Source of the DNA: Bacteroidota bacterium
GTDB lineage: Bacteria; Bacteroidota; Ignavibacteria; SZUA-365
Direction: 5' to 3'
NCBI GenBank assembly: GCA_023432805.1
Contig: JAEYUG010000033.1
Span: 2,654-66,653 of the forward strand
Length of the DNA: 64,000 nt
The notes under the pieces: generated by a model
Told to the model about the DNA's origin: nothing
Databases searched by the model: none
The model's input: the letters and a program-made list of their open reading frames with translations, nothing else
Made by a program: the position numbers and the translations under genes
Part shown: piece after piece, positions 1-64,000 of the stretch
Layout of the letters: every line of letters starts with the position of its first letter
How positions within the stretch are numbered: position 1 is the stretch's first letter

Positions 1-2409
<2,409 letters not shown>

Positions 2410-2443
2410 CACCCCGCGCACCCATACGCATCATCCCATCACA

Positions 2444-2485
2444 GCAGCGGGATCCGGCTCTCCGGATCCCGCTGTTGCTTGGTTG
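2444..2485 (+). terminator. Putative intrinsic terminator after katG (stem cagcgggatccgg / ccggatcccgctg, loop ctct, then ttgcttggttg)
   Basis: Perfect ~13-bp inverted repeat followed by T-rich tract about 35 nt after the katG stop. Confidence 0.5.
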
Positions 2486-2534
2486 CCTGCATGGAGCATT
2501 TCCGAAGCGATGAGACTGCCCACATGCAGTCGTC

Positions 2535-3323
2535 CTACACAAACACGAGCAGCTTCTCCCTTACTGATCTGCTTGCGAGTTCTGCATCATACGTGATGCC
2601 AGGCCGAAGCAGTGGTGCCATGTCACTGAGAAATCCTGGGTGGCCCATTTTCTTCTCGAGATTGCTGGAGAGTACCTCACCAGTGACATGGTCGTGCTCT
2701 TCACCCAGATAGGCATGAAACACACGCGCGATTTCCCCGGGATGAATGGAATGTTGTTGGAGTCCCAGCCAGAGATCAAAGAGATCGCGTCCCTTCCTCC
2801 GCTGATACAAGGCGCGCAGCTTGGTACCGAGAAGCTCTTCGAGGGTGAATGTGCGAATCATGACCGCTGCACTGAACCATCGAGAATCCACAGCGAATGA
2901 GCGCAGTATGTAGTTGTGAACAGATGCATGTTCCCTGGTGTTGATCTCAATCTTAAGCTTCAGCACGAGCACAGGCGCAAACTCCGACATGGTGCGATAC
3001 ACCAATTTGACGGCATTTGATTTATGCTCGCGGACCGGTGTGCCAAGCCATGGATCAAGACAATGACGCAAATCGTCCAGAATGCTTCCGATCGGTGCTG
3101 CCATTGTCTGCACCAGATCGATATCCTCTGAATAGCGCGATGGCGGATTCAGATAGAGCTTGTGAAGAGCAGTTCCACCACGCATGGCCAACTGATCGGC
3201 GAGTGCCTGGTTCCCAAAGATCTCAGCCATCGCGCGGGAGATGATCAAATCCTGCTCGACCTGGGCGTTTGTGGACCATGGATGCTGTTGCCTCCATGCG
3301 AGGATGTCAGCCTGAGGTATCAT
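2535..3323 (-). CDS. abiEii: AbiEii/AbiGii-family nucleotidyltransferase toxin (type IV TA / abortive infection)
   Basis: 262-aa protein of the nucleotidyltransferase AbiEii (DUF1814) type; 4-nt overlap with the upstream AbiEi gene; region GC clearly lower than flanks. Confidence 0.75.
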   Translation of the reverse strand: MIPQADILAWRQQHPWSTNAQVEQDLIISRAMAEIFGNQALADQLAMRGGTALHKLYLNPPSRYSEDIDLVQTMAAPIGSILDDLRHCLDPWLGTPVREHKSNAVKLVYRTMSEFAPVLVLKLKIEINTREHASVHNYILRSFAVDSRWFSAAVMIRTFTLEELLGTKLRALYQRRKGRDLFDLWLGLQQHSIHPGEIARVFHAYLGEEHDHVTGEVLSSNLEKKMGHPGFLSDMAPLLRPGITYDAELASRSVREKLLVFV

Positions 3324-4117
3324 GCTTCGCTCTCGGGATTGCTGTTGACGATCACATGCCAGCGCCGATCAGAGGAATACCCTCGAGCAGGTTCCCTGAC
3401 ATCCAGCCTCGTCCTGTAGACCTTTCGGCCGCGCAGCCAATCATGCATTCCACGCAGAAGTGCGGGATCTGCGATCTGCTCCAGGAGCCACCCCGCGCGT
3501 TGCACAATGCTGATATCAGGTTCATGGCGGGCAGCATCGAGAAGATCGTCACTCGTCATGGTCGCACACAATTCATCGAGCACGGTCAGCACTGCGTCGA
3601 GACCTCCGATCGTCGAAGCGAATCTTATACAGTCCATGACCGTGGCACCGCGCGTCGAAACGGGTATCCACCCCGAGAAACCCCTGACGCTCTCGATCTG
3701 CGTCTGTTCGCATGCAACTTTGCGGAAAAAGCGGATTCTGAGCACCGGCGTACGAACGGGACGGATGGTCGTGGGTACGACGACGTGGTGTTCCTGTGGC
3801 TGCTGATGCCCCGCCCCGTGCAGTGCTGCCGCTGACAGCACGCCGACGTAATAGGGAACGCCCAGAAAACGCATCAAGTCTTCGATGTACCAGTCCAGAG
3901 GGATCATGCCACTGGATCGGTACTCCAGAGGAGTGATCGCATAGAATCCACGCCGAAGCCTGTGAATCCTGCCGTTGCGATGCAGACGCTGCAGTGCCTT
4001 GGTCAACGACTCGGGTGCCAACCCGAGCACGGATTCCACTTCGTTACGTGTGAACGAGTATCGCGCGCCCTGCTGAAGAGCATCGACATAGTCTGCGAGT
4101 GATTGCGTGCCTTTCAT
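3320..4117 (-). CDS. abiEi: AbiEi-family antitoxin / transcriptional autoregulator
   Basis: MKGTQSLADYVDALQQGARYSFTRNEVESVLGL... winged-helix N-terminus typical of AbiEi; start chosen at the ATG (4117) so that the upstream inverted repeat lies in the promoter. Confidence 0.75.
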   Translation of the reverse strand: MKGTQSLADYVDALQQGARYSFTRNEVESVLGLAPESLTKALQRLHRNGRIHRLRRGFYAITPLEYRSSGMIPLDWYIEDLMRFLGVPYYVGVLSAAALHGAGHQQPQEHHVVVPTTIRPVRTPVLRIRFFRKVACEQTQIESVRGFSGWIPVSTRGATVMDCIRFASTIGGLDAVLTVLDELCATMTSDDLLDAARHEPDISIVQRAGWLLEQIADPALLRGMHDWLRGRKVYRTRLDVREPARGYSSDRRWHVIVNSNPESEA

Positions 4118-4133
4118 GCTCCAAAAATAGCAC

Positions 4134-4156
4134 AAGTGGACGTATTAAGTCCACTT
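4134..4156. promoter_or_regulatory. Perfect 8-bp inverted repeat AAGTGGAC-N7-GTCCACTT in the AT-rich region upstream of abiEi; candidate AbiEi autoregulatory operator
   Basis: Seen directly; AbiEi proteins are known to bind inverted repeats in their own promoters. Confidence 0.4.
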
Positions 4157-4198
4157 ATGAAACTATAAACTTCCAATCAGATTTCTACACATTCGCCG

Positions 4199-4942
4199 TT
4201 ATTTGCGGAGGGCGGCCTTGGAGAAGAGGGATTCGGGGATGGACTGGTCGAAGGCGATGTCGGTGATGCGGAATTCGGTGCCGTCGCCGTCCTTGAGCAT
4301 GTCTCTGAACACGGCCACCATCGGAAACCACCTGGCGCCGATGCGGCGTACGTCGCTGTACTCGGTCTTCTTGAGCAGCTGTCCGCTGCGCGCGGAAAGT
4401 TCCTCCTTCAACGGCACGAGCCGCTCGCGATCGATCCACATGGTGCGACGCTGGTACGCGACGTCGGGCACCTTCGCCGTGAGCGCGAGCACCCAGCACG
4501 CACGCTCGTCGACGGTGGCTTCCCCCGTGAGCTCGGCGTCGTAGACCTCGGTCAGCTTGCGGTCTTCCATCATGTCCTCATAGGAGAGATCCGACCCCAT
4601 CACCGACTGCCGCAGCATGTGTCCCGAAATCTGAATCGTGCGGTCGGTCGCGGGGGTGTAGATCCAGAGCTGTCCCTCGAGCTTGAGCATCTTCGTGCCC
4701 TTCTCGCGCGCGGGCGAGAGGTACTCGGTCAGCGCGCGGGTCGAGCCTTCGGACCAGGATTTCGCGGTGACGGTGCGGTCCCCGCGGCGGGTGTGGATCA
4801 CCATCGTCGCGGTGTGCACGCGGTTGCGCGAGGAGAGGTTGCGCTCGACGCGCGCGAGGATGTCGTCGGCCGTGGGCTTCTGCGCAACGGCCGGGGGTGC
4901 CAGCAGCGCAAGCACGAGCAGAACGAGAAGGGGACGCATCAT
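4199..4942 (-). CDS. LolA-like outer-membrane lipoprotein-sorting / carrier-fold protein with signal peptide
   Basis: MMRPLLVLLVLALLAPPAVAQ signal peptide; ~247 aa; ATGA overlap with the upstream permease; the long N-terminal extension of ORF 4199..5644 is spurious. Confidence 0.7.
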   Translation of the reverse strand: MMRPLLVLLVLALLAPPAVAQKPTADDILARVERNLSSRNRVHTATMVIHTRRGDRTVTAKSWSEGSTRALTEYLSPAREKGTKMLKLEGQLWIYTPATDRTIQISGHMLRQSVMGSDLSYEDMMEDRKLTEVYDAELTGEATVDERACWVLALTAKVPDVAYQRRTMWIDRERLVPLKEELSARSGQLLKKTEYSDVRRIGARWFPMVAVFRDMLKDGDGTEFRITDIAFDQSIPESLFSKAALRK

Positions 4943-6210
4943 ACTTCGAGCTCCTTGAACAGGGTGGCGGTGCTGCGGCGGAAGATTCCGATGCCCGAGA
5001 GCATCGTGCCGACCACCATCGAGAGCACGCCGGGAATGAAGCCGATCACGTAGGTGCGCGGCGCGATCTCGGCGCGGTAGACCGTGGGAAGCATCATCGT
5101 CGTGCTCTTCATCATGCCGCTGAAATCGAGGCCGTACTCCTGCAGGTACCACAGGCAGGCGAGGCCGACGAGCGTGCCGGCAACCGATCCGATCACGCCG
5201 ATGAGCAGGGACTCGAGCACGAGGCTTCCAAACAGGTGCCGCGCATCCTCGCCGAGCGCGAGCCGCACGCCGAACTCGGCATGGCGACGCAGTCCTCCCA
5301 GCAATCCCGTGTTCCAGAGAATGACCGACATGATGAGAATGAAGATGGCGGTGAGGATGGAATCGAGACTCTCCATGTAGTCGATGAGTCCGGCGAGCTG
5401 CTGCTGATCCTTGAGCGGAAGCATCACGGGCGCGAATGCGTCGGTCGTGTCGGTGCGTGCGTTGAATGCGGCGGCGAGCTGTGCGGCACGCGGGTGATCG
5501 TACATGCTGCCGGCGAAATAGCCGAGCACCTCGCTCGACGCGCCCTGCATGTCGAGCGCGTCCTGCGCGTCGGCAAGGTCGATGATCACACCGCCGCGGT
5601 CGAGCGCCGTTGCACCGAAGCGCACCGTGCCCGCCACACGGCACTGCCAGAAGGCCATGGACCCGTACATCGTGCTGGAGAACAGCGTGAGGTCGTCACC
5701 GGGCCGGACGCCGAGCTGTGTTGCGAACTCCTCGCTGAGCAGTGCCTCACCGCGGGCAGCGGGCAGACGGCCGCGCACGATGGAACGGGCGAGCGCCAGA
5801 CGCCGGGGTTCGGTGGTACGGGCGCCGAGCAGGTCGATGGCGAGGCCGGCGAAGGGACCCTGCCGCTTCGTCTCGCCGTGCTCGTCGGCCACGTCGGCGA
5901 GTCCGCCGAAGCGGATGCGCCGCACCCACTCCATGTCGGGATGCTCGCGCGCAAGCTCGCGCAGCAGCGCGTCGGTCTCGAGCAATGCGAGATCGTTCGG
6001 CAGCTGAGCCTCGTTTTCTTCGTAGGCACGCGTGACCACGCGCACATGTCCCGTGCTGAAGCGCGCGCTGAGATCGACCATGTCGCCGAAGATCCCGTCG
6101 ATCCATCCGCTGGCCGCAACGGTCAGGAAGACGCCGATGCCGACGATGACGAGGGGAAACATGCTGCGCGTGCGGTCGCGCAAGACGCCGAGCAGAAGGA
6201 AGCGGATCAT
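4939..6210 (-). CDS. ABC transporter permease, FtsX/MacB/LolE family
   Basis: MIRFLLLGVLRDRTRSMFPLVIVGIGVFLTVAASG... then large periplasmic domain plus C-terminal 3-TM FtsX region; ATGA overlaps on both sides. Confidence 0.85.
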   Translation of the reverse strand: MIRFLLLGVLRDRTRSMFPLVIVGIGVFLTVAASGWIDGIFGDMVDLSARFSTGHVRVVTRAYEENEAQLPNDLALLETDALLRELAREHPDMEWVRRIRFGGLADVADEHGETKRQGPFAGLAIDLLGARTTEPRRLALARSIVRGRLPAARGEALLSEEFATQLGVRPGDDLTLFSSTMYGSMAFWQCRVAGTVRFGATALDRGGVIIDLADAQDALDMQGASSEVLGYFAGSMYDHPRAAQLAAAFNARTDTTDAFAPVMLPLKDQQQLAGLIDYMESLDSILTAIFILIMSVILWNTGLLGGLRRHAEFGVRLALGEDARHLFGSLVLESLLIGVIGSVAGTLVGLACLWYLQEYGLDFSGMMKSTTMMLPTVYRAEIAPRTYVIGFIPGVLSMVVGTMLSGIGIFRRSTATLFKELEV

Positions 6211-7391
6211 CGCATCCTCCCGCGCAAGGCGTCGGTGGGCTGCATGTGCGCGATGCGTCGCGCGGGCAGGAAGCTGACGATGGTCGCAGCGACGAAGATG
6301 AGCACGATCGTGGCGCCGACGAGTCCGGCACTGAAGGCGGGATAGATGCGCGCCGCGCCGGCGATGCCCGTGTTCTCGAAGGATCCCCCCACCCCGAATC
6401 CCACGGTGGCGAGATACCACAGCAGCGGCACGCCGTAGATTGCGCCCGCGAACGCGGCGAGAATACTGTGCGCTCCCCCTTCGAGCGTGAAGAGACCGAC
6501 CACCTGCCAGCGCGTCATCCCGAGGGCGACGTAGGTGCCGATTTCGCGCTGGCGGCGGAAGATGGAGAGCACCTGCGTGTCGAAGAGGGCGAGCAGGGCC
6601 ATGAGCAGGAGGATCGAGTACATCACTGCGGATCCGATGCGCTTGGCCTCGATGATGTCGGTCAGATCCTGCAGCAGCATGTCGGCAGTCTTGAAATGCC
6701 ATCCCGCCGGCGCGGCGGCGAGTTGCACAGCGGCATCGGGTGCGGCGACGACCAGCGTGGCCTCGTCCTCGAGACCGGTCATGGCCCGCAGGCGTTCGAG
6801 CGGCACCCAGATCTGTCCGACATCCACACTCGGCACATCCACATCGAAGATGCCGGCGACCAGCGCCTCGCAGGCGTCGAAGGCGCCGTTGCGGTCGCGC
6901 CACCGCACGAGCACGACGTCGTGCAGCGCGAGTCCCGCGCTCCCGGCCATGCGCCGGCCGATCAGTACGGGCAGCGCGTCGCCTTCGCACGCGGTGTCGA
7001 GCACGGCGGTGGGGAGCGCCACGACGCGCTGGGCGGGATCGATGCCGCGCAGCAGTGCGGACTGCATGCGTCCGCCGGGATAGATCGTGCCCTGCACGAT
7101 GAGCACGGGTGAGAGGCTTCCGCTGGTGGCACCGCGCGCCAGCGCGGGCGGGAGCGGGGCGTGCGCATGGACGAGGGTGAAGGGATCGTACGGGTCGTAG
7201 GATTCCTGCCAGTACTGTCCCGCACCGACTTCCCAGGCGATGGTCTCGCGGCGGGCCTGCTGATTCCATCCCTCGATCAGGCCGTTGTAGAAGATGATCA
7301 CGACGTAGCTGAACGAGAGTGCGAGCACGTTGAGCCAGGTGCGGAGTCCCGCGCCGACGAGATTCGCGAAGGCGACTCTAAGGGCGAGCAT
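6207..7391 (-). CDS. ABC transporter permease, FtsX/MacB/LolC family
   Basis: MLALRVAFANLVGAGLRTWLNVLALSFSYVVIIFYNGLIEG...; FtsX C-terminal TM bundle. Confidence 0.85.
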   Translation of the reverse strand: MLALRVAFANLVGAGLRTWLNVLALSFSYVVIIFYNGLIEGWNQQARRETIAWEVGAGQYWQESYDPYDPFTLVHAHAPLPPALARGATSGSLSPVLIVQGTIYPGGRMQSALLRGIDPAQRVVALPTAVLDTACEGDALPVLIGRRMAGSAGLALHDVVLVRWRDRNGAFDACEALVAGIFDVDVPSVDVGQIWVPLERLRAMTGLEDEATLVVAAPDAAVQLAAAPAGWHFKTADMLLQDLTDIIEAKRIGSAVMYSILLLMALLALFDTQVLSIFRRQREIGTYVALGMTRWQVVGLFTLEGGAHSILAAFAGAIYGVPLLWYLATVGFGVGGSFENTGIAGAARIYPAFSAGLVGATIVLIFVAATIVSFLPARRIAHMQPTDALRGRMR

Positions 7392-8145
7392 CGGGAGCCT
7401 CCCGGGTGGGCACGACGGTGTCGTCGCGTTCGAGATTTTCGTCGCGCCGGACGATCTCGTCGCGCTCGACAGTGCCGTCTTTCAGACGGATGATGCGGCG
7501 CAGGTAGGCGATCACCTTCTCGTCGTGCGTGGCGAAGACGAAGGTCGTGCCGAGGTCGCGGTTGAGCGCCTCCATCGTGCGGAGAATGTGGTGCGAGTTC
7601 TCGGCGTCGAGATTGGCCGAGGGCTCGTCGGCGAGCACGAGCCCGGGACGCTTGACCATCGCGCGCGCGATGGCCACGCGCTGGCTCTCGCCGCCGGAGA
7701 GCTGGGCGGGACGCGCATCCGCGCGGTCGTCGAGTCCCACCCACGCAAGCGCCTCCATCACCGCCCGCCGCCGCTCGGCCGCACCCACGCGCTGCAGCAA
7801 CAGGGGAAACTCCACGTTCTGAAACACGGTGTAGACGGGAAACAGGTTGTAGGTCTGGAAGATGAATCCGATGTGTTCGTTGCGCAGGCGCGCCGACGCG
7901 CGCGCATCGAGATCGAGCGTGTTGCGGCCGAGCACGATCGCGCGTCCCTCGCTCGGCAGGTCGAGCGAGCCGATGATGTTGAGCATCGTCGTCTTGCCCG
8001 AACCGCTCGGTCCCACGAGTCCTGTGAACTCTCCCGCCCCGATCTCGAGCGAAATGCCGCCGAGCGCAGTGAACGCGCCCGTGCCCATGGCAAAGCGCTT
8101 GACCACTCGGTCGAGTGTCACGATGTGCACGTTGCGTCCGTCCAT
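7378..8145 (-). CDS. ABC transporter ATP-binding protein (LolD/MacB-type)
   Basis: Walker A GPSGSGKTT, signature LSGGESQRVAIARA, Walker B LVLADEPSANLD; start MDGRNVHIVTL at 8145. Confidence 0.9.
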   Translation of the reverse strand: MDGRNVHIVTLDRVVKRFAMGTGAFTALGGISLEIGAGEFTGLVGPSGSGKTTMLNIIGSLDLPSEGRAIVLGRNTLDLDARASARLRNEHIGFIFQTYNLFPVYTVFQNVEFPLLLQRVGAAERRRAVMEALAWVGLDDRADARPAQLSGGESQRVAIARAMVKRPGLVLADEPSANLDAENSHHILRTMEALNRDLGTTFVFATHDEKVIAYLRRIIRLKDGTVERDEIVRRDENLERDDTVVPTREAPDARP

Positions 8146-8159
8146 ATGTCTTCTCCGTG

Positions 8160-9353
8160 TCAGTGGTAGATCGCTGCGAGCAGCATGAACCCCGATCCCC
8201 CGAACGCTGAACCGCCCCAGGCCGCAAGGTCGCGCGCGGGATTCCAGAACAGAAGCAGATGCGCGCTCCACACATCCTCCGTGCGCGCGAGCGAGGCGAG
8301 CCGGTACCAGTTTCCGCTGCGCCAGTCGTGGAACACCATCACCGATGCGCCGTGCAGCGCGTCGAGGGGATACGTGGCGGCCAGCGCCGTCAGCTGCGCA
8401 GTCTCTGCGAGCGCACCGAGCCGCGCGCCACCCTGTCCGACCGCATGCTCGCAGGTGATGCCGAGTCCGTTGCCCCACGCGAACGTGTAGTCGGCGCCGA
8501 GCGTGGCGAGGGACGTCCACGTCGCGTCCCCGCGCGCACCGCGGTGCATGAGCACCCCCTCGCCCCAGATTCCGATGCCGACATCCCATTTGCCGTCGAG
8601 GCCGATCCTGTTTTCATGGAGGGAGGATGCCCCGGCCGTGGAGATCTGTCCCAGCACAGAGGACTGCCCCTGCGGGGCGGATGCCCCGGCCGCGCTGCCC
8701 GCCGCCACTCCGTACGCTCGCCGGTGATGGAACGTCACTGCCGCCTCCCCCGCTCCCATCGGAAGCTGCACGCGCCCGCCGAATTCCGGCGTGTGCCGCA
8801 CGGTCGCATCGGCGTCGATTCCCCTGGGCTCATCGTTGCCATAGAGCGCCCAGAGCCAGAGACTCGCGTTGTTCTGCATCGTCCCGCGTGCGAGGATCCC
8901 GCGCACACCGGAGGCGACAGCGAGAGGATCGCGGGGATCCACGCGGTCGAACCACATCAAGGGACGCACAAGAAGCGCCGATCCGAAGTTCAGCTTCTGC
9001 AGTCCCGCACGCAGCTCCATCCGTTCGGATGCGATGCGCAGCGACAGCCGATGCAGCTCGGCGTTGGCATCGGGAGCCTCTCCGCGCCGCAGTTCGACGC
9101 GCAGCTGCAACGCAGCGTCGGCATCGAGTGCAACATCGTCGGTGAGCGCATATCCGACCGACAGCTCCGGAATCGAGCGGAGTCCCGCATGAGAAACCAG
9201 CACCCTGTCGAACGAGCCGCCCAGCCATCCCGAGAACTCATGGCGTGCATCCACTGTCTGCGCCGTCGCCTGCGGACCTGTCGCACCACACAGTCCCACA
9301 GCGCACAGCGCCCCCGTGAGAAACGACGCAACCCAGCGCAGCCATGTGCGCAC
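8160..9353 (-). CDS. Hypothetical secreted, possibly outer-membrane beta-rich protein; first gene of the ABC operon
   Basis: Signal-peptide-like RTWLRWVASFLTGALCAVGLCGATGPQATAQ; alternating hydrophobic pattern; start uncertain (GTG at 9353 proposed; the ORF extends to 9431). Confidence 0.45.
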   Translation of the reverse strand: MRTWLRWVASFLTGALCAVGLCGATGPQATAQTVDARHEFSGWLGGSFDRVLVSHAGLRSIPELSVGYALTDDVALDADAALQLRVELRRGEAPDANAELHRLSLRIASERMELRAGLQKLNFGSALLVRPLMWFDRVDPRDPLAVASGVRGILARGTMQNNASLWLWALYGNDEPRGIDADATVRHTPEFGGRVQLPMGAGEAAVTFHHRRAYGVAAGSAAGASAPQGQSSVLGQISTAGASSLHENRIGLDGKWDVGIGIWGEGVLMHRGARGDATWTSLATLGADYTFAWGNGLGITCEHAVGQGGARLGALAETAQLTALAATYPLDALHGASVMVFHDWRSGNWYRLASLARTEDVWSAHLLLFWNPARDLAAWGGSAFGGSGFMLLAAIYH

Positions 9354-9633
9354 TGTGTCCGGGAGCAGCGTTCCCGCTCCTTCTTTCGCAGTGCCACACA
9401 CACCATCTGACCGTTCGATCATGATCACCATGCCTGAAATGTCGCGAACAGGTTCGGTATCCCGTCCATCCGCAACTTACAATAGTCATGTGTCAGGTGC
9501 ATTCGAAAAGCCGGGCCCGCAGCGCAGCGCCCGCATGCGATCACACGCAACTCGCGGCATGCCTCGCAGGTGCCTGCGCGGTCTCTGTGTGGCGTCGTGT
9601 ACAGTTTCACAACGATACGTAGATTGCACAGGC

Positions 9634-10803
9634 ATGCCGCCGGAACTCTCCATATCGTTCACTGATGTCGTGCACGCACTGCTCGTGCTGTGTGCGGTGG
9701 CTTCCTCTGGGGGATTCGTTGCCACGGGTGTGGGACGTGCCCGCGCCCGGCGGCGGGAGGCGGAGTTCGTGCGGGCATCCGCCGCGCATGAAACCCCGGA
9801 TGTGATCCCCCCTCTCGTCTCGATCATCATCGCGGCGCATGACGAAGTGCAACGGATCCCGGCACTGATCGCGGCACTGCAGGCGCAGACGTATCCGCGG
9901 GAGCGGATGGACATCGTGGTGGCGGACGACCGATCCACCGACGGCACGGCGCAGGTCGTCGCGCACCTGGATCCCGCGGTGCGGATCGTGCGCATCGACG
10001 TGACGCCGGCAGGGGTCAGTCCGAAGAAGCACGCGCTGCATACGGCAATCGAGGCGGCGACAGCGGAGTTCCTGCTGTTCACGGATGCCGACTGCAGGCC
10101 GGGACCCGACTGGGTGCGCGCGATGGTGCGACGTCTCGCGGGCGGCGCGGAGGTGGTGGTCGGACTCTCTCCGGTCGATGGGATCCGCCACGGCGCGCAG
10201 CTGTTGCGGGGGTATGAAAGCGCGCGGGCATCGATGCTGATGGTGGCCGCGATCGGCTGGGAGGCGCCGTACATGAGTCTGGGTCGCAACTGGGGCTATC
10301 TGCGGCGGTCGTATGAGGCGGTGGGTGGACTTCCTTCCCTCGGTCATCATCTGGGCGGGGACGATGATCTGCTCTTGCAGCGCTACGTCTCAGCAGGAGC
10401 GCACATCGCTTCATGCACCGAGCGCGATGCCGCGTGTCCGACGGATCCTCCCGCCGGCTGGGGCGCGCTCCTGCGCATGCGGGTGCGGCATCTGCACGTG
10501 GCGGCGGCATACAGGGGGCGCGGCGCGCTGCTGCTCGCGGGCTTCGAACTCGCCGAGTTCATCACGATCTTCATCGCGCCCGCATGGTTCGTGGTCACGA
10601 CCGGCATGCATCCCCTGCTCGTCGCGGTGGTACTCGTCGCCAAGCTCTCCTACGACACGCGCTTCCTGCTGCCGGCCATGCGCGGGTTGCCGGGGCGCGG
10701 TGGCATCTGCACGCGACTCATCATGATCCTTCTCGAGCCGCTGCATGTCGCGTCCACAGTACTGTTCTCCGTTCTAGCACCTCTGCTGAGATCCCGATGG
10801 TAG
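9634..10803 (+). CDS. Family-2 glycosyltransferase with N-terminal TM and C-terminal TM helices (polyprenyl-phosphate sugar synthase-like)
   Basis: SIIIAAHDE...VVADDRSTDGT...FTDADC motifs of GT-A fold; hydrophobic C-terminal segments. Confidence 0.85.
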   Translation: MPPELSISFTDVVHALLVLCAVASSGGFVATGVGRARARRREAEFVRASAAHETPDVIPPLVSIIIAAHDEVQRIPALIAALQAQTYPRERMDIVVADDRSTDGTAQVVAHLDPAVRIVRIDVTPAGVSPKKHALHTAIEAATAEFLLFTDADCRPGPDWVRAMVRRLAGGAEVVVGLSPVDGIRHGAQLLRGYESARASMLMVAAIGWEAPYMSLGRNWGYLRRSYEAVGGLPSLGHHLGGDDDLLLQRYVSAGAHIASCTERDAACPTDPPAGWGALLRMRVRHLHVAAAYRGRGALLLAGFELAEFITIFIAPAWFVVTTGMHPLLVAVVLVAKLSYDTRFLLPAMRGLPGRGGICTRLIMILLEPLHVASTVLFSVLAPLLRSRW

Positions 10804-13061
10804 ACACGCATTCACGCTCACGCAGCGCTGTGAAACGCAGCGCTGTGAAACACAGCGCCGGGCAACGCAACACCGGGCAACGCAGCGCCGGGCAACACAG
10901 CACAGCGTACGATGCATTGGCACTCGTGCTCATTCTCTGGCATGCCGTCCTGCTCGTACTCTCCCTTGTCGGTGGTGAGACGCTGCGACTCTGGGGCATC
11001 GACGCAGCCGGCATGATCTGGACGCATCCCGTCTCCCTCGTGCTGACCGGCGCCGCACTCGCGTACGTCCTCACCCTGCGCACGCGTCCCATGCACCGCA
11101 TGCTCGCTCACCCCGCCACACCTGCGGTGCTGCTCGGTCTCGTCGTCACCGGACTGGCTGTCATCGCCCTGCTGCAGCTCGGTCGCGGCGGGGTGCCGCC
11201 CCTGCTCGGGGATGGCGCGCTCTACCGCAGCGAGGTCCTTCGTCTCGGTCTGATTCCCGACCACGTGCCGATCTTCCTCAAGCCATCAGCGATGCTCACG
11301 GGCCCGATCCTTCTAACGCTCGTGCAGCTGACCGGAACGGCACATCCAGCAGCACCCTTCCTGCTGCTCGGACTGATCGCGCTCGTGCTCGTCGTCGGGC
11401 GCATCCTTCTTCTCGCACGTCGCCACGGTGCCGCGGGCGTGCTGCCGTTCGTGGCAGCGCTTCTGCTCACGCCGGCCTGGCTGCTGCTCTGCGGAAGCAT
11501 CGAACTCTACGCACTCCCGCTCGCCGCGGTGATCTGGCTGCTTGCGGAATTGATAACCGCCGTGCAGCATGATACTGCACGCATGACACCGATCATCATC
11601 GCCACCATTGTCGCGCTTGCAACCTCGCTCTCCGCGATCGCGCTGCTTCCCCTCAGTACATGCGTGCTCGCGTACCTCTGGTGCGTGCGCAAGGGACACG
11701 ACTGCAGCCTGCGCGCAGCGGTGCTGATCGCCATCACCGCCTCAGCTGTCGTGGCCGTTGCGGTCGTGTTCCGCGACGTGCTCGGTCTCGGCGCCTACCT
11801 GCTCCCGCCCTCCGCTGCACGGTATGTGCACGACGGTGTCGACTACGGCATCGTCCAGTACTCCATCCTTCACCCGGCGCATCTGGCGGATGCGGGCAAC
11901 ATGCTGCTGCTGGTCGGCGGCGCGTGGCTTCCCCTCGCGGGGGCGGTGCTGCTCGTGCGCCGCTGGCGCGAGGCGCTGCCCGTGCAGGTGCTGGGTTTCA
12001 TGCTGGTCGCGGCCGCGTCCTCCCTCCTCACACTTCTGTGTGCGAACGCGGCGCTCGGCATGGAGCGGGACTGGGATCTGCTCGTCGTGCCCCTGCTCAT
12101 GCTGCCGGCCTCGGCCGCCGCGATGCTCGCATCGCTCGCGCGCAGGGACGCCGCCGCGGTGCTGCGCATCCTGCCGCTGCTCGTGCTGCTCGGTGGGGCA
12201 ACGACGCATGCGTGGATCGCGGTGCAGACCGACGTGCCCACCGCGACCGACAGGCTGCTGCGCGCGATCGACCGCGACGCGCCGCTGCTGCGTGCCGATT
12301 TCACCTATTACGGCTACGAGAATCTGCGCAAGCAATTCCGCAGCGACGGCGACGACGCGGGCGTGCACGCGATGTACATGCGCATGCTCGCCACCGGGTA
12401 TCGCGCGAGCGACACGTATGAAAAGCTGCTCGCGCTGCAGTACAACACACGCAATGTGCCCGCGGCATGGATCGACGAGGTGGGCTCCTCGCTGCGCACA
12501 CGCATCGCGCGGCCGTCCCGTCGTGGCACGCACGGATTTCTCGATCGCAGGGAGCTCGGAGAACTCGCGGCACAACTGGTGGCGCAGACGGCGCGCCTCG
12601 GGGATGTGACGCGTGCGGCCATGTGGGCGGATCGGTTCGCCGAGGACTTCGCAGAGGGATGGAAGGAGGAGGCATTCGCGCGCGTGTGGCTTTCGCAGGG
12701 TGCGACCCCGCAGCAGACGGCGGAAGCCGTCTTCGCAAGCATCGACTCGACGGCACGCAGCAGCAACACGCTCTTCATGGCGGCGGTGATGTTGAAGGAC
12801 GCAGGCGCGTACGACACCGCGGCGGCATATCTCGCATGGGCGATCAAGCGGAATCCCGTCGAACACCCGATCTACTATCTGCACCGGGCGCGGCTGCTGC
12901 TGCATGTGGGACGCGTGGACGAGGGACATGCCGTCCTGCTCGCCTGTCTTTCACGGTGTCACGATCCCGCGCGTGCCGAGGAAGCGCGCGCACTGCTCGC
13001 ACAATCGGGGTATATTGGTCGTTCCCCCAAACCATTTTCGAAAGGTCGCACGTCGTGCTGA
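10797..13061 (+). CDS. Large polytopic membrane protein with C-terminal soluble TPR-like domain (GT-C / DUF2723-like glycosyltransferase candidate)
   Basis: 754 aa; >10 predicted TM segments then helical repeat region (LAWAIKRNPVEHPIYYLHRARLLLHVGRVDEGHAVL); start overlaps the GT2 stop (ATGGTAG). Confidence 0.65.
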   Translation: MVDTHSRSRSAVKRSAVKHSAGQRNTGQRSAGQHSTAYDALALVLILWHAVLLVLSLVGGETLRLWGIDAAGMIWTHPVSLVLTGAALAYVLTLRTRPMHRMLAHPATPAVLLGLVVTGLAVIALLQLGRGGVPPLLGDGALYRSEVLRLGLIPDHVPIFLKPSAMLTGPILLTLVQLTGTAHPAAPFLLLGLIALVLVVGRILLLARRHGAAGVLPFVAALLLTPAWLLLCGSIELYALPLAAVIWLLAELITAVQHDTARMTPIIIATIVALATSLSAIALLPLSTCVLAYLWCVRKGHDCSLRAAVLIAITASAVVAVAVVFRDVLGLGAYLLPPSAARYVHDGVDYGIVQYSILHPAHLADAGNMLLLVGGAWLPLAGAVLLVRRWREALPVQVLGFMLVAAASSLLTLLCANAALGMERDWDLLVVPLLMLPASAAAMLASLARRDAAAVLRILPLLVLLGGATTHAWIAVQTDVPTATDRLLRAIDRDAPLLRADFTYYGYENLRKQFRSDGDDAGVHAMYMRMLATGYRASDTYEKLLALQYNTRNVPAAWIDEVGSSLRTRIARPSRRGTHGFLDRRELGELAAQLVAQTARLGDVTRAAMWADRFAEDFAEGWKEEAFARVWLSQGATPQQTAEAVFASIDSTARSSNTLFMAAVMLKDAGAYDTAAAYLAWAIKRNPVEHPIYYLHRARLLLHVGRVDEGHAVLLACLSRCHDPARAEEARALLAQSGYIGRSPKPFSKGRTSC
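10821..10895 (+). repeat. In-frame 15-bp imperfect tandem repeat x5 (cgcagcgctgtgaaa / cacagcgccgggcaa) encoding RSAVK/RSAGQ/RNTGQ pentapeptides at the 5' end of the membrane-protein gene
   Basis: Seen directly in sequence. Confidence 0.8.
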
Positions 13062-13903
13062 CGGTATCGGATTCTGATTCCCTGCGTTCGAGCCTCCCTG
13101 CGGGTGCGGCGCATCCCGACCGGGTGCGCTGGCAGCGCGCGGTGGATACAGCGACAGAGCGCGGGATGCTCGTGGCCGATCTGCTCGGGTCTGTCCTGTC
13201 GCTCGCTGGGACGCGGGTCCTGGACTGCGGATGCGGGGCAGGTGGCACCTCGGCTGCACTGCGGATGCATGGTGCGCACGTCGTCGCCTTCGACGTGCAT
13301 GCGGCGCGGCTCGCAATGACGCGCGCGCGCGACAGCGCGCTCGTGCTCTGCGGAGGTGATGCGGCGGCGCTTCCCTTCGCACGCGGCGTGTTCGACGCGG
13401 TCGTGCTGCAGGATGTGCTCGAGCATGTCGAGGATCCCGCCCACGTATTGGCCGAATGTGCACGTGTCGTGCGAGATGGCGGCGTCGTGTACCTGTCCAC
13501 GCCCAACCGGTGGTCTCCGGCGACGGTGGCTTCCGACCCGCACTTCGCGTTGCCGCTCGTGGGTGTGCTGCCACGCGCGGGACTCCGCCGGGTGCTCCGC
13601 CGGCTGCGTCCCACCGAAGCCGCGCGGCGCGATCTTCCGCAACTCCTTTCCTTTTCCTCGCTCGAGAGGCTGGCCCGGGAGGCCGGCTTCGCGCTGGCCT
13701 TGTGCAATCGCGCAGTGGCGCACATGCTGCAGGTGCATCCCGCGCGGGTGGTGTGGAGCGCAGCGCATCTGGCGCTCGTCGGCGTGCTGCATCGGCTGGG
13801 CGCGATGCGGCTGGTGGAGCTGGCGGCAAGCGATGGACGCGGCATGCGTACACGCTGGCTGGCGCCGGCCTGGTACTGCCTGCTGCATCGGGAGACGCGA
13901 TGA
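13055..13903 (+). CDS. Class I SAM-dependent methyltransferase
   Basis: VLDCGCGAGG motif I, FDAVVLQDVLEHV; GTG start at 13055 overlaps the previous stop (GTGCTGA); ATG at MLVADLLG is the alternative. Confidence 0.75.
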   Translation: MLTVSDSDSLRSSLPAGAAHPDRVRWQRAVDTATERGMLVADLLGSVLSLAGTRVLDCGCGAGGTSAALRMHGAHVVAFDVHAARLAMTRARDSALVLCGGDAAALPFARGVFDAVVLQDVLEHVEDPAHVLAECARVVRDGGVVYLSTPNRWSPATVASDPHFALPLVGVLPRAGLRRVLRRLRPTEAARRDLPQLLSFSSLERLAREAGFALALCNRAVAHMLQVHPARVVWSAAHLALVGVLHRLGAMRLVELAASDGRGMRTRWLAPAWYCLLHRETR

Positions 13904-14916
13904 TGCGCGCGCGCACGCTCTGGAATCTCGCGCGCACGGCAACGCTGCGGCGTGCGGTGAACGTCGTGCGGATCACGGCGGCGCAGCTGGTGTCGGCGAC
14001 GCTGCATCGTCCCGTGGTGTGGGGAATGCCGTGGACGCTGACAATCGAGCCCACGAACCGCTGCAATCTCGCGTGTCCCGAATGTCCCAGCGGAAACGGT
14101 TCGCTCGTGCGTCCCCTGGGTTCGATGACTCTCGAGCGCTTTCGGCGTCTCGTCGACGAGGTCTCCCCGCACGTCTTCTATCTCCAGCTGTACTTCCAGG
14201 GAGAGCCGTTCATCAACAAGTCCCTCGCGGAAATGGTCGCCCACGCGCATCGCCGCCGGATGTACACTGCGATCAGCACGAACGCGCATTTTCTGCGTGC
14301 CGAGACCGCGCGCGCACTGCTGGATGCGGGACTCGACCGCCTGATCGTGTCGGTCGACGGCACGAGCGAGGAATCCTATCAGACCTATCGCGTTGGCGGC
14401 ACTTTTGCTGCCGTGCTGCGCGGACTCGATGCCCTTGCGGCCGAACGGCGTGTGCATGCACGGGGGAAGCGTCTGGAGCTTGTCGTGCAGTTTCTCGTCA
14501 CCAGGCAGAACGAGCACGAGATCGACTCCGTGCGGAAGCTGGCCGCGGCCTATGATGCGTCGCTCGCACTGAAGACAATGCAGGTGTATTCGGTGGAAAG
14601 TGCCGAGGCGTTTCTACCTCGGGATGAGAGGTATCGACGGTACCTGGTGCGCGACGGGGAGCTGGTGATGAAAGGACGTATGGCAAACCGCTGTGCGCGG
14701 TTGTGGGATCGAAGTGTCATTACGTGGGACGGCGTGGTCGTGCCCTGCTGTTTCGACAAGAATGCCGAGCATGCGGTGGGATCGCTGGATGATGGCGCAT
14801 TCGAGGAGGTGTGGACGGGCGAAGCGTTGCAGGGGTTTCGTGCGCGCGTGCTGAGCGACCGCCGCGGCGTGCCCATGTGCACCAACTGCACCGAGGGATT
14901 GCGGGTGTACCGATAG
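13900..14916 (+). CDS. Radical SAM enzyme with C-terminal SPASM-type cysteine cluster
   Basis: CNLACPEC (CxxxCxxC) near N-terminus; C-terminal CxxxxxC...CC...CxxC cysteines (VVPCCFDK ... CTNCTEG); ATGA overlap with the methyltransferase. Confidence 0.85.
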   Translation: MMRARTLWNLARTATLRRAVNVVRITAAQLVSATLHRPVVWGMPWTLTIEPTNRCNLACPECPSGNGSLVRPLGSMTLERFRRLVDEVSPHVFYLQLYFQGEPFINKSLAEMVAHAHRRRMYTAISTNAHFLRAETARALLDAGLDRLIVSVDGTSEESYQTYRVGGTFAAVLRGLDALAAERRVHARGKRLELVVQFLVTRQNEHEIDSVRKLAAAYDASLALKTMQVYSVESAEAFLPRDERYRRYLVRDGELVMKGRMANRCARLWDRSVITWDGVVVPCCFDKNAEHAVGSLDDGAFEEVWTGEALQGFRARVLSDRRGVPMCTNCTEGLRVYR

Positions 14917-14922
14917 ATCACC

Positions 14923-14954
14923 GGGAGGACGGACGCCCTCGTCCGTCATTGACG
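14923..14954. repeat. GC-rich palindromic intergenic element (REP-like), copy A: GGGAGGACGGACGCCCTCGTCCGTCATTGACG
   Basis: 8-9 bp stem GGACGGACG/CGTCCGTCC; same core recurs at 5 other loci in this window. Confidence 0.8.
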
Positions 14955-15033
14955 CATGTTCAGTGGATGCAGGGTGGACGGGTGCTCCACGACCGCTCCA
15001 CCCCCATTGATGATTTTTTCGTAGGTTGAGGGC

Positions 15034-15807
15034 ATGTACACATTCGGCATCGACAAGCTGGGCCGCAAGACGCTGCTCTTCCTGCAGGAAGTCGGGCAGG
15101 TGAGTATCATGGTCGCCGGGATGGTGCGCAGTTCGCACCGACTGTTTCGTGACCGCCGGCTGCTTCTCGAGCAGATGCACCACATCGGCGTGGGCTCGCT
15201 GCCTCTCGTGCTGATCATCGGACTGTTCACGGGCATGGTCAGTGCCTGGCAGGCCGCATATCAGTTCAAGGGCATGATCTCGTTCTCGCTGATCGGAGGC
15301 GCTGTAAGCCGCGCGATCTTCATCGAGCTGGGTCCCGTGCTCACCGCCATCGTCATCGCCGGACGCGTGGGCGCCTCGATTGCGGCTGAACTCGGCACCA
15401 TGAAAGTGACCGAACAGATCGACGCGCTCGAAAGCATGGCCATCGATCCCGTGCGGTACCTGGCGCTTCCGCGCGTACTCGGCGCAGTGCTGATGATGCC
15501 GGTCCTGGTGGTGTTCGCCAACTCGATTGCGCTGGGAGGAGCATATCTGGTTTCCAATCTCTTCCTCGACCTGACTCCCCAGGTCTTCTTCGGCAGCGTG
15601 AAGCGGTTCTTCCAGACGAAGGACATCATGGCAGGCATTCTCAAGTCGCTGTTCTTCGGTGGCGTGACCTCGCTGCTGGGCTGCCACATCGGCTTCCGCA
15701 CTTCGGGGGGCGCCGAAGGAGTCGGCAATGCGACGATTCGTGCGTTCGTGCTCTCGGCTGCGTTCATCCTCATCCTCGACTATACCCTCTGGCTGGTGAT
15801 TTTCTGA
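15034..15807 (+). CDS. mlaE: MlaE-family ABC transporter permease (phospholipid/lipid-asymmetry type)
   Basis: 257-aa protein MYTFGIDKLGRKTLLFLQEVGQVSIMVAGM... with the MlaE/YrbE fold signature; no adjacent MlaF/MlaD. Confidence 0.85.
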   Translation: MYTFGIDKLGRKTLLFLQEVGQVSIMVAGMVRSSHRLFRDRRLLLEQMHHIGVGSLPLVLIIGLFTGMVSAWQAAYQFKGMISFSLIGGAVSRAIFIELGPVLTAIVIAGRVGASIAAELGTMKVTEQIDALESMAIDPVRYLALPRVLGAVLMMPVLVVFANSIALGGAYLVSNLFLDLTPQVFFGSVKRFFQTKDIMAGILKSLFFGGVTSLLGCHIGFRTSGGAEGVGNATIRAFVLSAAFILILDYTLWLVIF

Positions 15808-15822
15808 GCAGCGGTGGCATGT

Positions 15823-15852
15823 GGGGAGACGGACGGGGGCGTCCGTCCTCCC
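15823..15852. repeat. REP-like element copy B, inverted orientation (GGGGAGACGGACGGGGGCGTCCGTCCTCCC), followed by TTGTACGGGGGGG
   Basis: Reverse complement of the core with 2 mismatches. Confidence 0.7.
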
Positions 15853-15978
15853 ATGGGATCTACCTTGTACGGGGGGGTATGGGGTGGTATTTTGACTCCA
15901 ACTGAACATCCGAACGAATCGTTGATCAGCGGTGTTCTGTAAGACAACGCCGTCAACGATTGAACGAAGATAGAATCC

Positions 15979-18603
<2,625 letters not shown>

Positions 18604-18606
18604 GCA

Positions 18607-18635
18607 GGAGGACGGACGCCCTCGTCCGTCCGTCC
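18607..18635. repeat. REP-like element copy C immediately after the clpC stop
   Basis: GGAGGACGGACGCCCTCGTCCGTCCGTCC. Confidence 0.75.
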
Positions 18636-18689
18636 ATCGATACATCATCAGCATGTGAGGATAGACGAAAGTACTCCACCGAACGATCA

Positions 18690-18720
18690 CGGGGCGGCCA
18701 CTGGCCGCCCCGCTCTGTTT
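18690..18720 (+). terminator. Intrinsic terminator after clpC (CGGGGCGGCC-actg-GGCCGCCCCG followed by CTCTGTTT)
   Basis: Perfect GC stem plus T-tract. Confidence 0.6.
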
Positions 18721-18730
18721 CACGCATCGC

Positions 18731-19279
18731 TCATCGAAGAATGATCACCATCCGTTGTACGACAGATGCTCCCGAGCGGATCCGGAGCACGTATGATCCT
18801 GGCGAAAGCTCGGGAGCATGCAGTCGGATATGCGAGGGACCTGCAGGAAGCAGCTCGTCTGCGACCGTCAGGATGGTCGTGCCCAGCAGCGTGTGCAAAG
18901 TCACCTGTGTATGGGCTGCTCGTGGATTCATGATCTCGATGGTCGTGCTCCCGCGGGAGGGATTCGGGTACACGCTTCCGATGATGATCGATGCCGGCAC
19001 CGTCACAGCTTCCGCGGAGATGACAGTCGAAGCCGTGTCGCACAACACGCATCCATAGCCGGAATGGAGTATGGTGCCTGCTGAAGCCGCAGAATCCACC
19101 GCACCCTGTCCGGGCACGGATCGGGCAGTCCATGATGCACTTGTACTCACGCCCGCGCCGCTTGCAATCAGATCCGCAATGATGCGGAAGGACGCAGACT
19201 GTTGCGCATGCAATGGGACTGCCGACACGAACAGCATGCAGAGGCATGCAAGCGCAGCCCCCCGTCGTCGGGGTGTCAT
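18731..19279 (-). CDS. Small secreted protein consisting essentially of a signal peptide and a T9SS type-A C-terminal sorting domain
   Basis: Signal peptide [26 protein letters not shown]; C-terminus SVYPNPSRGSTTIEI...GSYVLRIRSGASVVQRMVIIL is a T9SS CTD; 4-nt overlap with the collagen-like gene. Confidence 0.55.
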   Translation of the reverse strand: MTPRRRGAALACLCMLFVSAVPLHAQQSASFRIIADLIASGAGVSTSASWTARSVPGQGAVDSAASAGTILHSGYGCVLCDTASTVISAEAVTVPASIIIGSVYPNPSRGSTTIEIMNPRAAHTQVTLHTLLGTTILTVADELLPAGPSHIRLHAPELSPGSYVLRIRSGASVVQRMVIILR

Positions 19280-21159
19280 CGCGCACCTCGCCATGGTTGC
19301 CGGCTGCCGGACTGCCAGTGCGGGGTCTGCGCGGCAGGGAGCTTCCCCCGGGTGGGGGCGGCCGTGTGGTGTGGACGCGGTACGCGGGCGTCGGGATCCG
19401 CTGCGGAGCCTCGGTCTGAGGCGACGTTGTGTTCCTCCAATCTCACATCTTCATAGCCCCTTCGCTTCGCACTGATCTGGTAGTCGAAGGGGATGGTCGC
19501 GTGACCTCCGCCGAGCTCACGCACGACAAAATGGTCGGGGGCCTTGTGGGCGATGTAGAGTCCTGCACAGTCGCCCCCCGGGGTCAGGATGATCTGTGGG
19601 AGATGCTCGGCATCGATGGTGACGGTTTCGCGGAAGATGGGATCGATCGGTACGATTGCCTCGCCGTCGCGCAGCGTGGCCGTGCCGAAATCGGTATAGC
19701 GCACGTCGGCTGCCTCGACTGCGTACATGCGGCGTGTGCCGTAGGACGTGGTCTTGACGATGTTGTTCTTCGTGCCGGTGAAGAAGAAGTCGCCCATGGG
19801 ATTCAGATGACCGACGAAGCCTCCGGTCGGGGATTTGATGGTGAGTCCCTCGAGCGGTGAGATTTCGAGGATGTTTCCATTTTCGAGGGGGATGCGGATG
19901 CCGGCCCAGTAGGTTTCAAGGCCGGAATGCTCGGAGGTGCCGTCTTCGTGGAAATCGACGAGTTTATTGCCTGCGGCATCGACAATGTGCAGGCTGCGGA
20001 AGTAGCCTTCGCCTGTCATATCGATAGCAGCGACCTTGTTGCCGAGCGTGTCGTAGACGGACACGCCGTCGGAGCCGAGCACGATGCCACCATCGTTGTT
20101 CGGGTTGTACACACCGATCGAAGAACCCCGCAGCCAGCCACCGTGGAGCCAGGTCGTGTCGCGGTAGCCGGTTGCGGGATCGTGATAGGTGTACTGCTCG
20201 AGCAGGCTGTGGCGAGACCCGGTCGTATCGAAACCGATGAGCTCGACGCGTCCTGCAGGATCGGTCAGATCGCCCTTGACGATGTGCAGGCTGCGGAAGT
20301 ATCCCTCTCCCGTCGAATCGATGAACCCGTTGACGGCGAGTCCGTCGGTGATGAGGATCTGGCGTGTAGCCACGCCGTCCTTCGTCAGCACGGTACTCCT
20401 GGACGTTGGCAGGTCGCCACCGACGCTGATGCCGTCGTGGTAGTGCTCCCATCCGATGTGTTCGGAAGAGCCTGTGACGATGAGGGTGTCGACGACGAGG
20501 CGGGAGAGTGTATCGAGCACGATCAGTGTGTCGACCGTGAGTCTGGTGATCGTGTCGGGAACGCCGGCAGGTCCGGCGGGTCCGGCAGGTCCGGCAGGAC
20601 CAGCGGGACCAGCGGGACCAGCGGGACCGGCAGGACCAGCGGGACCAGCGGGACCGGCAGGACCAGCGAGACCGGCAGGACCGGCAGGGCCGGCAGGTCC
20701 CGGAGGCAGGGGGTGTTTGAGCGAATCCGCATACAGCGCGACCATGGCGAGCGGCACGGGCTGCAGCGGGATCGGCGGTTCGAGCACTTCGCCGTTGACG
20801 GTCAGACGCAATGCAGCACGCGTTTGAAAGATCAGTGGATTGAGTGGATTGTTGAGTGTGTCGACGCTTCCGATGGCGTGTTCGAAGAGCCCGTTCGAGA
20901 CCATGAGGTTCGAGACGGTTTCCTCGAACAATATCGGGTTTCCGGGACGCGTCAGATCCACGATGGTGAACCGAACGCTCAACGCGCCATTGTAGCGCGA
21001 ACCATCGGGTTTCGTCAGGCAGCCCTGATAGTGGAAGACGCGCTGAACGGTTGGAGACGGGCGGTCGGCGCTGCGGTCAGGTAGGGACGTCTGCGCGTGA
21101 AGCACGCACGACAACAGCAGGCAGCATGCGGCGCTGCCAATGTATTTCGCAAGGTGCAT
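19276..21159 (-). CDS. Collagen-like triple-helix repeat protein with signal peptide ([10 protein letters not shown]...), C-terminal region of unknown fold
   Basis: [23 protein letters not shown] signal; about 16 uninterrupted Gly-Pro-Ala triplets; the C-terminal ~60 aa are Arg/Pro-rich and look like an out-of-frame tail. Confidence 0.7.
20564..20706. repeat. 9-bp tandem repeat array (ccggcaggt / ccagcggga variants) encoding (GPA)n
   Basis: Seen directly. Confidence 0.9.
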
Positions 21160-21350
21160 GATGACACTCCTTCAGCTGATGAGCGGATCGGCCACATGGT
21201 GGCCGTGAGGAAGCGAGGTCAGGGATGCAGGGTATGTGGGATGGAGATGGAAAATATAGAGGCGGGATATCCGAATAGCAAGGAAAAATGCTCACGGCAC
21301 CCCGTGTGGAACTCCCAGTGCACGGACGTACGACGGTTCGCCGGACAGCG

Positions 21351-21734
21351 TCAGTTTCCGCGGGCGACCAGATGGAAGCGGGGGATGGCGGCCTCGAAGG
21401 TGCTGCCGTCTTCGCGGCGCATGGTATAGGTTCCTTCCATCGAGCCTTCGAAGGATTTCAGCACGCAGAAGCTGTTGTAGGTGTGGCTCTCCCCCGGAGT
21501 GATGGTCGGCTGGCGACCGACCACGCCATCGCCCTCGACCTCATAGTCGGCGGCGGCGGAATCGTGGATGTACCAGTGGCGTCGAAGAAGTTGCACGGGC
21601 CCGGTTCCCTCGTTGGTGATTGACACGAAGTACACGAAGAAGAACTGGCCGCGCAGAATGTCGGACCGCTCCTCCAGGAAGAAGGGCTGCACCGTGACTG
21701 TCACGCCTTCGGTTGTTTCCGTGTATGCGACCAT
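21351..21734 (-). CDS. apaG: ApaG (DUF525) protein
   Basis: MVAYTETTEGVTVTVQPFFLEERSDILRGQFFFVYFVSITNEG ApaG signature. Confidence 0.85.
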   Translation of the reverse strand: MVAYTETTEGVTVTVQPFFLEERSDILRGQFFFVYFVSITNEGTGPVQLLRRHWYIHDSAAADYEVEGDGVVGRQPTITPGESHTYNSFCVLKSFEGSMEGTYTMRREDGSTFEAAIPRFHLVARGN

Positions 21735-21795
21735 GACTCAGTTCTCCGTCGATCGGGCGTCACATGACGCTCCTATCAGGTAAACGCACAAACAC

Positions 21796-22557
21796 TCAAT
21801 AACGATCCAGGCGAAAGGACTCGCCCAGATAGATTTTTCTCGCCTCGGCATCTCCGGCAAGTGCCTCGCTCGTACCTTCGAGCAGGATGGTCCCGTCGAA
21901 GAGCAGATAAGCGCGGTCGACGATCGAGAGCGTTTCGTGCACGTTGTGGTCGGTGATGAGCACACCGATGTTGCGCTGCTTGAGTGTGCGCACGATGTTC
22001 ATGATGTCTTCGACGGCGATGGGGTCCACCCCCGCGAAGGGTTCGTCAAGAAGGATGAAGCTGGGATTCACCGCAAGGGCGCGGGCGATCTCGCAGCGGC
22101 GCCGCTCTCCCCCGCTGAGCATGTAGCCCTTGCTCGCACGGATGTGGGTGATGTTGAAATCCTCCATGAGTTCTTCTGCTCGACGTTTTCTGTCTGCGCG
22201 CGCGAGTCCCATGATCTCGAGCACGGCGATGAGGTTCTGTTCGACGGTGAGCTGACGGAAGACCGAGGCCTCCTGCGGGAGGTAGCCGATGCCACGGCGG
22301 GCGCGCTTGTACATCGGCAGTGACGTGATGCGCTGCTCGTCGAGGTAGACATCCCCGGCGCTGGGACGAATCATGCCGGTGATCATGTAGAAGGTGGTGG
22401 TCTTGCCGGCGCCGTTGGGTCCGAGCAGTCCGACGATCTCGCCCTGCTGCACCGACACGCTTGCGCCCTTGACGACGTCGCGCTTGCCGTATCGGCGCCG
22501 TAGGTTCTCAGAGCGGAGGGTGCGGGGTGTGGGGGAATCCATCCTTGAATTTACCAC
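21796..22557 (-). CDS. lptB: LPS export ABC transporter ATP-binding protein LptB
   Basis: LRSENLRRRYGKRDVVKGASVSVQQGEIVGLLGPNGAGKTTTFYMITGMIRP...LSGGERRRCEIARAL. Confidence 0.9.
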   Translation of the reverse strand: MVNSRMDSPTPRTLRSENLRRRYGKRDVVKGASVSVQQGEIVGLLGPNGAGKTTTFYMITGMIRPSAGDVYLDEQRITSLPMYKRARRGIGYLPQEASVFRQLTVEQNLIAVLEIMGLARADRKRRAEELMEDFNITHIRASKGYMLSGGERRRCEIARALAVNPSFILLDEPFAGVDPIAVEDIMNIVRTLKQRNIGVLITDHNVHETLSIVDRAYLLFDGTILLEGTSEALAGDAEARKIYLGESFRLDRY

Positions 22558-22579
22558 CAGGTTGCGTCATCACAAAGAT

Positions 22580-22631
22580 GGGAGGACAGACGCCCTCGTG
22601 GGAGGACGGACGCCCTCGTCCGTCATTGACG
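22580..22631. repeat. REP-like elements, copy D (one degenerate plus one full copy in tandem) between tatD and lptB
   Basis: GGGAGGACAGACGCCCTCGT GGGAGGACGGACGCCCTCGTCCGTCATTGACG; the 3' flank TTGACGAATGTACAGGGG resembles copy A's TTGACGCATGTTCAGTGG. Confidence 0.8.
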
Positions 22632-22657
22632 AATGTACAGGGGTGTCTGCATCGAGC

Positions 22658-23425
22658 CTACAGACGAAACAGTCGACGGGCGTTGGCGGTGGTGACGGCA
22701 GCGAGGTGCTCGACACTGCAACCGCGCACGCCCGCAATGTACGCGGCGATGCGCGGGATGTGCATCGGCTCGTTCCGCTTCCCCCGGAATGGCACGGGTG
22801 TCATGAACGGCGCATCGGTCTCGAGCAGCAGACGGTCGTCGGGCACGAGGCGGATCACTTCGTCGAGATCCACCTTCTTGAATGTGACGTTGCCCGTGAA
22901 CGAGATGTGAAATCCCAGATCGAGCACGCGGCGGGCGACGTCGGCATCGCTTGAGAAGCAGTGGAACTGTCCCGCGAGCGCACCACGCTGAAACGAGCGG
23001 CAGATGTCGATGATGTCGTCATCGGCCTCGCGGTTGTGGATCACCACGGGCAGCGAGAGGCGCAGCGCCAGTGCAAGCTGTTCGCCAAGCACGCGCTGCT
23101 GCACGTCGGGCGTACAGAAATCGTAATGATAGTCGAGGCCGATCTCCCCGATGGCAACTGCCTTCTCGTGCAGGGCGGCGCGCTCGACCGTGGCGAGGTA
23201 GTCCGCCGGCAGCGCACCTGCGTCGTGCGGATGCACGCCGGCGGTGAACCATGCATCCGCGAATTCGCGAGCGATGGCTTCCGCCTGATGCATCGTCTCC
23301 AGCGTGGTGGCCGGTACGACAACGCGCGTGACACCCTCGGCGCGGGCGCGTGCGAACACGGCATCGAGATCGTCCTCGAAATCCTCCCAGAAGAGGTGAC
23401 AGTGGGTATCGACAAATTCGGTCAT
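22658..23425 (-). CDS. tatD: TatD-family metal-dependent hydrolase (DNase)
   Basis: MTEFVDTHCHLFWEDFEDD...; ATGA overlap with upstream gene. Confidence 0.9.
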   Translation of the reverse strand: MTEFVDTHCHLFWEDFEDDLDAVFARARAEGVTRVVVPATTLETMHQAEAIAREFADAWFTAGVHPHDAGALPADYLATVERAALHEKAVAIGEIGLDYHYDFCTPDVQQRVLGEQLALALRLSLPVVIHNREADDDIIDICRSFQRGALAGQFHCFSSDADVARRVLDLGFHISFTGNVTFKKVDLDEVIRLVPDDRLLLETDAPFMTPVPFRGKRNEPMHIPRIAAYIAGVRGCSVEHLAAVTTANARRLFRL

Positions 23426-24660
23426 GCGGAGCCGGAGTAAAAGGACATGGCGGCGAAGGTCACACCCGATGCGCGCTCCTCCTCATGCCACTGTTCGTAG
23501 GCGAGCAGGCGTCCGTGCGCGGGATGGGTCAGATCGAAGAAGGTCGTGATGCAGGCGTATCCATCGATGCGCGTGGCATTGCCATGCGCGCGCAGCAACC
23601 GCTCGAAGCCGGCGTGATCGCCGCGTGCGAGTGCCTCGAGCTGTGCCTGATCGCTCGCGCGCACCTCGGCGAGCATGTCGCATGCGTCGCGCTCGTCACC
23701 GAACTTGCGGCCGATGTGCGACCAGTCCACACTCATCAGGTACACCACGCGGCGTCCGAGGTCCCCGATGGCGCCCTGCACGGCGTCGATGAAGGTCCGA
23801 TACCGCTGATCCTCGCGCGGCGACGTGCCCGCATGCAGATGCTGCTCCATCGACGTACAGAGCACGGGCACGATGCGGAAGGTGCGATCGGCGAAGGCAT
23901 GCTGCAGAAAGAGCACCGGGAATTCGATCGAATGTTCGGGCCGGTGCGCGATGTCGTTGCGTGTGAACACATCCCCCGACCGCTCGCGGATGCGCGCCAC
24001 CAGCTCGGTATCGGTATGGCAGACGCCGAGCGGCGTGCGGTAATGCTTCGACGTGAGAATGAACGTGTCTTCATCCGAATAGTGACTCGTGCCGAGCAGC
24101 ACCACGGTGTCGAACTCCGCATTGCCGAGCGCGCGGATGGCGGGCACGTAGACGGCGGGACCGACCTGCAGATCGATGTGCGGCGTGATGACACCGACAG
24201 GCGCTTCGCGCGGGATCTCGCCATGGTTGGCGGTCATGTGTGCACGCAGGAAGCCGTCGAGCGCATCCGGATCATCATCGTACGAGGCACCGGCGTGCAC
24301 CGCTTCCCTGATGGGAAGCGCCCGCCACGCATCCTCGACTTCCTGCCGCCGGGCACGGAAGCGGTCATCGTCGAGCAGGAGATTGTCGGCAAGCGCGCGT
24401 GCGAGTTCGGCTACGGAGGCTTCCGCAATGTCGATGCGGTGTTCGGCGCGAAGCATTGCACAGAGGTCGGCCGCGGAGCGCGATCCATCCATCAGCATGA
24501 GCAGGGCCCAGGCCTCCGGACGCAGGCGCATCATCCGATCGGAGTAGCCGTGGGGATCGCGAAGGACGATGAAGGATTCGCCGTCCTGCTCGAGCGGGAA
24601 GGCGTCGAGGTCGCGGCGCAGCGGGGAGAGGATGCGCGAGGGTGTGGCGTCAGGGTGCAT
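23422..24660 (-). CDS. MEMO1-family protein (AmmeMemoRadiSam system protein B-like)
   Basis: ITPHIDLQVGPAVY...VVLLGTSHY...VDWSHIG motifs; start MHPDATPS at 24660; upstream part of ORF 23422..25236 is out-of-frame overlap with the ATPase gene. Confidence 0.75.
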   Translation of the reverse strand: MHPDATPSRILSPLRRDLDAFPLEQDGESFIVLRDPHGYSDRMMRLRPEAWALLMLMDGSRSAADLCAMLRAEHRIDIAEASVAELARALADNLLLDDDRFRARRQEVEDAWRALPIREAVHAGASYDDDPDALDGFLRAHMTANHGEIPREAPVGVITPHIDLQVGPAVYVPAIRALGNAEFDTVVLLGTSHYSDEDTFILTSKHYRTPLGVCHTDTELVARIRERSGDVFTRNDIAHRPEHSIEFPVLFLQHAFADRTFRIVPVLCTSMEQHLHAGTSPREDQRYRTFIDAVQGAIGDLGRRVVYLMSVDWSHIGRKFGDERDACDMLAEVRASDQAQLEALARGDHAGFERLLRAHGNATRIDGYACITTFFDLTHPAHGRLLAYEQWHEEERASGVTFAAMSFYSGSA

Positions 24661-25639
24661 CGGGACGGCAGGGTTCGTACAGGAGGCAGCGTACGTGATG
24701 TCCCTCGCCGATGTCGGCCATGCGCGGCACGATCTGCGAGCAATCGGCGAAGCGCTGCGGGCAGCGGGTGTGGAAGGGGCATCCTTCGGGCACGTCGACG
24801 GGGATCGGAACATCGCCCTCGAGGAGGATGCGTTCGCGGCGGCGACGCGGATCAGGCACGGGCGCCGCGAGGATGAGGGCAGCCGTATAGGGATGCAGGG
24901 GCTCGTGCATGACGCGTTCGGCGCTGCCGAGCTCGACAATGCTGCCGAGGTACATGACGGCGATGCGGTCGGCGATGTGACGTACGACGGCAAGGTCGTG
25001 GCTGATGAACAGGTACGAAAGGCCGAAGGACCTGCGCAAGTCGAGCAGGAGGTTGAGGATCTGTGCCTGTATCGAGACGTCCAGTGCGGAGACGGGCTCA
25101 TCGCAGAGAATGAAGTCGGGCTCGACGGCGAGGGAACGGGCGATGCCAATGCGCTGGCGCTGTCCGCTGGAGAATTCATGCGGATAGCGCCGCATGTGGA
25201 AGCTGTTGAGTCCCACGATGTCGAGCAGTTCCGCAACGCGCGTGTCGCATGCGTCGGCGGGTACGATATCGTGCACCATGAGCGCTTCCCGGATTGCGCT
25301 TCCGACAGATATCCTGGGATTCAGAGACGCGTGGGGATCCTGAAAAATGATCTGCGCGCGCTTGCGGAAGGACTTGAGCGCGGAACCACGGAGCTGTGTC
25401 ACGTCGATGCCGTCGAAGGTGACATTGCCCGCAGTGGGCTTGAGCAGGCAGAGGATGATGCGTCCGAGCGTGCTTTTGCCACAGCCGGATTCGCCGACAA
25501 GCCCGAGAATCTCCCCGCGATGGACGCAGAAGCTCACGTTGTTGACAGCCTGCACGTACCCGGAGATCTTTGAGAAGATGCCGCGCCGGATGGGGAAACG
25601 CATTCCGACCTCGCGCACCTCGACGAGCGACGATCCCAT
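24650..25639 (-). CDS. Oligopeptide/dipeptide-type ABC transporter ATP-binding protein (OppF/DppF-like), orphan
   Basis: GESGCGKSTLGR Walker A, LSGGQRQRIGIARSLAVEP, C-terminal CPFHTRCP...C cysteine motif; no permease or SBP adjacent. Confidence 0.8.
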   Translation of the reverse strand: MGSSLVEVREVGMRFPIRRGIFSKISGYVQAVNNVSFCVHRGEILGLVGESGCGKSTLGRIILCLLKPTAGNVTFDGIDVTQLRGSALKSFRKRAQIIFQDPHASLNPRISVGSAIREALMVHDIVPADACDTRVAELLDIVGLNSFHMRRYPHEFSSGQRQRIGIARSLAVEPDFILCDEPVSALDVSIQAQILNLLLDLRRSFGLSYLFISHDLAVVRHIADRIAVMYLGSIVELGSAERVMHEPLHPYTAALILAAPVPDPRRRRERILLEGDVPIPVDVPEGCPFHTRCPQRFADCSQIVPRMADIGEGHHVRCLLYEPCRPDAP

Positions 25640-25729
25640 GTTCTGCACCGTCCTTCTCCCGCCCGATGTGGCGCCGGCTGTCTGCGTACCTCTTGTCGCG
25701 TCGTCCATGGCTTCAAAATAGCCACTGCC

Positions 25730-25761
25730 AGACTCGCAACGAAACAGACTCGCAACGAAAC
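25730..25761. promoter_or_regulatory. Two tandem 16-bp direct repeats AGACTCGCAACGAAAC in the divergent intergenic region, with a partial inverted copy (TTTCGTTTGCG) about 25 bp downstream
   Basis: Seen directly; lies between the divergently transcribed ATPase/MEMO operon and the partner-switching operon. Confidence 0.3.
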
Positions 25762-25958
25762 CCGGACGCGATGCGCGTTTCAGCCTTTCGTTTGCGATAT
25801 TGCGGGGGCAGCGCAATACGATCGGCCGGCGATGGCTTCCGCAGTGCGGTTTCGGATGTGACCGCAGGTGCGGTGCAACATTCGCCCCCCGACGGCGTAC
25901 GATCAGAAACGAATTGTCGCGCCTCCGACATGTCCATCCACCACCACTGTCGCACCGC

Positions 25959-28211
25959 ATGAGACTCGAACGCAAGGTCCTGGTGATCGTCTCGATCATT
26001 GCGTTCGGCGTGGACTTCCTGTACCTGGTCGCACGCAATGCCCTCCAGGATGGGGCGGGTCCCTCAGCGGATCTGTTCCATCTCGTGCTGATGCTCATCG
26101 GCGCAGCGGCATTGACCGTCTACGCGCTGCGCATCCGCGGACACGCCGAGCACAATCCCCTCCGTGTGATCGGCATCGTGGTAGGCATCGCGACGGGACT
26201 CCTCCTCCTGCTCGGTCTGTTGCAGCTGTCGACCGGTACCGAGTTCGTGATGACCGGCAAGGGATTCGGTCCGCGCAACGTCGTCAGCGTGCTGGTCGCG
26301 ATCCTGATCGGCATCACCGCGCTTGCGGGGGGCATCTTCATGTCGGTCTCCCTTGCAGAGCTGATCTTCGTCAAGCGTCGCCGCAAGACCAGGCGCAACT
26401 TCGTGCTGCTGCTTTCGATCACCGCACTCTACGCCGTGCTCGCCGCGTTCATCGACCCTTCGCTCGACGGTGACACACCCTGGCACGTGACGCTGCTGTT
26501 CGTCGTCATGCTGGCGATCATGCTCGTCAACACCTTCCGCTTCTCGTGGATCCTTGTGCTCTCACGCCGCGAAAAGCTCTTCAACCTGCTCCTCTCCTTC
26601 TTCGGCTTCGTGTTCTTCACGATGCTCGCCACCGACATCACCGTACTGACCAGCGATCCCCTGAGCGGCGGGTTGCTGCATCACGCCGTTCGCTACTACC
26701 ATCCCCTCGTCTGGGCGACCGTGTCTTCGGTCTGCCTGTTCGGCGCACTGTACATGGGCATCGGCTTCGCCAGCACCCTGCTGCATCTGCCGACGGCCAA
26801 GGAGTTCGACCGCAAGAAGGTGGAAATCAGTTCCCTCCAGAACATGGGCCGCCTTGTCACCCAGGTGTTCGACTTCGAGGAACTGGTGGGAACAAGCACG
26901 GCACTCGCGCTGGATGTGTGCGAGGCGAACGCCGCGTGGCTCGAGCTCGCCATCCCCGATACGCAGGTGGCGGGATCGACCGATGCACACCTCGCCCTCA
27001 CGTCGGAAGCCACCGCCGACGCCGGCTTCGATGTGATCAGCGAATCCCTGCGCGGCATCACCATCGATCAGATCATGCGCATGCGCATGGATGGCGGGCA
27101 GCATCTGCGCGAACTCGTCGCCGAGACCGCACGCGCCATCGTCATTCAGGACGTGCAGGCCGACCGGCGCCTGAACGCGGCACAGTTGCACACGATCGGC
27201 ATCGGATCGCTCGCCCTCGTGCCCCTGCTCAGCCACGACCGCCTCATCGGCATCCTCGGCGTGGTGAAGAAGAATCCCTACGAATTCGACAAGGACGTGC
27301 TCACCGTGCTCTACGCCTTCGCCGACATGGTGTCGATCGCGCTCGAGAACAGCCGCCTGATCGAGGAGAGTCTGCGTCGCGAGCGCTTCCAGCAGGAGAT
27401 CCGCGTGGCGCAGGACATGCAGCGCAGTCTGCTGCCTGTGCTGCTTCCCGTCGCAGACACCTACGCGCTCGCCGCGACGAGCCTGCCGGCGTATGAAGTT
27501 GGTGGGGACTATTACGACGTCGTGCAGCTCGACAACGACAGGCTCGGTATCACCATCGGCGACGTGTCGGGCAAGGGTGTGTCTGCAGCGTTGTACATGG
27601 CGCAGGTCAAGGGCATCTTTCAGACGCTGAGTTCGCACGGACTCTCCACCCGAGAGAGTCTCATGGCGATGAACGAGACACTGCGCAAGAACATGGATCG
27701 CCGCTCGTTCATCAGCCTGATCTACGGCGTGCTCGACATCCGCACCGGCCACCTGCGCTTTTCGCGTGCGGGTCATTGTCCGCTGCTGTATATTTCGCGA
27801 CAAACCGTGCGTTTTCTTCGTCCCGACGGCATGGGCCTCGGATTGTCGGGGACAGAGCAGTTCGCATCCTCGCTCAAGGAAGAGGAGGTTCAGCTCGAAC
27901 CCGGTGATGTCATGGTGCTCTACACCGACGGCATCACGGAGGCGAAGACCAGGTCCGGTGATGAATTCGGCACCGATCGCCTCGCACACATCGTTGAACA
28001 ACTGCAACACGAATCCGTTGAAACCATCATGACGTCCATCGTCAAAACCGTGAAAGAGTATACAGGAGCCGGCGAAGCCGAGGATGACATGACCGTCATG
28101 GTCTTGCGTTGGGATGGCGCGGCCTCCGGCGCATCCGACCCTGCGTCGGGAGGACGCGACGCGCACGCGCACGGCATCGGGCAGCCACAGCAAGAAGGAG
28201 CGGCAGCATGA
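25959..28211 (+). CDS. Membrane-bound GAF-domain PP2C-type serine phosphatase (RsbU/SpoIIE-like) with ~8 N-terminal TM helices
   Basis: N-terminal hydrophobic helices; GAF-like central region; C-terminal PP2C motifs GGDYYDVVQLDNDRLGITIGDVSGKGVSAALYM ... TDGITEA. Confidence 0.85.
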   Translation: MRLERKVLVIVSIIAFGVDFLYLVARNALQDGAGPSADLFHLVLMLIGAAALTVYALRIRGHAEHNPLRVIGIVVGIATGLLLLLGLLQLSTGTEFVMTGKGFGPRNVVSVLVAILIGITALAGGIFMSVSLAELIFVKRRRKTRRNFVLLLSITALYAVLAAFIDPSLDGDTPWHVTLLFVVMLAIMLVNTFRFSWILVLSRREKLFNLLLSFFGFVFFTMLATDITVLTSDPLSGGLLHHAVRYYHPLVWATVSSVCLFGALYMGIGFASTLLHLPTAKEFDRKKVEISSLQNMGRLVTQVFDFEELVGTSTALALDVCEANAAWLELAIPDTQVAGSTDAHLALTSEATADAGFDVISESLRGITIDQIMRMRMDGGQHLRELVAETARAIVIQDVQADRRLNAAQLHTIGIGSLALVPLLSHDRLIGILGVVKKNPYEFDKDVLTVLYAFADMVSIALENSRLIEESLRRERFQQEIRVAQDMQRSLLPVLLPVADTYALAATSLPAYEVGGDYYDVVQLDNDRLGITIGDVSGKGVSAALYMAQVKGIFQTLSSHGLSTRESLMAMNETLRKNMDRRSFISLIYGVLDIRTGHLRFSRAGHCPLLYISRQTVRFLRPDGMGLGLSGTEQFASSLKEEEVQLEPGDVMVLYTDGITEAKTRSGDEFGTDRLAHIVEQLQHESVETIMTSIVKTVKEYTGAGEAEDDMTVMVLRWDGAASGASDPASGGRDAHAHGIGQPQQEGAAA

Positions 28212-28561
28212 GTGATTTCAATGTCGGCGTGCGGCATGTGGACCGTGTGACCGTGCTCGACCTGCGCGGGTACCTCGACGCACATACCGCACCCGAACTC
28301 GAACGGGCCTTCCAGTCCAACATCGACAACAGCCGCTTCAATCTCGTGGTGAATTTCTCGGAACTCTCGTACATCTCGAGTGCGGGGCTCGGTGTGCTCA
28401 TGCAGTTCATCGAGGATGTGCGCCGCAACGAGGGAGACATCAAGTTGACGAACATGTCGGCGCGTGTCTACAACGTCTTCGATCTGCTCGGCTTCCCCAT
28501 GCTCTATGAGATCTACCCCGACGAAGGGGATGCCGTCGCGAAGTTCCAGAACAATTCCTGA
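28208..28561 (+). CDS. STAS-domain anti-sigma-factor antagonist (RsbV/SpoIIAA-like)
   Basis: MSDFNVGVRHVDRVTVLDLRGYLDAHTAPELE...LSYISSAGLGVL (conserved phosphorylatable Ser context); ATGA overlap. Confidence 0.85.
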   Translation: MSDFNVGVRHVDRVTVLDLRGYLDAHTAPELERAFQSNIDNSRFNLVVNFSELSYISSAGLGVLMQFIEDVRRNEGDIKLTNMSARVYNVFDLLGFPMLYEIYPDEGDAVAKFQNNS

Positions 28562-28618
28562 TCCTCTCCGTATCCCCACGCAACGCACAGCGACGCACCG
28601 CAGCCTCCGACGGCGCAC

Positions 28619-29083
28619 GTGACCACTCCCGACCGACATATCGACCGCACGCTGGAAATCAACAGCCGCACCGACCTGCTCGGTGATGTGCGCGCCTTCG
28701 TGACGCGCGCGGCGGCGGATTTCGGATTCGGCGGCGACGACGTCGGTGCCATCGAGCTGGCGGTGGATGAGGCGATCACCAACATCATCAAGCATGCCTA
28801 CAAGTACGATCCCTCCGGCGTGATCCGCGTCGTGGTCACGACCCAGGAGAACGGCGAGGGACGCGGCCGCTTCACCGTCAGCATTTCGGATACGGGTATT
28901 TCGTTCGACACCTCGCGCTACCATGCTCCCGACATGGCCGAGTACTTCCGCACGCTGCGACGCGGCGGACTCGGCATCGTGCTGATGAACAAGCTGATGG
29001 ACGAGGTCATCTACGACATCCATCCCGGTGCGGCGAACCACCTGCGCCTGGTCAAGTACCGCGCCTCCTCCTCCCTTTCCTGA
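28619..29083 (+). CDS. RsbW/SpoIIAB-like anti-sigma regulatory serine kinase (HATPase_c)
   Basis: ELAVDEAITNIIKHAY (N-box) ... ISDTGISFD ... GGLGIVLMNKLMDEV (G-boxes); GTG start. Confidence 0.8.
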   Translation: MTTPDRHIDRTLEINSRTDLLGDVRAFVTRAAADFGFGGDDVGAIELAVDEAITNIIKHAYKYDPSGVIRVVVTTQENGEGRGRFTVSISDTGISFDTSRYHAPDMAEYFRTLRRGGLGIVLMNKLMDEVIYDIHPGAANHLRLVKYRASSSLS

Positions 29084-29099
29084 TCGCGTCGATCGCGGC

Positions 29100-30881
29100 A
29101 TGACCGATCCGACGCACGCTCCCCTGCCTGCTGCACCGCAAGGCGACAACGCGACGCGACGTGCGGGCGATGCCTATTCCGACAGCGCGGCACTGCTCGA
29201 ACTCAGTTCCATCCTCAACGCCTCGCTCGATCTCCCCTTCATCCTCAGCAACGTACTGCTCTCGCTCATGGGCAAGCTGCTTGCCACCCGCGGCGTCGTG
29301 CTGGTCGAGCACGACCAGTGGTGCTATCGCGTCGCGAGCCTGAAGGGCGTGACGGGCCGCAGCCTCGACACCGAATTCGTGCTGCCCGTCGACTGGCCGG
29401 GGTTCCTCGCTCTCGACACCCTCGACGACACCCTCGACGAACACGTGCGCGAATTCGCGAACTGCTGCAGGGAATGCGGCATCCGTGTGCTCGTGCCGAT
29501 GCGTGTCGAGGAGCGCATGGTCGGCGTGATCGGTCTCGGTGCGCGACTCAACGGCGCGGACTATGACGCGCCCGCCGTCACCTTCATCGAGAGCGTCGCC
29601 GCCGTGGCGGCATCCGCCGTGAAGAACGCCGTGACGATCGACGCCCTGCGCGATGCCAACCGCCGGCTCGACGCCAAGTATCAGGAGATGAACACGCTCT
29701 TCGAACTCAGCCGCGAAATGACGGGCACCTTCGATGAGCAGAACATTCTGCGCGTGCTCGGCTACGCGCTCATGGGCCAGATGCGCGCCATGCGCTATGT
29801 CGTGTTCGTGCGCGATGGCGACACCATGCGTCCCACACTCGTGCGCATCGACGGCGTCGACACGGATGTCGATCACGCGCGCGACATGCTCGCCTGCACC
29901 CGGCCCGTACGACTCGGTGCAGACCACCAGCCCGCATCGGCATTCGAGCAGTGGATGCTCTCGCTGGGCATCGGTGTGATCATTCCGATGATCGGACAGC
30001 GGCAGGTTCGCGGACTGCTCTGCATCGGCGAGCGGCTCGGGGGACAGCCCTTCGACAGCGCGGAAATCGAATACCTCGGTGCGCTCGCAAACATCACGAT
30101 GAGTGCGCTCGAAAACGCGCGCCTCGTCAAGGAAACCGTCGAGAAGGAGCGCCTCGAACGCGAGCTCGATCTCGCGCGCACCATCCAGAAGGGCCTGCTG
30201 CCCGACCACCTGCTCTCGCCCGACGGCTATCACGTCGCCGCGCTGAACGAATCGTCGCAGCAGGTCGGCGGAGACTACTACGATGTGATCGCCCTCTCTC
30301 CGACACGCAGCGTACTCGCGATAGGTGATGTTGCAGGAAAGGGCATCCCCGCCTCGCTCCTCATGGCCAATGTGCAGGCCGCGTTCCGCACCATCATCCC
30401 CCTCGGTCTCTCCCCTGCGGAAGCCACCGCGCGCATCAACATCCTCGTGCACGCCAACACCGCAATCGACAAGTTCATCACCTTCTTCTGGGGTGTGCTC
30501 GACACCGAGGAACACACCTTCACCTACGTCAATGCGGGACACAATCCCCCCTGCCTCGTCCGTGCCGACGGCACGCTTTCGCTGCTCGAACATGGTGGCC
30601 TGATCCTCGGCGTCATGCCCGATCCGCCGCCCTACGCCAGCGACACCGTCTCGCTGCTGCCCGGTGACACCCTCGTGTTGTACACCGACGGCGTGAACGA
30701 AGCGCTCTCGAGCGAGATGAAGGAATTCGGGGATGACCGCCTGCAGCAGCTGATCATCGAACAGTCCGGCGTGGACGCAGACCGCATGCTGGAAGCCGTG
30801 CGTGACGCCGTACACGACTTTACCACCGGAGCACCGCAGTCCGACGACATCACACTGCTGGTCCTGCACCGCCTCCCCTGA
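29100..30881 (+). CDS. Cytoplasmic tandem-GAF PP2C-type serine phosphatase (second RsbU/RsbP-like phosphatase)
   Basis: VGGDYYDVIALSPTRSVLAIGDVAGKGIPASLLMA ... LYTDGVNEA PP2C motifs; no TM segments. Confidence 0.85.
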   Translation: MTDPTHAPLPAAPQGDNATRRAGDAYSDSAALLELSSILNASLDLPFILSNVLLSLMGKLLATRGVVLVEHDQWCYRVASLKGVTGRSLDTEFVLPVDWPGFLALDTLDDTLDEHVREFANCCRECGIRVLVPMRVEERMVGVIGLGARLNGADYDAPAVTFIESVAAVAASAVKNAVTIDALRDANRRLDAKYQEMNTLFELSREMTGTFDEQNILRVLGYALMGQMRAMRYVVFVRDGDTMRPTLVRIDGVDTDVDHARDMLACTRPVRLGADHQPASAFEQWMLSLGIGVIIPMIGQRQVRGLLCIGERLGGQPFDSAEIEYLGALANITMSALENARLVKETVEKERLERELDLARTIQKGLLPDHLLSPDGYHVAALNESSQQVGGDYYDVIALSPTRSVLAIGDVAGKGIPASLLMANVQAAFRTIIPLGLSPAEATARINILVHANTAIDKFITFFWGVLDTEEHTFTYVNAGHNPPCLVRADGTLSLLEHGGLILGVMPDPPPYASDTVSLLPGDTLVLYTDGVNEALSSEMKEFGDDRLQQLIIEQSGVDADRMLEAVRDAVHDFTTGAPQSDDITLLVLHRLP

Positions 30882-30900
30882 TCCATCTCGACGCGCACCC

Positions 30901-32196
30901 ATGACCGATACCGCCACCGCTCCCCGCATCCTTCCCGAACCACCCGCCATCTTCCGCTGGCTGGTGCTCATCGTCATCAGCCTCGCGATGTTCGGGAACT
31001 ACTACATCTATGATTCGATCAGTCCCCTCGCCGACGTCCTCGTCTCACAGCTCGGTTTCACCGATGCAAACATCGGTCTGCTGCAGGGCATCTACAGCAT
31101 CCCGAACATCATCATGGTGCTCATCGGCGGTGTGATCATCGACCGGATCGGCACGAAGAAATCCATTCTGATCTTTTCGCTGTTCTGCTTCGCCGGTGCG
31201 GTGCTCACCGCCTCGGCCGGCGACCTCACCGTCATGGCAGCCGGACGTCTTCTCTTCGGTCTCGGCGCCGAGTCGATGATCGTGGCCGTCACCACCTCCC
31301 TCGCCCGCTGGTTTAAGGGCAAGGAACTCAGCTTTGCATTCGGTCTCAATCTCACCATCGCACGACTCGGCTCCTTTGCTGCGCTGAACTCGCCGACCTG
31401 GGCGCGCGGACTGTATGACTCGTGGCAGGAACCGCTGCTGCTCTCGGTCGGTGCCGGTGTGATCTGCATCGCGACTGCGCTCATCTACTTCGGGCAGGAC
31501 GGCTATGCATCGCGCCGCTATACACTGGCCGGCGCGGGTGAAACCGACAAAGTCGCGTTCAGCGACATCTTCAAGTTCGGCGGATCGTATTGGTTCGTCG
31601 TACTGCTGTGCATCACCTTCTACTCGGGCATCTTTCCCTTCCAGACCTTCGCCATCAAGTTCTTCCAGGATGCGCACGGCGTGTCGCGCGAGACGGCGGG
31701 ATTCCTCTCGAGCATGCTCACCCTGTTCGCGATGATCGCCACGCCGCTCTTCGGTCTGCTCGCCGACAAGATCGGGAAGCGCGCACTGTTCATGATGTTC
31801 GGTTCGATCCTTCTCATGCCCGTGTACCTCATCATGGCCTACACCGACATCAGCCTGTATGTGCCGATGGCGATGATGGGCATCGCCTTCTCGCTCATTC
31901 CCGCCGTCATGTGGCCCTCGGTTACCTATCTCGTCGACGGCTCCCGCCTCGGCACCGCCTACGGCATGATGACGATGATCCAGAACATCGGACTGGCGGG
32001 ATTCAATCTCCTGATCGGCTACGTGAACGACGCTTCCGCTGCGAGTGCCGCAAACCCCGACGGCTACACCAATGGCATGCTGATCTTCTCCATCCTCGGC
32101 TTCGCCGGATTCCTCTTCGCCTTCCTGCTCAGACGACGGGAACTGGGTCCCCACGGCCACGGCCTCGAGACGATCACGACGAAGACCGGCGCGTAG
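30901..32196 (+). CDS. MFS transporter (12 TM)
   Basis: Hydrophobic 431 aa, MFS loop motif GGVIIDRIGTKK. Confidence 0.85.
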   Translation: MTDTATAPRILPEPPAIFRWLVLIVISLAMFGNYYIYDSISPLADVLVSQLGFTDANIGLLQGIYSIPNIIMVLIGGVIIDRIGTKKSILIFSLFCFAGAVLTASAGDLTVMAAGRLLFGLGAESMIVAVTTSLARWFKGKELSFAFGLNLTIARLGSFAALNSPTWARGLYDSWQEPLLLSVGAGVICIATALIYFGQDGYASRRYTLAGAGETDKVAFSDIFKFGGSYWFVVLLCITFYSGIFPFQTFAIKFFQDAHGVSRETAGFLSSMLTLFAMIATPLFGLLADKIGKRALFMMFGSILLMPVYLIMAYTDISLYVPMAMMGIAFSLIPAVMWPSVTYLVDGSRLGTAYGMMTMIQNIGLAGFNLLIGYVNDASAASAANPDGYTNGMLIFSILGFAGFLFAFLLRRRELGPHGHGLETITTKTGA

Positions 32197-32218
32197 CTGC
32201 GCGACCGATCTGTAAACA

Positions 32219-32252
32219 CACGACGCCCGGTCCGAAAGACCGGGCGTCGTTG
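32219..32252. terminator. Bidirectional intrinsic terminator between convergent genes (CGACGCCCGGTC-cgaaa-GACCGGGCGTCG, T-tract after)
   Basis: Perfect 12-bp stem between the MFS stop (32196) and the DUF362 stop (32276). Confidence 0.55.
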
Positions 32253-32275
32253 CATGTGCCTCGCGCGCGGGATGT

Positions 32276-33916
32276 TCAGCGCAGCACGATGATGCGCGTG
32301 CGGGCCGAGCCCTGCCGGGTGAGGAGCCGTGCGACGTACATGCCGGCGGGCAGGCGCCCGGGGATCCATTGCACGGTGTGCGTGCCGGCGTCGCGCCATC
32401 CGGCCGACCATGACCATACACGTCGTCCACTGGTATCGTGCACGGCGATGTCGGCAGTGCCGGAGCGCGGCAGCGTGAATGCGAGCAGGGTGCTGGTTCG
32501 CACGGGATTAATGAGGGCCTGCAGCTCCGGCTCCTGCGGCAACGCTGGCGCCGACCCTGCCGACACCGTGCCGTAGTCGAAGGGTTCATCGACCATGTGG
32601 TACTGCGCCTCGCTCTGCCCGTTGTAATCCCGACGGAGGTAGGGGCACAGCAGGGGTGTCCGGGGTTGATCGGAAAGCTGGATGCGCTGTGGGACTCCCC
32701 CGTTCCAGTCGTACAACGGCACCTCGGCGGGATCGAACATGGGGAGGAGTCCGCGCTCATGCGCGATGTGGAAGAGCCCGAAATTCCCGGGTTCGTGCCC
32801 GGCGAGCCATGTGCCGATCACATCGACGAGGAAGGGATTGGTCCCGAACACCAGGATGTTGCTCATGAAATCCTGCGGCGTGTTTCCGGCACCGGGTCCG
32901 TGATTGAACCCGTCGCCATTGCGCCCGTAGATGCCCTCGATGACGTGAAGGCCGGGACGCATGACCGTGTGCGAATCGCAGGTGCGCTGCGCCCAGGTTT
33001 CCATGCCGTAACCGCCGGCAGCGTCGCGTCCCGGGCGATCCCAGCGCGGGATGCCTGCGGCCAGATGGCGTGCATACGCAGCGTCGATGCGCTGTTCGAA
33101 GTCCGTGTGGAAATCGAGGAGCACGCCGGCAGGATGCTTCCGCGTGTTGTCGACGCCTTCGCAAAACCGGACATACGGACTGACAACCGTTCCCTGCAGG
33201 TTCTTCGCGCAGAGGGTCATCCCCATGGAATGCGTTTTGAACTTGGCGACATTCAGCATCCACGTGTCGTCGTCATTGAACGGGGCGAGATATCCGATGC
33301 GTCGGAACACCTCGCCTGACGGCACATCCCGCCAGATCACTTCGGTACCGCTGACCAGGTCTGCGAGCTGCATGTCGTAGATCATCCGTCCGCTCGCGAA
33401 GTCGAACAGATGCATGCCGTGCTTTTGCGCGATGGCGTTCATCTTGACACCGGTCACGAGATACTCGCCGGCGCAATAGCCGTTCGCCATCCAGTTGCCC
33501 TCGCGCGCGAACATGTTGTAGCCGGGGAACCCGGTCTCGCGCATGCCTTCGAGCAGACCGTCGAGCACATCGAGATCGGTGACGATGCCCATGCCCGCAG
33601 GGGTATTGCCCGTCCCCGAGGTGCAGGTCAGATTCGGTTTCACCGTGATGGCGTTCGTGAAGGGAACGCCCTGCGTCTCGCTCGCGGTGAAGCACTCCCG
33701 CGCAAACGCAAGTCCCTCGGCCCGCTTCGCCGCCTCGTCGAGCTTGTCGGCGACAGCGGTTCGGCGTATGAAGACCGCTTCGGGATGTGCAGTGAGAAAG
33801 GGATGCGGAAGGATGTATGCGGGTGCTGCGGATCGGTGCGCGCGAAGCATCGATGGAAACAGCAGCGAGCCCGCAACGGCGGCGGGCACACCGGTCAGGA
33901 AGTCACGTCTGCGCAT
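32276..33916 (-). CDS. Tat-signal DUF362-like secreted protein with T9SS C-terminal sorting domain
   Basis: MRRRDFLTG twin-arginine motif; ITVKPNLTCTSGTG (DUF362-like); C-terminal AVHDTSGRRVW...PAGMYVARLLTRQGSARTRIIVLR CTD. Confidence 0.7.
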   Translation of the reverse strand: MRRRDFLTGVPAAVAGSLLFPSMLRAHRSAAPAYILPHPFLTAHPEAVFIRRTAVADKLDEAAKRAEGLAFARECFTASETQGVPFTNAITVKPNLTCTSGTGNTPAGMGIVTDLDVLDGLLEGMRETGFPGYNMFAREGNWMANGYCAGEYLVTGVKMNAIAQKHGMHLFDFASGRMIYDMQLADLVSGTEVIWRDVPSGEVFRRIGYLAPFNDDDTWMLNVAKFKTHSMGMTLCAKNLQGTVVSPYVRFCEGVDNTRKHPAGVLLDFHTDFEQRIDAAYARHLAAGIPRWDRPGRDAAGGYGMETWAQRTCDSHTVMRPGLHVIEGIYGRNGDGFNHGPGAGNTPQDFMSNILVFGTNPFLVDVIGTWLAGHEPGNFGLFHIAHERGLLPMFDPAEVPLYDWNGGVPQRIQLSDQPRTPLLCPYLRRDYNGQSEAQYHMVDEPFDYGTVSAGSAPALPQEPELQALINPVRTSTLLAFTLPRSGTADIAVHDTSGRRVWSWSAGWRDAGTHTVQWIPGRLPAGMYVARLLTRQGSARTRIIVLR

Positions 33917-34072
33917 GCACCTTCTCCAGCGAGATCGAAATTGCAGGATTGTGGATGCAAGCTACGGCACATGCAGGACAATTGCATCCGAAACGCTGAA
34001 ACTCCTTCCGGCGGCCTCCCATCAAAGCGGCGCCCCTATGCGGAAGTCCCCGGGTGGAACGATGCGAGGAAC

Positions 34073-34450
34073 TTACTTGACAAGCTCGCCCGATGCGGTG
34101 CGCAGGCGCACGAAGCCGCGCTGATGCAGCTGCCGGAAGAAGGCGGCGATGCGGTCATGCACGGGCTCGACCTCTTCGCCGTATTCGGTGCGCAGACGCT
34201 CGGCGATCACGCCCACGTCGGTCGCGCCGTCGATCGCGTTCCATACGTGCGAACCGAAGGCATCGAGCTTGATGCGGATGTAGGGGTACTTGCGCTTCGG
34301 GACAAGATGCTTCTGCATCCAAGGGATGTGGAAGCGGGGCATGTCGACTTCGACGATGCCCTCGTCGTTCGTCGCGGAAGTCCAGCAACGCTCGGGCACG
34401 AGCTCGAGCAGATTCAGGTCGGGACGCGGTGTGCGTGAAAAGAGAGGCAT
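34073..34450 (-). CDS. PqqD-family protein (RiPP recognition element-like peptide chaperone), standalone
   Basis: C-terminal ~60 aa GSHVWNAIDGATDVGVIAERLRTEYGEEVEPVHDRIAAFFRQLHQRGFV matches the PqqD/RRE pattern (w..lDGk.tv.ei...l..ey.....e...dv..fl..L...gll). Confidence 0.6.
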   Translation of the reverse strand: MPLFSRTPRPDLNLLELVPERCWTSATNDEGIVEVDMPRFHIPWMQKHLVPKRKYPYIRIKLDAFGSHVWNAIDGATDVGVIAERLRTEYGEEVEPVHDRIAAFFRQLHQRGFVRLRTASGELVK

Positions 34451-34510
34451 GGAAGACTCGGGACTATGAAACAGGCGGGTCGCCCCGCCTGTTTCGTTGC
34501 ATCGATGCTG

Positions 34511-36562
34511 TTACATCGCGCGCGGAGGCGCGGGATCGTTCGGATTGCCGGCATTGCTGGTCGGAACCTTCACGAGATACCAGCCGATGAAAAGGAAGAT
34601 CAGCAGGCTGGGGAGGAACGACAGCATGGAACCGTCTTGCGGGAAGATCGAAGGGACGTTCCACTCCATGACGGCCATGAAGGCGAAGAGCAGACCGATG
34701 AGTGCCTCGCCGGCGATGAGTCCCGCAGCGAGCAGCACACCGTTGTTCTCGACGCGGGCGGCCTGCGCCTCGTTGTACTGACGGCGCTTGACGACCTTGT
34801 CGGCGATACCGCGAATCACACCGCCGATGAAGATTGCGAACGAGGTTTCGAGCGGCAGGTACATGCCCACGCACACGAGCATGGGACTCTTGACTCGGAC
34901 GAGGATGAACCCGATCGCCATGAGAATGCCGACGATGATCAGCGGCCAGGCCATGTCGCCGCCGACAATGCCCTTCGAGAGAATCGCCATGAGGCTTGCC
35001 TGGGGAGCCGGATATTGCTGACCGCCGAGACCGGTCCCGCCTGCATTGATGTCGCCTTGGTGGAGAATCCACAGCGGGAAGAACATCACGCCTGCCGAGA
35101 TGATGACGCCAAGGAAATCTCCGACCTGCATCTTCCACGGCGTACCGCCGAGAATGTGCCCGACCTTGAGATCCTGCAGCATTTCACCGGCCACGGCCGC
35201 GGCGACGCAGATGACTGCGGCCACGCCGAGCACGGCCGCCACACCCGACATGCCCTTGACACCGAGCGCCACCATGAGGATGGCAGCGATGATGAGCGTC
35301 GAAATGGTCAGGCCGGAAATGGGGTTGTTGCTCGAGCCGATGAGACCGACCAGGTAGCCCGACACCGCGGCGAAGAAGAAGCCCGCGATGATCATCACCA
35401 CGGTCGCGGTCAACGATGCGGTGAGGTTGCCACCGGGATGCTCGGGCGATACGGTGAAGTACATGTAGATCACGAAGGTCGCGATCGAGGCGAGCACGAG
35501 ACCGATGAACACCCACTTGAAGGGAAGGTCCTTCTCCGTGCGGTCTTCGGCAACGCCGCCCGAGGCTGCCTTGCTGATGTCACGCACCGCGCGGCCGATG
35601 CCGGTCGCGAGGCTCTTGCGCATCTTGTAGAGCGTGAAGGCCGCGCTCATGAGCATGCCACCGATGGCGATGGGACGCACGATGTCCTTCCAGACCTGTA
35701 CGGCCATGCCGATCATGTTCGGTTCCTTGCCGGCGTTCTCGGGAATCGCGAAGAACGCGTCGAGGAGCTCGGGACCCAGAAAATACAGGAGCAGGGGCAC
35801 GAAGAGTCCCCACGCCAGCAGACCACCCGTGAAGTTCAGCGCGGCAAGCTCGGGTCCGATGATGTAGCCGACGCCCATGTACGCGGGCGAGACGCCCGGC
35901 GTCGAGATGAGCGCACCGCCGCCGGCCTGCACCGTTCCGTGCGAACCGAGGCCCAGCGACTTCTTCGCAAACTCGATGAACACTTCGCCCTTCGATGCGA
36001 AGAGCTTGAACTCCTTGAAAAACTGGACGGCGGCGCCGATGATCATTGCGACGAAGAGGAACTTCGCGCCGCTCTGGCCGCCCTGCCCTGCCTTGTGGAT
36101 TTCCGAGGCAGCGACTGATTCCGGGAAGGGAAGCTCGCGATCCTCGACCATGACGCGGCGCAGGATCGTGACGAAGAGGATACCGATGAAACCGCCGACG
36201 AGCATGATTGCCGTGGCTTCCAGATAATGACTGAGTGTGAGGAACTCGCCCTCCCACACGCCCGAAATCATGAACGCGGGAATGGTGAAGATGGCGCCGG
36301 CCGCGATCGACTCACCGATGGAACCGACGGTACGGGTGATGTTCTCTTCGAGAATCGTGCCCTTCATGAGCTTGAGCAGCGCCATGCCGATCACTGCCGC
36401 CGGATAGGTGGCTGCAATCGTCATGCCCGCCTTCAGGCCGAGGTAGGCGTTCGCCGCTCCGAGGATCACCGAGAGAACCAGACCGATGATCAGGGCACGA
36501 AGGGTGAACTCCTTCATGTCCATGGTGACCGGAACGTATGGAACGTGTTTGTGCTCTGCCAT
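34511..36562 (-). CDS. OPT-family oligopeptide transporter
   Basis: MAEHKHVPYVPVTMDMKEFTLRALIIGLVLSVILGAANAYLGLKAGMT... typical OPT N-terminus, ~16 TM. Confidence 0.9.
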   Translation of the reverse strand: MAEHKHVPYVPVTMDMKEFTLRALIIGLVLSVILGAANAYLGLKAGMTIAATYPAAVIGMALLKLMKGTILEENITRTVGSIGESIAAGAIFTIPAFMISGVWEGEFLTLSHYLEATAIMLVGGFIGILFVTILRRVMVEDRELPFPESVAASEIHKAGQGGQSGAKFLFVAMIIGAAVQFFKEFKLFASKGEVFIEFAKKSLGLGSHGTVQAGGGALISTPGVSPAYMGVGYIIGPELAALNFTGGLLAWGLFVPLLLYFLGPELLDAFFAIPENAGKEPNMIGMAVQVWKDIVRPIAIGGMLMSAAFTLYKMRKSLATGIGRAVRDISKAASGGVAEDRTEKDLPFKWVFIGLVLASIATFVIYMYFTVSPEHPGGNLTASLTATVVMIIAGFFFAAVSGYLVGLIGSSNNPISGLTISTLIIAAILMVALGVKGMSGVAAVLGVAAVICVAAAVAGEMLQDLKVGHILGGTPWKMQVGDFLGVIISAGVMFFPLWILHQGDINAGGTGLGGQQYPAPQASLMAILSKGIVGGDMAWPLIIVGILMAIGFILVRVKSPMLVCVGMYLPLETSFAIFIGGVIRGIADKVVKRRQYNEAQAARVENNGVLLAAGLIAGEALIGLLFAFMAVMEWNVPSIFPQDGSMLSFLPSLLIFLFIGWYLVKVPTSNAGNPNDPAPPRAM

Positions 36563-36694
36563 GCAGGTCTCCTGATGGTATGAACGATGGATGGATGTAC
36601 GGGTGTTGGTGGCGTATTCCCTCACGGGGAGGGAATCGCAAAAAATAGAACGACAGGTCCGAAAATACAACTCGGAATCGGGATGCCGCAGGTC

Positions 36695-37390
36695 CTAGAC
36701 CATCGCCCCGACGAATCCGTTGAGTGCCGCGAGCGTGCGCTCGACCGCGGTCCGCACGCGCGGTGCATTCGCGTCCGTGACGAGCGTGGCGAGGATGTCG
36801 CGCCCAACCTGTCGATGCACAAGATCCGCCTCCATGTGCACGGTGAAGAACTTGAGCGCGTCGCCGTCGGTCACACCATAATGCGTGCGCAACGCATTGA
36901 GCTCGCACTGCGCGACCTCGGGAATCTGCGCCTCATAGGCGTAGAGCGATGCGAGACCCTCTGCCACGCTTCCCTCCCGCGCGATCGCCAGCATGCCGTC
37001 GACCAGCGTCACCGTCTCGGCGCAGAGCGCGGCGCCGATCACGTCTTCGCGCGCAAGCCCGAGCGCGTCGGTGAAACGCAGCCAGAGCTCGGGATGATGC
37101 TCCTCCCCACGCTCCTCCTCGACGAGATTCTCGAGCAGTTCCTGGCGGATGGCGATGTCTTCACAATTGGCGTGGATAGCGCTGATGTAACGGGGGAAGA
37201 CGTCCACATGCCGGTAGTACTCGCGGGCGTACCGCATCAGCGACGGGCGGGGAAGCCTCCCTGCCGCCAGCTCGATGTAGAAGGGCTGCGCGAGCAGATG
37301 CCGCGCGGCGATCATGGCGTCGATGGTTGCGACATGCGCCGACAGCGCGTGTCCTTCATGGAGTCGTGTCCCGGTTTCCATCGCGCTCAC
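36695..37390 (-). CDS. PqqC/TenA/CADD-like haem-oxygenase-fold protein (iron-containing redox enzyme family)
   Basis: 231 aa; QPFYIELAAGRLPRPSLMRYAREYYRHVDVFPRYISAIHANCEDIAIRQELLENLVEEE parallels the PqqC/CADD N-terminal helices. Confidence 0.65.
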   Translation of the reverse strand: MSAMETGTRLHEGHALSAHVATIDAMIAARHLLAQPFYIELAAGRLPRPSLMRYAREYYRHVDVFPRYISAIHANCEDIAIRQELLENLVEEERGEEHHPELWLRFTDALGLAREDVIGAALCAETVTLVDGMLAIAREGSVAEGLASLYAYEAQIPEVAQCELNALRTHYGVTDGDALKFFTVHMEADLVHRQVGRDILATLVTDANAPRVRTAVERTLAALNGFVGAMV

Positions 37391-38130
37391 TTCTTCTTCG
37401 CACGTGGTGCCTTCGCACCCGGCGTCGCAGGTTCGGCAGACGGCTTCCCTACCGGAGCGGGCGGCGTGCCCCCCGCATCGGACGGCGCGCCGAGGTCCGC
37501 AGGAATCCGATCCGCATCCCCACCTCCCGAGGTGGATCCATCGGGATTCGTGTGCTCGACTGGCCGTCCCTCATCGGGATGGTGCTCTCCCTGCGCATCC
37601 TGTGGCGGTGTCTGATCGGGCGGGGCCGGCGCGGGAAGGGTCGAGGGATCGAGGATGCCGAGCAGATCGGCCTCGAGCGAGCGGGCGGGAGATTCGACGA
37701 TGCGGCCGAGTTCGGTGTCGCCGCGCAGCACGATGATGGTCGGAACGAGGGTGATGCCCCAGCGGTGCTCTTCGCCTTCGGGACTCCGCTTACTGCGGTC
37801 CACGCCATACAACGTCAGCAGGGAGGGATCAACGCGTAGAAGTTGAAGGAGGCGGAGCAGGCGGGGAACTTCACGCCGGCTGTCGGAACACCAGGTGCCC
37901 AGCACGCACACCATGCGCACACCCTCGAGTTTCGGGGGAAGCTGTGCGGCAACGGCCATGTTCGGCATCCATGTCATGAACTCCTCCCCGAACCAGCCGG
38001 GAAGATCGAGCAGCTGCTCGAGGGTGAGGGGACCGGTCAGCGCACGCTCGGACCCACCCTGCGCGATGGCTCGCGAGCCGGACAGAGCAAGCGCGACAAC
38101 GCACGCAACGAAAGCGAATGATCGTATCAT
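37387..38130 (-). CDS. Secreted thioredoxin-fold protein (TlpA-like, single Cys in WCSDS) with Pro-rich C-terminal tail
   Basis: Signal peptide MIRSFAFVACVVALALSGSRAIAQ; VCVLGTWCSDSRREVP. Confidence 0.65.
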   Translation of the reverse strand: MIRSFAFVACVVALALSGSRAIAQGGSERALTGPLTLEQLLDLPGWFGEEFMTWMPNMAVAAQLPPKLEGVRMVCVLGTWCSDSRREVPRLLRLLQLLRVDPSLLTLYGVDRSKRSPEGEEHRWGITLVPTIIVLRGDTELGRIVESPARSLEADLLGILDPSTLPAPAPPDQTPPQDAQGEHHPDEGRPVEHTNPDGSTSGGGDADRIPADLGAPSDAGGTPPAPVGKPSAEPATPGAKAPRAKKK

Positions 38131-38144
38131 GGAACAGTGGCGGT

Positions 38145-39050
38145 TCAGTTGGAAGAGTTCTTGACCAGCCGGGCATCATGGGCCCAGCTGAGCTTTGTGC
38201 GCAGCATCTCGAAGTAGTCGGAGCCGACATCCTTGATCAGCCGCACGTCGCGCGCGCCGCGCTGTACGTGCAGGCTGACCACGTGCCGGGGCTGCGGCAG
38301 CACCTCGCCGTCAGTCATCACCATCACATCCCCCTCCTGCGCCGTCACGCGCAGTTCGACGATGCTGTCGCCGGGGATGATGATGGGCCGCGCGGTGAGC
38401 GTGTGCGCGGAGATGGGACTGATGATGATCACGTTCGAGGAGGGGACGACAATGGGTCCGCCGGTCGCCAGTGAATACGCCGTGCTTCCGGTCGGTGTCG
38501 CGAGAATCACCCCATCGGCCATGAGCGTGGCGAGGAAGTATCCATTCACCCACATGTCGATGGTCACGACGCGCGCGATGCCGCCCTTGCCGATGACGAT
38601 GTCGTTGAGTGCGGTCAGAGCCGCCTCCCCTCCCTCGATCGTGCCCGCGAGCGTCATGCGGTCCTCGATCCGGTAGCGTCCGGCAAGCAGATGCTCGAGC
38701 GCGGCGAGCACGTCGCCCGTGCGGATGTCGGCAAGGAACCCGAGCTTACCGAGGTTGACGCCGAGTATCGGCGTGCCGTGCGGGAGGGTTGTGCGAATGG
38801 CATTGAGGATGGTTCCGTCGCCACCGAAGGTGACGATCACGTCGCTTCCACGTGCGATGGTGTCGCGGTCAGCCACACGCCATGCGTCGCAGGCGGCTTC
38901 CGGGGGAAGCTGCCGGGCGACGTCGTCTTCGAGCAGCACCGTGGCGCCCTTCGCGCAGAGGAAGGCGAGCACCGTGCGCACGCATTCCACCATCCCCACC
39001 TTCTGGGTGTTGCCGTAGAGTCCGATGCGCGTGAGGGGTGCGGGACTCAT
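38145..39050 (-). CDS. nadK: NAD+ kinase
   Basis: GGDGT motif (VIVTFGGDGTILNA), NGYFLATLMADGVILATPTGSTAYSLATGGPIV. Confidence 0.9.
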   Translation of the reverse strand: MSPAPLTRIGLYGNTQKVGMVECVRTVLAFLCAKGATVLLEDDVARQLPPEAACDAWRVADRDTIARGSDVIVTFGGDGTILNAIRTTLPHGTPILGVNLGKLGFLADIRTGDVLAALEHLLAGRYRIEDRMTLAGTIEGGEAALTALNDIVIGKGGIARVVTIDMWVNGYFLATLMADGVILATPTGSTAYSLATGGPIVVPSSNVIIISPISAHTLTARPIIIPGDSIVELRVTAQEGDVMVMTDGEVLPQPRHVVSLHVQRGARDVRLIKDVGSDYFEMLRTKLSWAHDARLVKNSSN

Positions 39051-39292
39051 GCCGACACCATCTCGACACGGCGCAGACCGGGCACAGCGAGGAGGATGGC
39101 GCGCTCGACGCCTGCACGCAGGGTCATGATCGCAAGCGAGCATGTCGCGCAGGCGCCGAGGAAGCGGACTTCGACGATGCCGTCGGCGCTGACGGACACG
39201 AATTCGATGTCGCCGCCGTCGATCTGCAGGTGCGGGCGGACCTGGTCGAGGACCCCCCGGATGCGTCGTTCGTGCTGGACGAGATCGATCAT
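39047..39292 (-). CDS. NifU-like (Nfu) Fe-S cluster scaffold domain protein
   Basis: GGDIEFVSVSADGIVEVRFLGACATCSLAIMTL (CxxC). Confidence 0.8.
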   Translation of the reverse strand: MIDLVQHERRIRGVLDQVRPHLQIDGGDIEFVSVSADGIVEVRFLGACATCSLAIMTLRAGVERAILLAVPGLRRVEMVSA

Positions 39293-39307
39293 GTGCGTGG
39301 GGCCGGA

Positions 39308-40429
39308 TTACAGCGAGATGTCGATACGCGGTGCGCCGCTGGATGTGAGCAAGTTCTGGCTGATGCGTCCCGCGAGCGTGAGCGCAGTATCGTGAACGCT
39401 GCGTGCGACGGCGCCTTCGGGTTCGAGCACGACGATGGGCACACCCTTGTCGCCGCCCTCGCGGATGCGGCGCTCGATGGGGATTTCCCCGAGGAAGGGC
39501 ACGCCGAGTTCACCGGCTGCCTCGCGGCCGCCACCGTAGCTGAAGATTTCGTCGCGATGGCCGCAGTTCGAACAGATGTGGAAGCTCATGTTCTCGATGA
39601 TGCCGAGAATGGGAACGTTGACCTTCTCGAACATGCGCACGCCCTTACGGGCGTCGGCCAGGGAGATATCCTGCGGCGTGGTGACGATCACGCTGCCGGT
39701 CAGGGGCAGCATCTGCGAGAGTGTGAGCTGGATGTCGCCGGTGCCCGGAGGCATGTCGAAGAGCAGGTAGTCGAGTTCACCCCAGTCGACGTCGGTGAGG
39801 AACTGCTTGAGGGCACCGCTGGCCATGGGTCCCCGCCACACCACCGCCGTATCGGGGTCGATGAGGAAGCCGATGGACATGACCTTCACACCGTGGTTCT
39901 CGCAGGGAAGCAGGCGGGTCTTCCCGCCCTCGACATAGGCCGAGGGCTGCTCGGTGATGCCGAACATCATCGGGATACTGGGACCGTAGATGTCAGCATC
40001 GACGAGTCCCACCCGCGCTCCGTTCTGCGCGAGGGCGACGGCGAGGTTGACGGCGACGGTGCTCTTGCCCACGCCGCCCTTGCCGCTCGAGACGGCGATC
40101 GTGTTCCGGACGCCGGGCAGCAGCTGTGCGAGCTGGGCGCTCTGCTGCGAGGGGATGTCGTCGGTGTTGGTGATGCGGATGCTGCCGACCGCGGGCAGGT
40201 GCCTGCGCAGTGCAGTCTCGATCTCGGCGGTGAACGACGAGGCGATCGCACGCGAGGGCACGGGCATGGCGAGCGTGAGGCTCACGTCGCTGCCTGTGAT
40301 GGTGATGTCACGCAGCATGTTCGCCGTGACGGGGTCGATGGACATGTAGGGAGCCTGCACGACGCGGAGCGCGGTGCGGACATCATTGTCATTGAATGCG
40401 GCTGTATTGGACATGTGTATCCTGTGCAA
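39308..40429 (-). CDS. apbC: Mrp/ApbC Fe-S cluster carrier ATPase with N-terminal DUF59
   Basis: AVSSGKGGVGKSTVAVNLAVALA deviant Walker A; CxxC (CSNCGHRD); TTG start per ORF track. Confidence 0.9.
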   Translation of the reverse strand: MHRIHMSNTAAFNDNDVRTALRVVQAPYMSIDPVTANMLRDITITGSDVSLTLAMPVPSRAIASSFTAEIETALRRHLPAVGSIRITNTDDIPSQQSAQLAQLLPGVRNTIAVSSGKGGVGKSTVAVNLAVALAQNGARVGLVDADIYGPSIPMMFGITEQPSAYVEGGKTRLLPCENHGVKVMSIGFLIDPDTAVVWRGPMASGALKQFLTDVDWGELDYLLFDMPPGTGDIQLTLSQMLPLTGSVIVTTPQDISLADARKGVRMFEKVNVPILGIIENMSFHICSNCGHRDEIFSYGGGREAAGELGVPFLGEIPIERRIREGGDKGVPIVVLEPEGAVARSVHDTALTLAGRISQNLLTSSGAPRIDISL

Positions 40430-40508
40430 TCGTGGAGGTGCTGTGTATCATTGAAAATTACTGCACCCCCCCATCCCGTACAACCCACCCCGGGAGGCCG
40501 GCTGCCCG

Positions 40509-40612
40509 CTGGGCGGACGGACGCCCTCGTCCGTCATGGGAGGACGGACGCCCTCGTCCGTCATGGGAGGACGGACGCCCCGCTGGGAGGACGGACGCCC
40601 TCGTCCGTCATT
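40509..40612. repeat. Tandem array of 4 REP-like units (27-bp period TGGGAGGACGGACGCCCTCGTCCGTCA; third copy truncated), preceded by CCCCCCATCCCGTACAA
   Basis: Seen directly; lies in the divergent region between mrp (-) and the SDR gene (+). Confidence 0.85.
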
Positions 40613-40627
40613 TGTGTATATTTGACG

Positions 40628-41431
40628 ATGCATGGTTCGGCCTTGATGAATTCGCGAATTCTCATTACCGGCGCGTCGGCGGGCATCGGCCGCGCCACGG
40701 CGCTCGCGTGTGCCGCAGCAGGTGCGCAGCCCGTTCTGGTGGCCCGCTCCGCTGATGCCCTCGATGCACTCGTCGCCGACATCACGCAACTGCACGGCAT
40801 CACCGCCGTGGCCCTCCCCTGCGACGTGCGCGACGTCGGGCGATTGCAGTCGCTGCTGCAGGAGGAGGACGACAGGGCCCCGATCGACCACATCGTCGCC
40901 AACGCCGGGGTGGGGATGTACGGTCCCTTTGCCACTGCGCAGTGGGCGCAGATCGACGACGTGCTGCGCACGAACATCGATGGTGCGCTCGCGCCCGTGC
41001 ATGCCCTGCTCGCCCGGATGCTCTCGCGCAGGCGCGGTTCGATCGTCTTCGTCTCTTCGGTACTCGGCAAGCGCGCACTCGCGTGGAATGCAGTGTACTC
41101 GGCCAGCAAGCATGCGCTGCACGGACTGGCCGACGCGCTGCGTCTCGAGGTTTCCACGCACGGCATCCATGTCGGCGTGGTGTGTCCCGGACGCACGCGA
41201 ACGCAGTTCCAGACGCGCATGCACACGAGCGCCGCCCCGTCGCGCCGTCGTGCCGTTCCGGAGGCTTCCCCCGGGGAGGTGGCGGCGGCAATCGTCGGCT
41301 GCATCACGCGCCGCCGGCGTGAAGTGGTGGTTCCCTATTCCTCACTTGCCTATACGCTCGTCGGTGTGCATGTTCCCCGGCTGGCGGATATTCTTCTTTC
41401 ACGAGCCGTTCCCCGACCTCATGGCCATTAA
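40628..41431 (+). CDS. Short-chain dehydrogenase/reductase (SDR) family oxidoreductase
   Basis: ILITGASAGIGRATA ... NAGVG ... YSASKHAL. Confidence 0.85.
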   Translation: MHGSALMNSRILITGASAGIGRATALACAAAGAQPVLVARSADALDALVADITQLHGITAVALPCDVRDVGRLQSLLQEEDDRAPIDHIVANAGVGMYGPFATAQWAQIDDVLRTNIDGALAPVHALLARMLSRRRGSIVFVSSVLGKRALAWNAVYSASKHALHGLADALRLEVSTHGIHVGVVCPGRTRTQFQTRMHTSAAPSRRRAVPEASPGEVAAAIVGCITRRRREVVVPYSSLAYTLVGVHVPRLADILLSRAVPRPHGH

Positions 41432-42128
41432 TACACGCGCATTTCTGCGTCTGGTGCTTTTCGACATCGACGGCACGCTCATCAGTACCAACGGGATTGC
41501 CCGGGCGACCTTCGCCGACGCGGCGGCCGAGGTGTTCGCAACAGAGACCGTCGCGCGCACGCATCCCTTCGCGGGCAAGACCGATCCCCAGATCTTCAAC
41601 GAAGTCACCGCTGCGAGCGGGATTCCCCACGACGTGGCCGAGCGCGAGCGCGAGCGGCTGTTCGCGCGCTTCTTCGAACTGCTCGAGCAGCGCATCGGAG
41701 CCGATGATGTGAAGGTGCACGCGGGCGTGCGGCAGCTGCTCGATGCGCTCTCGGAGATCCAGTCGGTGACGGTGGGTCTGCTGACGGGCAACATGCTGCG
41801 CGGAGCGAGGATCAAGCTGGGTCCCGTCGGACTCAATGACTACTTCGGCTTCGGGGCCTTCGGCAGTGATGCGACCTTCCGCTACGAACTGCCCGCGATC
41901 GCGCTCGAGCGCGCCTATACGCGCACCGGGTACGTGTTCAAGGACAAGGAGATCGTGATCATCGGCGACACGCCGCACGATGTCGAGTGCGGACGCCACC
42001 TGAACGTGCGCAGCATCGCCGTTGCGACCGGTGGTGCCTCGCGGGAAGAGCTCGCCGCCCACGCGCCGGACTTCCTCTTCGACGATCTCTCCGATACCGA
42101 CCATGTGATCGAGGCGATCACGCAATGA
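41421..42128 (+). CDS. HAD-superfamily hydrolase (phosphatase)
   Basis: LVLFDIDGTLI motif I; IIGDTPHDVECG motif IV region. Confidence 0.85.
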   Translation: MAINTRAFLRLVLFDIDGTLISTNGIARATFADAAAEVFATETVARTHPFAGKTDPQIFNEVTAASGIPHDVAERERERLFARFFELLEQRIGADDVKVHAGVRQLLDALSEIQSVTVGLLTGNMLRGARIKLGPVGLNDYFGFGAFGSDATFRYELPAIALERAYTRTGYVFKDKEIVIIGDTPHDVECGRHLNVRSIAVATGGASREELAAHAPDFLFDDLSDTDHVIEAITQ

Positions 42129-42940
42129 TTCCGCAGCCTGTTCCGCCGCTGGCTTCGCGCGACACGTACATGACGGATCCCGCCCGTCGGGTGGGTGCGG
42201 CAGCGCGCGTTGTTCCGTCGCTGGTGTTCTACCAGCGCATGGCACGGGATGTCTTCTGGTCCGCCCATCGTGCAAGGCGCGGCACCTATGGCGACCACGA
42301 GTGGGAAGACAGCAGCTGGGCGATTCTCGACGCGCTCGAGCGGGTGGGCGTGCGGTTCCAGCTGGAAGGGCTGCGGCACCTCACGGCCTTCGAGGGTCCC
42401 GCCGTCTTCGCAGGCAATCACATGAGCACGCTCGAAACCTTCGTGCTTCCGATCCTGATCTCGCCGGTCAAGCCTGTCACCTTCGTCATCAAGCAGAGCC
42501 TGATCGACTATCCCGTCTTCAAGCACGTGATGCGGTCGCGCGATCCGATCGTGGTCTCGCGCGACAACCCGCGGGCGGATCTGGTCACCGTGCTCGAAGA
42601 GGGGAAGAAACGACTGCTGGCCGGCCGGTCGGTCATCCTCTTTCCCCAGACGACGCGCAGCGCAGTGTTCGATCCCGAACAGTTCAACACGCTGGGAGTC
42701 AAGCTGGCACGCAGCGCAGGTGTGCCGGTCGTTCCGTTCGCGCTTGAAACGCGCGCATGGGGCAACGGCAGATGGCTGAAGGAATACGGACCGATTCGTC
42801 CGGATCTGCCGGTGCACATCAGCTTCGATGCACCGATCACGATCGAGGGGAACGGTCGCGCGGCGCATGAGCGGATGCTGCAGTTCATCGAAGGAGCACT
42901 GCGGGCATGGGGCGTGACCGTGCAGTCGTCGGCACCCTGA
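42125..42940 (+). CDS. Lysophospholipid (1-acylglycerol-3-phosphate) acyltransferase family protein
   Basis: FAGNHMSTLETFVL (HxxxxD-like acyltransferase motif region), FPQTTRS. Confidence 0.75.
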   Translation: MIPQPVPPLASRDTYMTDPARRVGAAARVVPSLVFYQRMARDVFWSAHRARRGTYGDHEWEDSSWAILDALERVGVRFQLEGLRHLTAFEGPAVFAGNHMSTLETFVLPILISPVKPVTFVIKQSLIDYPVFKHVMRSRDPIVVSRDNPRADLVTVLEEGKKRLLAGRSVILFPQTTRSAVFDPEQFNTLGVKLARSAGVPVVPFALETRAWGNGRWLKEYGPIRPDLPVHISFDAPITIEGNGRAAHERMLQFIEGALRAWGVTVQSSAP

Positions 42941-45900
42941 CGGCGCGGCTGCCTGCGATACTGCTTGCCGCGCTGCTCACCGCCGGATCCGTCGCCTGGG
43001 CGCAGCAGCGGGATGATGGGAGGGAGCCTTCGCGCATGGAAACCGTCCGCCCCGCCGGCGACACCCTGCGCACTGCGGGCATCGCGCACACCGACACCCT
43101 GACGCTCGGCGCAGGCGACACACTTCGCCTGACATCCGCCTTTGTGCAACGGGAATCGCTGCAGGTGCGCGTACTGCCTGCCCTGGATGCAGCGATGGCG
43201 GATTCACTGGCCGCGTTCGAACGCGACTCGTCGGGGTGGGCGTTGGATTCGTCGGCCTGGACGCTGGATGCACGATCAGGCATGCTCGTACTGCGAGCCG
43301 GCACCCGGGCGCGCTTCGGCGACGTCCTGCCGCGCATCGTCGTCACCTACCGGGCACTGCCGCTTGCGTTGCGACCTGTGTACCGCATCCGCGAACTGGT
43401 GTCGCGACGCGACACGACGGCGACAGGGCGCGGCGACAGTCTGCGCGTGGCCGTACCGGTCGAACCGTTGAGTATCGAGAGCATCTTCGGTCCCGACCTG
43501 CAGAAGAGCGGCTACCTCGGGCGGGGATTCACGGTCGGAACAAACAGGGATCTCACGTTGTCAAGCGGCTTCCGCCTGCAGCTCTCGGGAAAGCTCGCCG
43601 ACGACATCTCGGTCACGGCTGCGCTCACCGACGAGAACACGCCGATCCAACCTGAAGGATCCACCCGGACGATTCAGGAACTCGACAAGGTCTTCGTCCG
43701 CATCGAAGGGGGACAGCTCGCCGCGACGCTCGGCGACTTCGTGCTGACACATGACGGGACGGAATTCGGACGCTACAATCGCAAGTTGAGCGGCTTCCTC
43801 GGTGAAGGTGCGACATCGTTCGGCGATGCGTCGGCCTCGTTCGCGACCTTGAAGGGAACCTTCCACACCGTGCAGTTCAACGGCATCGACGGCACGCAGG
43901 GACCCTATCGTCTCACCGGCAAGAGCGGTGAACAGCGCATCCTCGTGCTCGCCGGCACCGAACGCGTGTACGTCGACGGCGTCGAAATGGTGCGCGGGGA
44001 GACGCATGACTACGTGATCGAGTACGCGAGCGGGGAGGTCACGTTCAAGCCTCGGAGACTGATCACGTCGTACTCCCGCATCACGGTCGATTTCGAGTAT
44101 GCCGACCGCCAATACACGCGCACGCTGCTGACCGCGACCGGCAGCGGCAGGGTGTTCGACGACCGCCTGCGCATCACTGCGCGCTACATCCGCGAAGGCG
44201 ACGATCAGGACGCGCCGCTCGATCTGCAGCTTTCCGACGACGACAAACGGATTCTCGAAGCGGCGGGCGACGACCCGGCGAAGGCGGTGGCGAGCGGTGT
44301 TTCGTACGCCGGCATCGACAGCGTGCGCGGAACGGGTGCCGGTCAGTACGAACGTCGCGACACGCTCATCGCGGGGGAGGCAGTCGCCCTCTACCGCTAC
44401 GCGCCCGGTACCGACAGTGCACTGTGGTCGCTGTCGTTCTCGTTCGTTGGATCAGGACGCGGTTCCTACACACGCAAGGCGCTCGGCATCTACACCTGGA
44501 CGGGCGTGGGGCGGGGAGACTACGATCCTGTCCGCGTGCTGCCGCTGCCGCAGCTGCAGCAGCTCGGGGATCTCCGTATCGACGCGCGTCCCTTCACCAC
44601 GCTCAGCCTCAGCGCAGAGGGCGCGATCAGCGCGCTCGACCGCAACCGCTTCTCGGCGATGCGCGACGTGGCGCACGAGGGCGGCGCGGTCAACGGCACG
44701 GTGCGTTGGACACCGACGCTCGATGGCGCCGGCGCCTTCGACCTCTCGGCACGCTATCGCGCAACCGACGCGACCTTCATGCCGATCGATCGCATCAACA
44801 CCATCGAATTCTCGCGCATGTGGGATGTGGGCTCCGCACTCACCGCCACCGAGATCCTTCGCGAGGCCTCGCTCGCCTACAAGCCGACGCAATGGATCGA
44901 TGTGCGTGGCGGAGGCGGTTCGCTCTCGAAGGGATCCTTCACATCGACACGACTCGAAGCCTCCGTGCACGTGATGGGGGATACCTCGGCGTGGCGCGGT
45001 CCCTCGATGTCATGGACCGCAGAACACATCGGAAGCGCCGACGGCGCGGCCTCCACTCGGGGATCCTGGCTGCGGCAGCGCGGCGAGGTTTCGCAGCGCT
45101 TCGGCATCGCCGAACCGCGCGTGCGCATCGAGCATGAGCATCGCCGCGCGCATGCGGGTGCCAGCGACACACTCTCCGCACTGAGCATGGGCTTCGTGGA
45201 TGTACGCCCCGGTCTCCAGCTGCGCGCCTCTGAACGTCTGACCGTGGGAGCGGACGTCGGTGTGCGCATGGAGGACGCCTGGCTCGCTGGTGCGGTCGTG
45301 CGGCAGAGCACCGACCTGCTGCAGCAGTACAGCGCCTCGTTCCGCACCGAGCGGGACTTCTCCGCCACCGGCGCCCTCACCGTGCGGTCACGTGCGTTCA
45401 GCGAGCAGTTCCGCCTGCGCGGCAACAAGGACGTACAGACGATTCTCACCCGTGTGCAGGTGCGGCATACACCCTTCGAACGCGCAATCTCGACCGACCT
45501 GCTCTATGAGGTCAGCACCGAACGCACCTCACGCATGGAGCGTCAGTTCCTTCGCGTGCCGTACGGACAGGGCAACTACATCTACCTCGGCGATCTGAAC
45601 GAGAATGGCATCCCCGATGAGAGCGAGTTCGAACCAACGAGATTCGATGGCGAGTATGTGCTCGTCACCGTCCCGACCGACGAGTTGTTTCCCGTGATTG
45701 ATCTGCGCGCGTCGGCGCGCGTGCAGGTACAGCCGTCGCGCGTGATTTCCCCCGGCGCGAGCGGTCTGCTCGCCGGCATGCTCCGTGCCCTCTCGAGCGA
45801 ATCCGTGCTGCGTGTCGAGGAGAAGAGCAGCGACGAGCAGACATCCAACATGTACCTGTTGCGTTTCGCGCGCTTCCTCAACGACTCGACGACGATTCGC

Positions 45901-46545
45901 GGATTCCAGAACATGCGGCAGGATCTGTTCCTCTTCGAGCAGTCGCAGGATTTTTCGATGCGGCTGCGCTTCGACCAGTCACGAGGCTTCAGTCAGTACG
46001 CGCTGGCATCCGAGCGGAGCTACCGGCGCGAGCGGTCCGTGCGCGTGCGCATGCAGCTCGTGCGCGAGATCGGGGTGCAGGGCGATGTTGCACTGATTGA
46101 CGACGTGGTGGCCTCGCCCGGTGCCGGCAACCGCGCGCGCGACATCGATGGCACGTCGATGGCTGCGGACGTCTCGTACCGGCCCTATCCAAAGGTGGAG
46201 GTCGGGTTCGTGTTCTCGTCGCGCATGGCGACAGACCGCCAGCCCACCGTACCGCTCGAGGCGCAGATCGATGCCCAGATCCTTCGCCTGGCGCTCACGC
46301 TCGATGGACCCGGTCGTGTGCGCATCGAGCTCGAACGCAGCGATGTGGTGTTGTCGTCGAGCGTTGCCGCGTTTCCCTTCGAGCTCACGGACGGACGCTC
46401 CGAGGGCAAGAGCTGGATCGTACGCGCGAATGTCGACTACAGGCTGACGAGCTACCTGCAGGCGACGATGAGCTACCTCGGCCGCAGCGAGGGGGGACGC
46501 CCCTTTCTGCACACGATGCGTGCGGAAGTACGCGCGTTTTTCTAA
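42907..46545 (+). CDS. Large (1212 aa) secreted protein, probable outer-membrane beta-barrel (C-terminal ...RAEVRAFF), function unknown
   Basis: Signal peptide RLPAILLAALLTAGSVAWAQ; C-terminal aromatic residue; beta-rich composition. Confidence 0.55.
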   Translation: MGRDRAVVGTLTARLPAILLAALLTAGSVAWAQQRDDGREPSRMETVRPAGDTLRTAGIAHTDTLTLGAGDTLRLTSAFVQRESLQVRVLPALDAAMADSLAAFERDSSGWALDSSAWTLDARSGMLVLRAGTRARFGDVLPRIVVTYRALPLALRPVYRIRELVSRRDTTATGRGDSLRVAVPVEPLSIESIFGPDLQKSGYLGRGFTVGTNRDLTLSSGFRLQLSGKLADDISVTAALTDENTPIQPEGSTRTIQELDKVFVRIEGGQLAATLGDFVLTHDGTEFGRYNRKLSGFLGEGATSFGDASASFATLKGTFHTVQFNGIDGTQGPYRLTGKSGEQRILVLAGTERVYVDGVEMVRGETHDYVIEYASGEVTFKPRRLITSYSRITVDFEYADRQYTRTLLTATGSGRVFDDRLRITARYIREGDDQDAPLDLQLSDDDKRILEAAGDDPAKAVASGVSYAGIDSVRGTGAGQYERRDTLIAGEAVALYRYAPGTDSALWSLSFSFVGSGRGSYTRKALGIYTWTGVGRGDYDPVRVLPLPQLQQLGDLRIDARPFTTLSLSAEGAISALDRNRFSAMRDVAHEGGAVNGTVRWTPTLDGAGAFDLSARYRATDATFMPIDRINTIEFSRMWDVGSALTATEILREASLAYKPTQWIDVRGGGGSLSKGSFTSTRLEASVHVMGDTSAWRGPSMSWTAEHIGSADGAASTRGSWLRQRGEVSQRFGIAEPRVRIEHEHRRAHAGASDTLSALSMGFVDVRPGLQLRASERLTVGADVGVRMEDAWLAGAVVRQSTDLLQQYSASFRTERDFSATGALTVRSRAFSEQFRLRGNKDVQTILTRVQVRHTPFERAISTDLLYEVSTERTSRMERQFLRVPYGQGNYIYLGDLNENGIPDESEFEPTRFDGEYVLVTVPTDELFPVIDLRASARVQVQPSRVISPGASGLLAGMLRALSSESVLRVEEKSSDEQTSNMYLLRFARFLNDSTTIRGFQNMRQDLFLFEQSQDFSMRLRFDQSRGFSQYALASERSYRRERSVRVRMQLVREIGVQGDVALIDDVVASPGAGNRARDIDGTSMAADVSYRPYPKVEVGFVFSSRMATDRQPTVPLEAQIDAQILRLALTLDGPGRVRIELERSDVVLSSSVAAFPFELTDGRSEGKSWIVRANVDYRLTSYLQATMSYLGRSEGGRPFLHTMRAEVRAFF

Positions 46546-46627
46546 CCGTCGCTTCACTGCCGGCTGCTTCATCGTGAATGGGAAGCGTTGTATTTTCAGG
46601 GATGTCCGTGTATCGCCCCACCCATCG

Positions 46628-48118
46628 ATGACCATGAACATCCTCCGCCGTCTGTCGCTGCCGGCGCTTCCGCTGCTCGCCCTGCTGGCTCTCGCCTGCT
46701 CGGAGTCCCCGACCGGCACACCCAACGCGAACCTTCCCCCGGAAACCAATCTCGCGCTGATGCCCGACAGTGATCTGCGCACGACGCCGAGCCGTCAGCA
46801 CATCAACTGGTGGGGCGACGATCCCGACGGCTTCGTGGCCGGGTTCCAATTCAGCTTCGATGCGGTGACGTGGACGTTCACAACCCGCAGCGACAGCGTC
46901 TTCGCCCTCACTCTTTCCGGGTCGGATTCGACATACACGTTTCACGTGCGCGCGATCGACGACCAGGGCAACGGTGTGCGCGACGAGGCGGGTCCCTACG
47001 GCGCCGAGCCCTACACCGATCGCAACGGCAACGGCAGCTACGACGCCGGCGAACCCTTCATTGATTTCGGACTTGCGGATCCGACACCCGCCACGCTGCG
47101 ATATCCGATCGAGAACTCGCGTCCCGTCGTCGCATTCGTCAAGGGATCGGATGTGCCGGAAACGACATTCACCGTTGCGTCCTTCGCATGGGTTGGAACG
47201 GATCTGGACGGGGATGAGACGATCCGCGAGTACCGCTACGCACTCAACGACACCGCGGCTTCCGCATGGAAGTCGCTGCCTCGCTCGCAGACCTTCCTGA
47301 CGCTGACAGAGGCCGACGGTATCCGTCCCGGAAACAATTCCTTCCATCTCAAGGCCATCGACATTGCAGGCGCCGAGAGCGAATCGATTGCGATGCCGCA
47401 GGGTTCGCGCACATGGTTTGTCAAGCGGCCGCACACCGATGTGCTGATCGTCGACGACTATGCGACCGCCGACGATGCCGCGGCGTTCTATGGATCCATC
47501 GTCGACACGATGTTCGGGGGACGCTTCGCAGGGGCGGACGTGCTCGACATCCGCGCGGGTGCGACGTCGACGAAGAAGGGGGTGTTCGTACCGCCCTTCA
47601 TCAATCCCACGCTCGTCGAGACCTTCAAGCTCTTCAAGTACATCCTGTGGTACTGCGACTACACACCCTCGATCGACATTGCGCAACTTTCGCTGCCGCA
47701 GTTCCAGCAGGGCGGTGGCACCGTGCTGTATATCGCAAGCTTTCCCGAGAGCGCACTCGATCCCCGTGGCGGCATCACCGACTACGCGCCCGTCGACAGC
47801 CTGAGTCCCAACCCGATCACCTTCGTCCCCGCCAACACGGTCGTGGACGTCGATGCGGAATCGCCCGGCTACCCACTGCTCACACGTGACACCCGCGGTC
47901 AGCCGGTGGCCTTCGTGCGCGGCCTGTTCAAACGCGTCAACGCGGCAAATCTCTGCAAGCTCGCACCGGATCCCCGCTGGGGAAATCCCGTCGTCGGTGT
48001 GCGCAGCGGCGACCGTCGCTTCGTGATGTTCAGCATTCCCCTGCACCGTTTCAATGGCAACGGCAACGCAGGCGCGATGGTCAGCACCATCTTCCGCAAC
48101 GATTTCGGGGTTCGCTGA
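46628..48118 (+). CDS. Lipoprotein (lipobox LALAC) of unknown function
   Basis: MTMNILRRLSLPALPLLALLALACSES. Confidence 0.6.
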   Translation: MTMNILRRLSLPALPLLALLALACSESPTGTPNANLPPETNLALMPDSDLRTTPSRQHINWWGDDPDGFVAGFQFSFDAVTWTFTTRSDSVFALTLSGSDSTYTFHVRAIDDQGNGVRDEAGPYGAEPYTDRNGNGSYDAGEPFIDFGLADPTPATLRYPIENSRPVVAFVKGSDVPETTFTVASFAWVGTDLDGDETIREYRYALNDTAASAWKSLPRSQTFLTLTEADGIRPGNNSFHLKAIDIAGAESESIAMPQGSRTWFVKRPHTDVLIVDDYATADDAAAFYGSIVDTMFGGRFAGADVLDIRAGATSTKKGVFVPPFINPTLVETFKLFKYILWYCDYTPSIDIAQLSLPQFQQGGGTVLYIASFPESALDPRGGITDYAPVDSLSPNPITFVPANTVVDVDAESPGYPLLTRDTRGQPVAFVRGLFKRVNAANLCKLAPDPRWGNPVVGVRSGDRRFVMFSIPLHRFNGNGNAGAMVSTIFRNDFGVR

Positions 48119-48120
48119 CA

Positions 48121-50985
48121 ATGGCACGACGCTCCCTCCTCTCCATCACCCTCGCCGCGCTGCTCGTCTGCGCGCTCGTCCCTTCACAGGCCCAGGCACA
48201 GAAGGGCACGATCAGCGGCATCGTGCGCGACAAGCAGACCGGCGAAACGCTGATCGGCGTGAACGTGCTCATCAAGGGCACCTACTATGGCGCCGCCTCG
48301 AATGTCGAGGGACGCTACACGATCAAGGATGTCAATCCCGGTCAGTACACCGTCGAGGTCAGTCTGATCGGATACAAGAAGATCCAGCGCACCGGCGTGC
48401 GCGTCACCGCGAACGAGACGACCAAGCTCGACCTTCAGCTCGAAGAGACCGTGCTCTCGCTCAGCGAGGAAGTGGTCATCATCGGCAACAAGCCCTTGCT
48501 CGACATCGAGCAGACGTCGAGTTCACGCACCGTGACCGCCGACGACCTGAAAGTCGCAGTCATCGAAAATGTGAAGGACGTCGTCGCCCAGCAGACCGGT
48601 GTCGTGCAGAGCGACAATGCGCTCTACATCCGAGGCGGACGCGCGCATGAGAACGCCTTCCTGCTCGACGGCGTGTCGGTACAGGATCCCCTCGCCGGCA
48701 CGGGCTTCGGCCTGCAGCTGAGCGCAGCCTCGATTCAGGAGGTCGAAGTCATCACCGGCGGTTTCAACGCCGAATACGGTCAGGCGACCTCGGGCGTCGT
48801 GAACGTGACCACGCGCGAGGCTGGGGATCGGTATGGATTCTCCATGAGCTGGAAACGCGACAACTTCGGCTTCAACAACACGGCACGGTCGTCATGGAAC
48901 ACCGACATTGCGGAAGCTTCGCTTGGCGGACCCGAGCCGCTGACGTCGACGGTGCTTCCCGCCATGGGCATCGACCTGCCCGGATCGATCTCGTTCTTCG
49001 TCAGTGGATACGCGGCGCTTTCCGACGCCTTCACGCGGTGGACTCCCATCATCCGCAACGGGCGTCCCACCGGCGAGTTCCGTGAAGTGACCGCCGCCCA
49101 GCTGGTATCGTCGACCTTCGGCGGCACACGGTTCGCACCGCGTCAGGACAACAACTGGTTCTGGCTCGGCAAGCTTACGTGGGCATTCTCTCCGACGATG
49201 AAGCTGCGCTACTCGTTCAACCAGTCGATCTCGATCAACCAGAATTCACAGTCGCTGCAGACCAATCTCGAGTACGTGGAACCGAGTCCCGGCTACCAGT
49301 ACGAGTTCCAGAACATCCTCGACGGGGCGAACACGTACACGCACAACAACATGTTCCACACGCTGAGCTGGACGCACACGATCAACACATCGACGTTCTA
49401 TGACGTACGCTTCAGCCGCTTCTACACACAGCTGCGTGCCGATGCGAACGGCAGAGACTGGACCGCGTACCGTGAACCGCAGGATCTGGTACGCTTCCCG
49501 GTCGAGTACTACAACTCCGACCGCGACACGATCGGCGTGATTCCCGGCGACGGATTCTGGGATACCGGCAACGGGTTCACCTGGCACGATCATCACGTGA
49601 TCGACTACACGCTGCGCGGCGACATCACCAGCAACATCACCGAAAAGAACCGCTTCAAGGCGGGCTTCGAGGCAACGTTCGGCGAGATGCAGGTCGTCGA
49701 TATCTACAAACCGTGGATCGGCGATCTCGGACTGAACAACGACATCTACCGTGTCAATCCCGCCAGCGGTGCGTTCTATGTCCAGGACAACATCAATTTC
49801 AGCGGCATGATCCTGAACGCAGGTCTGCGCATGGACTGGTGGATGCCCGGAAGGTACGTCGACGATGCCGTCGCGAATCCCGATGTCGTCACGATTCCCC
49901 AGTCGGTGCGCGATTCGTACATGGAAAATACCTTCGGTCTCTTCGACCGACGCTTCAAGGCGCGCATCAGTCCCCGCCTCGGCATCTCCCACCCGGTGTC
50001 GGACAATCAAACCCTGTTCTTCTCATATGGTCATTTTTCGAAGCGTCCGCGTCCCCAGTTCGTCTACGCGAAACTGAATCCCGCCAGCGCCAGGAGCACC
50101 TTCCAGAAATTCGGCAATCCGGATCTGAATCCCGAAACCACCGTCGCCTACGAACTCGGCCTGCGCACACAGTTCACCGAAGACGATGTGCTGACGGTGA
50201 CCGCGTACTACAAGGATATCTTCGACTACGTCAGCACCCGTTCGGCGCGCATCACCAGTTCGCGCTTCTCCGGCGGCAGCTTCATTACCTACGTCAATCA
50301 GGACTATGCCCGCACGCGCGGCGTGGAACTCGAATACAAGAAGCGCATCGGACGCTGGTTCAACGGCGGGGCGAGCTTCACCTACTCGATCGCGACAGGA
50401 AAAAGTTCGTCGGCAGACGAAGGCGCACTCATCCAGCGGGGCGACCTCGAGGAATCCATCAAGGAGAACTACCTGATCTGGGATCGACCGATGCAGGTGC
50501 AGGCATGGGGCTCCGTGTCTGTCGGCCGCGATGAAGGGCTGTTCGGTTTCGCACGCGGCGTCCTCGACGACTACACCCTGTATCTCCGCGCGTTTTTCCA
50601 GAGCGGCAAGCGCTACACGCCCCAACTGCTCATTGGCTATGACCCCATTTCCAATCGCGCGCTGTACGACCGGGATCGGGCGAACATCAACGGTGAGATC
50701 GGTGAGCACTGGTTCACGGTCGATCTGAACTTCGAAAAGCGCATCCCGCTTCCTGGTGTCGATCTGGCGCTCCTCATCGAGGTCACCAACCTTTTCAATG
50801 CGCAGAACGCCACGATCATCAACCCCGTCACGGGCCGTGCCTATGAATACGGAGATCCGACGCCTGGCGGATACAACGATCCGATGTATCCCGACCTGCA
50901 GGCACCACTCTCCCCGTATCCGTACAACCCCGCACGGTATCTGGCACCCCGCACCGTCCGGGCCGGCTTCTCGGTGAAACTATGA
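48121..50985 (+). CDS. TonB-dependent receptor with N-terminal carboxypeptidase-regulatory-like domain
   Basis: GTISGIVRDKQTGETLIGVNVLIKGTYYG (CarbopepD_reg), plug region, C-terminal ...RAGFSVKL. Confidence 0.85.
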   Translation: MARRSLLSITLAALLVCALVPSQAQAQKGTISGIVRDKQTGETLIGVNVLIKGTYYGAASNVEGRYTIKDVNPGQYTVEVSLIGYKKIQRTGVRVTANETTKLDLQLEETVLSLSEEVVIIGNKPLLDIEQTSSSRTVTADDLKVAVIENVKDVVAQQTGVVQSDNALYIRGGRAHENAFLLDGVSVQDPLAGTGFGLQLSAASIQEVEVITGGFNAEYGQATSGVVNVTTREAGDRYGFSMSWKRDNFGFNNTARSSWNTDIAEASLGGPEPLTSTVLPAMGIDLPGSISFFVSGYAALSDAFTRWTPIIRNGRPTGEFREVTAAQLVSSTFGGTRFAPRQDNNWFWLGKLTWAFSPTMKLRYSFNQSISINQNSQSLQTNLEYVEPSPGYQYEFQNILDGANTYTHNNMFHTLSWTHTINTSTFYDVRFSRFYTQLRADANGRDWTAYREPQDLVRFPVEYYNSDRDTIGVIPGDGFWDTGNGFTWHDHHVIDYTLRGDITSNITEKNRFKAGFEATFGEMQVVDIYKPWIGDLGLNNDIYRVNPASGAFYVQDNINFSGMILNAGLRMDWWMPGRYVDDAVANPDVVTIPQSVRDSYMENTFGLFDRRFKARISPRLGISHPVSDNQTLFFSYGHFSKRPRPQFVYAKLNPASARSTFQKFGNPDLNPETTVAYELGLRTQFTEDDVLTVTAYYKDIFDYVSTRSARITSSRFSGGSFITYVNQDYARTRGVELEYKKRIGRWFNGGASFTYSIATGKSSSADEGALIQRGDLEESIKENYLIWDRPMQVQAWGSVSVGRDEGLFGFARGVLDDYTLYLRAFFQSGKRYTPQLLIGYDPISNRALYDRDRANINGEIGEHWFTVDLNFEKRIPLPGVDLALLIEVTNLFNAQNATIINPVTGRAYEYGDPTPGGYNDPMYPDLQAPLSPYPYNPARYLAPRTVRAGFSVKL

Positions 50986-51974
50986 GTACGACCATGCGAA
51001 CCGGCACCCTCCTCCTGCTTTTCGCAGCGCTGCTCACGATCGACGCGCAGGCACAACTCATGCCGCTACTTGGCGGGCAGAGAGCGGGAATTTCTTCGCT
51101 GCAGTTCCTCAAGATCGGTGCCGGGGCACGCGCCACCGCCATGGCGGAAGCCTATGTCGCCGTAGCCGACGATGCCACCGCGCTGCACTACAATCCTGCC
51201 GGACTCGCTCAGGTTCCGGAACACCAGGTCCACTTCTCACACACCGCCTGGCTCGTCGATCTGCAGCATGAGTTTCTTGGCATCGTCTACCGTCCCTCCC
51301 CCTCCGATGCCATCGGCGTGTCGGTCACGAGTCTCCATACCGACGACATGAAGGTCACGACCGAGACCCAGCCGCTCGGTACGGGACGCACCTTCACCTA
51401 TGGGGACGTCGCGGTGGGACTCAGCTACGCCCGAAATCTCACTGCACAATTCAGCTTCGGCGCCACCGTCCGCTACGTCGAGGAAACCATCGACGTGCTC
51501 AAGACCCGCGCAATCATGGTTGATCTCGGTACCTTCTACCGCACGGGTCTGGGAAGCACGCGCTTCGCTGTCGCGGTCTCGAACTTCGGCGGCAACGTCT
51601 CCCCCGACGGCACGCTGCATCCGGCTGGTCGTCCCGCCGTGAATTCCTTCCAGGAGTTCTCGCCTCCCACCCTGTTCAGAATCGGTTTTGCGATGGAAGC
51701 GTATGAGGACGCCACCCACCGGCTCACGACGTCGATTCAGCTCAATCATCCGAACGACAACAGCGAGAACGTCTCCATCGGTGCGGAATACGCTTGGAAC
51801 CGCATCTTCCATCTGCGTGCCGGCTACAAGCTCAACACCGACGAAGAGGGACTTACCGCAGGTGCGGGCGTGATCGCACCGCTCGGCTTCGCGCGCGGCG
51901 CCGTCGATTATGCCTACGCTGCTTTCGGACGCCTCGGTGGCGTGCACCGCATTTCCGTGACACTCGGCTTCTGA
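50982..51974 (+). CDS. PorV/PorQ-family T9SS-associated outer-membrane protein (FadL-like fold)
   Basis: ARATAMAEAYVAVADDATALHYNPAGLA motif; C-terminal Phe; ATGA-coupled to the TonB receptor. Confidence 0.7.
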   Translation: MSTTMRTGTLLLLFAALLTIDAQAQLMPLLGGQRAGISSLQFLKIGAGARATAMAEAYVAVADDATALHYNPAGLAQVPEHQVHFSHTAWLVDLQHEFLGIVYRPSPSDAIGVSVTSLHTDDMKVTTETQPLGTGRTFTYGDVAVGLSYARNLTAQFSFGATVRYVEETIDVLKTRAIMVDLGTFYRTGLGSTRFAVAVSNFGGNVSPDGTLHPAGRPAVNSFQEFSPPTLFRIGFAMEAYEDATHRLTTSIQLNHPNDNSENVSIGAEYAWNRIFHLRAGYKLNTDEEGLTAGAGVIAPLGFARGAVDYAYAAFGRLGGVHRISVTLGF

Positions 51975-53113
51975 TGATGATGACCCACGACACGACTTCC
52001 GACGGACGCATGCTGCCTGCCACTGCATCCATTCCGGCGCCGCGGCGCCTGCTCCATCCCCTGCTTGCAGCGATGCTGATCAGCGCCGCTCTCGTGACCG
52101 GATGCGGCGAAACCTTCGACACCGACAAACTCGGCGTCACTCGTCCGCCCGACACCTTCGGCGACACGACCTATATCCTGCAGCAGCCGATGTGGAGCGG
52201 GTTCAACGCTCCGGCAGACGTGCACGTCGGGTACGAACCATTCATCTATGTCGCCGAGCGGGGAGCAGACCGCATCGCCATGCTGGACCTCTCGGGTGCC
52301 CTTGTCGGACGGTCGGTGCGGGTACCGCGTCCCACTGCCATCGGACAGGATCATCGCCTGCAGCTGCTCGTGTGCGGAGAGTTCGACACAACGATCGGTG
52401 GTGCGCCGATCACCTATGGCGCGGTCTACCGCATCGATCTGTATGCGGCGCAGCACGACATCTCCCGAGCCGTCGTGCACCGCGTGTACTGGGAACCTGT
52501 GAATGCCACACGACGCTTCACCGGCGTGGGTGTGCTTGCCGACAACAGCTACTACGTCGCGCGCACCGGACCGAATAACGCAAGCATCATCGATCCCGAC
52601 GACGCAATCCTGTATTTCTCGCGTGACGACGTCCTGCAGAGTCGTGCTGCATGGCCGACACTCAGCGCCGATGGGACGGGACTCGGAACGATCACGCGTC
52701 CCACCGGACTCGCTGTCTTCCCGAAGCCGGGAACGGATTTCGTCTTCACGCAGAGCGGTCAGAAGTCCCTCTTCCGCACGCAGTGGATGACGCGCCGCAC
52801 GACCGGCGATGTTTCGCAGTGGGAGTCCTACTACCAGCCCGATCGAGATGGCGACATCCCCTTCCTGCGCGTCAGTCTTTTTCATCGTCCCGAAGACGCC
52901 GCCATCGACGGCAGTGGCAACATGTTTGTCATCGACGCCGGCAGTGACAGCCTGTTTCGATTCAACAACTCCGGCTTCATCACCCAGGCGTTCGGCGGAT
53001 CCACACAGTTCAATGCTCCTGAAGGTGTGGCGTTCTTCGACAGGACAGTCTACATCGCAGATACGGGAAACAACCGCATCCTCCGTTTCATCCTTTCAAC
53101 GGACCTGCAATAG
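51974..53113 (+). CDS. Lipoprotein with NHL-repeat beta-propeller
   Basis: LISAALVTGCG lipobox; C-terminal NHL repeat GVAFFDRTVYIADTGNNRILRF. Confidence 0.7.
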   Translation: MMMTHDTTSDGRMLPATASIPAPRRLLHPLLAAMLISAALVTGCGETFDTDKLGVTRPPDTFGDTTYILQQPMWSGFNAPADVHVGYEPFIYVAERGADRIAMLDLSGALVGRSVRVPRPTAIGQDHRLQLLVCGEFDTTIGGAPITYGAVYRIDLYAAQHDISRAVVHRVYWEPVNATRRFTGVGVLADNSYYVARTGPNNASIIDPDDAILYFSRDDVLQSRAAWPTLSADGTGLGTITRPTGLAVFPKPGTDFVFTQSGQKSLFRTQWMTRRTTGDVSQWESYYQPDRDGDIPFLRVSLFHRPEDAAIDGSGNMFVIDAGSDSLFRFNNSGFITQAFGGSTQFNAPEGVAFFDRTVYIADTGNNRILRFILSTDLQ

Positions 53114-53126
53114 GAGTGCAGCGACG

Positions 53127-54092
53127 CTACTCGTCCAGTGAGAGATCTTCGGTGCGAAGGCGAACGATGTACGATACTGATCGGTAGTCGAAAAGATCGT
53201 CGAGGTTCTGTCCGGTGAACACATGGATGCCGGGTTCCGGCCCGAACACATCTGTCACGACGAACATCTCGTAAGGCTCACGTTCGAAGGCGATGCGAAG
53301 TTCATTATCGGTGATGAAGAAGGCGATGTCGGGACCAGGCACGCCACGAATTCCAATCTTCCAGCGCTCCTCACCACGTCGCAGAAACAGCGTACAGCCA
53401 TCCTCTCCCACTGTACCCTCACGATCGAGGGAAAATCCGAGTCGTCCGTAATACTCGATCGCAATCTCCCGAGCCCGCGCATTCATGTCCGACACGTGTG
53501 CCGCATCGGAAAAGCGTGCACGGATGTCCTCGAAATCCCGATCGGGAATTTCCGGATCATTCCCATCCCAGGATTCATCAGCACCGCTTTCGGGAGAATG
53601 CGGTAGTTCGTACCAGCGTTCGTCGAGCACACCTTCCAACAGCAGCACGGTATCCGTATCTATGTGGCGCAAGCCACGTACGGACTGAGGATTGACCCCG
53701 CCATCCTTGCGGTACTGTACCTGCGTTTCCTGACCATCAACGCCGGTAAAGCGCAACTGATCTACCACTGATCTGTCGACGGGACGCAGAAAATACATGG
53801 GCGTGCTTGCGAGTCGATCTGCAATCACATGCAGGTCTGCCTCCCAGGCCTCGTACCCGAGCAATGCCTCCGCCTGCTCGGCGCTCGAGATAATATCAGC
53901 CGCCGTCATGCGGCCGATCAAATAGAGATCGCCTCGGATCACGGTGAACACGTAGAGTTGATCACCGCGACGCACCTCACCAAGTTCGTTCCGAGAGCCG
54001 GCCGTGTAATCGAGAATCTCGCCGCTCAGTCCGTCGAGATACATGTCATCGCACAGACTCTTGGTCCAGTACAACGTATATGATCTCGGCAT
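53127..54092 (-). CDS. Hypothetical protein with C-terminal DUF3883-like (restriction-endonuclease-fold, defence-associated) domain; low-GC gene
   Basis: C-terminal ARAREIAIEYYGRLGFSLDREGTVGEDGCTLFLRRGEERWKIGIRGVPGPDIAFFITDNELRIAFEREPYEMFVVT resembles DUF3883; the ORF extends to 54179, but the MPRSYTLYW start at 54092 is proposed. Confidence 0.55.
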   Translation of the reverse strand: MPRSYTLYWTKSLCDDMYLDGLSGEILDYTAGSRNELGEVRRGDQLYVFTVIRGDLYLIGRMTAADIISSAEQAEALLGYEAWEADLHVIADRLASTPMYFLRPVDRSVVDQLRFTGVDGQETQVQYRKDGGVNPQSVRGLRHIDTDTVLLLEGVLDERWYELPHSPESGADESWDGNDPEIPDRDFEDIRARFSDAAHVSDMNARAREIAIEYYGRLGFSLDREGTVGEDGCTLFLRRGEERWKIGIRGVPGPDIAFFITDNELRIAFEREPYEMFVVTDVFGPEPGIHVFTGQNLDDLFDYRSVSYIVRLRTEDLSLDE

Positions 54093-54379
54093 TGCTCGTT
54101 TCCTCTCGGGTGCTGAAGGGACATTCGTATGGAGATGGCAGACGCTGTACAAACTAGCCACCACGTCGATGCCGTGCAACGTTGAACGACCGAACCCCGC
54201 AGCCGCATGATTTATTCCGCCGCACCCTTTACATCCTTCACATCGCAGTGTATTTTAAGACAGTACTTATCCCAAATCAAGATAGACCGGTCGAAAGACC
54301 CTGACACACTCGGGCGCAGACGCGCGAGCGATAGCATGGGCCACAGGCACCGGATGGTTGTACCATTCTGGAGGATTCC

Positions 54380-57300
54380 ATGAATCTGCTGCATACTGAA
54401 GTTCCTCGCCGCACAGGCGAGCGGAAGCCCCGGCAGCCACACCTGCTGACCCTGATCGCGTCGGCTCTTGTCGTGATGCTCAGTCTGGGCGCAACACCCA
54501 TGCATGCCCGACAGCCATCGCTGTCAATCAGCAAAAGCGCGAGCGTCGATACCGTTGATACTGGCGTCCTGTTTACCTGGACGATCAGCTACAGCATCTC
54601 CTCGACCAACGATCCCGCATATGATGTCGTCATCACCGATGTGCTGCCACCGCAGCTCCTGCTCGCGGCCGGTAACGTGCAGCTGATCGGAAATCCCCAG
54701 ACGGCATCCACAAGTTATAATCCGATCACCGGGGCCGCAGTCTTCACGATGGTCAATCCGCTCCCGGCAGGATCGTCAGGCCAGCTGCAGATCAATGCCA
54801 TGTTCCCACCCGGTACGACTCCGAACGGGACCATCGCATGCAACACGGCAACGATCACGGCGAGCAATGCCGCGACCGTGACCAGCAACCAGGTCTGCGT
54901 CGTTGCACGCGCCGTGCACCGCTTTACATTCCAGAAGGACCACTACGCCGGCAATGCCCTCAACGGCACCGTGATCTACCGCCTGCGCGTCATCAATCCC
55001 ACCGGCAACAGTATCGGCGGACTCAACCTCAACGGGGCCACGTTCAGCGACACGCTGCAGACGGGAGCTGTGTATGTCTCCGCCACAGGCACGCATACTG
55101 TTGTGGGACAGGTCGTGACCTGGAACCTCGGCAATCTCGTTGTGAGCCCGTGGTACAATCCCTGGTATGTCGACTACTTCCTCACCGTGCAATACCCCTC
55201 TCCCCCGTTCACGCAGGGGCAGTCTGTCTGCAATACCGGCTGGTTGAAGGGAACACCCGTCGGGTGGACCGGGACCTTTGCACAGAAGGATTCCGCATGT
55301 CTGACCCTCGTTGCACCGCAGCCCGGCGTACAACTGCTCAAGGGTCCCTACTACAGCCCGATGACCAACCGGGTGCCCGGCTGCACCGGGTTCTATTCCC
55401 TCACACCCGGCAACACAGGCAATGTCGCCGTCGACAGCTTCAAGGTGACCGACGTGCTTCCACAGGAAGTCATGGTCACATCGTTCTCGACCGGCTCGTA
55501 TACGAACTTCCCCTCGAACAGCGTCACGATCCGCTACCGTACGACCGTCAATCCGTCATGGACGACAGCGGGCCCCTTTGTCGGCTACCAGAACATCAGC
55601 GTGTATGGCACGCCCTCGTCGACCAATCTCGGGCTGCCTTCGGGTGTGTACCTGACCGAACTCCAATGGGATTACGGCACGGCCCCCGTGGGATTTGCCA
55701 CGAGCATCCCTGCCTACATCTACTTCACACTGCTGACGAACAACTACGTCACGAACGCGCTGGTCGTGCCCGGCAACATCGTCACGAACTGCGCCACGTT
55801 GACCTGGCAATACGCATCCGCACCCGGGACGCCGGTCACGCACTGCAAACAGTTCACGGTCGACAATCCCCAGCCTGTGCTGTCGCTCAACAAGGCCGAG
55901 CTGTCGCAGGGACCCTATTTCCCGGGTGACACGATCCAATTCCGCATACGCTTCTGGAACATCGGTGCGGCGGCACTCACCGGCGTGGTCGTCACCGACG
56001 TCCTGCCTGTCGGCCTCCAGTATGCCAACACCGTTTCCTACGCCGGCGGAGGCGGGGGCCCGAATCCCACCACCCTTGGTCCCTCGATCAGCACTGCGGG
56101 CCAGACTGTGACCTGGAGCTTCTCACAGCCCTTCCCTGCCGCAGCCTGCGGCACGGGCACGAACTTCTGGTACGATATCGTCTTCAACGCTGTGGTCACG
56201 ATCAACACGCCACCGGGAACGGTGTGCAACACCTACACCATCGCGGCGACGAATCACCCGACCGTCGGCTCGAACCAGGCCTGCGTTGTCATCAATTCCG
56301 TACCGACGATGGAGTCGCAGAAACTCGTGCGCGGCTCACTCGATTCGACCTACACACTCGCGGGCAGCACCGTTGCGGGAGGAAGCGCCGATTACCAGCT
56401 CACCGTGACGAATACGGGCAACGTCACGATGAAGGATATCCTCATCGTCGACATTCTTCCATTCCCGGGGGATGTCGGTGTCATCAACTGGTCGGTGTCG
56501 CGCGGCAGCACCTGGCAGGCGAACCTCATCGCTCCGATCACCGCACCACCGGGCACATCCGTGTACTACAGCATGGAAACCGCTCCCTGCCGCAGCGATC
56601 TCGGGCTGAGCGGTCCCCTGGGCTGCACAGGACCCGTCTGGTATACGTACGCCGGCCTGATCGGTGGCGGATACAACATCACGCAGGTGCGTTCGGTCAA
56701 GCTCGACTTCGGAACCCTGCAGCTCTCGCCCGGGCAGTCGGTCGCCGTCACGTGGCCGATGACAGCTCCGGCGGGCATCCCTGTCGGACAGCTCGCCTGC
56801 AACTCGTTCGGATACCGTGCACGCCGCGCCGACAACAACGCGCTCGTCGGTCCCGCCGAACCCCTCAAGGTCTGCGTGCAGATCAGACCCACACAGGGCG
56901 CCAGCGTCGGCGACTTCGTGTGGATCGACAGTGACATGGATGGCGTGCAGGATGTCGGCGAATCCGGTTTGAACGGCGTGCAGGTCGAGCTCTGGCAGGT
57001 TGGACCCGACAACACCCCGTACACCGGCGATGATGCCATCGCGGTCAACCTCGCCAGCATCCCGATCCCCTTCGTGATGACGGCGAACAACGGCATCGGA
57101 CAGCCCGGCTACTACCTCTTCACGAATCTGCCGCCGAACACCTATTACGTCCGCTTCAGCGTCCCGCCGATGTTCACGCCGACGCTGCTCAATGCCGGCA
57201 CACCTGCAGACGACAGCGATGCGGATCCGGTTCCCGGTCCCACCTTCGGCTGGACCGCACCGTTCACCCTTGCGGCCAACGCCGCCGACACGACCATCGA

Positions 57301-60247
57301 CATGGGATTGCACGAACGCATGCCTGTCGACTGCAGCGGCTTCCGCGCCGATGTCAAGCCAAACAGCACCGGCGCCTGCTGCTGGGATCTTACGTTCTCC
57401 ATGCCGCCGCCTTCCGCCATGATGACCATCGCGGCGACAGCGCCATCCACCCTCACATCCCTGACGCCGCCAACCGGGTGGACGGCCACACCCGCGCTCG
57501 GCAGCTATCCCACCTCGAGCGTCGACGTCACCCCTCCCGCCGGCCAGAGCGGCGGCACCTCGTTGCTGCAATTCTGTGCGTCGTCGGGTGGCGTAACACC
57601 GCAGGAGTTCATCATCACGTGGACGGATGCTGCCGGGATGGTGCTCTGCACCGACACTGTGCGGACCAACTGCCCGAAGGATACCACGGGCACGGGTCCG
57701 GGTGGTGTGAAGTTCCACGACCTTGACGCCGATGGGAAGCAGGGCCCGGCGGAACCCGGTCTGTCAGACTGGACGATTCTGCTCGTACCGGTCGGCGGCG
57801 GGCGACCGCTTTCGACACGCACGCGTGCAAACGGAAGCTATCAGTTCGGCACCGTCCCAGCGGGCGTCTACCATGTCGTCGAGCAGCAGCAGACGGGCTG
57901 GGTGCAGACCGCACCCGCCACCGCCGTGCAGCAGGTGACCGTCGCACCGGGCACCACGCTGCCACCGGTCGATTTCGGAAACCTCGTACCGCCTTGTGAC
58001 CACCCGACCGACACGATCCGCATCGTGGCTGGAACGGTCGATCAGTTCGTCGGTCCCGAACCCTCATCTCCGTCTGCGTCGCTGCTGGCATGGAACACGG
58101 CGAATTACGGTCTGCCGCTGTCAGGCTTTGACAGCGAGATCAAGGAGCAGAAGGGCACCTTCTTCGGTCACACGTTCTCCGGATTCGGCAAGCCGGGCTG
58201 CTGGCTGATGGGGGCGAAGTTGCGCATTCGAATCCGCGCCGTCGGACCCACGTCACCCAACGACGGCATCGGCTTTGTCGCAGGCAGTACGCTCGCATGG
58301 TATCACACCATCGCACCGCTGACCGTGCCCGGTACGTGGACCCCGGGTCAAACGGCGACGCTGATTCTCGATCTCGGTGCGCTTGTACCGGGGCAGAACA
58401 ACGGCAGCACCTCGGTACTCGCAGCCATGGCCGGCGGCACGTTCAACATCTTCATCCAGAACCACACCATCGTCGACTACATCGGCCTCGAAGTCTACAT
58501 CTGCTGCCCCGAAGCGGTCGGGAAAGCCGAGCTCAAGGGTTGCAAATTCCATGATCTCGACGGCGACGGTGTGTGGGATCCGAGCGAACCCACACTGGCA
58601 GGCTGGACCGTCAACCTGAGCAACGGCCAGTCCGTCACCACCGGACAGGATGGCTGCTACTCGATCACCGTTCCGGCACCCGGTACCTATGTCGTCTCTG
58701 AGACACAGGTCCTCCCCTGGGTGCAGACCTTCCCCTCGAGTCCCGCCACGCACACCGTCACCGTGCAGCCGGGGCAGACCGTGTCGAATCTTAACTTCGG
58801 CAACGTCAAGCACGGTCAGGGCGGCACGACCACCGAGTGCGATTCGTTGATCTCCTCGACTGTCGACTCCGCGTGCTGCGCGTACAACGCGACCATCATG
58901 AACAATGTCGGTGCACCGATCACGAGCATCAGCTGGTCGATCACGGGTGGCACGATGAACAGCTTCACCACGACACCCTGCGCCTCGTACACAGCACCGG
59001 CGCCGGGCAGCACGTCGGGCGTGCTGCTGTATTCCCCACCCTGCCCGGGCAACATGGCATTCTCGATCGCGGCGACACCGACCACTGCAAGCGGGTGGGT
59101 GAGCGTCACCCTCGTCGTGCATCACGGCGAGAAGGATTCCTGCAGACTCACCTTCCGATGGAAGTGCGAACGTGCCCCGGTCACCGCGTGTGATTCGGTG
59201 AACGTGAAGCCCTTCCTCTTCACCGGACTCGATCTGTCGGGCCGTACCTTCACCGTGTTCAACGTCAAGGTGCCCGCCTCGCCCATCACCTCGATCGACA
59301 TCATCGGCACGCCCGCGCCCTGCTTCCTGCAGGGTGGGGCTCTGTCGATCGATGCCGTCGCGACCGCCTGGTCGGTACCGTACACACGCATCCCCATCGC
59401 CGGATCGATCAGCGCGAACAGCACCGTGAAATTCAATCTCGGTGTGGACTACACCTGCGGCTGGACCGGCGCAATCTCCCTCGTGATCCATCACGCGGAT
59501 GGAGACAGCTGCCTGTATACCTACGGTCCATGGGCAGCCACCCCGCCCTCGACCACGGGCGGTGTCGTCGTCTCATCACCGGTGCAGGCGAAGCGACTCT
59601 ACGCCAACCGCCTCCGCGTACGCAACACCCAGGGCCGCGCGCCCGTCAAATGGGTCAGCGTGGAAGTGCTCGACCCGACCGATCGCATGTTCGCCGGTTC
59701 GGGCGTGATGTGGGATGGTACGACACGAGAGCCCGGCGAGGAACCACTCGGCGAGCACCAGCAGGGCCGTGCGGAAGCCCTCTTCGGCCTCATCACCCCG
59801 GTGCTTCCGGGACGGGAGTCGGAGAGTCTGAACCTCGTCGTCGCGCGTGATTCCGCGCGTGCCGGCGTCCCGTCGATCCGCTGGACCACCTACGACGAAC
59901 GCGGCAACGCACTCACCTCCGACACGTTGCGCCTCGACGTGCCCGTGTTGTCCGTGCGAAACGATGCGCCGTCGTCGACGGCTCGCGGATTCGAACTGCT
60001 CAGTGCGTTCCCGAATCCCGCCACAAATATGACCACCGTCAACTACCTTCTCGGCTCGGAGATGGATCTCGAGATCGAGCTGTACGACATGACCGGCGCG
60101 CGCATGGCGCTGGTCGAGAGCGGACGCAGGCAAACGGGCGTGCATGCAGTGCGGGTGAATCTCGGGTCGCTGCCCGCGGGCACCTACTATCTGCAGATGC
60201 GTACCGACGCAGGCGTCGTCACGAAGCCGCTGACCATCGCGCGCTGA
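54380..60247 (+). CDS. Giant (1955 aa) surface adhesin-like protein: DUF11 repeats, multiple SdrD/Cna B-type domains, T9SS C-terminal sorting domain
   Basis: DUF11-like SISKSASVDTVDTGVLFTWTISYS; Cna-B-like GSYQFGTVPAGVYHV / GCYSITVPAPGTYVV; C-terminal FPNPATNMTTVNYLL...GTYYLQMRTDAGVVTKPLTIAR CTD. Confidence 0.85.
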   Translation: MNLLHTEVPRRTGERKPRQPHLLTLIASALVVMLSLGATPMHARQPSLSISKSASVDTVDTGVLFTWTISYSISSTNDPAYDVVITDVLPPQLLLAAGNVQLIGNPQTASTSYNPITGAAVFTMVNPLPAGSSGQLQINAMFPPGTTPNGTIACNTATITASNAATVTSNQVCVVARAVHRFTFQKDHYAGNALNGTVIYRLRVINPTGNSIGGLNLNGATFSDTLQTGAVYVSATGTHTVVGQVVTWNLGNLVVSPWYNPWYVDYFLTVQYPSPPFTQGQSVCNTGWLKGTPVGWTGTFAQKDSACLTLVAPQPGVQLLKGPYYSPMTNRVPGCTGFYSLTPGNTGNVAVDSFKVTDVLPQEVMVTSFSTGSYTNFPSNSVTIRYRTTVNPSWTTAGPFVGYQNISVYGTPSSTNLGLPSGVYLTELQWDYGTAPVGFATSIPAYIYFTLLTNNYVTNALVVPGNIVTNCATLTWQYASAPGTPVTHCKQFTVDNPQPVLSLNKAELSQGPYFPGDTIQFRIRFWNIGAAALTGVVVTDVLPVGLQYANTVSYAGGGGGPNPTTLGPSISTAGQTVTWSFSQPFPAAACGTGTNFWYDIVFNAVVTINTPPGTVCNTYTIAATNHPTVGSNQACVVINSVPTMESQKLVRGSLDSTYTLAGSTVAGGSADYQLTVTNTGNVTMKDILIVDILPFPGDVGVINWSVSRGSTWQANLIAPITAPPGTSVYYSMETAPCRSDLGLSGPLGCTGPVWYTYAGLIGGGYNITQVRSVKLDFGTLQLSPGQSVAVTWPMTAPAGIPVGQLACNSFGYRARRADNNALVGPAEPLKVCVQIRPTQGASVGDFVWIDSDMDGVQDVGESGLNGVQVELWQVGPDNTPYTGDDAIAVNLASIPIPFVMTANNGIGQPGYYLFTNLPPNTYYVRFSVPPMFTPTLLNAGTPADDSDADPVPGPTFGWTAPFTLAANAADTTIDMGLHERMPVDCSGFRADVKPNSTGACCWDLTFSMPPPSAMMTIAATAPSTLTSLTPPTGWTATPALGSYPTSSVDVTPPAGQSGGTSLLQFCASSGGVTPQEFIITWTDAAGMVLCTDTVRTNCPKDTTGTGPGGVKFHDLDADGKQGPAEPGLSDWTILLVPVGGGRPLSTRTRANGSYQFGTVPAGVYHVVEQQQTGWVQTAPATAVQQVTVAPGTTLPPVDFGNLVPPCDHPTDTIRIVAGTVDQFVGPEPSSPSASLLAWNTANYGLPLSGFDSEIKEQKGTFFGHTFSGFGKPGCWLMGAKLRIRIRAVGPTSPNDGIGFVAGSTLAWYHTIAPLTVPGTWTPGQTATLILDLGALVPGQNNGSTSVLAAMAGGTFNIFIQNHTIVDYIGLEVYICCPEAVGKAELKGCKFHDLDGDGVWDPSEPTLAGWTVNLSNGQSVTTGQDGCYSITVPAPGTYVVSETQVLPWVQTFPSSPATHTVTVQPGQTVSNLNFGNVKHGQGGTTTECDSLISSTVDSACCAYNATIMNNVGAPITSISWSITGGTMNSFTTTPCASYTAPAPGSTSGVLLYSPPCPGNMAFSIAATPTTASGWVSVTLVVHHGEKDSCRLTFRWKCERAPVTACDSVNVKPFLFTGLDLSGRTFTVFNVKVPASPITSIDIIGTPAPCFLQGGALSIDAVATAWSVPYTRIPIAGSISANSTVKFNLGVDYTCGWTGAISLVIHHADGDSCLYTYGPWAATPPSTTGGVVVSSPVQAKRLYANRLRVRNTQGRAPVKWVSVEVLDPTDRMFAGSGVMWDGTTREPGEEPLGEHQQGRAEALFGLITPVLPGRESESLNLVVARDSARAGVPSIRWTTYDERGNALTSDTLRLDVPVLSVRNDAPSSTARGFELLSAFPNPATNMTTVNYLLGSEMDLEIELYDMTGARMALVESGRRQTGVHAVRVNLGSLPAGTYYLQMRTDAGVVTKPLTIAR

Positions 60248-60270
60248 CCCCCGCGTCAGGCTGAACCGAC

Positions 60271-60305
60271 AACGCCCTCCCGGAATCCGGGAGGGCGTTG
60301 TTGTC
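60271..60305. terminator. Intrinsic terminator after the giant adhesin gene (AACGCCCTCCCGG-aat-CCGGGAGGGCGTT followed by GTTGTC)
   Basis: 13-bp perfect stem; possibly bidirectional with the lipocalin gene. Confidence 0.55.
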
Positions 60306-60349
60306 ATGCCTGGGCAATGCTCGTGGAAGACTGCCGCGTCGACCGACTG

Positions 60350-60871
60350 CTAGTGCGTGACGCGAATCAGACTCTTCGTATCGAATCCCTTCGCGGCGGC
60401 CTGTGCCACGAGACGATCATAGATCGCAGGGTCCAGCTTCGGCGTGCGGGCCAGAATCCAGAGGTACGATGTGTCGGGTCCACAGATCAGCGCGTACTGA
60501 TACCCCTCCTTGTCGAGTTCCATGATGTTGTACCCACCGTAGAACGGTCCGAAGAACGACACCTTCAGTCGACCAACATCCTCGCGATCGATGAAGAACG
60601 CCTTCCCGATCGCTTCCTTCCACTCCCCCTTCTCCGTGTTGAATCCCCGGTTCACCACCTTGACACCTCCGTCGTCACGCATCGAATACGTGGCGGTCAC
60701 CTTCGTCAATCCCCGCTCGAACGAGTGATCGAGCCGCGCGATCTCATACCAGGTGCCGAGATAGCGCGGAAGTTCGAATCCCTCGACGGGCGTCACATTG
60801 TCGGGAATGCCGGTGCATCCGGCGAGAAGCAGAGCAGAAGCAAGCGTGGCGAGAAGGGAGGTGCGGACCAT
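60350..60871 (-). CDS. blc: Bacterial lipocalin (Blc) outer-membrane lipoprotein
   Basis: LLLAGCTG lipobox; FELPRYLGTWYEIARLDHSFERG lipocalin SCR1. Confidence 0.85.
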   Translation of the reverse strand: MVRTSLLATLASALLLAGCTGIPDNVTPVEGFELPRYLGTWYEIARLDHSFERGLTKVTATYSMRDDGGVKVVNRGFNTEKGEWKEAIGKAFFIDREDVGRLKVSFFGPFYGGYNIMELDKEGYQYALICGPDTSYLWILARTPKLDPAIYDRLVAQAAAKGFDTKSLIRVTH

Positions 60872-60906
60872 GGCGATATGCGATGTGAAATGTGTGCGAG
60901 AGCGCT

Positions 60907-63189
60907 TCAATGCACGACAACAAGGGAAACGACCGCATGGGTTCCATCATCGAACAGCGCGAACACCCGGTACAGGCCGGATGCCAGCGACCCGGTCGGC
61001 AGCGACCAGACATGCCTGCCCGATGCCACCTCGCGCATTTCTCTGGGAAATGGTGTGGGAAGCACGTCAACCCCGTCAGCACCAACAAGCGACAACCGCA
61101 CCCGCACAGGGGAAGCCACCTCGAGCGCGAGCACGATAAGGTCCGAAGCCGGATTGGGATGAGCCGTCAGCGTGGCTGGAACGGAGCGGCGTGCAACAAC
61201 GCGGGTACATGTGCCGTCGATCACGACCGGTACGTCCGTACCGTGCGCGTCAAGCAGACAGTCGGTGGCACAGCGCGCGACGGCAATCGAGAGCAGCGTG
61301 GTCGTCACCTCGTCTGTGGCCAGCACGGAGAAATGGAGGATCCCGAGCGAGGAGGCATCGGCAGCAGGGACGCCGCGCACGCGTAGATGCAGCGTGCCAG
61401 AAGCATCTGCGACGGCCTCGACGCTGGCCCACGCAGGAAGCGTCGAGGCAGCAATGTCGAGTGCTGCGAATGAAAGGAGCGACGCGGAATCGCGCACCGC
61501 GAGTTCCAGATCGATGAAGCGTCCGGCAAGCAGTGGCGGTTCGACAGAAACAGGCAAGTCGAGTCCCTCACCGTATGGAATGTACCGCGTGGTGCTCGGT
61601 TGACCGAATGCATAAGACACCGCCCGGTCCGTACGCACGCTGAACGGTGTGGAGAGGAGGATGCAACCATGTTCCGTCTCGACCTCGACGCAGTAGTCGC
61701 CTGCATCGTCGACGCGCAGGCGGCAGCTGTCACCCTCGACGGCCTGTCCGTCGCGACTCCAGCGGTACGCCGTGTAGATGTCGGGTACGTCGAGTACGAC
61801 CGTCTCGCCCGGACAAAGGATCGTCGCACCCCGTGCAGTGACTGCGGGCGGTGACGGACAGGGGACGATGCACACGCGCGCGGAGTCCAGCAGCGGCATG
61901 ATGCATCCTTCGGTGAATGACCAGCGCACGAGCTGCACGGATGTGCAGGTGGTGTCGGTGACCGCGGCGGTCTGGAAGGCGATATCCACAAGAGCACCGC
62001 TTCCGCGGATGGTGCCGGCATGTGGGAACCGCACGCGCAGGCGTCCCGGAATATCGTCGAGTACGAGCGGTGCGGCGCTGCCGAGCAATGAAGCCGGTGG
62101 GACTTCCACCCTCAGAAAATTCAGCGCGCGTCCATCATAGAGGAGTTCCGCATCCGCTTGTCCGAAAAGAAGATCCGACGTCGGATCGGGCAGCACGACC
62201 GGCACGCGCACGAGGGTGGAGGCGGCACGCGTGCGTGGCAGTGGTATGATGCGCACCGGAGTTGTGGTGCCGATGGTGCCAGGGGTGGCGAAGGTCGTGT
62301 CGTCGGTGAGCGGCGTGCAGGCCCCCATCACCGTGATCGCGAGGGTGCGGGTCTCGGTGTTGAGGCATTCGCCGCTGTAGGTGATGGTGCATGCGGGATC
62401 GGGAAACTTGATCGTGCGTGCGATGATGCTGAATATGCGGGCGAGGTCGCTGCTGTTCGCGGTGAAGAAGGTTCGCCCGCCGGTGATGGTGGCGATGCTC
62501 TCAAGCAGCGCGTCGTCGACCGAGATCCCGAGACCGATCATGAAGATCGGAATCCCCATCTGCCTGGCCCGCGCTACCAGGTCTGTTGGCGTATGCGCGC
62601 TCGTGTTGTCGCGTCCGTCTGTGAGCACGATCAGGGCACGGCATCCGGTCGTTGCCTCAAGGGTGCGCAGCCCTTCGAGTGATCCATCCCAGAGACTTGT
62701 CAGCCCCGCCGGCGTGATGCGGTCGACCGCAGCCTCGAGCAGCACGCGGCTCGTCGTGCGCGATTGCAGCAGGTACACGCCCGAGTTGAAGCCGACGACC
62801 GCCGCGCTGTCGCGCACACCGTCGAGTTCGGCGATGAACACCTTCGCCGCCCTCTTCGTATCCTCCATCGGTTGACCCTGCATCGAACCGCTGCCGTCAA
62901 TGACAAGTGCGACATTCAGAGCGCAGCGGAGCGAATCGTTCGGGCAGGAGATGGAAAAGTTCGGAACGTCCACCCCGTTCTCGTGCAGCCGGATGTCGAG
63001 CGCACCCAGTCCGATCACCGGCACCTCGTCACAGCTCGCCTCGATACGTACTTCGATGCGTGGCATCGCAACGGTCAAGGAGGTGATGCGCATGTGCGGC
63101 TGTGCGACGACTGACTGCGCCAGACAGGCGGCGAGCGCGCAGACAAGTCCTGCACGCAATGCGTAACGAACGATCCGCTCGTCGATCAT
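60907..63189 (-). CDS. von Willebrand factor type A domain protein with T9SS C-terminal sorting domain
   Basis: LNVALVIDGSGSMQG MIDAS motif; C-terminal LTAHPNPASDLIVLAL...GLYRVFALFDDGTHAVVSLVVVH CTD. Confidence 0.8.
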   Translation of the reverse strand: MIDERIVRYALRAGLVCALAACLAQSVVAQPHMRITSLTVAMPRIEVRIEASCDEVPVIGLGALDIRLHENGVDVPNFSISCPNDSLRCALNVALVIDGSGSMQGQPMEDTKRAAKVFIAELDGVRDSAAVVGFNSGVYLLQSRTTSRVLLEAAVDRITPAGLTSLWDGSLEGLRTLEATTGCRALIVLTDGRDNTSAHTPTDLVARARQMGIPIFMIGLGISVDDALLESIATITGGRTFFTANSSDLARIFSIIARTIKFPDPACTITYSGECLNTETRTLAITVMGACTPLTDDTTFATPGTIGTTTPVRIIPLPRTRAASTLVRVPVVLPDPTSDLLFGQADAELLYDGRALNFLRVEVPPASLLGSAAPLVLDDIPGRLRVRFPHAGTIRGSGALVDIAFQTAAVTDTTCTSVQLVRWSFTEGCIMPLLDSARVCIVPCPSPPAVTARGATILCPGETVVLDVPDIYTAYRWSRDGQAVEGDSCRLRVDDAGDYCVEVETEHGCILLSTPFSVRTDRAVSYAFGQPSTTRYIPYGEGLDLPVSVEPPLLAGRFIDLELAVRDSASLLSFAALDIAASTLPAWASVEAVADASGTLHLRVRGVPAADASSLGILHFSVLATDEVTTTLLSIAVARCATDCLLDAHGTDVPVVIDGTCTRVVARRSVPATLTAHPNPASDLIVLALEVASPVRVRLSLVGADGVDVLPTPFPREMREVASGRHVWSLPTGSLASGLYRVFALFDDGTHAVVSLVVVH

Positions 63190-63306
63190 GTGCGTTGATT
63201 ATGGAGATTCGGATCTGTTGTTCGCAAACTAGACTCCCCTCCGGCGGGATGCAATGCCAATTGCAGACGCCGGTCCTTCGTGCACGCGTGGAGCAGCGTC
63301 CCGCGC

Positions 63307-63960
63307 TCAGTCGGGGGTGCCTGAACGGTCGGGGACAGCGGCGTCGAGGCTTCCGCCGTGGTGTGCGGAGTCGATCGTCATGTCGAGATCACGCAGCAAT
63401 CCGTCGTGCAGATCGTAGATCCATCCATGCACCGCGAGCGGACGTCCCATCTGCCATGCGCGGGTCACGACGTCGAGGGAGGCAATGGTGCGCACCTGCC
63501 GCGCAACATTGAGTTCGCAGAGACGGTCCCATTTCGCACCCTCGTCGGTGAAGCGAGCAAGCTCGTCTGCGTGATCGTCGACGACCACGCGCACGTGTTC
63601 AAGCCAGTCGTGCACGACGCCTGTCGTGCCACCCTCGAGTGCGGCGTGTACACCGCCACAGCGATAATGCCCGCAGACGATGATGTGCTTCACACCAAGT
63701 TCCTCGACCGCGAAGGTGATCACCGCCGTCGCGTTGCGATCATCGCGAGGCACGACGTTGGCGATGTTGCGATGGACGAACAGCTCGCCGGAGGCGAGTC
63801 CCACGATCGCATTGGCCGGCACGCGGCTGTCGCTGCAGCCGATCCACAGATAGTCGGGGCGCTGGATGGCGCACAACCGTTCGAAGAAGTCGGGATCCTG
63901 CCGGGTCTGCTCGGCAGCCCAGGCGCGGTTGTTGTTGAACAGATGTGGAAGGAGTTTCAT
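63307..63960 (-). CDS. can: Beta-class carbonic anhydrase
   Basis: WIGCSDSRV ... VCGHYRCGG zinc-ligand motifs. Confidence 0.9.
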   Translation of the reverse strand: MKLLPHLFNNNRAWAAEQTRQDPDFFERLCAIQRPDYLWIGCSDSRVPANAIVGLASGELFVHRNIANVVPRDDRNATAVITFAVEELGVKHIIVCGHYRCGGVHAALEGGTTGVVHDWLEHVRVVVDDHADELARFTDEGAKWDRLCELNVARQVRTIASLDVVTRAWQMGRPLAVHGWIYDLHDGLLRDLDMTIDSAHHGGSLDAAVPDRSGTPD

Positions 63961-64000
63961 CGTGACTCGAAGGGAAAGCGGATGCGGCACATGTGAATTG

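Follow-up and report, generated by a model that had tools for sequence, protein, structure and literature searches.

The window analyzed here, a 64-kb stretch of DNA from an uncultured Ignavibacteria-like bacterium, carries four tightly packed genes whose products probably build a membrane-bound sugar, tailor it chemically, and export it. The genes are all on the plus strand (Table 1; gene 2, listed there as two domains, spans 10797-13061) and encode, in order, a membrane GT2 glycosyltransferase, a polytopic TPR protein, a class I SAM methyltransferase, and a radical-SAM enzyme, with uninterrupted translations of 389, 754, 282, and 338 aa read directly from the sequence. Independent gene calls on a public contig which carries the same sequence (ENA ERZ27268833 k141_17521, 128 kb) give the identical four lengths and overlaps, and the GTG start of gene 3 is as in the public annotation. 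With all three junctions read as stop/start overlaps and the public calls in agreement, the translationally coupled four-gene operon of the original prediction is upheld.

The 4-nt overlap between the methyltransferase and radical-SAM genes is also present at the comparison loci L003, L004, L010, and L011, and the tblastn coordinates at L013 fit the same overlap. Overlap coupling of gene 2 was found only in the window; at L003 and L004 the membrane gene lies 8 to 230 nt from its neighbors. The upstream boundary of the operon is a divergently transcribed ABC/LolA-like cluster, which ends at 9431. At the other end, the transcription unit may end at the hairpin that follows gene 4; this hairpin lacks a T tract and went unreported in a consensus terminator scan, which requires a T-run. 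Downstream of the hairpin is a gene for MlaE (15034-15807).

Table 1. Features of the operon, with positions in the window.
Feature	Position	Strand	Basis
Gene 1, 389-aa membrane GT2 glycosyltransferase	9634..10803	+	Translation, Pfam, motifs, TM count
Genes 1/2 stop/start overlap, ATGgTAG	10797..10803	+	ATG 10797-10799, TAG 10801-10803; sequence read
Gene 2, N-terminal part (residues 1-480), ~13-TM domain with predicted GT-C glycosyltransferase fold	10797..12236	+	
Gene 2, C-terminal part (residues 481-754), helical-repeat (TPR) domain, predicted periplasmic	12237..13061	+	
Genes 2/3 stop/start overlap, GTGcTGA	13055..13061	+	GTG 13055-13057, TGA 13059-13061; sequence read
Gene 3, 282-aa soluble class I SAM-dependent methyltransferase, C-terminal extension of ~130 aa	13055..13903	+	Translation, Pfam
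Genes 3/4 stop/start overlap, ATGA	13900..13903	+	ATG 13900-13902, TGA 13901-13903; kept in relatives
Gene 4, 338-aa radical-SAM enzyme, predicted C-terminal BtrN-type twitch domain	13900..14916	+	Translation, Pfam, alignment, PDB profile
Perfect 8-bp G+C-rich hairpin, GACGGACG-CCCT-CGTCCGTC	14928..14947	+	12 nt past gene 4 stop; sequence read

Family assignments of the four proteins

Gene 1 encodes a member of the GT2 family (Glycos_transf_2, PF00535, 5.7e-20, 72.3 bits against a cut-off of 23.3), with further Pfam matches to PF13641 (Glyco_tranf_2_3; 41.9 bits, cut-off 27) and PF13506 (GT21; 38.1 bits, cut-off 21.7). By hydropathy and charge count it has four TM helices: one at the N-terminus, followed by a positively charged stretch and the cytoplasmic GT-A domain, and three at the C-terminus (segments 4-34, 297-346, and 362-382). 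Its motifs are DDRSTD, TDADC, GGDDD, and RMRVRH, the first three of which are invariant across 10 GT2 orthologues from four arrangement types, and account for the DxD and catalytic acidic residues. Across all gene arrangements, the GT2s share a common architecture and ~30 invariant columns, and their last motif is of the (Q/R)xxR(W/H) type that accompanies D,D,D, occurring as RxxxRH in the window clade and as QQRKRW in the Ignavibacteria orthologues. Among solved structures, the nearest is PcManGT (6yv7, 5.6e-13 in a PDB search), a membrane GT2 with a minimal cellulose-synthase-like fold (PMC12595478). Judged from its DDxSxD, TDADC, GDD, and RxxxRH motifs, gene 1 encodes a GT2 of the cellulose-synthase-like/GT21-like kind.

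The original prediction of a membrane-anchored GT-A glycosyltransferase of the polyprenyl-phosphate-sugar synthase type therefore stands for the GT2 family but not for the Dpm1/ArnC/GtrB type. That type, defined as an N-terminal GT-A domain with a C-terminal TM hairpin and no QxxRW-type motif, differs from gene 1 in its lack of the N-terminal TM, the three C-terminal TMs, and the RxxxRH/QQRKRW motif. The polyprenyl-phosphate sugar synthase models scored far too low (ArnC, PRK10714, 16.4 bits against 529; dolichyl-P-hexose transferase, 15.4; PpgS, 15.8), and no GtrB or DPMS structure was among the PDB matches at E<=1e-3. Every NCBIfam match to gene 1 was below its cut-off, the best being MftF (71.3 bits, cut-off 280), EpsD (62), HpnB (59.9, cut-off 379), and CruG (47.5). 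Because this GT2 is not a classical polyprenyl-P-sugar synthase, its product may be an end-product glycolipid or oligosaccharide, and not a donor for a GT-C enzyme.

The protein encoded by gene 2 has ~13 TM helices (hydropathy and charge count) and a C-terminal domain which matches a TPR model and has helical-repeat structure; its sole Pfam match is a sub-threshold TPR_16. The TM domain has no Pfam or NCBIfam match at E<=0.1 (none in 48 relatives at E<=0.01), and it is not a member of the curated GT-C sequence families (Pfam clan CL0111: PMT, PMT_2, STT3, Glyco_transf_22, and others). In a Foldseek search, ArnT was the first membrane match, and the TM domain is predicted from structural comparison to have a GT-C fold. 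Thus, the earlier description of a protein with more than 10 TMs, a C-terminal TPR-like domain, and a GT-C architecture is borne out for the TM and TPR parts; the GT-C assignment comes from structure, and a GT-C sequence signature was not found. A TM-plus-TPR organization is that of the TMTC architecture in the GT-C/PMT clan (PMC7801869). To TMTC1-4 and the bacterial PMT_2+TPR proteins, however, gene 2 has no detectable sequence relation (no Pfam match; 2.9% probability for the gene 2 family against three PMT_2+TPR proteins in an hhalign profile comparison), and the DD/DE signature after TM1 does not appear to be conserved: the loop there has a near-invariant W66-G67, position 69 varies between D and N, and the invariant acids sit in later predicted periplasmic loops. 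All of the invariant residues (G138, E236, Y238, Y355, D365, and D425-W426-D427) and the near-invariant ones (W66, G67, D139, G140, R149, and R424) fall in such loops, with LGDG (after predicted TM3), GxxExY, AHLxDxxN, and RDWD as the conserved acidic motifs. The family is large (~3000 representative clusters) and has no curated model. Among 73 metagenome loci of this family, a GT2 is present within two genes at seven, and neither the radical-SAM family (0/73) nor the methyltransferase (0/73) was found in that range, so the family is not generally tied to this pathway.

Gene 3 encodes a class I SAM methyltransferase, as originally predicted, with a Methyltransf_11 match (PF08241, 2.7e-21, 76.5 bits against 21.2), a GxGxG-type SAM-binding motif (VLDCGCGAGG, residues 54-63), and no TM segment by hydropathy and charge count. 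It was rejected as a DVU_1556 family methyltransferase (NF045667; 86.3 bits against 155, with orthologues at 67-75 bits), and the next NCBIfam models, of the UbiG/MenG type, were also below cut-off.

Gene 4 matches Radical_SAM (PF04055, 7.5e-17, 62.4 bits against 29.5) and SPASM (PF13186, 1.8e-13, 51 bits) in Pfam; all NCBIfam models were below cut-off, and no TM segment was identified by hydropathy and charge count. In a 12-sequence alignment, the SAM-cluster motif C55-x3-C59-x2-C62 is invariant, as are five cysteines after the core (C265, C283, C284, C327, and C330). SPASM domains are defined by seven cysteines that bind two auxiliary [4Fe-4S] clusters. In a PDB profile search with the gene 4 family, the best solved relatives were BtrN (2-deoxy-scyllo-inosamine dehydrogenase; 3.8e-18, the alignment covering core and twitch stretch alike) and the cytosylglucuronate decarboxylase BlsE (1e-10); DesII was also listed. 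Residues 259-331 align end to end with the BtrN twitch (164-237), placing C265/C283/C327/C330 opposite C169/C187/C232/C235 (4m7s numbering). The twitch enzyme BtrN has a single auxiliary cluster, ligated by four Cys (PMC9012708), and it oxidizes an aminocyclitol (PMC9012708, PMC10337720). By alignment, then, the C-terminal domain of gene 4 is a BtrN-type twitch with one auxiliary cluster, for which C265/C283/C327/C330 are the predicted ligands, and a full SPASM domain was rejected because five and not seven cysteines are conserved. The similarity has limits: sequence identity is low (the E-value of 3.8e-18 is for a profile), the gene 4 enzyme is 70-90 residues longer than BtrN, and its gene is found with a membrane GT2 rather than in a cluster for an aminoglycoside or nucleoside antibiotic.

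The radical-SAM part of the earlier assignment (a CxxxCxxC motif plus a SPASM-like cluster) is thus retained, and the SPASM part is replaced by twitch. Since the cysteine cluster is that of a twitch domain, there is little reason to expect a peptide or cofactor maturase, the nearest solved relatives by profile being enzymes that modify sugars and not peptides; a Pfam SPASM match alone does not imply a peptide maturase. At least 597 species genomes carry the family. In ~55 of its best 80 genome loci, mostly from Bacteroidia, the gene is solitary in variable contexts, and its function therefore need not depend on an adjacent GT2. Overall, HMM searches fixed the domain families of the GT2, methyltransferase, and radical-SAM proteins through Pfam, and function-specific HMMs were below cut-off for all four proteins.

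Conservation of gene order

The full order of GT2, membrane protein, methyltransferase, and radical-SAM gene was identified at L001-L004. Because this order recurs in two other lineages, where the membrane protein is only 51-56% identical, the four-gene arrangement is beyond chance. The order GT2-methyltransferase-radical-SAM, without the membrane protein, occurs at L010, L011, L013, L017, and L034, and orthologues of gene 3 adjoin the radical-SAM gene at each of these loci as well as at L003 and L004. In ~20 Ignavibacteria loci, the order is radical-SAM, LPG_synthase_TM, and GT2, with overlapping starts and stops, and in a Calditrichota locus (L089) it is GT2-LPG_synthase_TM-radical-SAM; in both versions, the flippase-like LPG_synthase_TM lies between the radical-SAM gene and the GT2. 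The linkage of GT2 and radical-SAM genes outlasts gene-order rearrangement and deep divergence, with locus GC ranging from 0.33 to 0.64.

The conserved core is therefore a GT2 and a radical-SAM enzyme, to which either a methyltransferase or a flippase-like protein is joined; individual clades have added the methyltransferase and the GT-C/TPR protein. Four-gene synteny as such is confined to the closest relatives, whereas the two-gene core extends more widely. A gene for the MlaE lipid-transport permease is found 3' of the radical-SAM gene in the window and at L003, L011, L013, and L017.

A candidate envelope glycoconjugate pathway and its alternatives

We tentatively interpret the operon as a cell-envelope glycoconjugate pathway acting on a membrane-lipid-linked sugar, in which the three-stage scheme of Arn and Gtr is combined with an unusual radical tailoring step. 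The sequence of events we favor, with some reservation, is that a lipid-linked sugar is made and tailored in the cytoplasm, flipped, and, in this lineage, transferred by the GT-C-fold protein. The GT2, identified by its domain, would use its cytoplasmic GT-A domain to transfer a sugar from a nucleotide sugar to a membrane lipid acceptor, which may be polyprenyl phosphate or another lipid. The soluble radical-SAM enzyme would then take a hydrogen from the sugar, aided by a single, fully Cys-ligated auxiliary [4Fe-4S] cluster in its twitch domain as in BtrN, and the outcome could be an oxidation or a rearrangement (e.g., a BtrN-like hydroxyl-to-keto conversion or an HpnJ/Cds-like ring contraction). 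Methylation of the product would fall to the methyltransferase, whose translation is coupled to that of the radical-SAM enzyme, and the tailored lipid-linked sugar would pass to the outer leaflet. Finally, and in this lineage only, the GT-C-fold enzyme would transfer the sugar to a periplasmic acceptor, with its conserved acidic motifs and TPR domain predicted to face the periplasm and the TPR domain selecting the acceptor.

The closest organizational parallels are the Arn (ArnC-ArnD-ArnE/F-ArnT) and Gtr (GtrB-GtrA-GtrC) systems, in both of which a membrane GT2 is partnered by a GT-C-fold enzyme with a periplasm-facing active site. In Arn, the lipid-linked sugar is also tailored in the cytoplasm before flipping (ArnD), and the Ignavibacteria LPG_synthase_TM occupies a position equivalent to that of the Arn/Gtr flippase. 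The earlier comparison to ArnC/ArnT or Dpm1/PMT thus has merit for the pairing of a GT2 with a GT-C fold, but it does not extend to an ArnC/Dpm1-type GT2 or to the PMT sequence family: the window GT2 is not ArnC/GtrB-like by sequence or architecture, and the GT-C-fold protein matches no ArnT/PMT_2/GtrC model. Furthermore, tailoring by a radical-SAM enzyme and a methyltransferase is found in neither system, and the flippase-like partner belongs to the MprF type rather than with GtrA or ArnE/F.

Large, uncharacterized families account for two of the four proteins. To our knowledge, radical-SAM action on lipid-linked sugars is known from few cases (HpnJ and Cds), none of them reconstituted; a further example, and a tractable one, would be a small, soluble, widely conserved twitch enzyme with genetic ties to a membrane GT2. 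The 754-aa protein would define a large family of predicted GT-C fold that is missed by current family libraries, and naming it would improve the annotation of thousands of hypothetical membrane proteins, and could hint at undescribed glycosylation of proteins or lipids among Ignavibacteria, Bacteroidota, and related groups. A more speculative extension, which we hold to be rather doubtful, is that the FCB group has a new envelope glycosylation route, in which the twitch radical-SAM enzyme of at least 597 species remodels the GT2-made lipid-linked sugar (the remodeling could be ring contraction, C-H oxidation, or epimerization), and in some lineages a new GT-C family without sequence similarity to known GT-C enzymes delivers the sugar to TPR-chosen periplasmic or outer-membrane targets. 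If true, radical-SAM enzymes would gain a new reaction, on lipid-linked sugars, and the GT-C enzymes a new family at the CAZy level.

An alternative which we consider unlikely, though it deserves attention, is that the operon makes an end-product glycolipid head group in the manner of HpnI/HpnJ or calditol synthase: the GT2 would glycosylate a bulk lipid, the radical-SAM enzyme would remodel the sugar (e.g., contracting its ring to give a cyclitol, or oxidizing it), the methyltransferase would cap it, and the product would be the final outer-leaflet lipid, leaving the GT-C/TPR gene as a lineage-specific passenger or with a separate role. HpnJ is a B12-domain type radical-SAM enzyme, and HpnJ and Cds are both of other radical-SAM types than gene 4. 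That a glycosyltransferase and then a radical-SAM enzyme act on a lipid head group has precedent in HpnI-HpnK-HpnJ (bacteriohopanetetrol cyclitol ether; HpnI then HpnJ) and in Cds (PMC13459092). The absence of the GT-C-fold gene from the conserved core is in keeping with this alternative, as are the flippase-like partner in the Ignavibacteria version and the resemblance of the GT2 to lipid-acting GT2/GT21 enzymes (the Pfam GT21 match and sub-threshold matches to HpnB, CruG, and HpnI, the last over residues 16-255). The Hpn models nonetheless all score far below their cut-offs, HpnI at 29.2 bits against 310, HpnB as given above, and HpnH at 34.3 against 225; the radical-SAM protein is a small twitch-domain enzyme without an NCBIfam match at cut-off, no hopanoid or tetraether genes are near the operon, and the methyltransferase and GT-C/TPR protein have no counterpart in these systems. 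The adjacent MlaE gene, in the window and at the four loci listed above, also suggests a lipid product, but it could be plain inherited synteny, as unrelated genes, ClpC among them, are conserved with it. Coupling of the GT-C-fold gene on both sides in the window, and its retention within the operon by three lineages, speak against a passenger and for participation in the same pathway there.

A synthase-dependent exo- or oligosaccharide system is less probable still. TPR proteins are typical of such systems, and here the GT2 would be a small processive synthase (cellulose-synthase/PgaC/NodC-like), the TPR protein a periplasmic scaffold or co-polymerase (following BcsC/PgaA/PelB logic), and the methyltransferase and radical-SAM enzyme would modify the precursor. 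The GT2 has the D,D,D,(Q/R)xxR(W/H) signature, its Ignavibacteria orthologues (QQRKRW) have PgaC as their best NCBIfam match (90 bits), and the best solved relative is minimal cellulose-synthase-like (PMC12595478). In addition, five metagenome loci (cluster 3) encode a ~600-aa protein directly upstream of the membrane/TPR relative, and the three tested (L156, L148, and L135) are all CelA-like GT2s. The synthase models are nonetheless far below cut-off (36 bits against 422 for PgaC with the window GT2), the window clade has RxxxRH and not QxxRW, and a channel is doubtful because the GT2 has four TMs and no partner porin or PilZ-type domain. The TM domain of gene 2 matches GT-C enzymes and no known EPS co-polymerase, and a cytoplasmic radical-SAM enzyme and methyltransferase cannot act on a secreted polymer.

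The original prediction did not recognize the combination of genes as a described pathway. Mycofactocin biosynthesis offers an analogue with the same three enzyme classes (MftF, a GT2; MftM, a methyltransferase; MftC, a radical-SAM/SPASM enzyme), but the locus does not belong to it: MftC (72.3 bits, cut-off 265), MftM (33.2, cut-off 200), and MftF, the top NCBIfam match of the GT2, score 3- to 6-fold below their cut-offs, MftA, MftB, MftD, and MftE are missing, and the GT2 is an integral membrane protein. It is thus highly improbable that, as in a RiPP or peptide-cofactor system, the radical-SAM enzyme matures a peptide encoded elsewhere which the GT2 and methyltransferase then decorate, despite these matches, the Pfam SPASM call, and a PqqD-like gene in the window (34073-34510, ~19 kb away on the other strand). 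As noted originally, there is no precursor-peptide ORF in or beside the operon, and no RRE: gene 4 has no PqqD match in Pfam, and the ~45 residues before its CxxxCxxC motif are too few for one. The single BtrN-type auxiliary cluster also differs from the two-cluster SPASM domain of MftC and PqqE. The PqqD-like gene forms a separate operon with OPT, DUF362, and PqqC-like genes, and such a gene is near the radical-SAM family at only one of 92 loci (L010, at a distance of 3.3 kb), with none near at the other 91. Unlike RiPP maturases, the radical-SAM family is a highly conserved gene across its many host species.

The coupled operon and its glycosyltransferase and SAM enzymes

Four genes of the forward strand are translationally coupled, with the junctions ATGgTAG (10797-10803), GTGcTGA (13055-13061), and ATGA (13900-13903), and their frames translate without interruption into proteins of 389, 754, 282, and 338 aa. 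Spurious open reading frames abound in the window because of its G+C content (∼63%); the identical sequence is present in a public contig (ENA ERZ27268833 k141_17521, 128 kb; also Logan SRR13347295), where the same four genes are called. The operon's 5′ neighbors are a divergently transcribed LolA-like/FtsX/FtsX/ABC cluster and a 423-aa protein, and a perfect 8-bp hairpin (14928-14947) bounds it on the 3′ side, followed by MlaE and then a ClpC-like ATPase. A sigma-70 promoter scan found no promoter, the expected outcome for this bacterial group. These results confirm the observation underlying the original prediction, while its interpretation stands in part: the glycosyltransferase is of a different type, and the GT-C assignment of the membrane protein holds by predicted fold only. 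The 423-aa protein also adjoins the operon in a related locus, L004 (79% identity), and is missing from other arrangements.

The first gene product has Pfam matches to Glycos_transf_2, Glyco_tranf_2_3, and GT21, and hydropathy indicates one N-terminal and three C-terminal transmembrane segments. The NCBIfam models all stay under their cut-offs; MftF (71 bits), EpsD, HpnB, CruG, and HpnI score best. By sequence, the protein is not of the Dpm1/ArnC/GtrB type initially proposed. The models for ArnC and dolichyl-P-hexose transferase give it no more than 15-16 bits, and the closest solved structure is PcManGT (6yv7, 5.6e-13), which the citing passage of PMC12595478 presents as a transmembrane GT2 with a minimal cellulose-synthase-like fold (Gandini, 2020). 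Instead, this protein is a cellulose-synthase-like/GT21-like membrane GT2, a type that spans lipid glycosyltransferases and small synthases. Its alignment with orthologs contains invariant DDxSxD, KKxA, TDADC, and GDD motifs; a fourth motif is QQRKRW in Ignavibacteria, versus RMRVRH/RQKMRH in the window clade.

The third gene encodes a soluble class I methyltransferase (Pfam Methyltransf_11); among specific models, that of the DVU_1556 family scores highest, though below cut-off (a literature search on DVU_1556 found nothing), followed by UbiG/MenG-type small-molecule methyltransferases. The fourth encodes a protein with Radical_SAM and SPASM domains (Pfam); its NCBIfam scores all lie far below the respective cut-offs (TIGR04311, 116 versus 400; TIGR04317, 100 versus 380). 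This radical-SAM family is large and tightly conserved, with 4870 database matches below 1e-10, the top 120 of which are mostly full-length at 46-65% identity. It is carried by at least 597 species-level genomes, chiefly Bacteroidota, Ignavibacteria, and Calditrichota; cultured carriers include Lewinella cohaerens, Fulvivirga, and Splendidivirga. The invariant cysteines are C55/C59/C62, C265, C283, C284, C327, and C330. In a profile search of the PDB, BtrN ranked first (3.8e-18) over two aligned stretches, the second of which places C265, C283, C327, and C330 opposite the four cysteines of the BtrN C-terminal stretch. BtrN is the archetypal twitch enzyme, with one auxiliary cluster held by four cysteine ligands, and oxidizes an aminocyclitol (PMC9012708, PMC10337720). 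Other matches include the sugar-modifying BlsE and DesII, as well as PqqE, anSME, and GDGT-MAS. The sequence N-terminal to the CxxxCxxC motif is only ∼45 residues long, and Pfam detected no PqqD/RRE domain.

The polytopic membrane protein and its relatives

The transmembrane domain of the 754-aa protein matches no Pfam or NCBIfam model. A word-indexed search recovered few relatives (6 with the single sequence, 28 with a profile), yet an exhaustive HMMER profile search yielded 3138 representative clusters at E ≤ 1e-3 (1954 at 1e-10), and the idea of an orphan protein was therefore dropped. Family members are mostly 650-770 aa and full length. Among 48 diverse members, TPR families alone were detected, always in the C-terminal third. 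Residues G138, E236, Y238, Y355, D365, and D425-W426-D427 are invariant, and W66, G67, D139, G140, R149, R424, and R486 nearly so. A 13-segment topology model obeys the positive-inside rule (K+R at 22 of 98 cytoplasmic versus 8 of 135 periplasmic loop residues), and by this model the invariant motifs would all be periplasmic, as would the TPR domain.

An AlphaFold model built with 48 sequences reached a pLDDT of 91.2 and a pTM of 0.89 (one built with six had a pLDDT of 53 in the transmembrane domain and was left out of the fold search), and its first membrane match in Foldseek was ArnT; a predicted GT-C fold is therefore supported. The GT-C membrane protein of the original prediction is accordingly upheld as a fold, but membership of a known GT-C sequence family is not supported, given the lack of any model match other than TPR among the 48 relatives and an hhalign probability of 2.9% against three PMT_2+TPR proteins, a weak test because the target sequences were so few. 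The overall architecture matches that of TMTC and bacterial PMT_2+TPR proteins (PMC7801869); a literature search on O-oligosaccharyltransferases with TPR in Bacteroidetes yielded no pertinent paper.

A 15-nt tandem repeat (10820-10903; 5.5 copies, 85% matches) within the 5′ end of the gene codes for an Arg/Lys/Ser/Gly/Gln-rich cytoplasmic tail, SAVKRSAVKHSAGQRNTGQRSAGQ. This tail is missing in one relative (P0002) and different in another (P0003), so the N-terminal extension is variable. A 690-aa, 31%-identical paralog (P0004) is encoded on another contig of the same metagenome sample (L006, 2758-7345; ENA ERZ27268833 k141_326155), which may derive from the same genome given its GC of 0.65 and a tetranucleotide composition that correlates at 0.97 with that of the window. 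Its neighbors are an IF-2B family gene and an 832-aa protein without a Pfam match, and no GT2, methyltransferase, or radical-SAM gene adjoins it.

Gene order across relatives

The complete order of GT2, membrane protein, methyltransferase, and radical-SAM enzyme occurs only in the window's clade (L001-L005), at 92-93% identity for the radical-SAM enzyme and 51-56% for the membrane protein. In the next relatives (L010, L011, L013, L017, and L034; radical-SAM identity 50-64%), the GT2, methyltransferase, and radical-SAM genes occur without the membrane protein, the ATGA overlap is retained in L010 and L011, and MlaE/ClpC are often downstream; the GT-C/TPR gene was inserted recently, with the GT2 on one side and the methyltransferase on the other. 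Approximately 20 Ignavibacteria loci have the order radical-SAM, LPG_synthase_TM (PF03706, 4e-21), GT2, in which stops overlap starts and a methyltransferase is lacking. A Calditrichota locus (L089, 1740-6350) has the order GT2, LPG_synthase_TM, radical-SAM, with a second, divergent radical-SAM copy upstream. In ∼55 Bacteroidia loci, the radical-SAM gene stands by itself in variable contexts. Gene positions in high-GC loci were taken from tblastn coordinates and public gene calls. The linkage of GT2 and radical-SAM genes through rearrangement, at locus GC from 0.33 to 0.64, argues for a functional tie between the two. Neighbors of the GT-C/TPR relatives elsewhere are variable: within two genes, a GT2 occurs in 7 of 73 metagenome loci, and the methyltransferase and this radical-SAM family in none, and no conserved partner stood out. 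In five of the 73 (cluster 3), a ∼600-aa protein lies directly upstream, and the three tested are CelA-like synthases, at 112-139 bits, below the model cut-off, which hints that the family is recurrently partnered by synthase-type GT2s in some other lineages.

In most Ignavibacteria loci of the LPG_synthase_TM arrangement (cluster 3, 17 loci), the bacillithiol cysteine-adding enzyme BshC (PF10079, 4e-112) is divergent from the radical-SAM gene. We took this for synteny inherited within a single order, since AroA is also conserved there, as are a ∼196-aa protein, by its sequence a putative TrmH-type methyltransferase, and other unrelated genes. A literature search that combined LPG_synthase_TM and radical SAM gave no result.

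A proposed pathway and other features of the window

Arn and Gtr provide precedents for the logic of GT2, flippase, and GT-C enzyme. The explanation that we consider best, while giving it somewhat less than an even chance, is an envelope glycoconjugate pathway acting on a lipid-linked sugar. The membrane GT2, facing the cytoplasm, would make a sugar-lipid, which the soluble, translationally coupled SAM enzymes would then tailor, the BtrN-like radical enzyme abstracting hydrogen from the sugar and the methyltransferase acting next. The product would move outward via a flippase-like protein (in Ignavibacteria) or by another route, and in this lineage a periplasm-facing GT-C-fold enzyme may hand it to an acceptor picked by the TPR domain. 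Radical-SAM remodeling of a lipid-bound sugar has precedents in HpnI/HpnJ and Cds (PMC13459092). Of this scheme, the domain identities, the fold, the trend in topology, and the linkage are shown; the substrates, the sequence of steps, and the chemistry are inferred. Rather unlikely is an end-product glycolipid head group, a reading that departs from the best explanation on one point alone, namely whether the product is used by the GT-C-fold protein.

A polysaccharide system of the small-synthase type, with a TPR scaffold, seems improbable. A mycofactocin-like RiPP or cofactor pathway is very improbable: Mft scores are sub-threshold, there is no precursor, RRE, or second auxiliary cluster, and the RiPP idea was rejected because small ORFs are absent and because, in other loci, the radical-SAM family shows no association with the PqqD-like gene that lies 19 kb away here.

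The superfamilies of the parts, and the theme of a GT2 paired with a GT-C enzyme, are already known. In the curated libraries and literature searched, we found no description of the widespread family of twitch radical-SAM enzymes that is tied to a membrane GT2, of the GT-C-fold/TPR family without a sequence model, or of a single coupled operon that combines them with a methyltransferase.

Features of the window and of compared loci
Feature	Location	Strand	Remarks
GT2	9634-10803	+	operon gene 1
GT-C-fold/TPR protein	10797-13061	+	operon gene 2
Methyltransferase	13055-13903	+	operon gene 3
Radical-SAM enzyme	13900-14916	+	operon gene 4
Catalase-peroxidase, KatG-like	1-2409	+	5′-truncated at window edge; PF00141, two stretches, 1e-73
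423-aa protein	8160-9431	-	heads divergent ABC/LolA-like cluster; no Pfam match
MlaE permease	15034-15807		follows radical-SAM gene, likewise in L003, L011, L013, L017
627-aa protein	19276-21159	-	collagen-like repeat; adjoins Por_Secre_tail protein
256-aa ABC ATPase	21796-22566	other strand	6 kb away; could be MlaF partner
DUF362 Fe-S protein (561 aa), PqqD-like (145 aa), OPT (727 aa), PqqC/TENA/haem-oxygenase-like (291 aa)	32276-37570	-	separate cluster
1970-aa SdrD_B/DUF11 adhesin-like protein	54335-60247	+	own Por_Secre_tail
∼600-aa cellulose-synthase-like GT2	L156 2779-4566; L148 4074-5864; L135 1864-3780	same as GT-C/TPR relative	directly upstream of relative
BshC	L014-L033, about 5000-6900; e.g., L020 5026-6654	- (L020)	divergent from radical-SAM gene

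A link between lipid trafficking by MlaE and the operon is possible. T9SS sorting domains are encoded near the operon and, together with the synteny of genes farther downstream with L010, they assign the organism to the Ignavibacteria-related FCB bacteria; the 627-aa and 1970-aa proteins are likely T9SS-related surface proteins. The separate DUF362 cluster, near which no dedicated radical-SAM gene lies, could be a module for uptake or for a peptide-derived metabolite; its PqqD-like protein matches PF05402 (3e-11), OPT is an oligopeptide transporter, and the last gene encodes an iron redox enzyme. The downstream SpoIIE/GAF-MFS-PqqD-OPT genes are syntenic with the Ignavibacteria MAG locus L010 (GCA_016720835.1), which shares the PqqD-OPT pair with the window.

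Follow-up and report, generated by a model that had tools for sequence, protein, structure and literature searches.

The described systems closest to the repeat analysed here are the GTAG REPs (Di Nocera, De Gregorio & Rocco 2013, PMC3733652) and the RAYT/REPIN systems (Nunvar 2010, PMC2817692; Bertels & Rainey 2011, PMC3116915), with which it shares a size of 20-40 nt, a G+C-rich stem of 6-13 bp, a short loop, an unpaired 5' head of ~4-5 nt, lineage-specific presence, and extragenic placement near ORF 3' ends as singletons and clusters. In the Bacteroidetes, genes of TnpA-Y1 subclass 2.6 (RAYT group 5) are flanked by atypical non-GTAG hairpins, which also have copies at other places in the same genomes (Quentin et al. 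2018, PMC6006769). A further group, the CGTC REPs of Chlorobi, Bacteroidetes and Alphaproteobacteria, has stems of 8-9 bp, loops of 4-5 nt and tails that are unpaired and end in CCA, and lacks a known dedicated transposase.

A family of short hairpins was found in the window (the whole 64,000-nt stretch of DNA analysed) of an uncultured Ignavibacteria-like bacterium (Bacteroidota/FCB) with a genome G+C content of ~63%; the region examined spanned 80.6 kb (contig positions 38168-118822). Searches for the 26-mer GGGAGGACGGACGCCCTCGTCCGTCA allowing up to three mismatches revealed seven matches with no more than two mismatches each (Table 1), against a chance expectation of zero, with no match in any of 100 dinucleotide-preserving shuffles. 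A structure-aware covariance model (R1), run on the window with filters off, returned the same seven copies only, at 28-53 bits; further diverged copies were not found by this model in the window, where the next-best match scored 10 bits, and we count the gap between copies and background in favour of a repeat family. The preliminary description had placed a recurrent hairpin core at six intergenic loci, of which the recurrence and the intergenic position stand but the number does not: in the 80.6 kb there are five loci with seven full and two to three partial copies, every one intergenic by the gene calls. All five fall inside one 26-kb stretch of the 80 kb, and the family is the sole dispersed non-coding repeat family found in the window. 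Copies after the radical-SAM gene, after mlaE in inverted orientation and directly after clpC (A, B and C) were located as first described, and the 1.5 copies between tatD and lptB proved to be a truncated D' followed by a full D. The array reported at 40509 as four copies lies outside the interval originally given for the family and is indeed an array (TRF: 40510-40611, period 27, 4.0 copies), but it consists of three full and two partial copies; this locus E separates a gene for an Mrp/ParA-type FeS-assembly ATPase (-) from a divergent short-chain dehydrogenase (SDR) gene (+). The other four loci lie 2-32 nt past a stop codon, in agreement with the placement just downstream of genes reported for REPs (PMC3733652), and the suggestion that the copies sit where mRNAs end or leaders begin is borne out by their positions just past stop codons or in operon and promoter spacers.

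Table 1. Copies of the repeat, their flanks and a neighbouring terminator-like hairpin (positions in the window).
Feature	Position	Strand	Sequence or evidence	Context
Copy A, full core GGGAGGACGGACGCCCTCGTCCGTCA	14923-14948	+	52.1 bits; 8-bp stem and CCCT loop in DNA hairpin	6 nt past stop (14916) of radical-SAM/SPASM gene, 85 nt ahead of mlaE (15034)
R flank, common to copy D	14949-14966	+	TTGACGCATGTTCAGTGG; pattern at A and D only in 80.6 kb	
Copy B, inverted, two mismatches, loop CCCC	15827-15852	-	45.9 bits	19 nt past mlaE stop (15807), upstream of clpC (15979)
L flank of copy B	15853-15877	-	CCCCCCCGTACAAGGTAGATCCCAT; includes CCCGTACAA at 15865-15873, common to locus E	On + strand, part of G-T-rich hairpin with T-tract, 15860-15887
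Copy C, AGGAGG head, 9-bp stem ending ...GTCC	18606-18631	+	-13.2 kcal/mol, z -4.3; 45.2 bits	2 nt past clpC stop (18603)
Terminator-like hairpin, not a family member	18690-18721	+	CGGGGCGGCC ACT GGCCGCCCCG then CTCTGTTTC	Downstream of copy C
Truncated copy D'	22580-22599	+	GGGAGGACAGACGCCCTCGT	Head-to-tail with copy D
Copy D, full, no mismatches	22600-22625	+	53.1 bits	Within minus-strand operon, 32 nt past tatD stop (22658), ahead of ABC-ATPase (lptB-like) start (22542)
R flank, common to copy A	22626-22643	+	TTGACGAATGTACAGGGG; pattern search	
L flank of locus E	40465-40491	+	CCCCCCCATCCCGTACAACCCACCCC; CCCGTACAA at 40475-40483	
Degenerate truncated copy E0	40492-40510	+	GGGAGGCCGGCTGCCCGCT; row 40489-40538 70% identical to composite reference	
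Copy E1, GGGCGG head, one mismatch	40511-40537	+	26-mer search, TRF, covariance model	
Copy E2, full 27-nt unit	40538-40564	+	52.2 bits	
Truncated copy E3'	40565-40584	+	GGGAGGACGGACGCCCCGCT; E3' plus E3 92% identical to D' plus D over 50 nt	
Copy E3, full, last array unit	40585-40611	+	51.9 bits		

Each unit is a short imperfect palindrome of 26-27 nt, within the 20-40 nt usual for REPs, and forms a stem-loop composed of an unpaired head, (T)GGGAG, a G+C-rich stem of 8 bp (GACGGACG/CGTCCGTC; 9 bp in copy C), an asymmetric 4-nt loop, CCCT, and a short tail (AT). Stretches with a single copy fold as single-stranded DNA at -11.3 to -13.5 kcal/mol, and the stretch with D' plus D at -19.9 kcal/mol. 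The copies are near-identical, their non-palindromic head, loop and tail are conserved to the same degree as the stem, and conservation is confined to the core when the five loci are aligned with 80-nt flanks. The heads read CCGGGAG, CATGGGAG, GCAGGAG, CGTGGGAG, GCTGGGAG and GCTGGGCG; the unpaired 5' GT[AG]G of GTAG-type REPs has no match at the hairpin foot of any window copy, and GTGG precedes one of ten copies, copy D, 2 nt further away from the stem. Compared by description with CGTC REPs, with which it has FCB-group hosts in common, the element reads CGTCAATGACGGACG...CGTCCGTCCTCCCA on the reverse strand of copies A and D and has a tail, CTCCCA, ending in CCA, but CGTC(AA) stands before the stem on that strand at these two of the five loci only, and the first stem pairs are not the nearly invariant A-T pairs of that group.

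Variable accessory flanks, combined with truncated copies placed head-to-tail, extend the units into mosaics of 47-70 nt. The flanks that had been noted as shared are each unique in the 80.6 kb: TTGACGnATGTnCAGnGG occurs only on the 3' side of A and D, whose R flanks match at 15 of 18 positions in register, and the 9-mer CCCGTACAA only on the 5' side of B and E, oriented alike relative to the copy. A 'partial plus full' composite of 47-50 nt is itself dispersed, loci D and E being 92% identical, and with the pairwise flanks it shows that units can be longer than the hairpin, as had been proposed. Escherichia coli BIMEs are likewise clustered, intergenic mosaics of a conserved palindrome and alternative flanks (L and R in the window); however, the REPs within them alternate in orientation, as described in PMC2817692, whereas the units here all point the same way, with a period of 27 nt. 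No inverted doublet was found within 100 nt at any locus, the arrays at D and E being solely head-to-tail with truncated units, an arrangement that is rare in described REP families and differs from the head-head or tail-tail dimers in which REPINs mainly occur.

Outside the window, the 21-nt core including the asymmetric loop was identical at 21 of 21 positions at no fewer than 85 loci in genomes of Acidobacteriota and Planctomycetota, in the same head-to-loop orientation as in the window copies. Among the matches listed, 72 of 92 foreign copies of the core carry a GT[AG]G head, and there are single matches in Vogesella and a Dormibacterota bin; the TAG of the head often doubles as the stop codon of the upstream gene, and the Planctomycetota loci have inverted second arms 20-40 nt away. 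This identity with mostly GT[AG]G-headed repeats argues for kinship with classical REPs. All-against-all ORF clustering of the 85 foreign loci showed no recurrent neighbour gene, only syntenic housekeeping genes. The exact 26-mer had no match in JGI metagenomes, and the relaxed pattern GAGGACGGACGCCCNCGTCCGTC had one there (L093), with a head (TAGTGGA) that is not of the window type. Neither the 21-mer in viral contigs nor two tandem units compared with plasmids by blastn gave a match, and no vector was found in either set; the core sequence did not occur in the literature text searched. The presence of one REP hairpin in at least three distant phyla might, tentatively, reflect horizontal movement of a REP system and its transposase across phyla in communities of soil, peat or sludge, the head having been re-tuned from GTAG to GGGAG in the new host, or a host or transposase constraint forcing convergence on the exact hairpin.

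The comparison with related genomes that the preliminary description had proposed revealed that the element is absent from every orthologous site of syntenic relatives (L094, L095/L096 and L097; ClpC identity of relatives without the element 83-86%), although gene order is kept. Since the tatD/ABC-ATPase junction is 0-10 nt long in two relatives compared to 115 nt here, the copies are insertions or amplifications specific to the lineage, and their absence from syntenic relatives fits the expectation for an inserted REP-type element. In relatives, clpC is followed directly 3' by a hairpin plus T-tract and no element, and the closest relative (L098; ClpC identity 87%) has two tandem GGGAGGACGG half-sites exactly at the site of copy C.

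On balance, we favour the interpretation that the family consists of REP-type elements of an Ignavibacteria-like bacterium, probably moved in trans by a putative HUH/Y1 transposase and then transcribed as a hairpin. The copied molecule would be DNA, single-stranded where the hairpin forms, and the likeliest agent would be an HUH/Y1 tyrosine transposase of RAYT/TnpA-REP type, present once and encoded in another part of the genome, while the tandem and truncated copies could have arisen by local replication slippage or unequal recombination. An element inserted after a stop codon or inside an operon would appear in the transcript, in the 3' UTR or between cistrons, as a stable hairpin, which by analogy with other REPs may block 3'-5' exonucleases or modulate read-through. 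A non-GTAG head has a precedent in the subclass 2.6 hairpins (PMC6006769), which occur in hosts of the same superphylum and likewise lack a GTAG guide, a likeness by description; no subclass 2.6 gene was found near the window copies. We caution that membership of the RAYT-mobilised REP/REPIN class is not established. Searches of the 80.6 kb with Pfam lists, a regular expression for the HUH...Y motif and tblastn with 11 RAYT/TIRYT proteins (taken from Additional file 5 of PMC3733652) found no Y1/RAYT gene, and this result, the non-GTAG head, the lack of REPIN- or BIME-like inverted doublets and the restriction of the five loci to 26 kb were all counted against the favoured interpretation. Over 913 kb, regular-expression and tblastn searches for RAYTs gave matches only in one Acidobacteriota and one Pirellulaceae locus (L043 and L026), and the flanking of these RAYT-like ORFs by other hairpins, not this core, was also counted against it.

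An alternative interpretation, which we consider distinctly less probable, is that the element is mainly a host-selected RNA, a hairpin that stabilises or attenuates from a 3'-UTR or intercistronic position and is kept for this function, not for mobility. The stable hairpin, the proximity of four of the five loci to stop codons (32 nt at most), the position of copy C after the clpC stop and ahead of the terminator of that gene, and the known action of REPs as stabilisers or attenuators (PMC3733652) are consistent with this, but with respect to transcription both orientations are found (A and C run in the sense direction and B and D antisense, with E flanked by divergent genes), and thus the RNA would not have the same asymmetric head and loop at every copy. 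In addition, an array between divergent genes is unlikely as a 3' UTR, relatives that keep ordinary terminators have no element at the orthologous sites, truncated copies exist, and Rfam gave no match at gathering score in the window, matches in E-value mode being at chance level and far below gathering scores. The two readings are compatible, since a role in RNA concerns why copies persist.

The perfect 8-4-8 palindrome (GACGGACG-N4-CGTCCGTC), and the several tandem sites of locus E in a divergent promoter region, might instead indicate operators of a dimeric DNA-binding protein, either a regulon motif or a nucleoid-protein site. We consider this very unlikely because four of the five loci are right after stop codons and not in promoters, conservation of the non-palindromic head, loop and tail equals that of the stem, and sites are missing from relatives with the same genes while truncated half-copies are present. 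Similarly improbable is a MITE, or a conventional insertion sequence reduced to a solo end, which would bring terminal inverted repeats and duplicated target sites. Short, dispersed, intergenic copies with some common flanks would suit such an element, but the hairpin itself is the only terminal inverted repeat, the proposed check for target-site duplications found none flanking any of the five loci, 26-47 nt is smaller than typical MITEs, and no matching insertion sequence was found in the 80 kb nor any match in plasmids or viral contigs; of the REP/MITE-type behaviour first proposed, the REP-type dispersed extragenic hairpin stands and the MITE is not supported. Ordinary intrinsic terminators or chance palindromes, as might be suspected at gene ends in a genome of this G+C content, are already refuted by the shuffles, the terminator scan and the covariance model; an identical sequence at five loci is unexpected of independent terminators, and copy D, within an operon, runs antisense to its transcript. 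In line with the preliminary description, which had noted the missing U-tract, no T-tract follows any full copy; the scan flagged D' alone among the copies, weakly and read on the minus strand, and a separate site at 18690-18712, and this canonical terminator after copy C argues that the element is not the terminator.

The family is best read as an ordinary REP-type selfish or semi-domesticated repeat, and its unusual point is the 21-base core also present in unrelated soil phyla. Because the catalogue of REP families is poor outside Proteobacteria, an FCB family with a non-GTAG head would be useful material, and its stem-loop identity with GTAG-headed REPs makes it suited to studies of guide recognition by RAYT-type enzymes and of whether REP systems cross phyla; current concepts are unchanged unless cross-phylum transfer is demonstrated.

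Other readings of the array were considered and rejected. It is not a CRISPR array, because the 27-nt period equals the repeat length and leaves no spacers, and there are no cas genes in the Pfam lists. The TTGACG flank is not taken as a promoter, because a -10 element is missing at the right spacing and the SDR start codon is too close; moreover, promoters of FCB bacteria differ from the sigma-70 consensus. The match of 27 nt to nine codons (MGGRTPSSV repeats) is regarded as a coincidence, there being no homologue and well-supported divergent genes on either side, and a search for arrays mis-called as ORFs, with the translated tandem array in all open frames against 5.8 billion predicted proteins, gave no match. 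For annotation, the copies explain spurious ORFs through the array (for example, 39038-41431), unusually long spacers in otherwise tight operons of the lineage, and assembly breaks; in an independent assembly, Logan contigs break at two copies, one ending at ~14951 (A) and one starting at ~40585 (E3).

A pattern scan of the window with the 26-mer GGGAGGACGGACGCCCTCGTCCGTCA gave seven matches, each with at most two mismatches, and none in 100 dinucleotide-preserving shuffles; sequence reading and half-site scans added three partial copies. These fall at five loci (A to E), so the recurrence claimed in the preliminary description stands at five rather than six intergenic loci, and the range assigned to it there (14923-22631) leaves out the fifth, at 40.5 kb, where 40510-40611 form an array of 4.0 copies with a 27-nt period (TRF). 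A covariance model built from the seven full copies (R1), run across the entire window with filters off, returned precisely these copies at 28-53 bits and, beyond them and their reverse-strand echoes, only scores of 10 bits or less; the family is therefore homogeneous, without old decayed members in the window, and it is the sole dispersed non-coding repeat family there.

Each unit comprises an unpaired (T)GGGAG head, an 8-bp stem (GACGGACG/CGTCCGTC) that extends to 9 bp in copy C, an asymmetric CCCT loop that reads CCCC in copy B and, in the majority of copies, an AT tail. The unit can be longer than the hairpin, as proposed, with flanks shared pairwise: TTGACGnATGTnCAGnGG lies in register 3' of A and D, and CCCGTACAA, with a C-run before it, is found 8-12 nt upstream of B and E, neither occurring elsewhere in the 80.6 kb examined. 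The truncated-plus-full composites at D (22578-22627) and E (40563-40612) are 92% identical across 50 nt, so a 47-nt mosaic unit, common to both, was itself dispersed or homogenised.

Copies of the element and other features in the window and in loci of other genomes
Feature	Position	Strand	Setting
Copy A	14923	+	6 nt 3' of radical-SAM/SPASM gene stop
Copy B	15827	-	inverted, 19 nt 3' of mlaE stop
Copy C	18606	+	2 nt 3' of clpC stop
D' (truncated)	22580-22599		with D in minus-strand operon, 32 nt past tatD stop, ahead of ABC-ATPase gene; antisense to transcript
Copy D	22600	+	as D'
Degenerate partial copy	40492-40510		
E1, E2, E3 (array E)	40511, 40538, 40585	+	spacer of divergent Mrp/ParA-type ATPase and short-chain dehydrogenase genes
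E3' (truncated)	40565-40584		array E
Canonical hairpin with T-tract	18690-18712		60 nt past copy C
Stem with T-run	14972-15030		3' of copy A
AbiEi/AbiEii pair	2535-4135	-	adjoins katG
15-nt tandem repeat	10820-10909		inside 754-aa ORF
Por_Secre_tail gene (182 aa)	18731-19294		adjoins 627-aa gene
627-aa protein gene	19276-21159	-	beside copy C
9-nt tandem repeat	20546-20734		inside 627-aa gene
Partner-switching module	25800-30881	+	
797-aa mechanical ORF	39038-41431	+	crosses array E and both divergent genes
Two-hairpin examples	L005:6351-6411; L021:4187-4306; L010:1694-1819		Acidobacteriota
Two Acido-Lenti-1 motifs	L058:5732-5777; 6077-6122	-	Acidobacteriaceae MAG
RAYT/TIRYT-like ORFs	L043:4257-4748; L026:6031-6603	-	Acidobacteriota; Pirellulaceae

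Gene calls and Pfam lists place all five loci between genes, bearing out the extragenic placement at gene boundaries first described, and both orientations relative to transcription are present. The 797-aa ORF overlies two real genes, and repeats such as array E can give rise to false gene predictions where a genome is G+C-rich.

The window corresponds to positions 45634-109633 of a 128-kb metagenome contig (ENA ERZ27268833 k141_17521). Its ClpC is 81-87% identical to that of MAGs labelled Ignavibacteria, Ignavibacteriae or Bacteroidota, and genes for PorV and for several Por_Secre_tail (type IX secretion) proteins are present on the contig, so the host is an uncultured, G+C-rich (~63%) member of the FCB group. 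Three syntenic relatives, each covered over 9-22 kb (L094, GCA_016720835.1, ClpC 83%; L095/L096, 84%; L097, 86%) keep the order SPASM gene-mlaE-clpC-DUF525 within the reach of each locus, and the two 22-kb loci likewise keep ABC-ATPase-tatD, but the element is absent from their orthologous spacers and elsewhere in these loci. At the tatD/ABC junction, L094 and L095/L096, the two loci extending that far, show either an overlap or a 10-nt gap; in the window the junction spans 115 nt, mostly element. By sequence comparison, the copies are lineage-specific insertions. In the closest relative (L098, ClpC 87%), two tandem GGGAGGACGG half-sites lie exactly 3' of the clpC stop and the palindrome is absent, which points either to older occupation of the site with later turnover or to a preferred site. 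In an independent Logan assembly (run SRR13347295), contigs break at ~14951 (copy A) and ~40585 (copy E3), the behaviour of a repeat exceeding the assembler's k-mer.

Relative to the syntenic genomes, the 627-aa and Por_Secre_tail genes form an insertion between clpC and the DUF525 gene; the 627-aa protein has no Pfam match, and its 9-nt repeat specifies a collagen-like (GPA)n tract, ~16 triplets long. The ORF that holds the 15-nt repeat (5-6 copies of ACGCAGCGCTGTGAA and its variants) has no Pfam match and belongs to a glycosyltransferase/methyltransferase/radical-SAM-SPASM gene cluster. The AbiEi/AbiEii pair (type IV toxin-antitoxin/abortive infection; GC3 0.59-0.64 versus ~0.8 in neighbouring genes) was probably acquired horizontally. 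The partner-switching module (GAF-SpoIIE phosphatase, STAS anti-anti-sigma, HATPase_c_2 anti-sigma kinase, second GAF-SpoIIE phosphatase) is kept in relatives.

Several observations weaken the interpretation of the element as purely a functional RNA hairpin: its mixed orientations, the array's placement in a divergent promoter region, its absence from relatives and the existence of truncated copies. Rfam searches yielded no match at gathering thresholds and, in E-value mode, matches at chance level only. A regulator-binding palindrome is also weakened, since copies sit 3' of stop codons and the non-palindromic head and loop are equally conserved. Aligning the loci with their flanks revealed neither terminal inverted repeats nor the target-site duplications that had been proposed as a check, so a MITE fails and only the REP half of the original REP/MITE designation is retained. 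Terminators and chance palindromes are excluded by the empty shuffles, the lack of a T-tract 3' of any full copy, in line with the initial view that this is no classical terminator, and the separate terminator past copy C. In relatives a canonical terminator lies directly 3' of clpC. Two features lie downstream of copy A: GGGTGGACGG, which resembles a degenerate head, and a 7-bp stem (GGGTGGA...TCCACCC) with TTTTTT 12 nt on. They may represent either a decayed copy of the element or the true terminator of the radical-SAM gene.

The element is a multi-copy, intergenic, lineage-specific palindrome found in both orientations, in mosaics and in tandems. Copying would proceed at the DNA level via a single-stranded hairpin intermediate, most likely through a trans-acting HUH/Y1 transposase, and slippage or unequal exchange would then yield tandem and truncated units; such a transposase has been proposed for REPs and their inverted doublets, REPINs (PMC3116915, PMC3337134). 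No Y1 gene was found in contig positions 38168-118822 by Pfam lists, tblastn with 11 RAYT/TIRYT sequences or motif scans, as expected of a once-per-genome gene, and this neither supports nor refutes a transposase. TnpA-Y1 subclass 2.6 of Bacteroidetes is reported to have atypical hairpins on its flanks and lacks the conserved GTAG-recognition residues (PMC6006769); thus, the absent GTAG head is compatible with Y1 mobilisation. After insertion, the hairpin would join the 3' UTRs of the radical-SAM gene, mlaE and clpC and the tatD/ABC-ATPase intercistronic RNA, where, by analogy with other REPs, it could plausibly influence exonuclease resistance or read-through.

GTAG-tagged REPs have a GTAG/GTGG head with TAG doubling as stop codon, lie at most 20 bp from ORF 3' ends and rarely form head-to-tail dimers (Di Nocera et al. 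2013, PMC3733652). The window element matches them in stem-loop and head-to-loop orientation but differs in its head; it is a REP-type family with a non-canonical head and unusual head-to-tail arrays, in a lineage where REP-type repeats are little described. One observation was unexpected: its 21-nt stem-loop is nucleotide-perfect with GTAG-headed REPs of Acidobacteriota and Planctomycetota. Scanning one genome per species (GTDB) with this 21-mer, GGACGGACGCCCTCGTCCGTC, gave at least 85 loci. Among the matches listed, nearly all are in MAGs of Acidobacteriota (Terriglobia) and Planctomycetota (Schlesneria, Pirellulaceae, Planctomycetaceae), with one each in Vogesella, a Dormibacterota bin, a Thermoplasmata bin and Cystobacter, the last two apparently intragenic. 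Among the same listed matches, GT[AG]G precedes the core in 72 of 92 foreign copies (GTAG in 37 and GTGG in 16 directly before it, nGTA in 19, which with the core's first G reads GTAG), in ~14 cases the upstream ORF ends with the head's TAG as its stop codon, and copies face either way with respect to the nearest gene (30 versus 16); in Planctomycetota an inverted second arm is often present 20-40 nt away, and in Acidobacteriota a second hairpin comes after the core. These copies thus show the traits that define GTAG-tagged REPs. The core had no match in the searchable literature. Chance convergence on an 8-bp stem and 4-nt loop seems unlikely, which leaves two readings: a REP system that spread horizontally, or a recognition constraint held in common.

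The Acidobacteriota two-hairpin element reads CCACGT[AG]G-GGACGGACGCCCTCGTCCGTCC-[AG]G-CCGAGC-GAA-GCTCGG (L002-L086), with compensatory variation at 6/6 pairs of the second hairpin over 45 copies among the matches listed; no Rfam family covers it. Across species, several copies lie at the ends of orthologous genes, and convergent gene pairs have one copy each. The Acido-Lenti-1 motifs (RF01687, 60-62 bits) have a REP core copy within 100-300 nt. In Pirellulaceae JTS-RE308 (L026, L045, L081, L011) the core sits inside a conserved unit of roughly at least 100 nt (GGTAGTGATACCATTTGACGAATTC-GTAGGACGGACGCCCTCGTCCGTCCTA-spacer-inverted second arm-CAAACGGTATCA) that resembles a REPIN or a MITE with outer inverted repeats. 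The RAYT/TIRYT-like HUH-Y1 ORFs are flanked by differing hairpin repeats (GGCACGACTnGAAGTCGTGCC; GGGCGGGTCTCC repeats) rather than the 21-mer core, and that of L043 appears interrupted by a stop codon, with a partial duplicate downstream.

What the first reader, a model, noticed from the sequence alone, without database searches (positions are those of the whole stretch)
25959..30881. Partner-switching module with two GAF-PP2C phosphatases and no cognate sigma factor
The order is a membrane 8-TM GAF-PP2C phosphatase, a STAS antagonist, an RsbW-like kinase, then a second cytoplasmic tandem-GAF PP2C phosphatase, followed directly by an MFS transporter rather than a sigma factor. The kinase therefore presumably targets a non-sigma output or an unlinked sigma factor. 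Two differently localised input phosphatases suggest integration of an envelope signal and a cytoplasmic signal. The divergent upstream region carries tandem direct repeats (25730-25761) that could be its regulatory site.
Basis: partly seen in the sequence, partly recalled or inferred. Interest (0 to 1): 0.55.

Follow-up and report, generated by a model that had tools for sequence, protein, structure and literature searches.

The report
Sigma-less partner-switching operon with ECF-type promoter
This is a real, intact phosphorylation-switch signalling operon with two sensor phosphatases, their substrate protein and its kinase; it is a new member of a well-known kind, notable because it is conserved across a large bacterial group, has an uncharacterised membrane sensor, and carries a conserved promoter of the type read by stress (ECF) sigma factors encoded elsewhere.

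Summary
Five co-directional, tightly spaced genes encode:
- an 8-TM/GAF/PP2C phosphatase (25959-28211);
- a STAS protein (28208-28561);
- an RsbW/SpoIIAB-like Ser kinase (28619-29083);
- a cytoplasmic tandem-GAF PP2C phosphatase (29100-30881);
- an MFS transporter (30901-32196).

All catalytic and phospho-acceptor motifs are intact and conserved in about 50 related loci. No sigma factor gene lies in the operon or anywhere in the 64-kb window.

The phosphatase-STAS-kinase core, often with the second phosphatase, is a conserved cassette. It occurs in Bacteroidota, Ignavibacteria, Calditrichota, KSB1 and Rhodothermales, including cultured Cytophagales. Flanking genes differ between lineages.

Two new points:
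- An ECF-type promoter motif, TGCAAC-N16-CGTA (25874-25899), sits 79-86 nt upstream of the first gene in every locus of the window's clade. It is unique in the window.
- In Ignavibacteria, the orthologous operon is headed by an ECF sigma gene and a membrane anti-sigma-like gene. That second gene has lost its sigma-binding domain in most lineages.

Verdict: a new variant of a known kind. The output is unresolved; the best guess is an unlinked ECF sigma. Interest is moderate.

The parts
25729..25761 (.). Perfect 16-bp tandem repeat (CAGACTCGCAACGAAA x2.1), 21-53 nt from the start codon of the divergent ABC ATPase gene. An imperfect inverted copy, TTTCGTTTGCGA, lies at 25786-25797.
   Evidence: TRF; sequence. 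Only the first unit (CTCGCAAYGAAAC) and the block GTTTGCGATATTGC are conserved in relatives at about 80% identity. The second unit is degenerate there, and the repeat is absent in more distant loci.
25874..25899 (+). Candidate ECF-type promoter TGCAAC-N16-CGTA. The -35 element is at 25874-25879 and the -10 element at 25896-25899. The motif starts 84 nt upstream of gene A's ATG.
   Evidence: It is the only match in the 64-kb window on either strand. The same motif lies at -79 to -86 in all window-clade loci: L087, L088, L089, L090, L091, L001, L007, L002. In each it occurs once per 8-22 kb locus and always on the + strand. Shuffled upstream regions contain it at a frequency of about 0.001.
25959..28211 (+). 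Gene A: membrane phosphatase, 750 aa. 8-TM domain aa 1-276 (25959-26786); post-TM helix with the HLPTAKEFDRKK motif; GAF aa ~320-443 (26916-27287); helical linker aa 445-491 (27291-27431); PP2C aa 500-718 (27456-28112).
   Evidence: Pfam; hydropathy; AF2 models. Foldseek matches the PP2C domain to RssB, SpoIIE, Rv1364c and SiaA. Metal-binding Asp residues D517, D520, D535, D657, D709 and D710 are invariant in 105 homologues.
28208..28561 (+). Gene B: single-domain STAS protein, 117 aa. The putative phospho-acceptor is Ser58 (codon 28379-28381) in the motif YISSAGLGV.
   Evidence: Pfam STAS 2e-19; NCBIfam anti-sigma factor antagonist superfamily, above its cut-off. Ser58 aligns with the phospho-Ser of SpoIIAA and RsbV. 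It is conserved in 54 of 54 loci.
28619..29083 (+). Gene C: RsbW/SpoIIAB-like GHKL serine kinase, 154 aa. N-box E51/N55/H59; G1 box D91-x-G93-x-x-F96; G2 box G116-G117-L118-G119.
   Evidence: Pfam HATPase_c_2 3e-25. Best PDB matches are RsbW 6m36 (2e-13) and SpoIIAB. The best NCBIfam match is RsbW, but at 72 bits it is below the equivalog cut-off of 145. The motifs are conserved in 50-53 of 53 loci.
29100..30881 (+). Gene D: cytoplasmic phosphatase, 593 aa. GAF-like aa ~31-181 (29190-29642); GAF aa ~215-345 (29742-30134); helical linker; PP2C aa 385-591 (30252-30872).
   Evidence: Pfam (GAF_3 in two stretches, GAF, SpoIIE 7e-52). The NCBIfam DgcA model matches the N-terminal region aa 31-181, taken here as a GAF-like domain. 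No TM segment. Motifs GGDYYD, GDVAGKG, YTDGV and DDIT are present; three are conserved in 35 of 35 orthologues and GGDYYD in 32 of 35.
30901..32196 (+). Gene E: MFS transporter, 431 aa, 19 nt after D. Probably the last gene of the operon.
   Evidence: Pfam MFS_1 2e-37. It follows D only in the closest relatives: L087, and L007 at 82% identity. It is absent after D in L090, L001, L002 and L004. The next gene lies on the opposite strand.
24650..25708 (-). Context: divergent upstream ABC ATPase with an oligo_HPY domain, followed by Memo, TatD, a second ABC ATPase and ApaG genes.
   Evidence: Pfam; gene calls. This synteny is kept in L001, L002 and L088 but interrupted in L090. In L090 the promoter motif stays with gene A.

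Best explanation
The locus is one operon (A-B-C-D-MFS) encoding a RsbU/RsbV/RsbW-type partner-switching module.

Shown by sequence:
- STAS protein B has the conserved phospho-acceptor Ser58.
- Kinase C has an intact ATP-binding Bergerat fold.
- Both PP2C phosphatases have all metal-binding residues.
- Each phosphatase has a GAF sensor joined to the catalytic domain by a long helix.
- A is anchored by a family-specific 8-TM domain that has short, variable outer loops and highly conserved cytoplasmic-face motifs.

Inferred from the established mechanism of these families:
- C phosphorylates B on Ser58, which keeps B off C.
- A membrane- or envelope-derived signal (through A) or a cytoplasmic ligand (through D's GAF domains) activates the phosphatases via their helical linkers.
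- B is then dephosphorylated, binds C, and C releases its alternative partner.

Inferred from comparative genomics:
- The operon is transcribed from a conserved ECF-type promoter, TGCAAC-N16-CGTA.
- The partner released by C is therefore most likely an ECF-type sigma factor encoded elsewhere in this genome. That would give positive feedback, as in the sigB operon.
- In Ignavibacteria this sigma gene sits at the head of the same operon.

Confidence by layer:
- Functional partner-switching module: about 0.85.
- ECF-dependent promoter: about 0.7.
- C directly sequesters an ECF sigma: about 0.35-0.4.
For: Module integrity:
- Pfam, NCBIfam and PDB matches.
- Motif conservation over 53-54 loci, 105 A homologues and 35 D orthologues.
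- PP2C fold confirmed by Foldseek.

Operon:
- A 4-nt overlap and gaps of 16-57 nt.
- The A-B-C(-D) order is conserved in about 50 loci with unrelated flanks.

Linker mechanism:
- The A model has a continuous helix at aa 445-491 between GAF and PP2C.
- PMC12143880 shows that GAF- and tandem-GAF-PPM phosphatases are controlled through such linkers.

ECF link:
- The motif is unique in the window and occurs at -79 to -86 in all window-clade loci.
- Its chance frequency is about 0.001 per upstream region, giving a product below 1e-12 over four independent loci.
- In L090 the upstream genes differ, yet the motif stays with gene A.
- Ten Ignavibacteria loci carry ECF sigma, gene X and the module on one strand with small gaps. 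Most of these sigma genes are preceded by GGAAC-N16/17-CGTC.
- The sigma is ECF-type by NCBIfam.
- X is an anti-sigma-like protein (zf-HC2/RseA_N N-terminus) in its long form, but most X family members lack that domain. This leaves room for another anti-sigma factor such as C.
Against: - No sigma gene is in the window, so the proposed partner is hypothetical for this genome.
- To my knowledge, RsbW/SpoIIAB-type anti-sigma factors are documented only for group-3 (and possibly group-1) sigmas. A large ECF classification lists no such mode.
- In four Ignavibacteria loci the ECF sigma has its own anti-sigma domain protein alongside the module. The module could therefore be a regulon member rather than the regulator.
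- The motif was not found upstream of gene A in other clades (L004, L008, L010-L015, Cytophagales).
- The promoter is a 10-base consensus with no transcript data.
- No interaction or phosphorylation was tested.
Confidence: 0.4

Rival explanations
1. The same partner-switching biochemistry operates, but the output is not a sigma factor. Unphosphorylated STAS protein B (or kinase C) binds a non-sigma target such as an enzyme, a transporter or a regulator. This is the model proposed for SypA, BtrV, HsbA and RbaV. The ECF-type promoter then only places the module inside an envelope-stress regulon.
For: - No sigma gene is linked in the window or in most clades.
- Sigma-less modules with no identified sigma target are documented (PMC3999984).
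- In the long-X Ignavibacteria loci the sigma already has its own anti-sigma-like protein.
- B is the best conserved protein of the module, at 50-76% identity against 35-59% for C.
Against: - No conserved candidate target gene flanks the module across clades.
- The MFS gene is linked only in the closest relatives.
- The head-of-operon sigma and the loss of X's sigma-binding domain in most Ignavibacteria are then unexplained coincidences.
Confidence: 0.3
2. C is an anti-sigma factor for a non-ECF sigma encoded elsewhere. Candidates are the primary sigma (as proposed for chlamydial RsbW) or a FliA-like group-3 sigma.
For: - C is closest to RsbW and SpoIIAB, which bind group-3 sigmas.
- The chlamydial Rsb system likewise has a membrane RsbU (sensor phosphatase) and no linked sigma (PMC11619594, abstract).
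Against: - The cassette occurs in Cytophagales. From general knowledge, these are non-flagellated gliding bacteria that lack group-3 sigmas.
- No such sigma is linked in any of 91 loci.
- This model does not explain the ECF-type promoter or the ECF sigma linkage.
Confidence: 0.12
3. B-C-D works like RsbS-RsbT-RsbU. C is a switch kinase whose alternative partner is phosphatase D. C activates D, and A resets B as RsbX does. The output is D acting on an unlinked substrate.
For: The gene order STAS-kinase-PP2C, with a further PP2C, mirrors rsbS-rsbT-rsbU...rsbX. This parallel is from established knowledge; PMC12143880 describes RsbT activating RsbU.
Against: - D is missing from many loci that keep A-B-C: L001, L024, L034, L038, L039 and all Cytophagales.
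- D has GAF domains, not the RsbU N-terminal four-helix domain.
- C matches RsbW and SpoIIAB, with no RsbT hit at E<=0.01.
- No RsbR-like stressosome protein is nearby.
Confidence: 0.08

Closest known systems
Bacillus subtilis sigma-B network (RsbU and RsbP phosphatases, RsbV, RsbW, sigma-B)
   Same: A STAS antagonist with a phospho-Ser, a GHKL kinase/anti-sigma factor, and two PP2C input phosphatases carrying different sensor modules that converge on one STAS protein. The operon is driven by the type of alternative-sigma promoter it may itself control.
   Different: - No sigma gene is in the operon.
- C scores well below the RsbW equivalog cut-off (72 against 145 bits).
- One phosphatase is an 8-TM membrane protein.
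- The promoter is ECF-type, not sigma-B-type.
Clostridioides difficile RsbZ (tandem GAF-PPM phosphatase of the sigma-B pathway; PMC12143880)
   Same: D has the same architecture: two N-terminal GAF domains, a helical linker and a PPM domain.
   Different: RsbZ acts in an operon-linked sigma-B system. Sequence relatedness to D was not tested here.
Chlamydia Rsb system (membrane RsbU, RsbV1/RsbV2, RsbW; PMC11619594)
   Same: A Gram-negative partner-switching module with a membrane-anchored PP2C sensor phosphatase, no adjacent sigma gene and a disputed target.
   Different: Chlamydial RsbU has a periplasmic ligand-binding domain. Here the sensor is a compact 8-TM bundle with minimal outer loops plus a GAF domain, there is a single STAS protein, and there is a second, cytoplasmic phosphatase.
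SpoIIE-SpoIIAA-SpoIIAB (sporulation sigma-F control)
   Same: A polytopic membrane PP2C phosphatase that dephosphorylates a STAS protein, which in turn antagonises a GHKL kinase/anti-sigma factor. Foldseek places A's PP2C domain next to SpoIIE.
   Different: A scores 54 bits against the SpoIIE equivalog cut-off of 491. The TM domain is unrelated and A has a GAF domain. The organism is not a sporulating Firmicute.
Orphan partner-switching systems: Rhodobacter capsulatus RbaV/RbaW/RbaY and Bordetella BtrU/V/W (PMC3999984)
   Same: A three-component set with no linked sigma factor. In those systems the STAS protein is suspected to be the real output.
   Different: Those systems have different sensor domains, and no ECF-type promoter or ECF sigma linkage has been reported for them.

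Membership tests
RsbV/RsbW/RsbU-type partner-switching module | Single-domain STAS protein with a phosphorylatable Ser in the conserved loop (DSSG-like) | tested here: met
   B matches Pfam STAS at 2e-19. Ser58 aligns with SpoIIAA and RsbV phospho-Ser and is conserved in 54 of 54 loci.
RsbV/RsbW/RsbU-type partner-switching module | HATPase_c_2 (GHKL) serine kinase with N, G1 and G2 boxes | tested here: met
   E51 and N55, D91 and G93, and G116-G119 are conserved in 50-53 of 53 loci.
RsbV/RsbW/RsbU-type partner-switching module | PPM/PP2C (SpoIIE-type) phosphatase with a complete metal-binding site | tested here: met
   A and D both match Pfam SpoIIE at 1e-49 or better. The Asp residues are invariant. 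The fold matches RssB, SpoIIE and Rv1364c.
RsbV/RsbW/RsbU-type partner-switching module | A cognate sigma factor encoded with the module | tested here: not met
   No sigma-70 family gene is in the operon or the 64-kb window. One is present only in the orthologous Ignavibacteria loci.
RsbV/RsbW/RsbU-type partner-switching module | Phosphorylation-dependent exchange of the kinase between STAS and a second partner | not testable with these tools
   This needs biochemistry or multimer modelling. Only single-chain prediction was available.
RsbW (anti-sigma-B) orthologue | Score above the NCBIfam equivalog cut-off | tested here: not met
   NF003144: 72 bits against a cut-off of 145. TIGR01924: 66 bits against 155. 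C is RsbW-like, not an RsbW orthologue.
SpoIIE orthologue | Score above the TIGR02865 cut-off over the full length | tested here: not met
   54 bits against a cut-off of 491, and only the PP2C part matches.
Stressosome / RsbT-type switch | RsbT-like kinase with RsbR/RsbS STAS scaffold proteins, and a phosphatase with an RsbU N-terminal domain | tested here: not met
   No RsbT match at E<=0.01. There is no RsbR-like gene nearby. D carries GAF domains instead.
ECF sigma-dependent promoter | -35 element containing AAC and -10 element containing CGT, 16-17 nt apart, conserved in position upstream of orthologous genes | tested here: met
   TGCAAC-N16-CGTA at 25874-25899. It is unique in the window, lies at -79 to -86 in all window-clade loci, and has a chance frequency of about 0.001 per region.
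ECF sigma-dependent promoter | Transcription start and dependence on an ECF sigma | not testable with these tools
   No transcript data are available, and the sigma gene is not in the window.

The most novel reading that the evidence does not exclude
An RsbV/RsbW/PP2C-type phospho-partner switch controls an ECF (group 4) sigma factor. This regulatory mode is absent from current ECF catalogues. In the ancestral or Ignavibacteria form, the sigma gene and a membrane anti-sigma factor that has lost its sigma-binding domain head the operon. In the window's lineage the sigma gene has moved away, but the operon keeps the sigma's autoregulatory promoter. On this reading, the family-specific 8-TM/GAF phosphatase is a new type of envelope sensor feeding an ECF response across the Bacteroidota-Ignavibacteria-Calditrichota group.
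Probability: 0.3. Interest if true: 0.7.

Novelty: new variant of a known kind. Interest (0 to 1): 0.45.

Why it matters
Orphan partner-switching modules are common in Gram-negative bacteria, and their targets are mostly unknown.

This family offers a concrete, testable lead:
- a conserved ECF-type promoter;
- in sister lineages, an ECF sigma gene in the same operon.

It is also present in cultivable Cytophagales (Algoriphagus, Hymenobacter, Roseivirga) and in Ignavibacteria/Melioribacteraceae, so experiments are feasible.

If the kinase does sequester an ECF sigma, that would add a new regulatory mode for the largest sigma factor family. It would also define a new membrane sensor domain: 8 TM helices, no Pfam model and no structural homologue in the PDB.

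If it does not, the locus is simply one more well-preserved, uncharacterised Rsb-like module.

Tried and rejected
- **Sigma gene just outside the annotation.** Rejected. Pfam on all main ORFs, tblastn with the Ignavibacteria sigma, X and STAS2 proteins, and an ECF HMM against all six-frame ORFs found nothing.
- **Tandem repeat as a conserved operator.** Not supported. The second unit is degenerate in relatives at 80% identity, and the repeat is absent beyond them.
- **Known fold for the 8-TM domain.** None found. The best Foldseek PDB hit has E 0.1 and TM-score at or below 0.3, and there is no Pfam hit. An exhaustive search found 178 representative clusters. The full-length proteins among those listed are about 665-775 aa, the size of TM-GAF-PP2C proteins, so the domain does not appear to be shared with other outputs.
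- **Finding the sigma-X pair in the window's clade through X.** The X family (65 proteins) is restricted to Ignavibacteria and Melioribacteraceae.
- **RsbT-like reading of C.** Disfavoured.
- **MFS transporter as a conserved partner.** It is linked only in the closest relatives.
- **Sigma-70-type promoter scan of the region.** No sites. The terminator-like hits were not above expectation.
- **Rfam and tRNA scans of the window.** Nothing found.
- **Literature.** Searches for a described Bacteroidota system of this kind, and for RsbW-type control of ECF sigmas, found none.

Full report
**1. What is there**

The window is about 63% G+C. Between 25959 and 32196 it carries five co-directional genes with high third-position G+C. 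Translations and Pfam give:

- A, 25959-28211, 750 aa: hydrophobic N-terminus, GAF, SpoIIE/PP2C.
- B, 28208-28561, 117 aa: STAS.
- C, 28619-29083, 154 aa: HATPase_c_2.
- D, 29100-30881, 593 aa: GAF hits in two stretches, SpoIIE/PP2C.
- E, 30901-32196, 431 aa: MFS_1.

The public contig that carries an identical protein A has the same gene calls. A and B overlap by ATGA, and the other gaps are 57, 16 and 19 nt. The next gene downstream (DUF362) and the next upstream (an ABC ATPase ending at 25708) are on the other strand. The five genes therefore most simply form one operon, bounded by a 250-nt divergent intergenic region.

**2. Are the parts functional?**

- STAS protein B aligns with SpoIIAA and RsbV so that its Ser58 (YISSAGLGV) matches their phosphorylated serine.
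- Kinase C's best solved relatives are RsbW (6m36, 2e-13) and SpoIIAB. Its N-box (E51, N55, H59), G1 box (DTGISF; RsbW has DEGDSF) and G2 box (GGLG) are present.
- I collected B and C orthologues from 53-54 related loci. Ser58 is invariant, and the kinase boxes are kept in 50-53 of 53.
- Both phosphatases carry the four PPM motifs GGDYYD, GDV(S/A)GKG, YTDG and DDxT. The corresponding Asp residues are invariant in 105 A homologues. Three of the motifs are kept in 35 of 35 D orthologues and GGDYYD in 32 of 35.
- An AlphaFold2 model of A (pLDDT 88.9) places its C-terminal domain next to the RssB, SpoIIE, Rv1364c and SiaA phosphatase domains in the PDB.

**3. Sensor parts**

Hydropathy gives eight hydrophobic segments in A. 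The models give eight TM helices at aa 5-29, 39-59, 67-90, 108-136, 142-164, 175-192, 203-227 and 249-276. There is only a short beta-hairpin and a short helix on the outer side. The last TM helix runs on as a cytoplasmic helix into the GAF domain. The distribution of basic residues fits an N-in/C-in topology, read directly from the sequence.

The most conserved positions of this domain lie on the cytoplasmic face:

- KRRRxTRRNF
- NSFRFSWILxLSRREKL
- HLPTAKEFDRKK

The TM domain has no Pfam model and no significant structural match in the PDB (best E 0.1). In an exhaustive search it occurs in 178 representative clusters. The full-length proteins among those listed are about 665-775 aa long, consistent with the same TM-GAF-PP2C architecture. 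It is thus a dedicated sensor of unknown signal. With such small outer loops, a membrane or intramembrane cue is more likely than a periplasmic ligand; this is inference.

D has no TM segment. It has two GAF-like regions, aa ~31-181 and ~215-345. This is the same architecture as C. difficile RsbZ (PMC12143880).

In both proteins a long helix links GAF to PP2C (aa 445-491 in the A model). That paper shows such linkers transmit sensor signals to the PPM switch element.

**4. No sigma factor here**

Pfam scans of the neighbours and of all other main ORFs in the 64 kb found no sigma-70 family domain. A profile built from ECF sigmas of related loci found nothing among all 672 six-frame ORFs of at least 50 aa, even at E<=10. 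The second refutation test, a sigma gene just outside the annotation, is also not met.

**5. The cassette is conserved**

Protein A has full-length homologues at 38-82% identity in many MAGs labelled Bacteroidota or Ignavibacteria. I compared gene contexts for 91 loci.

- The order A-B-C is kept in about 50 loci from Bacteroidota, Ignavibacteria, Kryptoniota, Calditrichota, KSB1 and Rhodothermales, with unrelated flanking genes.
- D follows C in most of them. It is missing in some, for example L001, L024 and L038.
- Many Ignavibacteria loci add a third PP2C gene of about 850 aa.
- Cultured Cytophagales (Algoriphagus halophytocola, A. namhaensis, Hymenobacter polaris, Roseivirga sp.) have the three-gene core. 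Their A protein is also polytopic and keeps the LFNLPTSSVFEQK motif.
- The MFS gene follows D only in the closest relatives: L087, and L007 at 82% identity. It is not a general part of the system.

**6. A lead on the missing sigma**

I took a census of 126 flanking ORFs of sigma-like size around these cassettes. Sigma70_r2/r4_2 was the commonest family, found in 10 members. Nine belong to Ignavibacteria loci with one common arrangement; a tenth such locus, L029, carries only a partial copy of the sigma gene. In that arrangement:

- An ECF-type sigma gene (NCBIfam sigma70-ECF) comes first.
- It is followed within -4 to +68 nt, or overlapped where the X ORF is over-extended (L036), by a gene X.
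- X is followed by A-B-C-D and a third PP2C gene, all on one strand.
- A second, highly conserved STAS gene lies divergently upstream.

X has no significant full-length Pfam match. Its long form (about 510-545 aa) starts with an anti-sigma-like zf-HC2/RseA_N segment (LSAYIDGELS...) before its single TM helix. The short form, which is the majority of the 65 family members, lacks that segment entirely. The X family is confined to Ignavibacteria and Melioribacteraceae. None of sigma, X or the second STAS gene is in the window.

**7. A conserved ECF-type promoter in the window**

I aligned the A-upstream region with relatives at about 80% identity. The invariant blocks GGTGCAACATT and CGGCGTAC flank a variable spacer. 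This reads as TGCAAC-N16-CGTA at 25874-25899.

The AAC/CGT pattern with 16-17 nt spacing is the hallmark of ECF promoters. This rests on established knowledge, for example B. subtilis sigma-W with TGAAAC-N16-CGTA.

- The motif occurs once in the whole window, counting both strands.
- It occurs once in each 8-22 kb locus of the window's clade, always on the + strand, 79-86 nt before A's ATG.
- This includes loci whose A proteins are only 45-54% identical and whose intergenic sequences are otherwise unalignable.
- It also includes L090, where different genes lie upstream.
- Shuffled upstream regions contain the motif at about 0.001. The product over four independent loci, excluding the window, is below 1e-12.
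- In the Ignavibacteria loci, GGAAC-N16/17-CGTC precedes the sigma gene in 8 of 9, as expected for an autoregulated ECF operon.
- The motif was not found upstream of A in several other clades or in Cytophagales. The link is therefore not shown to be universal.

**8.

CAGACTCGCAACGAAA x2.1 at 25729-25761 is real and perfect. It lies 21-53 nt from the start codon of the divergent ABC ATPase gene.

In relatives at 80% identity only the first unit, and a nearby block GTTTGCGATATTGC that contains an inverted half-copy, are conserved. The second unit is degenerate. More distant loci have nothing similar. The repeat may be a local operator, but it is a recent duplication and not the conserved regulatory feature of the cassette.

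**9. How it most likely works**

Shown:
- A complete, intact and conserved partner-switching gene set.
- Two sensor phosphatases, one in the membrane and one in the cytoplasm.
- An ECF-type promoter motif conserved in position.

Inferred from the families:
- C phosphorylates B-Ser58.
- A and D dephosphorylate B-P when their sensors are triggered.
- B then captures C, and C's other partner is freed.

Inferred from comparative genomics:
- That partner is most likely an ECF sigma encoded elsewhere, which also drives the operon. I put this at about 0.35-0.4.

Main rival, at about 0.3:
- The module is merely a member of an ECF regulon, and its output is a non-sigma target of B or C. This is the model proposed for several orphan systems (PMC3999984).

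Less likely readings:
- A non-ECF sigma target.
- An RsbS-RsbT-RsbU-like cascade in which C activates D. D is dispensable in many loci, and C resembles RsbW and SpoIIAB rather than RsbT.

**10. Comparison and novelty**

Functionally this is an Rsb/SpoIIA-type switch. C and A are not orthologues of RsbW or SpoIIE, since their scores are far below the equivalog cut-offs.

- Two input phosphatases: B. subtilis RsbU and RsbP.
- A tandem-GAF PPM: RsbZ.
- No linked sigma: Chlamydia, Bordetella, Rhodobacter.

What is new:
- The breadth and conservation of this particular cassette in the FCB group.
- Its dedicated 8-TM sensor domain.
- The ECF promoter and ECF sigma linkage. A major ECF classification does not list RsbW/STAS-type control, and I found no paper describing this system.

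I rate it a new variant of a known kind, of moderate interest.

Noticed in passing
L018, L019, L020, L022, L028, L029, L031, L036, L041, L056 (e.g. L019:7444-17008): Ignavibacteria orthologous loci form a larger cluster. A divergent second STAS gene is followed by an ECF sigma gene, membrane protein X, A-B-C-D, and a third PP2C of about 850 aa (PDZ-like hit + GAF). X has a zf-HC2/RseA_N-like anti-sigma N-terminus in its long form (about 520 aa), but most family members (about 420-435 aa) lack it.
   Followed up: yes
window 30901-32196; L007:15050-16393: The MFS transporter after gene D is 82% identical between the window and L007. The module proteins of the same two loci are only 46-73% identical. 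The transporter is either under much stronger constraint or was exchanged more recently. Its substrate is unknown, with only weak matches to organic-anion MFS families.
   Followed up: partly
window 25959-26819 (protein A aa 139-148, 191-207, 276-287): The most conserved parts of the 8-TM domain are cytoplasmic-face motifs: KRRRxTRRNF, NSFRFSWILxLSRREKL and HLPTAKEFDRKK. The outer loops are short and variable. This suggests a docking or relay surface rather than an external ligand site. The motifs are recognisable even in the Cytophagales versions (LFNLPTSSVFEQK).
   Followed up: partly
window 2535-4135: An AbiEii toxin / AbiEi antitoxin pair (type IV TA / abortive infection) lies in the lowest-G+C stretch of the window's first half (0.58 against about 0.64).
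   Followed up: no
window 13456-14916, 23422-24660, 32276-37390: There are several peptide-related genes: a radical SAM/SPASM enzyme, a Memo-like protein with an N-terminal PqqD-like segment, a stand-alone PqqD-like protein, DUF362, an OPT oligopeptide transporter and a TENA/PqqC-like protein. Together they may be a RiPP-type or peptide-handling set flanking the module. PqqD-OPT-TENA is also kept in L087.
   Followed up: no
window 10413-13061, 42907-46545, 46520-48118: Three large ORFs with coding-like composition (882, 1212 and 532 aa) have no Pfam match at E<=1e-4.
   Followed up: no
window 48121-60247 and 19276-21159: These are type IX secretion-related genes: a TonB-dependent receptor, a PorV-like protein, a 1955-aa SdrD-B/DUF11 surface protein with a Por_Secre_tail, and a collagen-repeat protein next to a Por_Secre_tail gene. 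They support a Bacteroidota-type host.
   Followed up: no
L027:9401 and L033:9746: Two Calditrichota loci carry GCAACTTTC...GGATTACGT (N17) 195 nt upstream of the A ORF. This may be the same promoter type in a distant clade.
   Followed up: partly

Follow-up and report, generated by a model that had tools for sequence, protein, structure and literature searches.

Gene context and anatomy of the array

The stretch of DNA that was analysed, hereafter the window, is 64,000 nucleotides long and contains, at 40490–40610, a 121-bp array of short palindromic units in the intergenic region between two divergent genes, those of the Fe–S cluster carrier ATPase Mrp and of a short-chain dehydrogenase/reductase (SDR) (Table 1). 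The host, with a G+C content of 63%, is an uncultured member of Bacteroidota sensu lato (Ignavibacteria/Kapabacteria-like); the named homologues of its Mrp and MlaE proteins come from Bacteroidota, Ignavibacteria and Kapabacteria MAGs, and two kinds of protein from the type IX secretion system, Por_Secre_tail and PorV, are also encoded on the contig.

Five units make up the array, arranged head-to-tail with a spacing of 0 nt, three of them being full 27-mers and two being truncated to 20 nt. The consensus of the full units, which start at 40510, 40537 and 40584, is TGGGAGGACGGACGCCCTCGTCCGTCA. Each such unit consists of an unpaired GGAG tag and a perfect, G+C-rich 8-bp stem, GACGGACG/CGTCCGTC, closed by a 4-nt CCCY loop, such that the full units of the array form the hairpin GACGGACG-CCCT-CGTCCGTC. 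The degenerate first unit, u0, reads CCGGGAGGACGGATGCCCGC in two other contigs that cover the locus (L001 and L002) and is there of the same type as u3. The latter possesses an orphan 5′ arm that is able to pair with the 3′ arm of u2, and inter-unit hairpins of this kind, in which the 3′ arm of one unit meets the 5′ arm of the next, are found at 40528–40550 and 40555–40577. The region as a whole folds better than all of its 200 shuffled counterparts (z = −3.4). With up to three mismatches the 27-mer occurs seven times in the window, as against none in 100 shuffles, and its 15-mer core nine times, as against 0.42 expected.

The first-pass annotation had described this locus, between divergent mrp and SDR genes, as a head-to-tail minisatellite of REP-like hairpins which, lacking spacers, was not CRISPR-like. 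The gene context is as stated there and the array reads exactly as reported, chance being ruled out by the shuffles; the units do abut (Tandem Repeats Finder: 40510–40611, period 27, 4.0 copies, score 148), and their hairpin character is borne out both by the perfect 8-bp stem-loops and by a dispersed family at five loci. The number of units given was four and has to be raised to five, since the truncated u0 had been overlooked. An open reading frame on the + strand (40396–40755) that runs through the array, with GRPRPSWEDGRP repeats, was judged spurious. No tRNA or tmRNA lies near the array, and Rfam gave no match anywhere in the window at gathering thresholds, a sub-threshold match (ncS037, 25 bits against a cut-off of 112 bits) being treated as chance.

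Table 1. Repeat units of the window, with the genes and promoter-like blocks that flank the array.
Feature	Position	Strand	Description
REP copy	14922–14948	+	5 nt past the stop codon of a radical-SAM/SPASM gene, upstream of mlaE
REP copy	15827–15853	−	Inverted; in the interval from the mlaE stop codon to the clpB promoter
REP copy	18605–18631	+	1 nt past the clpB stop codon; 9-bp stem
Doublet	22579–22625	+	20-nt truncated plus full unit, head-to-tail; in the interval from the tatD stop codon to the ABC-ATPase (lptB-like) promoter
mrp/apbC	39308–40414	−	Fe–S cluster carrier ATPase gene; first gene of a mrp–nifU–NAD kinase run
mrp promoter-like block	40453–40483	−	TTGTACGGG (40483–40475), spacer, TAATTTTC (40460–40453); conserved; outside the repeat
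u0	40490–40509	+	Degenerate 20-nt truncated unit CCGGGAGGCCGGCTGCCCGC; tag and 5′ arm, no 3′ arm
u1	40510–40536	+	Full 27-nt unit; TGGGCGG in place of the consensus TGGGAGG
u2	40537–40563	+	Full 27-nt unit; matches the consensus exactly; 47.8 bits
u3	40564–40583	+	20-nt truncated unit TGGGAGGACGGACGCCCCGC
u4	40584–40610	+	Full 27-nt unit; adjoins the SDR promoter-like block; 48.9 bits
SDR promoter-like block	40611–40624	+	TTTGTGTATATTTG; conserved; contains a perfect TAnnTTTG box, of which the window has only two
SDR gene	40646–41431	+	Short-chain dehydrogenase/reductase; alternative start at 40628

Promoter-like blocks on either side of the array

Two parts of the intergenic region are invariant in the alignment of relatives, namely the 75 nt that adjoin mrp, with TAATTTTC and TTGTACGGG, and TTTGTGTATATTT adjoining the SDR gene, the mrp promoter-like block being the same in the window, L001, L004 and L006. 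We read these two blocks, from their sequence and conservation, as the core promoters of mrp and SDR, with the array as a variable spacer between them. The assignment relies on what we take to be the Bacteroidota −33/−7 consensus, a promoter type that the organism probably uses; a scan of 40000–41000 for sigma-70 promoters found none. Both core-promoter blocks lie outside the array, except that u4 takes in position −33 of the SDR promoter.

It had been proposed earlier that the sequence preceding the array is tied to the inverted copy through the region at 15853–15875. In this regard, the 9-mer TTGTACGGG is indeed an exact match, and within the window it occurs exactly only at 40475–40483 (−) and 15865–15873 (+). 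Beyond these nine bases, the likeness of the mrp and clpB flanks comes down to a G-run followed by a TAnTTTT box. Moreover, four relatives without the 15827 unit (L127–L130, 96% MlaE identity) keep TTGTACGGGGGGGCATGGGGTGGTATTTTGACTC upstream of clpB, where the promoter block is conserved. The CCCGTACAA flank is therefore promoter sequence and not repeat. In other words, the stretch CCCCCCATCCCGTACAA, which had been linked to the repeat, lies outside the element and corresponds to the conserved promoter block of mrp; relatives that have no repeat upstream of clpB keep the equivalent block there.

Dispersed copies of the unit

Beyond the array, the same unit recurs elsewhere in the window, such that seven full and three truncated units, ten in total, are distributed over five intergenic loci, the chance expectation being about zero. 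Four of the five loci lie 1–32 nt 3′ of a stop codon. The copy at 14922–14948 carries the 3′ extension TTGACGCATGT, and that at 18605 lies between convergent genes, where there is no promoter. The doublet, which has a period of 20, is closely related to the end of the array; 22578–22627 and 40563–40612 (u3 plus u4) are 92% identical, and thus a 47-nt module of a truncated and a full unit recurs. The repeat family D2 groups u0 with this doublet.

The GGAG tag is present in every full copy of the window except u1, which has GGCG (GGAG in L001), and it is found again in L004 and L128, being conserved across variants of the stem. Across the ten copies, pairing is kept in 97% of cells, and two base pairs are changed on both sides in a compensatory manner.

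A covariance model built from the ten copies found no further ones in 149 kb, including 19 kb of the same contig beyond the window (L137, 10 kb on the upstream side, and L136, 9 kb on the downstream side). The five known loci all lie within 26 kb, the remaining 57 kb of the 83 kb read containing none. REPs typically number tens to hundreds per genome; since the loci known here are few and clustered, any statement about the genome-wide abundance of the family is an extrapolation from these 83 kb. No direct duplication flanks any copy in the window, and no target-site signature or exact empty site is definable, the flanks having diverged. The GC skew across the 64 kb is uninformative on any strand bias of insertion. 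The idea of a sequence akin to a DNA uptake sequence was set aside, as the 9-mer arm GGACGGACG has only two occurrences outside the units and is not spread through coding DNA.

Turnover of units among relatives

At the mrp–SDR locus the closest sequence, L001 (ENA contig k141_17521), is 99.97% identical over 11.1 kb and contains an identical five-unit array, and a Logan contig of the same strain (L002) terminates inside u1. Two further relatives, L004 and L005, in which Mrp is 90% identical at the amino acid level (about 87% in nucleotides), have at least one unit, GGAGGACGGACGCCCTCGTCCGTCATTGAC, after which the contig breaks. In L006 (Mrp 88% in amino acids, about 84% in nucleotides) there is no array; a single unit is found at the matching position, its stem changed to GGTTGACG-CCCT-CGTCCACC by two compensatory base-pair changes, together with a different, inverted hairpin, GGCGGCG-AGA-CGCCGCC. 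This other type of hairpin, apparently in tandem, is also that of L138 (SDR 78% in amino acids), and L135 (Mrp 71% in amino acids) has a different neighbour gene and no repeat. It is evident from this comparison that three lineages share an orthologous unit next to the mrp promoter, with a stem that compensatory changes have preserved, and that the five-unit array is confined, among the relatives compared, to the lineage of the window.

The other loci are commensurate with this picture. Besides the absence of the 15827 unit in L127–L130, two of these relatives (L128 and L129) have an inverted variant, GGAG-CGCGGACG-CCCC-CGTCCGCA, upstream of mlaE at the contig end, and the more distant L131 and L132 have no such unit. 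Among close relatives, therefore, units are gained, lost, inverted or replaced.

These observations bear upon the suggestion, made in the first-pass annotation, that the array could be a hotspot of copy-number variation, and that relatives should be compared for it, an identical array fixed in all of them being the outcome that would speak against it. No such fixed array was found, and both the number and the type of units at the mrp–SDR locus differ between related lineages. No variation in unit number was seen within a population; both assemblies of the strain give one and the same count.

Comparison with known repeat families

In the survey of Di Nocera et al. 2013, REPs (repetitive extragenic palindromes) have stems of 6–13 bp, short loops and an unpaired tetranucleotide tag, and they fall into subfamilies that differ through complementary stem changes, occurring as singletons as well as in clusters (PMC3733652). 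They mostly lie downstream of ORFs, locations between divergent genes being a minority; tandem reiteration is known from some genomes, for example Pseudomonas, and head-to-tail dimers are a rare minority (PMC3733652). The family of the window shares with such repeats the short palindromic unit, here a 27-nt stem-loop, and the extragenic position, all five loci being intergenic and mostly past ORFs.

A close likeness is to the GTAG REPs that are associated with RAYT/TnpA_REP proteins, such as the REP/BIME elements of E. coli, the REPINs of Pseudomonas and the SMAGs of Stenotrophomonas, which share a unit of 20–40 nt, a stem-loop and a 5′ tag (PMC3733652, PMC6006769). The likeness extends to an extragenic position just past ORFs, stem subfamilies, singletons together with clusters, turnover between strains and tandem reiteration. 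The tag itself differs, since the variants accepted within the GTAG superfamily are GYAG, GYRG, GTRG, GTMG and GTGG, and a G at the second position falls outside them (PMC3733652). Moreover, inverted doublets are typical of REPINs and BIMEs, whereas the multi-unit loci here (22579–22625 and 40490–40610) are head-to-tail and the window contains no inverted pair. The host differs too, being Bacteroidota-like, a group for which the survey lists only CGTC-type repeats (PMC3733652); subclasses 2.4 and 2.6 of TnpA_REP are present in Bacteroidetes (PMC6006769).

The CGTC REPs, which occur in Bacteroidetes, Chlorobi and other phyla, resemble the present unit in their 8–9-bp stems, their 4–5-nt loops, the phylum and the lack of a known dedicated transposase (PMC3733652). 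Indeed, the reverse strand of the unit ends in CTCCCA, which is reminiscent of the CCA tail of these repeats. Their CGTC tag, however, is unpaired, whereas in the present unit CGTC is confined to the paired 3′ arm, and they have A–T at the first two stem pairs and are mostly head-to-head dimers, whereas here the first pair is G–C and the second A–T. Both in its tag and in the start of its stem, therefore, the unit departs from the CGTC superfamily.

With bacterial minisatellites, or VNTRs, the array shares the spacer-less head-to-tail layout, the 27-bp period, the intergenic position, differences between lineages and the likely involvement of slippage. Unlike that of a minisatellite, however, the present unit is not specific to its locus but belongs to a palindromic family with dispersed copies. 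CRISPR repeats are likewise short (24–48 bp), partly palindromic and in one orientation, but the present array has no spacers, includes truncated units and is built from a unit that is also dispersed as singletons; no cas genes are among the genes annotated here. Finally, MITEs measure 50–500 bp and have TIRs and target-site duplications, and the unit here has a length of only 27 nt, or about 38 nt with its TTGACGMATGT extension.

Origin and possible function of the array

Since its anatomy, position and turnover match those of the surveyed REPs, the array is filed among the REPs, as a cluster of head-to-tail units from a family specific to this lineage, an assignment that we regard as probable. 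It is, in other words, an ordinary kind of bacterial repeat, belonging to a REP family that has not been described before; the repeat sequence was found neither in a literature search nor in the supplements of PMC3733652. Single units would have been dispersed in trans by an HUH Y1 transposase, similar to RAYT/TnpA_REP, that recognises the hairpin and its tag and works on single-stranded DNA, and the local array would have arisen through slipped-strand mispairing or unequal recombination. Out-of-register hairpins between the 3′ arm of one unit and the 5′ arm of the next could in this way explain why some units are truncated to 20 nt and why the 47-nt module of a truncated and a full unit is duplicated. 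Most likely, the array is neutral or almost neutral for its neighbours, filling a variable spacer between two core promoters; at most it might serve as a spacer or a cruciform-prone insulator, or offer nucleoid proteins a place to bind, as the BIMEs of E. coli do.

Several observations count against assignment to the REPs. No gene of the Y1_Tnp/RAYT kind was found in 83 kb, that is in the window and 19 kb of the same contig (L136 and L137), among scanned and precomputed genes, nor was there one among those of L001. Pfam searches of small ORFs and of the genes flanking the repeats gave no RAYT either, nor did a phmmer search of all six-frame ORFs of the window with an approximate E. coli YafM query. 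To this are added the GGAG tag, which is not among the listed variants, the lack of inverted doublets, the small number and clustering of the loci, and the lack of a definable insertion signature. The compensatory changes could, moreover, instead reflect selection for a function of the hairpin as such.

Such a function, were it to exist, might be sought at the 3′ ends of transcripts, the hairpins being selected terminators or mRNA 3′-end stabilisers and the array a stack of terminators that insulates mrp and SDR from read-through or antisense transcription. The position of units just past stop codons at four of the five loci is in keeping with this, as are the stability and G+C-richness of the hairpin, the maintenance of the stem in relatives and the reports that REPs terminate transcription or stabilise mRNA (PMC3733652, PMC6006769); a consensus scan also flagged u4 (40590–40609) with ATTTGTGTAT as terminator-like. 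However, in the dispersed copies the stem is not followed by a U-tract, and u4, which alone is followed by a T-rich stretch, has no gene on the + strand reading into it. Indeed, no co-oriented gene reads into the array at all, mrp and SDR both pointing away, and copies are found pointing either way with respect to the gene before them. A further consideration is that a terminator-like hairpin distinct from the unit follows clpB at 18690–18712; in L132, clpB is followed by a classic hairpin and then a T-run. Close relatives, moreover, do without the 15827 copy. Independent terminators, furthermore, need neither identity over 27 nt nor a conserved unpaired tag. This explanation therefore appears unlikely as an account of the family, albeit that a terminator role could coexist with a REP origin, as an exaptation. 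Less probable still is that a dimeric transcription factor uses the palindrome as its operator, with the array co-regulating a stress or Fe–S regulon made up of mrp–nifU, SDR, clpB and the lptB-like gene. The 8–4–8 inverted repeat does have the geometry of a typical operator; at the mrp, clpB and lptB-like loci the unit lies 2–11 nt upstream of a −33-like element, with its GGAG end toward the promoter; and the TTGTACGGG motif is common to the mrp and clpB promoters. Against this stand the copies at 14922 and 18605, directly past stop codons, the latter lacking any promoter, the conservation of the clpB promoter in relatives that lack the unit, and the frequency of truncated half-units. Moreover, in relatives the bases of the stem change with the pairing kept, which is the opposite of what is expected of a sequence-specific operator, and an identical stem-loop occurs past ORF ends in unrelated soil bacteria (see below).

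The first-pass annotation had also raised the matter of an assembly artefact. In that case the array, or at least its unit count, would stem from a dispersed repeat that was collapsed or expanded during short-read metagenome assembly. Logan contigs of the k = 31 type, from the same and from related strains, do end inside or at the repeat. Moreover, over the 11.1 kb shared with L001 and L002 the window differs at three positions only, each an A-to-C difference (40498, 40502 and 40514) inside the first two units, a cluster suggestive of problems with base calling or the consensus where the hairpins lie; the three may be hairpin-induced sequencing errors or real micro-diversity. Set against this, two assemblies that differ at these three bases give an identical five-unit architecture, and the truncated units supply unique junctions. 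The k141_ contig names are presumably those usual for MEGAHIT at k = 141, and at that k, as suggested by the name, the 121-bp array and unique sequence on its flanks would fit into a single k-mer or a single 150-nt read. With two assemblies in agreement, an artefact is very unlikely, and the array remains best described as a REP cluster.

As such, the array reveals no new kind of system, and its value is mostly practical. The family accounts for breaks of short-read contigs at intergenic sites of the lineage and is liable to confuse predictions of promoters, terminators and sRNAs; at the same time, the 27-mer offers a lineage marker for contig recruitment or strain typing. It also extends the REPs by a family whose GGAG tag is unusual and whose layout is head-to-tail, from a poorly studied, uncultured branch of the Bacteroidota. 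Furthermore, the mrp-adjacent unit, which can be followed through three lineages as intact, amplified and with a compensated stem, constitutes a small natural experiment on the birth, maintenance and amplification of REPs.

The same stem-loop in other organisms

A scan of metagenomes with GGACGGACGCCCNCGTCCGTC as query returned at least 120 contigs, mostly from soil and peat and with 54–66% G+C. An identical 21-nt stem-loop, GGACGGACGCCC(T/C)CGTCCGTC, is found in L003, in L007–L126 and in one Lacunisphaera MAG, the contigs being probably from other phyla. Among the matches listed, there are no additional copies from the window's own lineage, a different, soil-borne family being dominant. A scan of representative genomes with a 24-mer gave a single match, in the unrelated Lacunisphaera MAG; therefore the host species is either absent from the representatives or present there as an assembly without the repeats. 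Viral contigs gave no matches.

With the unit of the window the soil family shares the 21-nt stem-loop, a purine-rich 5′ tag and a position after ORFs, copies often lying 0–30 nt past ORF ends among the matches listed (by a crude test). It differs in several respects. A C after the core extends the stem to 9 bp by one extra G–C pair, a conserved GnYCRY extension is present at the 5′ side, and a second hairpin follows, of variable sequence with the consensus GCCGAGCGAAGCTCGGC. The soil copies are, moreover, mostly singletons, with some inverted pairs (L058) and no head-to-tail arrays among the matches listed. One inverted pair, in L025, was considered as a REP-flanked element and rejected, since the whole contig is a palindromic assembly chimera.

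The tag that precedes the soil core is, among the matches listed, GTAG in 61 cases, GTGG in 24 and GGAG in 21 (about 17% for GGAG). As GGAG thus coexists with GTAG and GTGG on one and the same stem, the GGAG tag of the window, though not a strict match, is probably a variant of the GTAG tag.

A more far-reaching proposal, which we hold to be doubtful, is that the GGAG-tagged family is one previously unrecorded in a Bacteroidota-like lineage, with a stem-loop identical to that of a GTAG/GTGG/GGAG family of soil organisms from other phyla (Acidobacteria-like contigs and a Verrucomicrobial MAG), and that it grows mainly by a transposase-independent, head-to-tail and promoter-proximal route. Were this so, either a REP together with its cognate Y1 transposase would have been transferred between phyla, or related transposases would have convergently selected the hairpin, and loci of the mrp/SDR kind would be fast-evolving spacers between divergent promoters. 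Of the soil contigs, three contain Y1_Tnp-like ORFs, kilobases away from the hairpin, and one contains an Acido-Lenti-1 RNA.

Repeats at the mrp–SDR and mlaE intergenic sites

Accumulation of repeats at the intergenic site between mrp and the SDR gene is not confined to one lineage, since in a sister lineage the spacer is occupied by a different hairpin, GGCG(GCG)-AGA-CGCCGCC (contigs L006, 60-125, and L138, 1-50). This hairpin, which in L138 is apparently in tandem, is flanked by CATTCGTCAAC, a sequence matching in reverse complement the extension TTGACGAATG at window position 22626. Upstream of mlaE, at the position held by a REP unit in the window, the more distant relative L132 (83% MlaE identity) has a tandem array (about 4640-4800) in which GGCGCGTTACGCACCTGAGGTGAGGGGGC, a unit of roughly 33 bp, is repeated about five times, along with GAGGGC-type simple repeats.

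Comparison of the window with the independent contigs L001 and L002, the former near-identical and the latter from the same strain, reveals only three differences over 11.1 kb, at 40498, 40502 and 40514, all of them A-to-C. Each lies within the first two repeat units of the mrp–SDR array, and in each the base in the window is shifted off the repeat consensus. Such changes could be hairpin-associated errors of sequencing or consensus calling, or else real micro-diversity.

A promoter-like motif, consisting of TTGTACGGG, a G-rich spacer and TA(n)TTTT, is common to the regions upstream of clpB and mrp-nifU, and relatives that lack the repeat altogether have kept it. The motif may be a sign of a common regulon or of a sigma-factor-specific promoter.

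The hairpin in soil and peat metagenomes

Among the matches listed (metagenome contigs L007-L126), a 21-nt stem-loop identical to that of the window is found in an abundant soil and peat family, with the layout (G)nYCRY-GTAG/GTGG/GGAG + GGACGGACG-CCCY-CGTCCGTCC. Next to it, on the 3' side, comes another hairpin in which the pairing is kept and the sequence is variable (consensus GCCGAGCGAAGCTCGGC). The family corresponds to no Rfam family. Y1_Tnp-like ORFs occur on contigs L064, L067 and L070, none adjoining the hairpin. One further contig, L025 (Ga0137414_1161220), was considered as a REP-flanked element; all 5.3 kb of it form one near-perfect palindrome, whose arms match over their entire length, and it is therefore an assembly chimera, unfit as evidence for such elements.

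Other features of the window

Coordinates of motif sites, example copies and other features
Feature	Location	Remark
Hairpin family, example copies	L024 8321-8345; L058 3195-3312	
Promoter-like motif	15865-15895(+)	upstream of clpB
Promoter-like motif	40483-40453(-)	upstream of mrp-nifU
AbiEii/AbiEi toxin-antitoxin (abortive-infection type) gene pair	2535-4135(-)	directly downstream of katG (220-2409)
15-bp tandem repeat ACGCAGCGCCGGGAA, 5.5 copies	10820-10903	inside ORF 10413-13061(+)
9-bp-period repeat CCGGCAGGA, about 15 copies	20546-20734	inside ORF 19276-21159(-)
Several PqqD-domain and radical-SAM/SPASM genes, Memo-PqqD fusion	13456-14916; 23422-25236; 34073-34450	

The window's other perfect TAnnTTTG box (4122-4129(-)) lies at the start of the AbiEii/AbiEi pair. 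The PqqD-domain, radical-SAM/SPASM and Memo-PqqD genes suggest peptide-modification (RiPP-like) functions scattered over the region. Tandem repeats are also present within ORFs: the 882-aa ORF containing ACGCAGCGCCGGGAA has no Pfam match, and the Gly-X-Y tract specified by CCGGCAGGA is collagen-like (Pfam Collagen match) and belongs to a 627-aa protein adjoining a Por_Secre_tail protein.
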